Notes: generated by a model from the letters alone, not told the origin. DNA of 32,000 bases from Candidatus Brocadia sp. (GCA_021650915.1 CP091279.1:1740001-1772000), one strand, 5' to 3'. Positions 1 through 32,000 are shown, counted from the first letter of the stretch. A program made the numbers and translations.

Positions 1-1
1 G

Positions 2-334
2 GTATTGCTCCTCGCACTGATGGCCATTTTTTCTGTCGTACTGGAAAACCTTGGGAACGTCTATGGCGCAAAAAAATTTGGCGCCACACGGTGGGGAATT
101 ATCGGCTCTTTTGTGGGCACAGGCGCAGGATTCTTTATGGGCGGCCCTGTCGGTTTGATTTTAGGGCCTATCGTTGGCACGATTGTCTTTGAATTGATCG
201 GGGGAAAGGGTTACAGGGGGGCATTGAAGTCGGGCGTGGGTAACTTTGTGGGCTTTCTTGGCGGATCACTATTAAAATTGCTTATTGGTCTTGCGATGAT
301 TTCTCTTTTTGTCTGGAAGGTATTCTTTGGATAA
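2..334 (+). CDS. DUF456-family small integral membrane protein, C-terminal ~110 aa (reading frame is open to the left window edge)
   Basis: The frame is open from nt 2 with no upstream stop, and TAA lies at 332-334. Gly-rich TM-like segments (GSFVGTGAGFFMGGPVGLILGPIVG, GNFVGFLGGSLLKLLIGLAMISLF) match my recollection of the DUF456 pattern. The listed TTG at nt 5 is probably not the real start. Confidence 0.55.
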   Translation, partial: VLLLALMAIFSVVLENLGNVYGAKKFGATRWGIIGSFVGTGAGFFMGGPVGLILGPIVGTIVFELIGGKGYRGALKSGVGNFVGFLGGSLLKLLIGLAMISLFVWKVFFG

Positions 335-363
335 TCGCGGGTAACTTTCCGGTTAGATTTTCA

Positions 364-392
364 TTGACGTGAAACACCGGGCGTGTTATATA
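364..392 (+). promoter_or_regulatory. Candidate sigma70-type promoter upstream of the signalling gene
   Basis: TTGACG (364-369), a 17-nt spacer, then TATATA (387-392), about 150 nt upstream of ATG 545. GGAG at 534-537 sits 7 nt before the ATG as a plausible RBS. This is motif match only. Confidence 0.35.
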
Positions 393-544
393 AACCCAGC
401 CGTAGTATCAACGTACCCTGTAAAAAACTCCCTTTTCCAGAAATTGTTACACAACGCCTTCGCCTTCTTTTCATTTAACCCGAACCTTGTATTTGCTACT
501 TCTTGCGTTCTGCCGAAGAGACGTCGTTGGCACGGAGATGAACC

Positions 545-3500
545 ATGAGATTTCTGATTGTCGATAATAACCAGGATGACCGTGAGCAAATCAAGCGGAA
601 TTTTCAAGAGGAATTTTATGCTCCGGAGTTCCTGGAAATCACGAAACGTGAGGATTTTGATGAGGTTATCGGAAAAGGCATCTTCGATGCCGTGATTACC
701 GATTATCGCCTTGACTGGACAGACGGATTATGGATTCTCCGATCGGTCAGGAAACAGTACCCTTCCATGCCGGTAGTCATGATTACCGATCACGGAAGTG
801 AGGAAATCGCCGTGGAAGGAATGAAATCCGGCCTGAGCGACTACATCCTGAAACGGAAACTGCACGATCTGCCCGTTGTGTTGAAAAAGAACCTGATGAA
901 TGCCAGGCTGGGTAAGGGATATAGCACATCAGGAATTCAGAAAAACATTTCTCACGGGCGACATGCGACCACGGAAACCATTTCAGACTACGCATACACG
1001 TTACGCGTTGAATCTGATGGCACCTTCGTCTGTGAATGCGTAACCGATGCCTTTACTCCCCTTACCGGCCATACCCTTGAAGAAATAGACGGGCATGACG
1101 GCTGGTACAGTCTTATCTGTCCGGAAGATAAGACTCTTTTTCTCCAGCACCGGAATTATCTGCTTTCCGGCCAGCCGAAAATAAGTGAATTTCGTATCAT
1201 CACAAAAACCGGAGAAAAGCTCTGGTTGCGTGACTATGCTCAACCGGTGTGGGGAGATGCACAAGGTCGCGTCATCCATATCTATGGCACGGCGCACAAT
1301 ATTACCGAACGCAATCGGGCGGAGGAACGCATCCGTCTCTATGGAGAGATCTTAAATAATCTGCAAATTGGCCTGGTTGTCTGGCAATTAGAGAATATCG
1401 ATGATGTCAAAACCTACAAACTTATTGCCGCTAATTCTGCTGCTGCTCAATGTACCGGTGTGGCATTGGGAAATCTCATCGGAAAGACCATGACAGAGTG
1501 TTTTCCTGCCCTTATGGAAACTGAAGTCCCACAGAGTTATGCAGAGGTTGTCCGTTCCGGGAAGGCAAAGAATATGAAAGAAGATCGCTTTTCCGATTCG
1601 GGCAATTTAAAGACGATCTTTTCCGTCAGGGCCTTTCCACTCACGAATAATTGTGTGGGTATAGCGTTTGTGGACATTACGGAAAGCGAGAAGATACATG
1701 AAGAATTAAAACTCTTTCAATTACTGTTCGCTGAAATAAGAGATCTCGCATATATCTGCGATACGCAGGGCAATATTTTATATGTAAACAATGTTTTTGA
1801 AAAACTTACGGGTCATAAGCCTGAAGAATTCTTTGGAAAATCATTTGCACCTCTGTTTGATGAAGAGAACCTGCAAAAGGCAATGGATTTCCATAAAAGA
1901 ACCGTGGCGGGGGAAAGCCTGCAATTTGAACTCCGGTTTAAAAAAACGGGGATCGTATGCGAATTCAGGAATTTTCAGTTAAGGGACGGAACGGGAAATG
2001 TCCTGAGGACCATTGGTATTGCCCGCGACATCACGGAACGCCGTCGTGCGGAAGAAGCTCTGCAGGAATCACATAAACGACTTACTTCGGTTTTGGATGG
2101 CCTGAGTGCCGTGGTATACGTTGCGGACTTGAAGACCCACGAAATCCTGTATACCAACAAATATTTGAGGGATCTTTTGGGGAATGTCACCGGCAAAATC
2201 TGCTGGCAGACCTTTCAGACAAATCAGGCAAAACCGTGTGATTTTTGCACCAATCACAAACTCCTCGACGCCGACGGAAATCCTGCCGGGGTATACTCCT
2301 GGGAATTTCAGAATACCGTTGACGGCCGGTGGTATGCAATTTCTGACAGGGCAATCACCTGGGTAGACGGCCGTATTGTCCGGCTCGAAATAGCAACCGA
2401 CATCAGCATGCGCAGGCAAACTGAAGAAGCGCTGCGAGAAACAAATCAAACGCTTCAGGCGTTGATTCAAGCCTCTCCGCTGGCTATTATCGCCCTTGAT
2501 TCCCAGGGAAACGTTACCCTGTGGAATCAGGCTGCTGAACGTATGTTTGGCTGGAGTCAGCACGAGGCACTGCATCGTCCTCTCCCGATCGTTCCTGATG
2601 ATAAACAGGAAGAGTCCCGTGCCTTGAGAGAAAGGGTATTGCGCGGCAACTCCTTTACGGGCGCCGAGGTGCGGCGGCAGAAGCGTGATGGGTCCCCGGT
2701 TGACATCAGCCTCTCCACGGCGCCGCTGCTGGATGAACAGGGTAACGCAAAGGGCATCATGGGCGTAATTGCGGACATTACTCACCTCAAACGAACCCGT
2801 GTTATTGACGCGTTGCTTCACGAAATTGACCAATTTGTACTGCAGGGACAGCCACCGGATGTTATCCTGCCATATGTATGCACGCGCCTTACGGAAATAT
2901 TTGCCCATCCCCTGGTATGGATCGGCATGAAAGAAACCGATGGCACGGTAAGCATCTCAGCGCAAGCCGGCGCCCAGGAAAGTTACCTCAGGGGCTTCAA
3001 GGCACGATGGAAAGATATTCCTGAGCATGAGTGCATCATTGGCCTTGCCATTCGCACCGGAAAGTCACAGACCATCGATGCGCAAGAACCAGCTTTTCAG
3101 CAATGCCGGGAACGGGCCCGTCAGTATGGATTGCAATCCTTCCTTGTAGTTCCCTTATTTTCTGAGGACAAGGTGATTGGTACGTTACATTTGTACGATC
3201 ACAAGACGCATGTCTTTGACGCTGGAACAATTCGCGTGCTGGAAAACCTGGCTGCCCGTATCAGCATTGCCTTGTTGGTTGCAAGAGATCAGCAACGCCT
3301 GCGTCTGCACAGCGCCGCAATGGCAGCGGTGGCCAATGCCGTATTTATTACGGATAACAAGGGACTCATTACGTGGGTCAATGATGCATTTACCCGGCTG
3401 AGTGGATACACCCCTGATGAGGTCTGTGATCAGACCCCGCGCTTGTTCAAATCAGGCCGGCATGATCTCACATTCTATCAGCAGATGTGGCAGACGATAA

Positions 3501-4981
3501 TCGCCGGAAAGGTCTGGTGTGGGGAAGTTGTAAACTGTCACAAAGACGGCCGTTTTTACACCGTGAATCAGACTATTACTCCCCTCCTGGATCAGAATGG
3601 AAAGACACACCACTTTGTTGCGGTGCATGAGGACATTACGGAAAAGAAGGAGGCAGAAAAGCAAATGGTGTACATGGCACATTATGACGCATTAACCCAT
3701 CTGCCGAACCGTATCTTGTTTACCGACCGTCTGCGCCAGGAAATGATTCATGCAAATCGGAATAAGAGGCTGACATCGGTGATATTCCTTGATTTGGACC
3801 GGTTTAAAACGATTAACGATACGCTGGGGCACGCCTTTGGCGATCTGTTGCTGAAGGCTCTCGCGGACCGCCTGAAGAATTGTATCCGTGAGGGAGATAC
3901 GGTGTCACGGCTGGGAGGCGACGAATTTATTTTTATCATCTCAGACATCAGCCATCCGCAGGACGCTGCCCTTATAGCGCAAAAAATCCTTAACGTCCTG
4001 TCTGCCTCTTTTCACCTTGAGGGACACGAAGTGCACGTAGCCTCCAGCATAGGTATCGCTATCTATCCGCTAGATGCAAATGACATAGACAATCTGATTA
4101 AAAAGGCTGACATTGCTATGTACCATGCCAAAGAACAGGGTGGAAACACCTTCAAGTTCTACATGGAAGACATGAATATTAATAACTATGAACGACTCCT
4201 GCTGGAGAATGACCTCCGCAAAGCGCTGGCAAAAGGCGAGCTGACCGTGTACTACCAGCCGCAGGTGGATCAGAACACCGGTACGATCATGAGCATGGAG
4301 GCGTTGCTACGCTGGCGGCATCCTAACCGGGGAATGCTCTACCCTGAAAAATTCATTTCCATAGCTGAAGAAACCGGCCTCATTATCCCCATAGGCGAAT
4401 GGGTGCTGATGACCGCATGCGCTCAAACCAGGGCATGGCACGATGCAGGGTTTCCCACGCTCCGTATTACCGTTAATGTTTCCGTACGCCAGTTTAAACA
4501 ACAGAATCTGGTGAACATAATTGCCCGTGTGTTGCAGGAAACTGGTCTTGATCCGAATTTTCTGGAGCTGGAACTTACGGAAGGCATTATCATGCAGAAC
4601 GACATGGCTATTCTCGCCACGCTTCAGGAGTTGAAATCCTTTGGCGTCCACTTTTCTATCGATGATTTTGGCACCGAATACTCGTCTCTCAGCTATCTGA
4701 AACGCTTTCCCATTGACACCCTCAAGATTGACCGGTCATTTGTGCAGGATATTACGACAAACCCGGATGACGCGGCAATTGTCACCGCAATCATTGCCGT
4801 AGCAAAAAGTCTCAAGCTGGAGATCGTTGCCGAGGGTGTCGAAAGCAAAGAACAGGCAGATTTTCTTCGTGAACTTCATTGCAGTAATATTCAGGGATAT
4901 CTTTACAGCCAGCCGTTATCAGCAGGCGACATAGACCATCTCCTGCAAAAAGGCATAACCCTGAGTTTCAAACCTCAATAA
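545..4981 (+). CDS. Multidomain c-di-GMP signalling protein: REC, five PAS, GAF, one PAS, GGDEF, EAL
   Basis: 1478-aa ORF. The N-terminal receiver has the acceptor context VITDYRL, MITDHG and DYILK. Repeated PAS units end in DITER(R/N)RAEE-type linkers. A GAF-like block spans roughly aa 770-915. The GGDEF motif is intact (RLGGDEFIF). EAL signatures are intact (MEALLRW, DDFGTEYSSLSYL, KIDRSF, EGVES, QGYLYSQP). Confidence 0.9.
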   Translation: MRFLIVDNNQDDREQIKRNFQEEFYAPEFLEITKREDFDEVIGKGIFDAVITDYRLDWTDGLWILRSVRKQYPSMPVVMITDHGSEEIAVEGMKSGLSDYILKRKLHDLPVVLKKNLMNARLGKGYSTSGIQKNISHGRHATTETISDYAYTLRVESDGTFVCECVTDAFTPLTGHTLEEIDGHDGWYSLICPEDKTLFLQHRNYLLSGQPKISEFRIITKTGEKLWLRDYAQPVWGDAQGRVIHIYGTAHNITERNRAEERIRLYGEILNNLQIGLVVWQLENIDDVKTYKLIAANSAAAQCTGVALGNLIGKTMTECFPALMETEVPQSYAEVVRSGKAKNMKEDRFSDSGNLKTIFSVRAFPLTNNCVGIAFVDITESEKIHEELKLFQLLFAEIRDLAYICDTQGNILYVNNVFEKLTGHKPEEFFGKSFAPLFDEENLQKAMDFHKRTVAGESLQFELRFKKTGIVCEFRNFQLRDGTGNVLRTIGIARDITERRRAEEALQESHKRLTSVLDGLSAVVYVADLKTHEILYTNKYLRDLLGNVTGKICWQTFQTNQAKPCDFCTNHKLLDADGNPAGVYSWEFQNTVDGRWYAISDRAITWVDGRIVRLEIATDISMRRQTEEALRETNQTLQALIQASPLAIIALDSQGNVTLWNQAAERMFGWSQHEALHRPLPIVPDDKQEESRALRERVLRGNSFTGAEVRRQKRDGSPVDISLSTAPLLDEQGNAKGIMGVIADITHLKRTRVIDALLHEIDQFVLQGQPPDVILPYVCTRLTEIFAHPLVWIGMKETDGTVSISAQAGAQESYLRGFKARWKDIPEHECIIGLAIRTGKSQTIDAQEPAFQQCRERARQYGLQSFLVVPLFSEDKVIGTLHLYDHKTHVFDAGTIRVLENLAARISIALLVARDQQRLRLHSAAMAAVANAVFITDNKGLITWVNDAFTRLSGYTPDEVCDQTPRLFKSGRHDLTFYQQMWQTIIAGKVWCGEVVNCHKDGRFYTVNQTITPLLDQNGKTHHFVAVHEDITEKKEAEKQMVYMAHYDALTHLPNRILFTDRLRQEMIHANRNKRLTSVIFLDLDRFKTINDTLGHAFGDLLLKALADRLKNCIREGDTVSRLGGDEFIFIISDISHPQDAALIAQKILNVLSASFHLEGHEVHVASSIGIAIYPLDANDIDNLIKKADIAMYHAKEQGGNTFKFYMEDMNINNYERLLLENDLRKALAKGELTVYYQPQVDQNTGTIMSMEALLRWRHPNRGMLYPEKFISIAEETGLIIPIGEWVLMTACAQTRAWHDAGFPTLRITVNVSVRQFKQQNLVNIIARVLQETGLDPNFLELELTEGIIMQNDMAILATLQELKSFGVHFSIDDFGTEYSSLSYLKRFPIDTLKIDRSFVQDITTNPDDAAIVTAIIAVAKSLKLEIVAEGVESKEQADFLRELHCSNIQGYLYSQPLSAGDIDHLLQKGITLSFKPQ

Positions 4982-5134
4982 TACGTCATCAGGAATTCCC
5001 TGTCGCAACGAAAGTTCACCCTTGCGGGGAACACATAGCGTCACACAGCCGCAGCCAGGTTCCTTCTAAAAGATGCTGGGTTGGTGTTTAAAAACGTACC
5101 GTGAAAAGAACGATTTTGCGCCGTACCCCGCTTA

Positions 5135-6379
5135 TTATCCATCCATATTCCTGATTATCTCATCAGCGAATTCGGAACATTTCACCAGTCTGGCGCCGGT
5201 CATCTGGCGTTCGAGATCATACGTTACCGTCTTGCGCCGGATCGTCTTTTCCAGTGCGCACACGATCATCGTTGCGGCATCGCTCCATCCAAGGTGTTCA
5301 AACATCATGACCCCGGACAAAATAACCGAGCCCGGATTGACCTTATCCTGCCCCGCGTATTTCGGGGCGGTGCCGTGCGTGGCCTCAAACACGGCAGCCT
5401 TGTCTCCTATATTTGCTCCGGGCGCCATGCCCAAACCGCCAACCTGCGCGGCACAGGCGTCGGAGATATAGTCGCCATTGAGATTCGGCGTGGCAATCAC
5501 GTCATATTCCTCCGGCCTTAAAAGCACCTGCTGGAACATTGCGTCGGCAATCCTGTCCTTTATCACAATCTTCCCTTTCGGCACAACACCGGTATGTTTC
5601 CTGAAAACGTCATCTTCCGTGATAATATATTTTGCAAATTCTTCCTTTGCCACCTCGTAACCCCATTCACGAAAGGCGCCTTCGGTAAACTTCATAATAT
5701 TCCCTTTATGCATAAGGGTTACGCTCCTGAGTCCCTTATCGATAGCATATTGTATGGCGCGTCGCACCAGCCTTTTTGAGCCGACAACACTCATGGGCTT
5801 GATGCCAATGCCAGAATCCCTTCGGATCTTTTTCCCCAGTTCCTGATCAAGGAATGCAATGAGTTTCTTTGCCTCAGAAGACCCTTTTTTGTATTCGATC
5901 CCTGCATAGACATCTTCCGTATTTTCACGGAAGATGACGACGTTGAGTTTTTCGGGAGATTTTACCGGACACGGCACACCTTCAAAATACCGCACCGGAC
6001 GGACGCAGGCGTACAAATCGAGTTCCTGGCGAAGGGCGACATTAAGACTTCTGATACCTCCGCCTACCGGCGTGGTAAGCGGCCCCTTAATAGCGACTTT
6101 ATATTTCCTGATGGCATTCAGGGTCTCTTTGGGAAGCCATTCCCCCCGCTCTTTAAAGGCACATTCCCCTGCATAGATCTCCTGCCAGGAGATACATTTT
6201 TTTGTCTTGTAGGCCTTGCTCACCGCCGCATCAAATACGCGGACGGATGCGTCCCAGATATCCGGTCCCGTGCCATCCCCCCGGATGAAGGGGATAACGG
6301 GATTGTCGGGAACAACCAGACGATTCTTTTCTATTTTTATCACCTCACCACAACCGGAAATGCTCTTCATTTTAGACAA
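5135..6379 (-). CDS. icd: NADP-dependent isocitrate dehydrogenase (prokaryotic homodimeric type)
   Basis: 414 aa with [39 protein letters not shown] and [11 protein letters not shown] motifs typical of Icd. A TTG start at 6379 is preceded by AAGGAGG at 7-nt spacing. An in-frame ATG at 6370 is the alternative start. Confidence 0.9.
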
Positions 6380-6384
6380 CTTCT

Positions 6385-9225
6385 CTACCTCCTTATTTTG
6401 TTTGAAATTTTTACCAGTAAGTCCTGTGCCTCCTGATCGCCGGGACTGAGCGCAAGGGTCTTCTGCGCCGTCTTCTCAGCAAGTTCGTACTGGTGTCTGT
6501 TGTAATACATGATACTGAGGAATTTATACGCTGCAATCGATTTTTCATCACACTGAATTGCCTGTTCGCATTCAGAGGCAACCTTGTCCCAGTCCGCATT
6601 TTTCAGGTATAGCTCCGCTAAAAGTATATGAATATTTGCAAAGGCATGTTTCGGATAGCTCTTCGTGAACGTCTGAAGGATTTGTTTTGCTTCGGCATAT
6701 TGGCCTTTTCTGACAAGGGTATCAGCAAGGTTGTACGTATAAAGGGGATTATCAGGTCTCAAGGCTATCGCCTTCTGAAATGACCGGATTGCATGGTCGC
6801 GCATTTCTTCTTTTTGATACATCACCCCAAGATTATTATGGTAATCCGCCACGGATGGGTTAAGGTCGATCAGTTTTTCATAACAGGATATCGACTCAGT
6901 GAGATTTCCCAGGGAAAGATACAGTTTTGCCAAATTTTCCTGGTACATAGGCTCTTTTGGTTCTCGTTCTATCGCCCCTCTGAATGCATGAATTGCCTCT
7001 TCATACCTGCCCATTTTACCGAGGATGGCGCCGAGATTATTATAAGAAGCAGGGTCTGACGGATTCAACTTCACCGATTTCCTTGCAAAAATGAGGGCGT
7101 GATCCAGGTCTCCTTTCTGTGCATACGCGCTGGCCAACCGGTACACCGCATTCAGGTCGTCTTGCCGGATCAGGTAGGCCTTGAGCAATTCTTCAATCGC
7201 CTGGTCCGTAGCTCCCTTTTTGCTATATAAAGAGGCGAGGTTGCTGTGAAAAACGGACTGAAAGGGGTCTGCGTCAATTGCCTTTTCATACCAGGCAATA
7301 GCGCTGTCTGTCGTATTTTTGCCGTAGCGATCTGACAGGAACTGGTGAATCATCCCCAGATGAAAAAATCCCATGAAGTGTTCCGGGATCAGCCGCAAGG
7401 TATTCTGGGCCTCCGTGTATGCCTTTTGTATCCAGGTCTCATGGTTTGTCTTCAACGCAACGTGCAGATATGTTCTGCAAAGTTCATCACGGTAAAAGGT
7501 CTCGTAGGGATTAAGAAACACGGCATGCCTGATATAAGGCGCTCCCTTTTCTGCCGCCGTCAGCAGATTTTCCTTCTCGTACTCCATGATCCTGCGCCCA
7601 TATTCAAAACAGGCGTCCGCTCGATACACCCGAAGGATAAAGACAGAAGCAAATCCAAGAGCGGCCAGCGCTATGCCGCAACCTGTCCATTGCAAGGAAA
7701 TGCGCAGGCGGGAAACAGGGAGGATGAAAGACTGCGCATATCCGGATTTTTCCTCTTCACAACTCCCACCGGCTTCCGCGTTGCGCACATCAACCGCCAA
7801 CGCCCCTTCGTTTATTTTTATCACGGCGATGCAAAGCCCCAGCATCACCCAGAAAAGGGATACAATCGGGGTGTTCCCGAAACTGAATTCGTTTTGGATA
7901 AGATAACATACGATTCCGGCCAGGAGTCCCAGTACAAGAAGCTTGCTCCGGCCATCCAACCGTTTATACGTTTTGCCAACAAAAGCGCCGAAGGCAGTGA
8001 GGAGCCAGATATAGGTGCCAAGGCCAATGATACCGCGGGTGACGGTTATATCAAGGATATCGTTGTGGATCCTATCCTGCCGGGGAAACGGAAAACCATG
8101 GTCGCGTTCACGGACAGCATATACCTTTGCCAAATTCTTCTGATAAAGAATGCCTATCGTATCAGGGCCAATTCCCAGAACAGGGTAGTCTTTTATGATG
8201 CGCAATGCCGCCAAATACTGAAATATACGGGAAAAAGAGGAGCCAGTAACAGAAAACTTACTGGCAATCCAGGGCCTCTTAAGAGTCTGGCCGTTGTCTG
8301 AAACCGGATCGTCTGCCGGAGCCTCCGTTGCTTGCACATCAGCCGTGAAATGTTTAATAACCGACGTTTCGTGTCGTACATTAAAAAATATCCCAATAAG
8401 AACGAATACCGTAATGAGCGCTGCGCATTTACCTCTTTTCCCGGTCTCTTTTTTGAAAATGAAAAACAAGAGCGGCGCCAAACCTCCCAAGAGCGCCACA
8501 AAACATGCACGGGTATTGGTAAGCCAAAAGGCAGTATACATGACCGACGGTACGACAAAGAAAATCCACCCCAGGCACGAACTCTTTGAACCAGGCGATT
8601 CTTCCTGCCGGAAAGGAATAAGGAAAAAAAGAACCGTGGCTATCGGCAAAGTCATGACCAGATAGGCGGAAAAGAAGACGGGGTTTCCGAAGGTGGAGAA
8701 TACCCGTCTCGCCTCAAAACTGCTCCATCGGAACATGTCATATCCAAGGTGCTGTGCAATCCCGTAGCACGATGCGAGAATAGCGCTGGCAAGAATGGCG
8801 GTGATAAGAAGGAATATCCGTTTTCTGGTCGTTATAAAATTGACCGTGGCGTAGAAAAGAAAGAGATAACATACCGTAGCGGTCAAACCCTCAAATCGCT
8901 TATACGTGCCAAAAAGGCTCATGAGGGGGTTTATGGACACGATCGTTGAAATGATAAAGACACCGGCATAGGCAAGGATGGGTACGTCTAAAGCGGTTCG
9001 TATAAAGGTAAAACGCTGCTTGCATGCTGCCAAAATAATCCAGAAAGCCAGGAGGATCGCCGTGAGTAAATATAAGACCGTTACCTTGCTCAGATCGAAG
9101 ACGCTGTAAATGCGTATATCAAAAAAGAGCGGGACGATGACCACAGTCGCAAGTAAGAAGCCGATGATTACTTTCTCGCAATACAGCGAAAGGGTCTCAA
9201 GGCTATTTTTCATTGCATCATTCAT
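6385..9225 (-). CDS. O-antigen-ligase-like (Wzy_C) polytopic membrane protein with a long C-terminal TPR region
   Basis: 946 aa. The N-terminal ~480 aa hold many hydrophobic helices and an RIHNDILD...GIIGLG block like the Wzy_C/O-antigen ligase signature. The C-terminal ~400 aa are tandem 34-aa TPR-like repeats (A..Y..A...P....Y.NLG pattern). Confidence 0.8.
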
Positions 9226-9307
9226 GCTTTTGAGTACAATCTATGCGAATCCCTTGCCGGCGCCAGGAGGGCGCCCTTGCTTAATTTTAGATATTTCCCT
9301 ACGCACG

Positions 9308-10447
9308 GTGAAGATCGCTATTAATACAACATCTGCTGTTGCCGGAGGCGGCGTTACCTACCTGAAAAACCTGCTGGTATCGTTATCAAAACTGAATACG
9401 ACTCACCGCTATCTCATCCTGACAACCCGCGCAGGGAAGGACCTCTTCTTTTTTCCTCATCCCCGTTTCACCTTTTTGTCTTTTCGGATGCCTTCAAAAA
9501 ACACCCTCTTACGTCTTTGCTGGGAACAGTTCTTCTTGCCCCGTATCCTCAAAAGGAAGCGCGTTACCCTGCTGTTTTCTCCGGCAAATGTGTGCCCTCT
9601 TCTTGGCCGTCTTACAAACGTAGTTATGATACAGAACATCGAACCTTTTAGCAATAGGGTTCCGGAAAAGCGCCGTTTCCTGCAGCGTATCCGGCTAAAA
9701 TCCCTGAAACTGCTCACGATTCTGTCGGTACGGAAAGCCCGGACAACAATCTTCCCCTCTCTAAAAGCCCGCAGCGATATCGAAAAATCGGGGGTTATGA
9801 TGAGACACGCCGAAGTGATTTACCACAGCATGAACCGGGAACTATTTCACCCCTTTCGTGAGAATGATGACGCCTTGCTCCAATGCAAGAAAAAATATCA
9901 GGTGAATTCCTTTATTCTCTTTGTATCCAACATTCAGAGATACAAAAACGTCTTTGAACTTATCAGGGCATTTGTCTTGCTGAGGGACACCATAGACAAC
10001 GCCTTGCAGCTTGTCCTTGCGGGAACCTGCCCCGACAGGAAATATTATAATGAGATGAAGTCTTTTATCATCCGGGAAGGATATGAGCGCCGGATCCTCT
10101 TTTTGGGGAATGTCCCCTATGAAGACCTGCCCCATTTATACGCTGCCTGCACCTTGTTTGTCTATCCTTCCACGTGCGAATCGTTTGGAATGACCCTGGT
10201 GGAGGCAATGGCCTGCGGCGCCCCGGTCCTTGCATCCGACAGGGAGCCAATGCAGGAAATTTGCGCGGATGCGGCCATCTATTTTGATCCCATGGACCCA
10301 ACTGCCATCGCCGATGTAATCAGGAAGACGATCAGGAACCACGATCTCCTCTCCGCATTAAAAATAAATTCCCTGGAACGGGCAAAGGCATTTTCCTGGG
10401 AAAATACGGCAAGAGACACATTAAAAGCCCTTACCAACATGCACTGA
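9308..10447 (+). CDS. Glycosyltransferase family 4 (GT-B fold)
   Basis: The C-terminal ESFGMTLVEAMACGAPVLASD (E-x7-E) motif and overall layout are GT4-like. I place the start at GTG 9308 (VKIAINTTS..., the usual first beta-strand). The longer ORF from 9110 would overlap the divergent gene and adds non-GT sequence. The start codon remains uncertain. Confidence 0.75.
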   Translation: MKIAINTTSAVAGGGVTYLKNLLVSLSKLNTTHRYLILTTRAGKDLFFFPHPRFTFLSFRMPSKNTLLRLCWEQFFLPRILKRKRVTLLFSPANVCPLLGRLTNVVMIQNIEPFSNRVPEKRRFLQRIRLKSLKLLTILSVRKARTTIFPSLKARSDIEKSGVMMRHAEVIYHSMNRELFHPFRENDDALLQCKKKYQVNSFILFVSNIQRYKNVFELIRAFVLLRDTIDNALQLVLAGTCPDRKYYNEMKSFIIREGYERRILFLGNVPYEDLPHLYAACTLFVYPSTCESFGMTLVEAMACGAPVLASDREPMQEICADAAIYFDPMDPTAIADVIRKTIRNHDLLSALKINSLERAKAFSWENTARDTLKALTNMH

Positions 10448-10546
10448 ATTGCAACCATTGAGCTTTTTGGAGGAACGGTCCGGTACCTGCGGGCCATTTC
10501 AGCAGGAGCAAAGTAATTTTTGATATGAACTCTATCCCCTCTGCAT

Positions 10547-10577
10547 GGCTGGCTCAATCTGCAAGGCTGAACGAGCC
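10547..10577. repeat. Degenerate solo hairpin of the GGTTCA family
   Basis: ggctggctcaatctgcaaggctgaacgagcc is an imperfect palindrome. It has the same ..TCA-N-tgcaag-N-TGA.. layout as the 3' hairpin of the repeat units downstream. Confidence 0.4.
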
Positions 10578-10657
10578 TGGCAGCTCAGCGTGAATTTCAA
10601 ATACCCTCATGATCCCATCACTTACAGGAGGAAACAGGATGGTGTGCAGTGCCATTA

Positions 10658-10776
10658 GCTGGTTCAATCGTCCCCGATTGAACCAAAACGTTTGGCATGA
10701 TTTCTTCGTATTGCACGGGTTCATGCCCATGTGTGCCATGCGAAACTTCAGGTTCAGCCTGCAAGACTGAACCAGC
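10658..10776. repeat. GGTTCA-hairpin repeat unit, copy 1 (most degenerate)
   Basis: gcTGGTTCAATCGtcccCGATTGAACCA ... cacgGGTTCAtgccc ... cAGGTTCAGCCTgcaAGACTGAACCAgc. The 5' hairpin is perfect and the 3' hairpin has 2 mismatches. Confidence 0.8.
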
Positions 10777-10810
10777 TTAAAGCGTAAATGTTGGAGTGGG
10801 CAATGCATTT

Positions 10811-10943
10811 GGCTGGTTCAATCGTCCACGATTGAACCAAGACGTTTGGCAAGATTTCACATTATTGCATGGGTTCATGCTCAGGTGTGCCATGCGAAAC
10901 ATCTGGTTCAGTCTGCAAGACTGAACCAGCCATGAGGACTGGT
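10811..10943. repeat. GGTTCA-hairpin repeat unit, copy 2
   Basis: It starts ggcTGGTTCAATCGtccaCGATTGAACCA and ends CTGGTTCAGTCTgcaAGACTGAACCAGcc atgaggactgg. Both hairpins are perfect, and the unit termini GGCTGGTTCA/TGAACCAGCC are inverted repeats. Confidence 0.85.
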
Positions 10944-11103
10944 AAATAATAGAAAGTCAATGCTTCAGACTACTATTAAGAGTTTGGGGTTTGAAGCCAC
11001 AGATTTCATTGATCACACAAATAACAACGAATCGGGTAAGGGTGGACTTCGTCGTGGGCGCTCAGACGAAAAAAGAAAGATTTTGCGCTGGAATACAATA
11101 CTC

Positions 11104-11133
11104 CGGAGAGCGAAGGCCCCCCTTCGCCCTCCG
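11104..11133 (-). repeat. Orphan copy of the terminator-like hairpin found at 11498-11526
   Basis: cggagagcgaagg cccc ccttcgccctccg has one mismatch in the stem. Its flank, ccgaatcgtcaggtctccgttatgatgtc, parallels ccgaatcttcaggtctcagttattgtagatgtc at the 3' end of the 621-aa gene. Confidence 0.6.
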
Positions 11134-11164
11134 AATCGTCAGGTCTCCGTTATGATGTCTTCAA

Positions 11165-11191
11165 GGGGTTCAAGTTTGCAACTTGAACCCC
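11165..11191. repeat. Solo perfect hairpin of the GGTTCA family
   Basis: GGGGTTCAAGTT tgc AACTTGAACCCC is a 12-bp perfect stem with a 3-nt loop. Confidence 0.7.
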
Positions 11192-11208
11192 ACGTTCATT
11201 AGCTATTA

Positions 11209-11339
11209 GCTGGTTCAATCGTCCACGATTGAACCAAAACGTTTGGCATGATTTCTTCGTATTGCACGGGTTCATGCCCATGTGTGCCATGTAAAACGTC
11301 AGGTTCAGTCTGCAAGACTGAACCTGCCATGAGGACTGG
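11209..11339. repeat. GGTTCA-hairpin repeat unit, copy 3
   Basis: gcTGGTTCAATCGtccaCGATTGAACCA ... CAGGTTCAGTCTgcaAGACTGAACCTGcc atgaggactgg. It is near-identical to copy 1 in the centre and to copy 2 at the 3' flank. Confidence 0.85.
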
Positions 11340-11497
11340 CAACGCCCTGCCCCACGATCATACGGATATCACCATACATGGGTAGGGTGGATTAAGGCGA
11401 TTGTCTTGTATCGCCGTGTCCACCTTTCGTTTCTGGTACTTCCGGATCTTTTAGCAATAAGGCGGAGCGCATCCGCCATTTCCCGTACAAATTCGAC

Positions 11498-11526
11498 CGG
11501 AGAGCGAAGGAACACTTCGCTCTCCG
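11498..11526 (-). terminator. Hairpin 12 nt downstream of the 621-aa gene stop (possible intrinsic terminator)
   Basis: CGGAGAGCGAAG gaaca CTTCGCTCTCCG is a perfect 12-bp stem. On the minus strand it is followed by GTCGAATTTGTAC, which is only a weak U-tract. Confidence 0.45.
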
Positions 11527-11538
11527 AATCTTCAGGTC

Positions 11539-13404
11539 TCAGTTATTGTAGATGTCCAGCACCTCCTGCTCGGTCAACGCCCGATGGGAAATACAAACCC
11601 CATCGATGACACCATTGAAGCAACCTTTCTTCGACAAGGAATTCCCGATTTTCATGCCAGGATAAGAGGTCAGCGGAACGATGCTGTTTCCTGCCGGGTG
11701 TCTTACCATCCTGACCAGTTGCCCATTGACATACAACTTCTGCTCGCCGGTGGTCTTGTTGTACGTGCCTGTAACATGATTCCAACCACCCACGGAATTA
11801 CCCATATTATATAACGCCGTCCTCTGCCTCCTGTTTCCACTTGCGTCTTGTGTCACCAGGGTAAATGCAATTGCATCAGGAGTCTTTTTGAGAAACTTTA
11901 AACCAAAGCCTTCACGCAATTGCGGATTAGAATGCATCCTCAATCCGTCGAAGATAAAATCATACCCCTTCGTGTCATTTGCATTCTTATAGAACCATGC
12001 GCCAAAGGAGACTTCCTCGCTGTTCATGGTCGGAATTGATACCTCATCGTCAACCCCGTCAAAACTCAGTCCGCTGCCGTTCTTGCCGGTGGTCCAGCTT
12101 GCGCCATTGATCGTGCCGTCATTACCGTTTCCTGACGAGTCTCCGGCAGTATCTCCACTTCCTTCATCAAGGGAATAACAAGCCTGCGCGTCCGGACAAG
12201 GACATATTGTTGGGGTTGGCGTTGGCGTTTCACATCCATCGAAAAGCGTTTGAAAATGTATTTCACTTCCCACATTAATACCTTCACCATTCTGCGCAAC
12301 TACTTTATAAAAATATTCATTACCAGGCAATAATCCTCCTATGTTTGCACTTGCAATAATATCGCTAATGCCCCCGCCCACACTCTGAACAGATGTAGTA
12401 ATAGGCAAACCTATACTTGTACGATAGATAAACCATACCGTCGTTGCTAAACCATTCGGATTAACAGTTCCACGTAATACCGCAGAATCACATGTTACAT
12501 CAGTCGGATCATTCGTTGTTGCAGAAGGCAAGTCACCGCTAACAAGACTTTTTCCTGAAATGAAAACAATAGAATCAAAAACCTCGTCTGCTGTATCAGC
12601 AATTGCTAGCTTCATATGATGGGTAATATTAGGGGTAACGGTTACCTGTGCGGTGAGTACGGTAGTAAAACCATCATACTGAAGATTATCGTATGGTGTT
12701 GGGGTTCCTAAGTCGCTAGGGTCATTATTATTATAATATGCTGAATTTCTCAGCATGTTGATATTGTTGATTGCAACAGGTGTCGTCGTGCTAGGAATTA
12801 AGGCGATGTTAACGCCATCTACAAAAAAGCCAAAGACATCATTAAAAGAGCTGTCAACGTATTCGTTGTATTCTTCCGAAGCAAAAACATATTGAAAAGA
12901 TAAGGTATTCCCAGTCGGAATAAAATCAAACTCAAGCACTGCTGCGTCACACGTAAAGTCACCAACAAGCATGTCGAGGTCAGAGTCGCCAAACGTATTG
13001 TTTATTATAGTAAACTCGTCAGACATATTGGGACCATTTACAAAAGATATGTCTCCGGAACTTAAAACAACACCACCCTCAATCCCTATTCCATTAGACA
13101 ATCCATCGCTGAAACTCCCCCCCGCTACATTGGCACCCGTAAATGTTGCATTGCTCACACTTACTCCCTCTCCAACTAACGACTCAGCAAGTTGTGTTGC
13201 GGTAAGTGTATTTAAGTCATTGGTTACAATTGCTGCGATAATAACACTTTTGTCAAGAAAAGCACTTGCCTCCGCCGCCTTTTTACGCACCTTCTTTAAT
13301 TGTTCAAAAGAAAGTTGTTGACCATACGTCCCAAAAGAAAAAATTATCATAAAAAACATGCTCAATCCCATGAAACGATATATTATAGCATTATAATTTC
13401 TCAT
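11539..13404 (-). CDS. Secreted protein: signal peptide, choice-of-anchor-L domain, FN3/Ig-like domain, Cys/Thr-Pro linker, LamG (concanavalin-A-like) domain
   Basis: 621 aa. The N-terminus is hydrophobic (MGLSMFFMIIFSFGTYGQQ). The block NATFTG...GVVLSSGDI...DLD...AAVLEFDFIP..LSFQYVFASEEYNEYV..FNDVFGFFV.G.NIALIP...YDGFT..LTA...H.MKLAIADT.D..FDSIVFI matches my recollection of choice-of-anchor L. VLRGTVNPNGLATTVWF is FN3-like. The C-terminal LSFDGVDDEVSIP...KLYVNG is LamG-like. Confidence 0.75.
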   Translation of the reverse strand: MRNYNAIIYRFMGLSMFFMIIFSFGTYGQQLSFEQLKKVRKKAAEASAFLDKSVIIAAIVTNDLNTLTATQLAESLVGEGVSVSNATFTGANVAGGSFSDGLSNGIGIEGGVVLSSGDISFVNGPNMSDEFTIINNTFGDSDLDMLVGDFTCDAAVLEFDFIPTGNTLSFQYVFASEEYNEYVDSSFNDVFGFFVDGVNIALIPSTTTPVAINNINMLRNSAYYNNNDPSDLGTPTPYDNLQYDGFTTVLTAQVTVTPNITHHMKLAIADTADEVFDSIVFISGKSLVSGDLPSATTNDPTDVTCDSAVLRGTVNPNGLATTVWFIYRTSIGLPITTSVQSVGGGISDIIASANIGGLLPGNEYFYKVVAQNGEGINVGSEIHFQTLFDGCETPTPTPTICPCPDAQACYSLDEGSGDTAGDSSGNGNDGTINGASWTTGKNGSGLSFDGVDDEVSIPTMNSEEVSFGAWFYKNANDTKGYDFIFDGLRMHSNPQLREGFGLKFLKKTPDAIAFTLVTQDASGNRRQRTALYNMGNSVGGWNHVTGTYNKTTGEQKLYVNGQLVRMVRHPAGNSIVPLTSYPGMKIGNSLSKKGCFNGVIDGVCISHRALTEQEVLDIYNN

Positions 13405-13753
13405 TTTTTCCTCCCGCCTTACTATTCTCGTATTAAATCAATAAAAAGGACCTTTTTGTATTTCACCGTTACTTTTGCCGCTAACAAGCCTCCTTTCGCA
13501 AAAAATGATTTCCTTCTTACTTCAAACAAAAAAAGCCCTGCCACCGATTTTTACTCAATCTTTACCTTCGACAGTAAGGCTATCTTTCTCTCTTCCTGCT
13601 TCTGCAGGAAGATATTCAAAAGACCCTGTTACTTTGCGTCCCCTGATCACTCAGGGTTCGCCTTTATCGTTATAATATTACTGTGTAAGAACTTCTTTTT
13701 TTGTAAGTTTTTTCACAAACCTCTTTCAGAAGGTACCGTTTTTTATGAGTGAA

Positions 13754-13845
13754 AGATTGCTTCGTTTCACTCGCAATGACAACATGCAGTGTACCATCAA
13801 AGTGCATGGTCGCTGTCATTGCGAGGGCCTTTTCCGAAGCAATCT
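13754..13845. repeat. ~90-bp palindromic intergenic element
   Basis: The arms agattgcttcg...ctcgcaatgaca (13754-13781) and tgtcattgcgag...cgaagcaatct (13814-13845) are reverse complements. No flanking direct repeat was seen. Confidence 0.75.
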
Positions 13846-14085
13846 CCCCGCTTTCATAAAGGAAATTTGGTTGCGGCTGTGCCGCGCTATGTAATTGTAT
13901 TGCTGGGAATAACGGGAATAAGCTACCAGTTTGTTTTTCCCGTATCAAGCGGAAAATAAAAATGCACACACTGGGACATTTTCTATAGCAAGGTCTTACC
14001 GCGAGTTTTTTATTGAAAATTTCTCGTATCTATTCAGCGTACTTTCGCTCATAATCACTACGAGTGAACAAGCTATCGATTCTGT

Positions 14086-14243
14086 AATCCCGAAGGGATG
14101 TCATGATTATAGCACATGGTTATGCAAGTGTGGTTAACCCCGTAAGGGGTGGCATAGTATCGCTATTTTCCCGATATTTCACCCCTTACGGGGTTGAATA
14201 TGGTGATGCGTTTTTTCTATAATCATGTCATTCCTTCGGGATT
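14086..14243. repeat. ~158-bp inverted-repeat element with two inner self-palindromes
   Basis: The left arm aatcccgaagggatgtcatgattatag...aaccccgtaaggggtg pairs with the right arm caccccttacggggtt...ctataatcatgtcattccttcgggatt. The arm ends match and the arm middles are divergent. ACCCCgtaaGGGGT (14137-14150) and ACCCCttacGGGGT (14181-14194) are each hairpins. Confidence 0.75.
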
Positions 14244-14513
14244 TTTCAAAAAACTCTATTGTTACAAAATTTAAAGTGAAAGATACCTGAAAAGTTATTA
14301 TAATAATACAAAAAATCACGAGAGCATTGCGGTGCAAAATCTTTCTTCGTACGTTTTTACACCCCCCTTCACCACCCTTGATAGGGGGGATTTGGTTGCG
14401 GCTCTGCTGAGCTATGACAAAACTGTTTCGAGACCCGTGAGGTGAAGGCTCCTGGCTGATGCTCAATTGCTGATTTTCCGAGCCTTTGAATTTTGACGTA
14501 AGGAACAATATTT

Positions 14514-16034
14514 GTGGCCGATAACAACATCATGATTTTTGATACCACCCTCCGTGACGGCGAGCAGTCACCCGGCGCCAGTCTGGATATCAATGAAAAG
14601 GTTCAGATTGCACGACAACTGGCGCTCCTGAACGTGGACGTCATCGAGGCCGGGTTTCCCGTCTCATCACCGGGCGACTTCGAGTCCGTCCGGAGAATCG
14701 CACAGGAAATTCGCGGGGTTTCCGTCGCCGGTCTTGCCCGCGCCGTTGAAAAGGATATCGACAACGCAGCCAGGGCGCTGGAAAAGGCCGATAAACCACG
14801 TATCCACGTCTTCCTCGCCACCTCAGAGATCCACAGAAAATACAAACTTCAAAAGGCAAAGGACGAGATCCTGCATCTGGCCGTAAAGAGCGTGAAGCAT
14901 GCCATTCAATATGTCAGCGATGTAGAATTTTCTACGGAAGATGCATCAAGAACCGAACTCGACTTTCTCATCCAGGTGGTTGAGGCGGTTATTGACGCCG
15001 GCGCAAAAACGGTTAATATCCCCGATACGGTCGGCTATGCGGTGCCCGATCAGTATGCCGCCATTATCAGCGGACTAAAGAAGAACGTTAAGAATATCAA
15101 TAAGGCAATCATCAGCGTGCATTGCCACAATGATCTCGGACTTGCCGTGGCCAATTCCCTCGCGGCAATAAAGGCCGGCGCACAACAGATCGAGTGCACT
15201 ATTAATGGAATTGGAGAACGGGCAGGGAATGCAGCCCTTGAAGAGATCGTTATGGCCCTGAAGACCCGCCAGGACTTTTATCAGCGATCCACCCGCGTTG
15301 CCACCCGGGAACTGATTGCCACGAGCAAACTGGTAAGCACCCTGACGGGGCTGCGGGTACAGCGGAACAAGGCCATTGTCGGCGAAAATGCCTTTGCGCA
15401 CCAATCCGGGGTGCATCAGGACGGGGTGATCAAGGAACGCACCACGTACGAAATTATGAAACCCGAGGACGTTGGGTATCTAAAAACCCGTCTCGTCCTG
15501 GGAAAACTGTCCGGACGGAATGCCCTGAAAACCCGCATCAAGGAACTGGGGTACGAATTATCAGAGAGCGAATTCGAACGCGCCTTTGAAGAATTCAAAC
15601 ACATTGCTGATAAGAAAAAAGAGATCTTTGATGAAGACATTGAGGCTATTATTGGCATAGAAAAGATGGAAGTCCCCGCCATCTTTCACCTGGAAAGTCT
15701 CACCATCAGTTGCGGACCCAATGCCGTGCCGACCGCCGGGGTAAGGTTGAAATTACCGGACGGTCGCCTGGTGGACAACACCACCACGGGAGACGGCCCC
15801 ATTGATGCCCTTTTCAAGGCGATTGATCTCTCTACCGGCATCACCGGCACGTTGCAGGATTATAATATCCGCGCCGTGACCAGCGGAAAAGACGCCATGG
15901 GAGAGGTGCATGTGAATATTGAGGTTGAGGGCAAGACCATAGGAGGCCGCGCCGTAAGCACGGACATCATCGAGGCCAGTGCAAAGGCCTACTTAAACGC
16001 CATCAACAAAATCGCTGTATTGAAAATTATGTAG
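14514..16034 (+). CDS. leuA: 2-isopropylmalate synthase
   Basis: 506 aa with [29 protein letters not shown] and a C-terminal LeuA regulatory-domain-like region. GTG start at 14514 (AAGGA 10 nt upstream), with ATG 14532 as the alternative. Confidence 0.9.
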
Positions 16035-16055
16035 GGGCGTATGGCGGTACGCCCC
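16034..16055 (+). other. GC-rich hairpin starting at the last base of the leuA stop codon
   Basis: GGGGCGTA tggcgg TACGCCCC is an 8-bp perfect stem. No T-tract follows, so it is not a canonical intrinsic terminator. Confidence 0.4.
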
Positions 16056-16119
16056 TCCATTGCCGGAATTTGCATAAAACGAACTATCACAAAAAATCAG
16101 ATATCTTTCAAATAAACCC

Positions 16120-17616
16120 GTGATCTGTATACCCATCATTGCAAACAATCTTGATGACGCCCTCCGGGATATGGATGAGGCATCAAAGGTTGCGGATATT
16201 ATCGAAGTGCGCCTCGATTACCTGAAAAATCCTGACCTGAAATGCATCCTGGAAAGGCGCACAAAACCCGTCATTATTACCAACAGACCGGTCCGCGAGG
16301 GTGGCAGGTTTGACGGGAGCGAAGAGGACAGGATCGCCGTGCTGCAACTCGCCATCCGGTTACACGCCGATTATGTTGATATCGAGCATGACAGCATTCA
16401 TAATTTATGGAGGGACACGGCGCACCGCATCCCTGCAAATAAAACAAAAATCATTGTCTCCTATCATAATTTCCGTGAGACACCTGACAACCTGATTTCC
16501 CTGTATCAGAGACTCAGCCAGAGCGATGCCGACATCATAAAAATCGTCACCTACGCAAATACGATCACGGATAACGTCAAAATCTGCCGTCTGCTCCGGC
16601 AGACAAGCGGGCAGATGATCTCGTTTTGTATGGGTGAGTATGGCATGATCAGCCGTATCCTCTATAAAAGGTTTGGCAGCTACCTGACCTTTGCATCCCT
16701 CAGAAAGGGAAAGGAATCTGCCCCTGGACAGGTCAGTATTCAGGACTTTCTTGCCACCTACCAGGCCCAGAGGCAGGACAAAGATACGGAAATCTATGGA
16801 CTGATTGGCAACCCGGTCTCTCACAGCATCAGTCCGCTTATCCACAATACGCTCTTCAGGGAAATGAACTTCAACAAGATCTATGTCCCTTTTCAGGTAG
16901 ACAATATTGGTGATTTTATCAGGATATTTCGGGAACTGGAGGTGCAGGGCTACAGTGTGACAATCCCGCATAAAGAGTCCGTCATCCCTCATCTGGATGC
17001 AATAGACCCTCTGGCGAAAAAGATCGGCGCCGTAAATACGATTGTGAATAAAGGCGGCCGGTTAACCGGTTTTAATACCGACTGTCAGGCGGCCATGCAG
17101 GCGCTCGAAGAGACGCAACAGGCAACAGGAACAGGCACCGGGAATGATCCTTTCATGGGAAGACACGTTACCCTGTTAGGCGCCGGCGGCGCTGCCCGGG
17201 CAATCGCCTTTGGATTACGGGAACGTGGCGCACACGTAACGATAGTAAACAGAAATCATGAACGGGCACAGGCACTCGCCAGAGACGTTGGCTGTTTATC
17301 GGGAGAATTCGGAGATCTGCAGGAAATCAAGACTGATATCCTCATTCATGCCACCCCGGTAGGCATGTTTCCCGCGGTGAATGAAACCCCGGTTGATAAA
17401 GATCAGCTCACTCCCAATATGGTCGTTTTTGATACTATTTACAATCCTTTAGAGACGCGGCTTCTGCGTGAAGCCAAAGCTCAGGGCTGTAAAACCGCCG
17501 GTGGTCTGCCGATGTTTGTAAACCAGGCAGCGGCACAATTCGAGCTGTGGACCGGCGTGAAACCTTCGCGTGCCCTGATTGAAGACATCGTCTCTAAAAA
17601 GTTCCCCGGAGGGTGA
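16120..17616 (+). CDS. aroDE: Bifunctional 3-dehydroquinate dehydratase (type I) / shikimate 5-dehydrogenase
   Basis: 498 aa. The N-terminal ~215 aa are AroD-like (ICIPI..., EVRLDYL, IIVSYHNF, DIIKIV). The C-terminal part is AroE-like (IYGLIGNPVSHSISPLIHN, TIPHKE, GAVNTI, GAGGAARA). The GTG start at 16120 has no clear SD. Confidence 0.85.
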   Translation: MICIPIIANNLDDALRDMDEASKVADIIEVRLDYLKNPDLKCILERRTKPVIITNRPVREGGRFDGSEEDRIAVLQLAIRLHADYVDIEHDSIHNLWRDTAHRIPANKTKIIVSYHNFRETPDNLISLYQRLSQSDADIIKIVTYANTITDNVKICRLLRQTSGQMISFCMGEYGMISRILYKRFGSYLTFASLRKGKESAPGQVSIQDFLATYQAQRQDKDTEIYGLIGNPVSHSISPLIHNTLFREMNFNKIYVPFQVDNIGDFIRIFRELEVQGYSVTIPHKESVIPHLDAIDPLAKKIGAVNTIVNKGGRLTGFNTDCQAAMQALEETQQATGTGTGNDPFMGRHVTLLGAGGAARAIAFGLRERGAHVTIVNRNHERAQALARDVGCLSGEFGDLQEIKTDILIHATPVGMFPAVNETPVDKDQLTPNMVVFDTIYNPLETRLLREAKAQGCKTAGGLPMFVNQAAAQFELWTGVKPSRALIEDIVSKKFPGG

Positions 17617-17637
17617 CAGAGATCACGGATACCAGCC

Positions 17638-18177
17638 TTGAATATCTTCTTAATTGGCTTTCGCGGCACGGGTAAAACTACCATTGGTAAACTCCTTGCC
17701 CAGCGGCTTGACAAGGAGTTCATTGACACCGATGAATACCTGGAACAAAAACAGGGAAAGACCATCAAAGACCTTTTTCGCGAAGGCGGCGAGCCGTTGT
17801 TCCGGGACATTGAGGCGCAAACGATCGCAGAGGTATGCCGTCCCGACAATCGGGTCATCGCAACCGGCGGTGGCGTAATCCTTCGGGAGGAAAACGTACG
17901 GAGACTCAGGAAAAACGGCATTATCATCCTCCTGGATGCCGATGCGGACACCCTGTACAAGCGAATCCACGACAATGCGCAGACACAGCAGAAAAGACCA
18001 AGCCTTACCAGTCTCAATGCATACGAGGAGATTGAGTATCTTTTGGCATACCGGCGGCCGCTCTATGACAGGATAGCAGATTTCGTAATAAACACCGCCA
18101 GCCTGTCCAAACACGACGCTGTAAACAAGATACTATCCTTTCTTCATACCTATGTAAAGGACTTGAGAAAAGGCTAA
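17638..18177 (+). CDS. aroK: Shikimate kinase
   Basis: 179 aa with the P-loop GFRGTGKTTIGK, DTD, a GGG(V) block and FR..E. The start is TTG at 17638. Confidence 0.85.
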   Translation: MNIFLIGFRGTGKTTIGKLLAQRLDKEFIDTDEYLEQKQGKTIKDLFREGGEPLFRDIEAQTIAEVCRPDNRVIATGGGVILREENVRRLRKNGIIILLDADADTLYKRIHDNAQTQQKRPSLTSLNAYEEIEYLLAYRRPLYDRIADFVINTASLSKHDAVNKILSFLHTYVKDLRKG

Positions 18178-18334
18178 CCCCTTTCTGCCGCGGGAAACTT
18201 TTGAGCCGAACCCACCTACACGTTTTTCCCAACAGAGGACTTCACCGTGAACTCAATCGAACGATTCACTTCACCCTTCGCAAGCTCAGGACAGGCTTCA
18301 TCCACCCGACCCACCGTATCATACCAGGAATTCC

Positions 18335-18371
18335 TTGACAAAGACATGGAATTCATGCATATTAATGCATA
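18335..18371 (+). promoter_or_regulatory. Candidate vapBC promoter/operator
   Basis: TTGACA at 18335-18340, with AT-rich -10 candidates (CATATT/ATTAAT) 17-20 nt downstream. ATGCATAT occurs twice (18354-18361, 18364-18371) at 10-bp spacing, and ATGCAT is itself palindromic. AGGAGG lies at 18391-18396 before ATG 18404. Confidence 0.3.
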
Positions 18372-18403
18372 TCTTAAAGCATCTTTTGTTAGGAGGCAAA
18401 TTC

Positions 18404-18601
18404 ATGAGGACAACAATAAACATCGATGACGCGTTGCTTGATAAGGCAGCGAAGTTAACCGGTATTGGGGAAAAAACGTCACTGGTGAGACTCGCTCTCG
18501 AAGCGCTCATTGCACAGGAAAGCGCCAGGCGACTCGCTAAATTGGGAGGCACTGAAAAGAAACTGAAGATGATACCGCGAAGGAAGGCAACAGGCGCATA
18601 A
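18404..18601 (+). CDS. vapB: Type II antitoxin, VapB family
   Basis: 65 aa, MRTTINIDDALLDKAAKLTG..., a typical VapB/DUF2191-like N-terminus. There is a strong SD (AGGAGG). The stop is 1 nt before the PIN gene start. The upstream extension of the ORF to 18335 is unlikely to be real. Confidence 0.8.
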   Translation: MRTTINIDDALLDKAAKLTGIGEKTSLVRLALEALIAQESARRLAKLGGTEKKLKMIPRRKATGA

Positions 18602-18602
18602 G

Positions 18603-18959
18603 ATGGTTCTCGTTGACACTTCCATATGGGTAGTGCATTTGCGGAACGGAGACATTGGGCTTGAAACACTGCTCAATGAGGGAAGCGCGGTATGTCATCC
18701 ATTCATCGTTGGTGAGCTTGCTTGCGGCAATCTCAAAAACAGGGCTGAAATACTTTCTCTCCTGCAAACGCTTCCTATGGCAATCCCTGGAGAACACGAA
18801 GAAGTAATGAGATTCATAGAAGATCATGCGCTTATGAGGAAAGGGTTAGGGTACATCGACATTCACTTGATTGTCTCGGCTGTAATAACTGGTATCCCTC
18901 TGTGGACAGTTGACAAGAAACTCGACGAGATTGCTCTAAAACTGGGGATAGGGTACTAA
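18603..18959 (+). CDS. vapC: Type II toxin, PIN-domain ribonuclease VapC
   Basis: 118 aa, MVLVDTSIWV... (first catalytic Asp), with later acidic residues in PIN-like positions. It is tightly coupled to vapB (TAA-G-ATG). Confidence 0.8.
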   Translation: MVLVDTSIWVVHLRNGDIGLETLLNEGSAVCHPFIVGELACGNLKNRAEILSLLQTLPMAIPGEHEEVMRFIEDHALMRKGLGYIDIHLIVSAVITGIPLWTVDKKLDEIALKLGIGY

Positions 18960-19092
18960 TCAAGGGACTTTGGGGCTGACCTTGAAAAGACAGAAAGGTT
19001 CGTTGCAGCCGGGTAGGTTTGGTTGAATAAAACGAAACTCAACGGATTTATTAGCGTTATTGTATTACTGTATAAAATCTTCCTTACAAAGA

Positions 19093-19392
19093 CTACCGTC
19101 TGGAGTTGTTAATCTCCCGCACCACCCTGGATATTAACTTTTCGTATGCCTGGAGGAGCCTTCCCTGCTCATTCTTTTCGAAGGATTTTATAGGCCTGAG
19201 CTCTATTTCACCGATCATGTCGTCAATTTTTTTTGCCAGTGACAGGGCAGGATTCATTTCTTCACCAGACTTTGTCCGGATATCGGGTTGTTTTAATCTT
19301 TCTTTCTGAGGTTTTTTATCGGAAGGTTTCTGACCAGATATAGGCCTCTTTGAAGACTTGCCTCCGGGATTGGTATTTTTTGCTTCATTCAT
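19093..19392 (-). CDS. Hypothetical small protein (basic, Lys/Pro-rich N-terminal half and helical C-terminal half)
   Basis: 99-aa ORF 47 nt downstream of, and co-oriented with, the 171-aa ORF. I recognise no family. Confidence 0.45.
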   Translation of the reverse strand: MNEAKNTNPGGKSSKRPISGQKPSDKKPQKERLKQPDIRTKSGEEMNPALSLAKKIDDMIGEIELRPIKSFEKNEQGRLLQAYEKLISRVVREINNSRR

Positions 19393-19439
19393 AATTTTTA
19401 CTCCTTATCTGAGAAAATGAACCCCTCCACAAAAATCTT

Positions 19440-19955
19440 TTAAAATATCTCATCCTCTTCCAAAGAATCTTGTATCTGTTCCGCAATATCCAGGACGTCT
19501 TCATTGGTGTCTTCCATGTCAGAAATGACGTCTCCCATGGAGACCATGCTTGATTTTATTCCTTCCAGATTCTTTTCAATGTCATAAACTTTTTTTACCA
19601 CATCATCCATACTCTTGCTTTTGGCTGTAAGATCTTTTAACCCGGATTCCATTCTTTTCCCTGTCTCCTGAAAATTCTTTAGCGCAGACTCCATCTGCTT
19701 CTTGTTTGCCTGCAGAATCTTTTCTGATGAAGCGGACAGCTTTTCCACCGCCTCTATACGCTTTCCCAGGGTATCGATTTTTTTTGCCACAGCATCGAAC
19801 GATTTTATCAGAGAAGAAAAATCTGCCGTAAAGGTCTTGATTTGCTTCTCAATCTCTTTTACCCCTTTATCCTTCGATACTGCGATTTTTGGCCGACCGG
19901 ATACTTGTTTTGCATTCGTTTTTTTCATGTTTTTTGTGGTAACTATTTTTACCAC
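19440..19955 (-). CDS. Hypothetical coiled-coil protein with acidic C-terminal tail
   Basis: 171-aa ORF. Heptad-like K/E-rich repeats (IEKQIKTF.., KKIDTLGKRIEAVEKL.., MESALKNFQETGKRMESGLKDL..) are followed by DMEDTNEDVLDIAEQIQDSLEEDEIF. The start is ambiguous: GTG 19955 or ATG 19928. Confidence 0.5.
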   Translation of the reverse strand: MVKIVTTKNMKKTNAKQVSGRPKIAVSKDKGVKEIEKQIKTFTADFSSLIKSFDAVAKKIDTLGKRIEAVEKLSASSEKILQANKKQMESALKNFQETGKRMESGLKDLTAKSKSMDDVVKKVYDIEKNLEGIKSSMVSMGDVISDMEDTNEDVLDIAEQIQDSLEEDEIF

Positions 19956-20239
19956 CCTTCACGTAAATTTTAAAAACTATGCTGTTACAGAGAAAACTTG
20001 CATACCTGATGCCTTGCCAAACCGATAGCATACGTTATGTATACAGTTAATCTTAACCAAAATCAATGATATTTTTTAATTGTAAACTCGTGATACCGCC
20101 AGTATTAAAGACCTCTTGGTAAAAAAGATTGAGAATGGCAAACGGATACTTTATAATTTTGCAACAATATAGCTTTGCGAAAAATCTTGATAATGGCGAT
20201 GTTTCCTGTGTAGTGTAAGGACGAAGTATTTGCTATTTT

Positions 20240-20390
20240 GTAACACTTTAGTTTTTTGAAAAGGTAGAGGCGAAGCATTTGCCTGCTTGGGGTGTGAATC
20301 CATGTATACCACTTTATGGCAAATGCTTCGCCTCTACACCGTGCGGCAATATCGTTATTATGGTAATTTTTCAAAAAACTAAAGTGTTAC
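20240..20390. mobile_element. 151-bp MITE-like foldback element
   Basis: The TIRs are perfect over 23 bp (GTAACACTTTAGTTTTTTGAAAA at 20240-20262; its reverse complement at 20368-20390). The element is flanked by the 8-bp direct repeat GCTATTTT (20232-20239 and 20391-20398). A second internal inverted repeat is gtagaggcgaagcatttgcc (20264-20283) paired with ggcaaatgcttcgcctctac (20319-20338). Confidence 0.8.
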
Positions 20391-20493
20391 GCTATTTTTT
20401 GACATAAACAGACTTATACCCAAACCGGCAAATGTTTCTCCCCCTGCTTTTCATTACCGTTTTATGCCGGTAACCACAATTATAAGGTAATTC

Positions 20494-21360
20494 ATGATCG
20501 AAGAAGCGAGCATTATCATTCCCGCCTATAATGAGAGAGAAGGGATTTCAGCGGTAATTGAATCGCTGCAATCATTGAAAAAAAGACTCGATAACCGATG
20601 GGAGATTATTGTTGTAGACGATGGCTCAACCGACGGGACATCTGAAACGATACAGAATGCCCCCGAAGTGGTGCTAATCCGGCACCCCTTCAACCGCGGT
20701 TACGGTGCTGCCATTAAAACCGGCATCCGGCACGCAAAATATCATACCGTGGTGATATCAGATGCCGACGGGACATACCCCCTACAGGATATTCCCCGGC
20801 TTCTCACCCCCATGGCAAAGAGTGACATGGTCGTTGGCGCCCGGGAAAACAATGATGCCAATATCCCCTTCATAAGACGACCTGCAAAGTGGATATTAAA
20901 CAAACTCGCCAATTATCTGACCGGCAGAAAAATTCCAGACCTGAACTCAGGATTACGGGCAATGAAAAAGGACGTCGTCATGCAATTTATCCATCTCTTG
21001 CCCGATGGTTTCTCTTTCACGACAACGATTACCCTTGCCATGCTCACCAATGACTACACGGTTGAATTCGTCCCTATCGAATATCACAGGCGTTCAGGAA
21101 GATCAAAGATCCGCCCTGTTCGGGACACCTTAAACTTTCTTCAGCTCATCATACGGACGGTTTTATATTTTGATCCCCTCAAGATCTTTTTACCGATAAG
21201 CGCATTCTTCTTCATCGCAAGCATCGCCGTTCTTGTGCTGAGTTATTTATTTACTCCCAAAGTTATGGACATCACTACCGTCATCCTTTTTATCTCCGGA
21301 GTGCAAATTCTTGCCATTGGCATGATTGCCGACCTTATCGATAAAAGGAGCCGGTCATGA
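20494..21360 (+). CDS. GT2 polyprenyl-phosphate glycosyltransferase (GtrB/ArnC/DPM1-like)
   Basis: 288 aa with IIIPAYNE, VVDDGSTDGT and a DXD motif (SDAD). Two C-terminal TM helices (IFLPISAFFFIASIAVLVLSYLF, ITTVILFISGVQILAIGMIADLI) are the hallmark of lipid-phosphate sugar synthases. AAGG lies 7 nt before the ATG. Confidence 0.8.
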   Translation: MIEEASIIIPAYNEREGISAVIESLQSLKKRLDNRWEIIVVDDGSTDGTSETIQNAPEVVLIRHPFNRGYGAAIKTGIRHAKYHTVVISDADGTYPLQDIPRLLTPMAKSDMVVGARENNDANIPFIRRPAKWILNKLANYLTGRKIPDLNSGLRAMKKDVVMQFIHLLPDGFSFTTTITLAMLTNDYTVEFVPIEYHRRSGRSKIRPVRDTLNFLQLIIRTVLYFDPLKIFLPISAFFFIASIAVLVLSYLFTPKVMDITTVILFISGVQILAIGMIADLIDKRSRS

Positions 21361-22775
21361 AAATTCTTTTGATTAACCCCCCTTCAGAAAATGAACTGCT
21401 TGGCAACAACCCCAGCATTATCGAAGAAGAACGCGGTTATAATCCGCCCCTGGGCATATTGTACATCGCCGGTTATCTGGAGAGGCATACAGATTTTCAT
21501 GTGGAGGTACTGGATACCCAGGCAGAGGAGATCGGATACGACCGGTTAGGAAGTATTATTCGGTCAAAATTGCCGGACGTCGTTGGCATTACCACCATGA
21601 CCTTCACCCTGATAGACGTCATAAAAGTTGTTGATCTGGTGAAATCTGTTTGTCCGCATACAAGAGTGGTGCTGGGCGGTCCCCATGTACACATCTATCC
21701 CGAAGAAACCATCACTCTTCCCGGGGTCGATTTTCTGGTCCTGGGCGAGGGAGAAATTTCCTTTAAAGAGCTCGCAGAAAATATCGATAACAAGACCCGA
21801 TTAAAAAGCATTCCCGGCCTGGTCTTTCAAGAAAACGGCAGAGTTATCAACACCGGCTCACGGCCACTGAATGATGACCTCGACAGCCTGCCTTTTCCTG
21901 CCAGACATCTGACCCCGATCCAAAAATACCGTTCCCTCATGGCAAAGAGAACCCCTATTACCACCATGTTTACCAGCCGGGGCTGCCCCTACCGGTGTAC
22001 CTTTTGTGACCGGCCACATCTCGGCAAGAGTTTCCGCGCACGATCTGCATTGAACGTGGTGGACGAAATGGAGGCGTGTGTGAAGCTGGGCATACGGGAA
22101 TTCCTGATCTATGATGACACCTTTACCATTGACAGACAGCGTGTCATAGATGTATGCAATGAGATTACACGAAGAAGACTCAACATCGGATGGGACATCA
22201 GGGCGCGGGTAAATAACATTGACAGAGAGCTGTTAAAGAAACTGAAAGAGGCAAATTGTGAACGCATCCATTACGGGGTGGAATCGGGCAATCCTGAAAT
22301 ACTCAGGATATTAAATAAGGGAATCACCGTAGACCGGGTAAGGACAACTTTTAAAGAAACGAAAGATGCAGGAATATCCGTTCTCGCGTATTTCATGATC
22401 GGGTGCCCAAAAGAAACAAGGAAAGAAATCATGGAAACGATTGCATTTGCCAGGGAGTTAAAGCCCGATTTTGCGCATATCACTATATTCACACCGTTCC
22501 CTGCCACAGAGATATATAAAACGGGACTAAAGGACGGTATTATCAAACATGATTTCTGGAAGGAGTTTGCCAGAAATCCGAAGAAAGGTTTTCAGCCACC
22601 GTGCTGGCAAGAGCATTTTACCCGCGAGGAGATTCAGGAGTTACTGGTGTATGCCTATAAGAGTTTCTATACCCGACCATCCTACATCCTGAAGAGACTC
22701 ACCCACATCCGGTCACCTGGTGAGTTTATAAGAATGGCGCGGGCGGGACTCAAGGTCTTTGGGATGCGATCGTAA
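21357..22775 (+). CDS. B12-binding-domain (class B) radical SAM enzyme
   Basis: 472 aa. The N-terminal region is Rossmann-like and cobalamin-binding-like (KILLINPP, GILYIAGYL, DVVGITTMTF, VVLGGPH). It is followed by CPYRCTFC (CxxxCxxC). The start ATG overlaps the GT2 stop (ATGA at 21357-21360). Confidence 0.85.
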   Translation: MKILLINPPSENELLGNNPSIIEEERGYNPPLGILYIAGYLERHTDFHVEVLDTQAEEIGYDRLGSIIRSKLPDVVGITTMTFTLIDVIKVVDLVKSVCPHTRVVLGGPHVHIYPEETITLPGVDFLVLGEGEISFKELAENIDNKTRLKSIPGLVFQENGRVINTGSRPLNDDLDSLPFPARHLTPIQKYRSLMAKRTPITTMFTSRGCPYRCTFCDRPHLGKSFRARSALNVVDEMEACVKLGIREFLIYDDTFTIDRQRVIDVCNEITRRRLNIGWDIRARVNNIDRELLKKLKEANCERIHYGVESGNPEILRILNKGITVDRVRTTFKETKDAGISVLAYFMIGCPKETRKEIMETIAFARELKPDFAHITIFTPFPATEIYKTGLKDGIIKHDFWKEFARNPKKGFQPPCWQEHFTREEIQELLVYAYKSFYTRPSYILKRLTHIRSPGEFIRMARAGLKVFGMRS

Positions 22776-22941
22776 AAGGGCTTTCTAAACAAGGAGCATG
22801 CCGTTTCACATCCGGCAGAGCGCCTCTTGTTTATCAACTGAACACATTGCTCAATTTAGCCCTTTGGCGCCTTTTACCACCCATTTCTTCTCGTTTACGG
22901 GGGGATGAAATAAAAATGAAGCATTACCGTTTTTCATCATC

Positions 22942-25488
22942 TCACGGTTTCAACGGATCATAGAGATCCGGCAGTGAGTAGACGATGTAGACGTTTAGCG
23001 CGATGAAGAGAAGAAGATAGAGGTAACAGGTGGTTTTCGCAATGGTAACGGTAGTCCGGTGACGGAGAAAATCAACAGCGAAAAACGGTATGATACCTAT
23101 GGCGAGGTAATACCGATACAACCATTGCGACTGGTAGACATTGACGGGAAGGACTTCTTTTACCGGAACGGCGATAAGGATTAAGAGTATCAGAAGCGCC
23201 TTTGCGGTATTCGGTTTTGCGATGAGATCCCGGATAAATAACCCCCCGGCAACTGCCATAAACGGATATATCGGCATAAGAAACCAGCCAAAGGGATAGA
23301 TGTCCGTTGACAACGCACAGATCGTCATGAGGAAAATAAGCACCGTTACCGGAACAGTCAGATCCCGCCTTCCCATGGAATATACGAGCACAAACCAGAG
23401 CCACCAGTAATAGCCCGTTCCAAAATGAGCATAGTTTAGGGTAAGGCGAAAATTACTCAAATATTTCACCACCATATCGAATACGGCGCTTTGGTGCGTA
23501 TCCCGTAATGACATCACCTTGGAAAAAGCCTCCGGATTGATCAGATAACAATACAAAAAATAACTCACGGCAATGACAAAACCCATTCCGGCAGCTATGC
23601 CAGCTTCTTTCCGGAAACCCTTGTAGCCCAATAATAAGGGGACGATCACGATCGCGCAGACACCCGTTTCCTTGCACCAGAGCGAAATTCCGGCCAATGC
23701 CCCGGCGCCGACGATATACCTCTTTTTTCCCGACTCGGTGTATTGCAGGACACACAAGACCCCTGAAATAAGGACGAGCGCAAGGAGGCCGTCGCCTTTG
23801 GCGATTCGACCGGCAGCAACAAAGAGCGGCACCGTAGCATAAAGCAAACTGGCAATTATAGACGTTGAATAAGAACGGTATAGTTTATAAGAAACAGAAA
23901 ATACCAGCAGAATGGTAAGCGTAGAGAAGAAAATGGGCGTTATATTGATGGTTGTTAATCTGCAATCCAAATACCCCTTTGCACCGCAAATTGTCGGCGG
24001 AATACCTGCAAAGATGGAAAACAAGGGGGGATGGGCAATGTAGCGTTTTACGATCGTGAAACGGTCCCCAAACCATTGAAGGGCGTTCTTGTCCCCGTTT
24101 TTATACGCCGACACAAAATATGCACCTTCCCACGACTTAGGCCCTTCACCGTGGAGGATATGATAACCATTCCACGCCTCCTGGTAGACGTCCATGGTAT
24201 CCCCATGAGGGGGGATTACGCTGTAATGGTTGAGTCTGAGAACCGCACCGAGAATTACGATAAAAATCAAGGCCACAACCGGCCAGTTTTGTTGCATATA
24301 CGCAGCATAGCTTTGAAAATACCTTTTTCTTTTCTTTTTCAATACGAGAAACAAGGCAAAACCAAGAGACACAGCTACCGATGCAACAAGAAATCCTCCT
24401 GCACACCACCATCTGGCCTTTCCAAAGCCCCCCCGATTTCCCGAGGGCATGAAATATCGTGATGGAATATTTGTAAGCCTGCTATCGCCCGGTTTCTGCC
24501 AGCGCAGATTCAGTTTTGCATATTTGGCAGTGTTAACGTAATTTACCTGTATCGGTTTCCAACCCTTCCCAAGATGAACTTGTATTTTTGAATCACCTCC
24601 GGCTCGGTATTTCATAACGGGCTTTGAATCGATAAACAGGACCATCTCCCCATTCGTGTCCGCATGAAAGAGGTACTTGCCGTCTGCTGGTATCCAAAGA
24701 GAACCCCGCCAGACGATATTGTAGGGCGGAACATCTTCTGGTGGTCTGAACCGCTGGTTATCCCAGTAATTCACGTAATAGGTTCTCAGCATTCCGAAAT
24801 TCCGGAAGGCTATGGCAGGATCATTTTTTCTGAATACGATGACGCCTTCGTCGATGACGCTCCCTAGCTCAATTTGAAGGGTATAAGGCATAGCAGTGTC
24901 AACCGCATTTCCATCGCAATGTGCTGTTTCATGATAAAATTGAGATGCTGGCACTATGGTCTCTTGTGCATTTGGCGCTTTCCATTTCAGGGAAAGCGCT
25001 GCCCCTCCTCCCACGTCAAAGTATCGCATATGAAAACGATAAAATCCTGGTTCAAGGAATATCGTCCTTCTTTTTTTCACAATCCCATGCAGACCGCCGT
25101 TATCGATAACCTTTTTATCATTCAGAAATAATTCTGACCCATCATCTGAACCCAATACAAAAGTATAATCACCACGACCATCTACTTTTAAAAATCCGTC
25201 CCATTCAATCGTAAAGGGTGAACGATAAGATTTTTGCGCCTCGCCAGGCCAGTTAAAATCCAGAGGCATGCCGTCATGGTTTCCCTTGATAAGCTTCTTT
25301 TTGGGGTAGCCCTCATAGACCTTCTTCATGAGGCCGGAACTCAACCCGGATGCGGATACCTTTACAGGACGGAACGGAATATTTTCTGTCTTCGGTTCAG
25401 CTGCCGGAAAATACAAGTAATACCCCGTCAATCCGCGATTGGGGAGGAGCAATTGGATACCCGAATAGATGCCAGCAATGAGCAGCAT
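22942..25488 (-). CDS. Membrane glycosyltransferase-like protein: signal-anchor, two PA14 domains, ArnT/PMT-like (GT-C, GT39/83-type) polytopic domain
   Basis: 848 aa. PA14-1 spans roughly aa 19-187 (GDYTFVLGSDDGSELFLNDKKVIDNGG...RYFDVGGGAALSLKWKAP). A more divergent PA14-like repeat spans roughly aa 230-345 (GKYLFHADTNGEMVLFID...VNYVNTAKYAKLNLRWQKPG). From about aa 365 there are at least 10 TM helices, a DVYQEAWNGYHILH loop and HPPLFSIF, reminiscent of the ArnT/PMT_2 N-terminal loop. Confidence 0.75.
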   Translation of the reverse strand: MLLIAGIYSGIQLLLPNRGLTGYYLYFPAAEPKTENIPFRPVKVSASGLSSGLMKKVYEGYPKKKLIKGNHDGMPLDFNWPGEAQKSYRSPFTIEWDGFLKVDGRGDYTFVLGSDDGSELFLNDKKVIDNGGLHGIVKKRRTIFLEPGFYRFHMRYFDVGGGAALSLKWKAPNAQETIVPASQFYHETAHCDGNAVDTAMPYTLQIELGSVIDEGVIVFRKNDPAIAFRNFGMLRTYYVNYWDNQRFRPPEDVPPYNIVWRGSLWIPADGKYLFHADTNGEMVLFIDSKPVMKYRAGGDSKIQVHLGKGWKPIQVNYVNTAKYAKLNLRWQKPGDSRLTNIPSRYFMPSGNRGGFGKARWWCAGGFLVASVAVSLGFALFLVLKKKRKRYFQSYAAYMQQNWPVVALIFIVILGAVLRLNHYSVIPPHGDTMDVYQEAWNGYHILHGEGPKSWEGAYFVSAYKNGDKNALQWFGDRFTIVKRYIAHPPLFSIFAGIPPTICGAKGYLDCRLTTINITPIFFSTLTILLVFSVSYKLYRSYSTSIIASLLYATVPLFVAAGRIAKGDGLLALVLISGVLCVLQYTESGKKRYIVGAGALAGISLWCKETGVCAIVIVPLLLGYKGFRKEAGIAAGMGFVIAVSYFLYCYLINPEAFSKVMSLRDTHQSAVFDMVVKYLSNFRLTLNYAHFGTGYYWWLWFVLVYSMGRRDLTVPVTVLIFLMTICALSTDIYPFGWFLMPIYPFMAVAGGLFIRDLIAKPNTAKALLILLILIAVPVKEVLPVNVYQSQWLYRYYLAIGIIPFFAVDFLRHRTTVTIAKTTCYLYLLLFIALNVYIVYSLPDLYDPLKP

Positions 25489-25919
25489 GACGAGAAGGGT
25501 TATAAAAAGTCCCTTTGATTTTGTGAATGGTTCCGTAGAGATTGCTCATTTCCTTTCAGTAAAAGGCAGCATTGCCGGTTCTCTCTTTTTTCAAGATTAT
25601 ATTCTTATGAACGCCCTTTGTAAAGGAATCAAACTATTTGTATGTTTTATTGAAAAAATACCTGAAAGGTTGTATATTCTTAAAAATTAACGGCATCTCC
25701 ATTCCTGATGCAGGCCAGGAAAAGGCATAGTGTCTGGTAATGGTGGGTTCGCTCCGCTCAACCCACCCTACCATAAACCCGCATAAATACGATGAATATT
25801 CCCATAATAATCGCGTTAATTGATTCGATTTTAGAAAGAGAAAAAGATACGTAAATTAGGTTGGGTTTTAAAAGACAAAAACCCAACGACTTTTCGATAC
25901 ATAGCAAATGCCATGATAA

Positions 25920-26022
25920 ACAACCCCCCTCGCCCCCTTTATTAAGGGGGATATCCACCCCCTACCCCCGCCAGCGGGGGACAGGGAAGTCCCCCTTACC
26001 AAAGGGGGATTCAGGGGGTTGT
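25920..26022. other. ~103-nt element: three C5/G5 hairpins enclosed by a 9-bp outer stem (four-way-junction-like)
   Basis: The outer stem is ACAACCCCC (25920-25928) paired with GGGGGTTGT (26014-26022). The inner hairpins are CCCCCTTtattAAGGGGG (25933-25950), CCCCCGccagCGGGGG (25965-25980) and CCCCCTTaccaAAGGGGG (25991-26008). The element ends 44 nt before ATG 26067. Confidence 0.6.
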
Positions 26023-26066
26023 CTGGTATGCTATGATACAAGATTGAAATTCCTTAACATCAAGAA

Positions 26067-28472
26067 ATGACTTATGTTATTTTCCTTATCATTGTTTCTC
26101 TCCTGACAGGATTTTTGCTTACCTATGTCCTGGCATCGGGGTACTCCCTCTTTGAAAGAGTTGCTTACGGAGCAGCGATAGGGTTAGGACTTCACACCTG
26201 GCTTGTGTACCTCTTTTCCCTCCTTTGGAAACTTCAGTTCAGATGTATTTATCTTTCAACCGGCTTACTGATTGTTTTCTGTTCACTCTTTCTCTGGGTC
26301 AAATGGCCGTCACTGACAGAAAAGATCCTGAGTGAAATCCGGGAGATAAAAGACGATTTTCTTTCCCATAAGGCGTCTTATTGTGCGCATCTTGCAGTAT
26401 TTTCTTTCTTTACCGTCCTGTTCTGGCGTCTCTTTTCCAGAACAATCCTTGTCAAAGAAGACGGCCTGTATGTTGGTCTCACCAATAATTTTGGCGACCT
26501 CCCCCTCCACATGGCCTACATCACCTCTTTTGTTTGGGGAAATAATATTCCCCCGCAGGATCCTTCCTTTGCGGGCGAAAGGCTGGTTTACCCCTTTCTC
26601 TCCGACTTCCTCTCTGCTCTCTTTCTCAAGTTGGGTTTATCGTTCAGCGACATCCTCTTCATTCCTGGCTTATTGCTCACGGTTTCCCTGTATGGCATCC
26701 TCTATTATTTTACCTATCGTTTGACGAAAAGAAGGCTCGCTGCACTTATATCGCCCTTTCTTTTCTTTTTCTCCGGGGGGTGTGGTTTCTACTACTTCTT
26801 TCATGACCTTGCATGTACATCTCAAACGCCCTGGTCATTTCTCATGCATCTGCCCCGCGACTACACGAAAATTCCGTCACTGAATTACCACTGGATCACT
26901 CCCTTGACCTGCCTCAATGTGCCGCAACGGGCTTTTCTTTTCGGATTTCCGGTCACCCTGATAATCTTTTCTCTCCTTTACACTGGTATCAGGAATAAGC
27001 AATGGAGGGAATTCCTCTTTGCCGGCATCCTTACCGGGGCATTACCTTTCCTTCACTCACACAGTTTTCTGGCTGTACTGATGGTCGCGATACCGTGGGG
27101 TCTCATCTTTTGGGATTGGCAAAGGTGGTTGCTGTTCTTTCTGCCGGCCTTTATCCTGTCACTGCCACAGGCGCTTTATCTATCCGGACACGTGGGGGGT
27201 GGAAGTTTTTTTAAACCAGCATTTGGCTGGATGGCAGGGAACGAAAACCTTCTCTGGTTCTGGTTAAAAAATACCGGGCTTTTCTGGCCTTTAATAATAG
27301 CCGGATTCATAACGATCTTCATTTTTCATAAGGGCACGAAGCGCCGTGCCCCTATACATACCGGACTATATTCTTTGCCCTTTTTGATACTTTTCCTGGC
27401 GCCAAATCTGGTGCTCTTCGCACCCTGGGACTGGGACAATATCAAAATATTTATTTATTGGTTTTTAGGAACCACCCCAATGGCGGCATTTGCACTTGCT
27501 TGTTTATATAAAAATGACTGCTTCAAAATGCTCTCAAAAGCGGGCTTTTTTATCATCATGTTTTTTCTTGTCGCCGCAGGTGGTATCGACATCTTTAAAT
27601 ACGCCATAGCGCCCGTCACGGGATGGAAGGAATTTAGCGCTGAGGAAATGGAGCTTGCTAGGCAAATCTCCACAACAACCCCCCCTGACGCCGTATTTTT
27701 AAATGCACCCACGTTTAATCATCCGGTTTTTTTGTCCGGAAGAAAATCTCTGATGGGCTATCCTGCCCATATATGGAGTCATGGTTATGCTGGCGCTCAG
27801 CGGCGCGAACAGGACATCGAAAAGATGCTAAAGGGGAAGCCCAATGCCCGGTCATTGATCAATACCTATCATCCGTCTTATGCTGCAATTGGCCCACACG
27901 AAAGGCGCATGGGTGCAAACAAGGAATTTTTTGACACCAATTACCCGATCATTCTTACCACGAATAATTACACAATGTATGATCTTGCCGGACGGCGGGA
28001 AAAACCGCCGTCCCGCTCTGAGATAATGGGAGAGATGAATTTAACCGACCAAAAGCATGGACTACGAATACGGTATTATGATAGCATACACTGGAAAAAT
28101 AAACCCGTGGACGAGGGCATTGTTGAACACATCGGATTCAGCTGGGATAATGAAGAAAGGAAGCCGGTATCAAGTCCTTTTGGCGTTATCCTGGAAGGGT
28201 TCCTTGATATTCAGATTTCCGGCACATACACCTTTAAGATAACATCAGATGATGGTTCCTGGCTTTTTTTAGATAACGTCCTGATCATAGACAATGGCGG
28301 TCACCATGCAATGAAGTCTGCTACAGCCGCCCTTGCGTTGGAAAAAGGGCTGCACAAAATCATGATTCAGTATTTTGATGCAGGCGGGGGAGCCATTCTT
28401 AACCTTTCGTGGACACCTCCGGGAGGCGTAGAATCGGAGATACCGGCAGAACAATTGTATACAAAAGAGTAA
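26067..28472 (+). CDS. Polytopic membrane protein (GT-C-like, family not recognised) with C-terminal PA14 domain
   Basis: 801 aa with about 14 hydrophobic helices in aa 1-520 and an early loop NNFGDLPLHMAYITSF..YPFLSDF. A soluble region follows. PA14 lies at roughly aa 665-797 (GTYTFKITSDDGSWLFLDNVLIIDNGG...QYFDAGGGAILNLSWTPPGG). Confidence 0.7.
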   Translation: MTYVIFLIIVSLLTGFLLTYVLASGYSLFERVAYGAAIGLGLHTWLVYLFSLLWKLQFRCIYLSTGLLIVFCSLFLWVKWPSLTEKILSEIREIKDDFLSHKASYCAHLAVFSFFTVLFWRLFSRTILVKEDGLYVGLTNNFGDLPLHMAYITSFVWGNNIPPQDPSFAGERLVYPFLSDFLSALFLKLGLSFSDILFIPGLLLTVSLYGILYYFTYRLTKRRLAALISPFLFFFSGGCGFYYFFHDLACTSQTPWSFLMHLPRDYTKIPSLNYHWITPLTCLNVPQRAFLFGFPVTLIIFSLLYTGIRNKQWREFLFAGILTGALPFLHSHSFLAVLMVAIPWGLIFWDWQRWLLFFLPAFILSLPQALYLSGHVGGGSFFKPAFGWMAGNENLLWFWLKNTGLFWPLIIAGFITIFIFHKGTKRRAPIHTGLYSLPFLILFLAPNLVLFAPWDWDNIKIFIYWFLGTTPMAAFALACLYKNDCFKMLSKAGFFIIMFFLVAAGGIDIFKYAIAPVTGWKEFSAEEMELARQISTTTPPDAVFLNAPTFNHPVFLSGRKSLMGYPAHIWSHGYAGAQRREQDIEKMLKGKPNARSLINTYHPSYAAIGPHERRMGANKEFFDTNYPIILTTNNYTMYDLAGRREKPPSRSEIMGEMNLTDQKHGLRIRYYDSIHWKNKPVDEGIVEHIGFSWDNEERKPVSSPFGVILEGFLDIQISGTYTFKITSDDGSWLFLDNVLIIDNGGHHAMKSATAALALEKGLHKIMIQYFDAGGGAILNLSWTPPGGVESEIPAEQLYTKE

Positions 28473-28651
28473 AGCCAAAGGGCGAGAAAGGGATTGTCAA
28501 TAGCATAACGTACGAAATCCATAACCAAGACACCCTTACCAGAGGTAAATCAAGGTGGTTGTAAATAAACTTACGAAAACAGATCCTCGTGAAACTTGTC
28601 CTCGCAAAAACAGGAAATGGGGAAAGGGTGTCGTTACGAGGCAGTAAGATG

Positions 28652-28676
28652 AAAGTGTGCCATGACACACTTTTTT
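28652..28676 (+). terminator. Weak candidate intrinsic terminator
   Basis: aaaGTGTG ccatga CACACttt followed by ttt. The core stem is short (5 bp) with A:T extension and a T6 run, about 180 nt after the 801-aa gene stop. Confidence 0.35.
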
Positions 28677-28895
28677 ATCGTATTTAAGCAAAGCTATTTC
28701 TTTTTTTATTTGCTCCTATTTGATCATAAGTGGTGACTATGCAGAGCATTGTAAAATAATTCACAAAAATATTTTTACTCAGCAATATCATGGCTTTTAT
28801 TTTGCGAACATTAATAAAATAGTAATTCCCAACCCGAACGAGTCGGAAAAGAAATACGGATAGGGGTAGGAAAGGCTTTCGCCTCTCCTCCCTCC

Positions 28896-28928
28896 GAACC
28901 GTACAGGCGGGTCTCCCGCATACGGCTC
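28896..28928 (-). ncRNA. Group II intron domain V (catalytic hairpin)
   Basis: The minus strand reads GAGCCGUAUGCGGGAGACCCGCCUGUACGGUUC. This is the conserved ~34-nt domain V pattern, with the AGC triad and a 2-nt bulge. Confidence 0.85.
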
Positions 28929-28933
28929 TCCAG

Positions 28934-29518
28934 TCAGTGGTTACCCCTTCGGGGTTGACAGGCTAATGCATGGGCTGCGGTTAATGTGAACAACCCAAGA
29001 TTAGCAAAGTACGCATTTGGCCATCTCTGATGGTCTGCACCTCGGCCTCTTCCTTTCCCTCCCCGACGCTTTCTCAGGATGCTCCTCAGTCTCATTCGTA
29101 TCCAACGGTCTATTCTTGGAAATGTCGTTTTGTGGCTGTATTTAAAGTATTCATACCAGCCTCTGAGACTTTGGTTGAGTTCTCCTGTTATACATTTCAT
29201 GCTCTCTCCTGATGTTCGTCTTGTCTTGTGGCGGATAGTCTCTTTGAACTTATTCATACTCTTTTTTGCGTGGCCATCTCATCTCTCGTTCAAAGTGATA
29301 CCCCAGAAAGTCAAATCCTCCCTCTTGGGTTGCATCTACTATTTTGGTCTTCTCTGGATGCAGTGTCAGCCCTCTTGCTTCGAGCATTCCTTTCATTTCT
29401 TCCAATGCCCTCTTTGCTTCTTCTTCATTTCTGCACAGAATAACGCTATCATCTGCATACCTGACCATCTCATGCCCCAGCCTTGCCATTTCGTGGTCTA
29501 TCTTACTTAGTGTCTGAA
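28934..29518 (-). pseudogene. Group II intron RT/maturase, C-terminal part (RT motif with YADD, then X/maturase domain), frameshifted
   Basis: ORF 29250-29567 contains ...HEMVRYADDSVILC...FDFLGYHF..RWPRKK. ORF 28934-29257 contains MNKFKETIRHKTRR...LRGWYEYF...RWPNAYFANLGLFTL. The two frames overlap at a T6/A6 run (29262-29267). No HNH endonuclease domain is present. Confidence 0.85.
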
Positions 29519-31359
29519 CGAAAACGCACTTTTTGTAAAAGTGCGAGGTCGATTTTCTATTTACCAATAGATAATTTTAAGATTTGAGATTAGGGTTTTT
29601 GGCAAAAATACTGTTCTTTTACATATTTCCCTTGTTTTCCCCTTTATTTTAGCCTTGTCTGGGCGTACCTGCCTCCCGGCAGACTGTTTTTCTTCGTGTT
29701 TTTTGCTTGCTTAGGCGGCTTTTCGCAACTTTTCGCACTGCTTCCGTGCCTTCTCCTGCAGCACGTTTCCCAGCTTGTGCAAATTCGCAGCTAACACGCC
29801 CATTGCACAATATCTTTTAAAGGCATGCAGCCCTTTGTCCGGACACCTATCCAAGCCGTGATGCTCCAAACGATTGATATCCGATTCTACCGCCGAGTGC
29901 TTGTGCCTTAGCTTCTTAAATGTCTTACCCGATTCCTCTTCCTGTTCCGCCTTATTCTTCTTGCCCTTCTTGGGAAGGATTACCTCTGGTATATACAAAC
30001 TCAGCAACTCTTTATTCTCTTTCTTGTAAAAACCTTTATCAAAACTTATACTCTTTATTGTGCCTTCTCCGTAACGGCTCAACAACCTATCTGCCAATGG
30101 AATTACCAACGATACATCCGCCTGTTTTTCTCCTACCACATGGTCCACGATGAAACCCCACTGATCGCTTGCTACCAGAATATTATGTCCCAACTCTACC
30201 CTTTTGTTTGACTTGCCTTTGTACAGCCACTCCGTATGCGGCTCAAACAACGAATGAACCTTTTCTGCCGCCGGTATTACCTCATCCCGGATCACCCTTC
30301 TCTCCACCAGGTCTATCTGTTTATTCAACATCCCGTGAAAATACTCCAGTGTCCCTATTTTCCCTGCATGCTTGTCTACCTGGTTCGTCGTTAGCACCTT
30401 TTCGTAGATGGCTAACAGACTCGCTCCTATCTTTTCACTCAAACCCCTCGATAATTCCAAGTAACTCCTCACATGCTCTTCCTTGTTTTTCCCCCCGCTG
30501 CTTGACGCCTTTGCGCTTATCCTCATCAGCTTTTTTAACTCTCTCCTCCAATATTTGCTCTTGCGCCATCCTTTCCCCGCCAGGATGCCTTCCTCTATTG
30601 CATCCTCTATCATGTCCAGACTCTTGCGTCCCGCATCCCACAATAAATTCATATCGGTCGGAAAGTGTACATTCGTCTCTAACACATACGTATCCACCTT
30701 AATACACAGTCCTTCGTCCTTTTTTTTAACCAACTGATGCCCCGATGATATCACCACTTCATTTATCTGCCTGAGGGTCTCCTCATCCAACAATCTTATA
30801 TTGTCCTTGATGCTCTGCATCGAAAAAACCTTCGCCTCTCCAAATGCCGTCTCAACCCCCATTATCTGCCTGATAAGTTTGTGATGGTTGGCAAAATCCT
30901 CCAACCTGTCATAATCGGCATCTAACCCTAATCTTACCACCGACAACACCAAAATATGCCATAAATCCATCCCATATCTTCCCGTCTTTTTCTTCCCCTT
31001 CGTTACCTTCGCCTCTAATATCCGGAATACCTCCTCGTTCAACTCCGGTGTAACATAGATATGTTGCAACGCCCTCAGTATCGGTGGTAGCTCATCTCGA
31101 CTCTTTATTGGCAGTTTTACCCCTGAAATGGGTATGATGCCAAGCTTCAATTGCTGCTCAAATCTCTTTCTCATCTTCTATCGAATGTCCTTTGGCTAGT
31201 GGGTTAATGAACCGAATATTTGGACTCTTTATACCCAGAATCCCTTCATTTTCGCCATATTTTACCCTTTTACCCGAAAAAATTCAATGACTTTCATGAA
31301 CATTTTTCACCAGCTTCTCCTTACTTTACAGGGCTCTGGGGGGTTTCCGTTCAAACACT
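29519..31359 (-). mobile_element. IS element (1841 bp), single DDE transposase, inserted inside the intron RT gene
   Basis: The imperfect terminal IRs are AGTGTCTGAACGAAAACGCAC (left) and AGTGTTTGAACGGAAACCCCC (reverse complement of the right end), matching at 17 of 21 positions. The flanking direct repeat is ACTT (29515-29518 and 31360-31363). Removing the IS and one ACTT restores ...LANLYLSKIDHEMARLGHEMVRYADD. Confidence 0.8.
29711..31174 (-). CDS. DDE transposase (IS4/IS5-superfamily type; I recall similar N-termini annotated as ISNCY family)
   Basis: 487-aa intact ORF. Candidate DDE residues lie in IKVDTYVLETN, SISFDKGFY and HSAVESDINRLEHHGLDRC. The N-terminus MRKRFEQQLKLG...KSRDELPPIL...GRYGMDLWHILVL is typical of this transposase group. 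Confidence 0.8.
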   Translation of the reverse strand: MRKRFEQQLKLGIIPISGVKLPIKSRDELPPILRALQHIYVTPELNEEVFRILEAKVTKGKKKTGRYGMDLWHILVLSVVRLGLDADYDRLEDFANHHKLIRQIMGVETAFGEAKVFSMQSIKDNIRLLDEETLRQINEVVISSGHQLVKKKDEGLCIKVDTYVLETNVHFPTDMNLLWDAGRKSLDMIEDAIEEGILAGKGWRKSKYWRRELKKLMRISAKASSSGGKNKEEHVRSYLELSRGLSEKIGASLLAIYEKVLTTNQVDKHAGKIGTLEYFHGMLNKQIDLVERRVIRDEVIPAAEKVHSLFEPHTEWLYKGKSNKRVELGHNILVASDQWGFIVDHVVGEKQADVSLVIPLADRLLSRYGEGTIKSISFDKGFYKKENKELLSLYIPEVILPKKGKKNKAEQEEESGKTFKKLRHKHSAVESDINRLEHHGLDRCPDKGLHAFKRYCAMGVLAANLHKLGNVLQEKARKQCEKLRKAA

Positions 31360-31995
31360 ACTTAGATATAGGTTCGCCAATAATGGACTTATTACCGCCC
31401 CCTGTGGTGTCCCCTTCTCTGCTTCCCATTCTTTGAGTCCGTCCATTGTCCCCTGCTTCAGATACCCTTCTATCATCTCCAGTATCCTTCCGTCTGCTAT
31501 CTGTTCCTCCACCTCTTCCATCACCTTGTCATGGGGAATGCTGTCAAAGTAACTCTTGATGTCTGCATCTACTACCCATGGGTATCCATTCTTCAAGAGT
31601 TCTTCCACTCGCCTCAGCGCATCTTTACATCCTCGTCCTGGCCGAAAACCGTAACTCTGTTCTGCAAATGTATTCTCAAATATCGGCTCCATTACATTCC
31701 TCATCGCCGTTTGCACAATTCGGTCGGTGACCACGGGGATTCCTAATGGCCTCTTTTCCTTGCTTCCTATCTTCGGTATCCACACCCTCTTGACGGGTTT
31801 TGCCCTGTAACTCCCCGCTCTGAGTATCTTCTCTAATTCCACAAGATTCTTTTCCGCTTCCTTCTCATACGCCTCGATGCTCTGCCGGTCTACTCCCGCA
31901 GCCCCTTCATTGCTCCTCACCTTTTCCCATGACGCTCTCAGGTTCTCGCTTGAGTACACCTTGTCCACCAGACTAAACCATTTGCCTCCTTTCAC
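31360..31995 (-). pseudogene. Group II intron RT/maturase, N-terminal part (RT domains 0-4), truncated by the IS insertion
   Basis: MKGGKWFSLVDKVYSSENL..AGVDRQSIE...RPLGIPVVTDRIVQTA...YGFRPGRGCKDAL...DADIKSYFDSIPH...GTPQGAVISPLLANLYL. The frame then reads into the IS end and stops (SSV*). Confidence 0.85.
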
Positions 31996-32000
31996 TCCTT

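What the first reader, a model, noticed from the sequence alone, without database searches (positions are those of the whole stretch)
20494..28472. Candidate uncharacterised glycosylation module: GtrB-like GT2, class-B radical SAM and two PA14-bearing polytopic transferase-like proteins
Seen in sequence: a GT2 with DXD and two C-terminal TM helices overlaps by ATGA a B12/radical-SAM gene. Immediately next to these come a convergent 848-aa protein and a divergent 801-aa protein. Both are large multi-TM proteins carrying PA14 domains.

Established knowledge: GT2 enzymes of this layout (GtrB, ArnC, DPM1, PpgS) load a sugar onto polyprenyl phosphate. GT-C enzymes (Gtr type-specific transferases, ArnT, PMTs) then use that lipid-linked sugar outside the cytoplasmic membrane. 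PA14 is a carbohydrate-binding beta-barrel.

Inference: this is a lipid-carrier-dependent surface glycan or glycoprotein modification system in which three things differ from the textbook case.
- No GtrA-like flippase is visible.
- A radical SAM enzyme is coupled to the donor synthase.
- The transferases carry their own lectin-like acceptor-recognition domains.

I do not know a characterised system with this combination.
Basis: partly seen in the sequence, partly recalled or inferred. Interest (0 to 1): 0.72.

Follow-up and report, generated by a model that had tools for sequence, protein, structure and literature searches.

The report
Anammox lipid-carrier glycosylation gene island
Four neighbouring genes of an anammox bacterium (Candidatus Brocadia) most likely load a sugar onto a membrane lipid carrier, alter it with a B12/radical-SAM enzyme, and pass lipid-linked sugars to two membrane transferases that carry their own sugar-binding (PA14) domains. 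The enzyme pair at the core is conserved from bacteria to archaea, and I found no description of it.

Summary
The window holds:
- a 288-aa GT2 with DAD motif and two C-terminal TM helices;
- a 472-aa class-B radical SAM overlapping it by ATGA;
- a convergent 848-aa protein (P3): signal anchor, 2 PA14 domains, PMT_2 membrane module;
- a divergent 801-aa protein (P4): polytopic module plus C-terminal PA14.

The GT2 aligns end to end with ArnC, DPMS and GtrB. Predicted structures of both membrane modules hit GT-C enzymes: ArnT, Emb and PMT for P3; DPY19, STT3 and AftA for P4.

New here: the GT2–rSAM pair is conserved. An orthologous GT2 lies in 15 of 17 rSAM-ortholog loci across about 10 phyla including archaea, against 0 of 63 paralog loci. 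In relatives it travels with a class-I methyltransferase, an MprF-type flippase-like protein (once fused to the rSAM), and GT-C proteins carrying PA14 or discoidin domains.

Brocadia relatives have five PA14/GT-C paralog groups. This window keeps two and lacks the methyltransferase, the flippase-like gene and the GT-C that directly follows the pair elsewhere.

So this is a lipid-carrier extracytoplasmic glycosylation island with a radical-SAM tailoring step, a new variant of a known kind. The rSAM chemistry, the acceptor, and whether P3 and P4 use the rSAM product remain unproven.

The parts
20494..21360 (+). GT2 polyprenyl-phosphate glycosyltransferase-like protein (288 aa): GT-A domain with DAD motif and a C-terminal two-helix TM hairpin
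   Evidence: PF00535 at 113 bits. Full-length phmmer matches to ArnC 9bhc (1e-21), DPMS 5mlz and GtrB 5ekp. Best NCBIfam hits are AglJ, Dol-P-hexose transferase, ArnC and PpgS, all below their equivalog cut-offs.
21357..22775 (+). Class-B (B12-binding domain) radical SAM enzyme, 472 aa, translationally coupled to the GT2 by an ATGA overlap
   Evidence: PF02310 plus PF04055. C210/C214/C217 are invariant. Best named family is HpnJ at 235 bits against a cut-off of 578. Best solved structure is AprD4 6fd2. An orthologous GT2 lies in 15/17 ortholog loci against 0/63 paralog loci.
22942..25488 (-). P3 (848 aa as called): N-terminal signal anchor, two periplasmic PA14 domains, one TM followed by KKKRKR, then a PMT_2-type GT-C module. 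The true start may lie upstream, up to 25542.
24946..25341 (-). P3 PA14 domain 1 (aa 50-181), with an SDDGS motif
   Evidence: Pfam PA14 best stretch 50-181. phmmer and Foldseek matches to RsgI PA14 6qdi/6qe7 and MpPA14.
24439..24801 (-). P3 PA14 domain 2 (about aa 230-350). It has no DD motif (ADTNGE instead).
   Evidence: Second PA14 stretch. Beta strands at 257-348 in the model. Aligns to the second PA14 of Kuenenia-type P4 homologs.
22945..24306 (-). P3 GT-C membrane module (about aa 395-848), with the invariant D433 motif HGDTMDVYQEAWNG in the first periplasmic loop
   Evidence: PMT_2 at 43 bits against a gathering score of 26, and a weak PMT hit. Foldseek: ArnT 5ezm 2.5e-7, EmbB, AglB, Pmt4, STT3, PglB. 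Invariant columns.
25489..26066 (.). Divergent intergenic region between P3 and P4, with promoter-like hexamers on both strands
   Evidence: Sites at 25624-25596 (-) with 11/12 matches and 25650-25678 (+) with 10/12. The number of sites in the region does not exceed shuffles, so this is weak evidence.
26067..28016 (+). P4 GT-C-fold polytopic module plus periplasmic domain (aa 1-650), with the invariant NxGDLPxH motif (D144)
   Evidence: AF2 model with pLDDT 87. Foldseek: DPY19 7zlh 3.4e-8, STT3, AftA 8if8 with TM 0.52, PglB. PA14-less homologs at 32-40% identity sit beside GT2, GtrA and PMT genes. Invariant columns.
28053..28451 (+). P4 C-terminal PA14 domain (aa 663-795), with an SDDGS motif
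   Evidence: Pfam PA14 at 80 bits. PDB matches 6qdi at 1e-21 and MpPA14.

Best explanation
The region is the remaining core of a cell-envelope glycosylation island of an anammox Brocadia. It works on the lipid-carrier (Gtr/Arn-type) principle.

Step 1 (inferred from homology): the GT2 transfers a sugar from a nucleotide sugar to polyprenyl phosphate at the cytoplasmic face of the membrane.

Step 2 (inferred from strict cross-phylum synteny, translational coupling and a natural fusion to a lipid-flippase-like domain): the class-B radical SAM enzyme alters that sugar while it is still on the lipid. The most plausible reactions are C-methylation, or an HpnJ/AprD4-like radical rearrangement or deoxygenation. 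The chemistry is unknown.

Step 3: in relatives a class-I methyltransferase adds a further modification and an MprF-type (LPG_synthase_TM) protein probably flips the product. Both genes are missing from this window, so a gene elsewhere in the genome would have to do the flipping.

Step 4 (fold shown, activity inferred): P3 and P4 are GT-C glycosyltransferases with periplasmic catalytic loops. Their PA14 domains hold on to a carbohydrate acceptor. They transfer lipid-linked sugar onto an extracytoplasmic glycan or glycoprotein. The heavily O-glycosylated, methyl-sugar-rich S-layer protein of anammox bacteria is the obvious candidate.

Whether P3 and P4 use the rSAM-tailored donor or another polyprenyl-P-sugar is open; I put it at about even odds.
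For: - The domain and fold assignments hold.
- The GT2 matches ArnC, DPMS and GtrB over its whole length, including the TM hairpin.
- An orthologous GT2 lies in 15/17 rSAM-ortholog loci against 0/63 paralog loci, p=2e-14. The hosts are Planctomycetota, PVC, FCPU426, Nealsonbacteria/Patescibacteria, Polyangia, Phycisphaera, Pseudomonadota, Altiarchaeota and Methanosarcinales.
- LPG_synthase_TM lies next to the pair in L006, L008, L012, L013, L015, L018 and L088, and is fused to the rSAM in L054.
- The orthologous methyltransferase is present in 8 loci.
- GT-C proteins with a lectin domain flank the pair in three lineages: PMT_2+PA14 in the PVC loci L010/L011, group D in the anammox loci L017/L088/L089, and PMT_2+discoidin plus polytopic+discoidin in L093.
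- Relatives of the rSAM at 35-43% identity are fused to methyltransferase, GT2 and GT4 domains.
- The cluster is syntenic in Brocadia-type genomes, always beside aroK.
- P4-like proteins without PA14 sit with GT2, GtrA and PMT genes.
- The positive-inside rule and the conserved signal anchor place PA14 and the Asp loops in the periplasm (sequence).
- Anammox S-layer O-glycans carry methylated HexNAc and dimethyl-deoxyhexose and have no assigned biosynthetic genes (PMC5088730; bioRxiv 10.1101/2020.12.03.409086).
Against: - There is no biochemical evidence for any step.
- The window lacks the methyltransferase, the flippase-like gene and the GT-C (group D) that directly follows the pair in relatives.
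- In Kuenenia and in L084, P4-type and C-type proteins lie more than 10 kb from any GT2-rSAM ortholog, next to a different, shorter GT2.
- A crude count of large polytopic ORFs shows no enrichment near ortholog loci: 10/17 against 28/63, p=0.41.
- One ortholog locus (L096) shows no Pfam-recognisable GT2 neighbour.
- The P3 model is only moderately confident, at pLDDT 63.
- The P3 and P4 membrane modules are not detectably homologous to each other: hhalign probability 6%.
- The closest named rSAM (HpnJ) makes an end-product head group, not a donor.
Confidence: 0.6

Rival explanations
1. Mosaic of independent systems. GT2-rSAM is a self-contained donor-making pair whose own transferase (group D) and methyltransferase were deleted or moved in this genome. 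P3 and P4 are Gtr-type GT-C enzymes that use a different, unmodified polyprenyl-P-sugar made by another GT2. They lie next to the pair only because envelope glycosylation genes cluster together.
For: - In B. sinica-type and Brocadiaceae loci the pair is followed directly by the methyltransferase and group D, not by P3 or P4.
- In PVC bacteria the pair is followed by a group-C homolog.
- P4-type plus C-type genes in Kuenenia and L084 sit beside a short 223-242-aa GT2 with no orthologous rSAM within 10 kb.
- PA14-less P4 homologs sit with GT2, GtrA and PMT genes and no rSAM.
- The locus is visibly rearranged: there is an rSAM fragment in L088, and a group II intron plus IS lie next to P4 here.
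Against: - P3 and P4 orthologs stay within about 10 kb of the pair in all three Brocadia-type genomes examined.
- No second GT2 lies within the 32-kb window.
- Lectin-bearing GT-C proteins flank the pair in an independent lineage that uses a different lectin domain.
Confidence: 0.25
2. Lipid head-group remodelling, analogous to HpnI/HpnK/HpnJ or calditol synthase. The GT2 glycosylates a membrane lipid, and the rSAM converts the sugar (for example by ring contraction to a cyclitol) into a stable head group. That head group is an end product rather than a glycosyl donor. P3 and P4 are functionally unrelated neighbours.
For: - The best named family for the rSAM is HpnJ, at 1e-69 over nearly its full length.
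- HpnJ and Cds act on lipid-linked sugars (PMC13459092).
- A polysaccharide deacetylase lies between the GT2 and the rSAMs in L054, which parallels the HpnI-HpnK-HpnJ order.
- The MprF-type domain fused to the rSAM is known for flipping a finished lipid.
Against: - The score of 235 bits is far below the HpnJ cut-off of 578.
- The GT2 resembles ArnC, GtrB and DPMS; HpnI does not appear among its hits.
- The pair is embedded in glycan-assembly clusters with GT-C, Wzy_C, DegT and GT4 genes.
- It also occurs in CPR bacteria and in archaea.
Confidence: 0.1
3. P3 and P4 are not transferases. They are polysaccharide-sensing or anchoring membrane proteins, with PA14 as the sensor as in clostridial RsgI anti-sigma factors, and a degenerate GT-C-like scaffold.
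For: The best PA14 matches, by both sequence and structure, are RsgI anti-sigma sensor domains 6qdi and 6qe7. P4 has no Pfam glycosyltransferase hit.
Against: - The first-loop Asp and many other polar membrane-module residues are invariant down to 23-35% identity.
- P3 passes the PMT_2 gathering score.
- Both models give GT-C fold matches.
- P4 relatives sit in GtrA/GtrB-type contexts.
- Neither protein has a cytoplasmic signalling domain.
Confidence: 0.05

Closest known systems
Gtr three-component O-antigen glucosylation (GtrA flippase, GtrB Und-P-Glc synthase, type-specific GT-C Gtr*)
   Same: A GT2 synthase with a C-terminal TM hairpin that aligns full-length with GtrB. One or more GT-C enzymes act outside the cytoplasm. 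PA14-less P4 homologs sit in true GT2/GtrA/GT-C clusters.
   Different: There is no GtrA in the window. An rSAM is obligatorily paired with the synthase. The GT-C proteins carry PA14. Relatives use an LPG_synthase_TM-type putative flippase.
Arn pathway (ArnC, ArnD, ArnE/F, ArnT)
   Same: ArnC is the best solved-structure match of the GT2, and ArnT is the best GT-C match of P3. The Arn pathway sets the precedent for modifying the sugar on the lipid carrier before flipping: ArnD deformylates Und-P-Ara4FN (established knowledge).
   Different: Tailoring here is by a class-B radical SAM rather than a deformylase. The NCBIfam equivalog scores for ArnC and ArnT are far below their cut-offs. The acceptor is unlikely to be lipid A.
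Pentofuranose three-component systems and mycobacterial arabinan assembly (PMC11127046; DprE1/E2; EmbC, PMC3044687)
   Same: A cytoplasmic enzyme tailors the lipid-linked sugar (ORF13 epimerase, DprE1/E2). The flippase family varies between systems. Several GT-C paralogs occur. GT-C enzymes carry a C-terminal carbohydrate-binding module that binds the acceptor glycan (ORF12 residues 503-652; EmbC C-terminal domain).
   Different: Those donors are made from PRPP, not by a GT2. The tailoring there is redox epimerisation, not radical SAM chemistry. The binding module here is PA14.
HpnI/HpnK/HpnJ (BHT cyclitol ether) and calditol synthase Cds
   Same: A glycosyltransferase is followed by a B12-domain radical SAM that acts on a lipid-bound sugar. 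HpnJ is the best-scoring named family for this rSAM (PMC13459092).
   Different: The lipid there is a hopanoid or a GDGT. The GT2 here is not HpnI-like. The score is below the equivalog cut-off. Those products are end-product head groups, whereas the context here is glycan assembly.
Sugar-modifying class-B radical SAM enzymes of aminoglycoside pathways (AprD4 diol dehydratase; GenK-type C-methylases)
   Same: AprD4 is the best solved-structure match, at 7.5e-34. These enzymes perform radical chemistry on sugar ring carbons.
   Different: Their substrates are soluble pseudo-oligosaccharides. There is no lipid carrier and no GT2 coupling.
Eukaryotic/actinobacterial protein O-mannosyltransferases (GT39 PMT)
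   Same: P3 hits PMT_2 and PMT and Pmt4 and Pmt1 structures. PMTs also carry a lectin-like accessory domain (MIR) on the luminal side (established knowledge).
   Different: The accessory domain here is PA14, placed N-terminally behind its own signal anchor rather than in loop 5. The donor and acceptor are unknown.

Membership tests
Polyprenyl-phosphate glycosyltransferases of GT2 (GtrB/ArnC/DPMS/PpgS type) | GT-A GT2 catalytic domain with a DXD motif | tested here: met
   PF00535 at 113 bits. DAD at residues 90-92 in the sequence.
Polyprenyl-phosphate glycosyltransferases of GT2 (GtrB/ArnC/DPMS/PpgS type) | C-terminal TM hairpin, and end-to-end alignment with characterised members | tested here: met
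   Residues 2-282 align to ArnC 7-295, and residues 4-282 to GtrB 27-311. Two hydrophobic helices lie at about 230-281.
Polyprenyl-phosphate glycosyltransferases of GT2 (GtrB/ArnC/DPMS/PpgS type) | Equivalog-level identity with a named enzyme, which would give the sugar specificity | tested here: not met
   AglJ 143 against a cut-off of 325, ArnC 94 against 529, PpgS 85 against 370. The sugar is unknown.
Polyprenyl-phosphate glycosyltransferases of GT2 (GtrB/ArnC/DPMS/PpgS type) | Transfer of a sugar to polyprenyl phosphate | not testable with these tools
   Needs an enzyme assay.
Class-B (cobalamin-dependent) radical SAM | CX3CX2C cluster motif in a radical SAM core, with an N-terminal B12-binding domain | tested here: met
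   PF04055 at 100 bits and PF02310 at 85 bits. C210/C214/C217 are invariant.
Class-B (cobalamin-dependent) radical SAM | Actual cobalamin binding. AprD4, the closest solved structure, is known from the literature not to use it. | not testable with these tools
   Needs spectroscopy or a structure.
HpnJ / BchE equivalogs | Score at or above the NCBIfam trusted cut-off | tested here: not met
   HpnJ 235 against 578; BchE 198 against 481. The source name 'Mg-protoporphyrin cyclase' is therefore not supported.
GT-C glycosyltransferases, for P3 (PMT_2, GT39/GT83-like) | Family HMM above the gathering score | tested here: met
   PMT_2 at 43.0 bits against 26.1. The ArnT equivalog is not met, at 21 against 567.
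GT-C glycosyltransferases, for P3 (PMT_2, GT39/GT83-like) | GT-C fold | tested here: met
   Foldseek: ArnT 2.5e-7, EmbB, AglB, Pmt4, STT3, ALG9, PglB. The model is only pLDDT 63 overall, but 75-92 for aa 520-650.
GT-C glycosyltransferases, for P3 and P4 | Conserved acidic residue in the first extracytoplasmic loop | tested here: inconclusive
GT-C glycosyltransferases, for P4 | GT-C fold | tested here: met
   Model at pLDDT 87 and pTM 0.78. Foldseek: DPY19 3.4e-8, STT3 2.5e-7, AftA with TM 0.52, PglB.
DUF2298 / Chlor_Arch_YYY (for P4) | Family HMM above its cut-off | tested here: not met
   TIGR03662 at 23 bits against 300. P4 has no PF10060 hit. There are only weak PF10060 hits in some PA14-less homologs.
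PA14 carbohydrate-binding domain | Family HMM and beta-barrel fold | tested here: met
   81 and 80 bits against a gathering score of 24. Matches to RsgI and MpPA14 structures.
PA14 carbohydrate-binding domain | Adjacent Asp-Asp calcium/sugar site, as in Flo/Epa/MpPA14 lectins | tested here: inconclusive
   SDDGS is present in P3 PA14-1 and in P4. P3 PA14-2 has ADTNGE instead. Presence of the motif does not prove sugar binding.
Three-component extracytoplasmic glycosylation system | Synthase, dedicated flippase and GT-C encoded together | tested here: not met
   The synthase and GT-C are present. No GtrA, SMR, MATE or LPG_synthase_TM gene lies in the 32-kb window. Relatives do carry LPG_synthase_TM.

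The most novel reading that the evidence does not exclude
The GT2-rSAM pair defines a widespread, uncharacterised four-component system found in bacteria and archaea. In it a cobalamin-type radical SAM enzyme performs carbon-centred chemistry on a sugar while the sugar is attached to polyprenyl phosphate. That would be the first radical SAM enzyme known to act on a lipid-carrier-linked glycosyl donor. An MprF-like flippase exports the product. Lectin-tethered GT-C enzymes (PA14 in anammox and PVC bacteria, discoidin elsewhere) install the unusual sugar on surface glycans, including the anammox S-layer.
Probability: 0.35. Interest if true: 0.8.

Novelty: new variant of a known kind. Interest (0 to 1): 0.62.

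Why it matters
**The enzyme pair.** Lipid-carrier (Gtr/Arn/DPA-type) glycosylation is well understood, and the known on-carrier tailoring steps are deformylation and redox epimerisation. A radical SAM step at this point would add C-methylation, deoxygenation or rearrangement to the chemistry available for extracytoplasmic sugars. It would also give a function to a very conserved orphan family (60-67% identity across phyla) that sources currently name as a BchE-type cyclase.

**Anammox bacteria.** The genes behind their unusual S-layer and matrix glycans are unassigned. The expanded set of PA14-bearing GT-C paralogs supplies concrete candidates. The natural differences between Brocadia genomes (methyltransferase and group D present or absent) give a ready-made comparison for glycoproteomics.

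Tried and rejected
- The profile-profile comparison of the P3 and P4 alignments aligned only the PA14 domains. Restricted to the membrane modules it was not significant (probability 6%), so I do not claim that the two modules are homologous.
- A crude enrichment test for large polytopic ORFs near ortholog loci was negative (p=0.41). The GT-C association therefore rests on individually verified neighbours, not on statistics.
- Promoter and terminator scans gave no more sites than shuffles.
- Rfam found nothing inside the finding itself.
- Literature searches for radical SAM together with GtrB, GT-C or polyprenyl found no relevant paper. The anammox glycan papers name no biosynthetic genes.
- I rejected the source annotation 'anaerobic Mg-protoporphyrin cyclase', because BchE scores below its cut-off.
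- I rejected a ladderane-lipid rSAM, because TIGR04072 scores 143 against a cut-off of 360.
- I rejected an HpnI/HpnJ hopanoid pair, because the GT2 is not HpnI-like.

Full report
**Observation.**
- The GT2 (20494-21360, 288 aa) has PF00535 at 113 bits, a DAD motif and two C-terminal hydrophobic helices.
- Its stop overlaps the start of the 472-aa B12-domain radical SAM gene as ATGA. That gene has PF02310 and PF04055, and its CxxxCxxC motif is invariant in orthologs.
- P3 (22942-25488, minus strand, 848 aa) has two N-terminal PA14 domains and a PMT_2 module above the gathering score.
- P4 (26067-28472, 801 aa) is polytopic with a C-terminal PA14.
- Identical proteins occur in NCBI assembly GCA_000987375.1 and in Logan assemblies, and sources label them Candidatus Brocadia sp.. 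From memory that assembly is Ca. Brocadia fulgida; I did not verify this with a tool.

**Family assignments.**
- GT2: it aligns over its whole length, TM hairpin included, with ArnC, archaeal DPMS and GtrB. Its best NCBIfam hits are AglJ, Dol-P-hexose transferase, ArnC and PpgS, all below equivalog cut-offs. It is therefore a polyprenyl-phosphate glycosyltransferase of unknown sugar specificity.
- rSAM: it scores best against HpnJ (235 bits, cut-off 578) and BchE (198 bits, cut-off 481), so it is neither. The closest solved structure is the sugar diol-dehydratase AprD4.
- P4: AlphaFold2 gave a good model, pLDDT 87. Foldseek against the PDB matched it to the C-mannosyltransferase DPY19, STT3, AftA and PglB.
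- P3: the model is moderate, pLDDT 63. It matched ArnT, EmbB, AglB, Pmt4, STT3 and PglB.
- All PA14 parts matched PA14 lectin and sensor domains.
- Each membrane module has an invariant Asp at the start of the first short helix after a TM helix: D433 in HGDTMD for P3, and D144 in NxGDLPxH for P4. This is where GT-C enzymes carry their catalytic acid (my knowledge of ArnT, PglB and PMT).

**Topology.**
The positive-inside rule puts these loops in the periplasm: KKKRKR follows the TM after the P3 PA14 domains, and KRR follows the TM after the P4 loop. Homologs of P3 begin with a clear signal anchor (MEFTKSKGLFITLLI...). The same peptide is encoded in frame just upstream of the called ATG here, though without a canonical start codon. 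The PA14 domains are therefore periplasmic.

**The conserved unit is the GT2-rSAM pair.**
- Close homologs of the rSAM (60-67% identity) occur in Anaerolineae, Elusimicrobia, Eisenbacteria and Chloroflexota.
- A scan of one genome per species returned 80 loci.
- In my phmmer analysis, 15 of the 17 loci holding an rSAM ortholog (score at least 500) also hold an orthologous GT2 (score at least 200), usually immediately upstream. The two exceptions are cut by contig ends.
- None of the 63 paralog loci has an orthologous GT2 (Fisher p=2e-14).
- The hosts span Planctomycetota, PVC, FCPU426, Nealsonbacteria/Patescibacteria, Polyangia, Phycisphaera, Pseudomonadota, Altiarchaeota and Methanosarcinales.

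**What travels with the pair.**
- A class-I SAM methyltransferase directly after the rSAM, in 8 loci.
- An LPG_synthase_TM (MprF flippase-like) protein, in 8 loci, and fused to the rSAM in a Patescibacteria genome (L054).
- GT-C proteins:
  - PMT_2 with a C-terminal PA14 right after the pair in two PVC-group genomes.
  - PMT_2 in an Altiarchaeota locus and an FCPU426 locus.
  - In L093 (rSAM 70% identical), a one-strand gene array: LPG_synthase_TM, two DegT aminotransferases, GT2, methyltransferase, PMT_2+discoidin, GT2, rSAM, polytopic+discoidin.
- Replacement of PA14 by a different lectin fold in the same positions is, to me, the best evidence that lectin-tethered GT-C enzymes work with this pair.
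- More distant relatives of the rSAM (35-43% identity) are fused to methyltransferase, GT2 and GT4 domains.
- In an Elusimicrobia genome the pair lies inside a Wzy-type glycan cluster.
- The fusion to a lipid-flippase-like domain argues that the rSAM substrate is lipid-linked.

**The anammox island.**
Full-length P3 homologs were found only in Brocadiales. P4 homologs with PA14 are likewise from anammox bacteria. The P4 membrane module alone (32-40% identity) occurs in Acidobacteriota and Thermodesulfobacteriota, once beside a divergent GT2, GtrA, PMT and a further GT2. PA14 is thus a lineage-specific addition.

In the Brocadia assembly GCA_000949635.1 the gene order is:
- aroDE, aroK;
- GT2(288), rSAM, methyltransferase, D(699);
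- A(829, the P3 type), on the opposite strand;
- B'(713), B(813, the P4 type), C(664, PMT_2+PA14);
- GT2(242).

A Brocadiaceae genome has aroK, B, GT2, rSAM, D, methyltransferase, LPG_synthase_TM and A. Pairwise comparison defines five ortholog groups of PA14-bearing polytopic proteins.

The present window has only groups A and B. The rSAM and P3 stop codons are 167 bp apart, and no methyltransferase or LPG_synthase_TM ORF exists anywhere in the 32 kb. Downstream of P4, where B. sinica-type genomes continue with group C and a second GT2, the window instead has a group II intron disrupted by an IS element. In Kuenenia and one further Brocadiales genome, groups B and C lie together next to a short GT2, with no orthologous GT2-rSAM within 10 kb.

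**Interpretation.**
The region belongs to a lipid-carrier-dependent extracytoplasmic glycosylation island.
- Shown here: the domain and fold assignments, the cross-phylum GT2-rSAM linkage, the recurrent methyltransferase, flippase-like and GT-C+lectin neighbours, and the Brocadia synteny.
- Inferred: the GT2 makes a polyprenyl-P-sugar; the rSAM modifies it on the carrier; P3 and P4 transfer lipid-linked sugar to a periplasmic or surface glycan held by PA14.
- Unknown: the sugar, the radical chemistry, the acceptor, and whether P3 and P4 use the rSAM-tailored donor.

The genes most tightly coupled to the pair in relatives are missing here, so I rate that last link at about even odds. I keep a 'mosaic of independent Gtr-like systems' as the main rival.

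A plausible biological target is the anammox S-layer protein. It carries two unrelated O-glycan types, including methylated HexNAc and dimethyl-deoxyhexose, and I found no biosynthetic genes named in the two papers I searched (PMC5088730; bioRxiv 10.1101/2020.12.03.409086).

**Comparison with known systems.**
The logic is that of the Gtr, Arn and DPA/pentofuranose systems.
- On-carrier tailoring has precedents: ArnD, DprE1/E2, and the ORF13 epimerase in PMC11127046.
- GT-C enzymes with acceptor-binding modules also have precedents: EmbC in PMC3044687, ORF12 in PMC11127046, and the MIR domains of PMTs.
- What has no precedent that I could find is a class-B radical SAM enzyme as the obligatory partner of the donor synthase, and PA14 or discoidin fused to GT-C.

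It fails the strict three-component definition in this window because no flippase gene is present. It is not an equivalog of any named enzyme.

**Verdict.**
The widely conserved, unstudied GT2-rSAM pair is the most interesting part. Interest 0.62.

Noticed in passing
window 25489-25545 (-): The 19 in-frame codons upstream of the called P3 start encode AISTEPFTKSKGLFITLLV. This is the conserved N-terminal signal anchor of homologs (for example MEFTKSKGLFITLLI...), but the stretch holds no ATG, GTG or TTG. An ATC at 25542-25540 with GAAAGGAAA about 8 nt upstream could be the real start. The homologs' ATG position reads ACG here.
   Followed up: partly
window 13567-13672 (-) and 11539-13404 (-): A c-di-GMP-I riboswitch (Rfam 53 bits, gathering score 35) lies directly upstream of a 621-aa ORF with a C-terminal Laminin_G_3/ConA-like lectin domain. 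This is probably a c-di-GMP-controlled secreted or matrix protein. A 1478-aa response-regulator/PAS/GGDEF/EAL protein is at 545-4981.
   Followed up: no
window 28860-32000 (-): The 3' end of a group II intron (domain V/VI, Rfam 57 bits) is at 28860-28930. Its reverse-transcriptase/maturase ORF is split into pieces (31351-31995, 29250-29567, 28934-29257) by an inserted IS with a DDE_Tnp_1 transposase (29711-31174). These nested mobile elements sit where Brocadia sinica-type genomes continue with more PA14/GT-C genes.
   Followed up: partly
window 6385-9225 (-) and 9110-10447 (+): A 946-aa Wzy_C (O-antigen ligase / O-oligosaccharyltransferase-type) protein with a long TPR tail lies next to a GT4 glycosyltransferase. 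Wzy_C proteins also lie near the GT2-rSAM pair in L007 (with TPR) and L095. It is a candidate O-oligosaccharyltransferase or ligase of the same envelope glycan pathway.
   Followed up: no
window 18335-18959 (+): A VapB/VapC (PIN) toxin-antitoxin pair, followed by two small coiled-coil ORFs on the minus strand (19093-19955), lies between aroK and the GT2. Small ORFs of unknown function also occupy this position in the B. sinica-type locus L089.
   Followed up: no
L088 14262-14510 (-): An 82-aa fragment matching the rSAM (117 bits) lies between the group D gene and the methyltransferase in a Brocadiaceae genome. It is a remnant of duplication or rearrangement inside the island.
   Followed up: no
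P0334, P0362, P0373, P0390, P0326: Relatives of the rSAM occur as giant multi-domain proteins. One has four tandem B12-rSAM units in 2096 aa. Another combines rSAM x2, DUF362, GT4 x3 and TPR in 2633 aa. A third reads rSAM-MT-GT2-MT-GT2-rSAM in 1879 aa. One copy is interrupted by an intein.
   Followed up: partly
L054 6826-12391 (+): A Patescibacteria locus reads GT2, polysaccharide deacetylase (ArnD/PF01522 type), a paralogous B12-rSAM, then the orthologous rSAM fused to LPG_synthase_TM. The deacetylase suggests that the lipid-linked sugar there is an N-acetyl-hexosamine, deacetylated on the carrier.
   Followed up: no
L007 9331-9996 (+): In a Nealsonbacteria genome a nitroreductase-family protein is inserted between the GT2 and the rSAM. 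It may be a redox partner, as a reductase follows AprD4-type dehydration.
   Followed up: no
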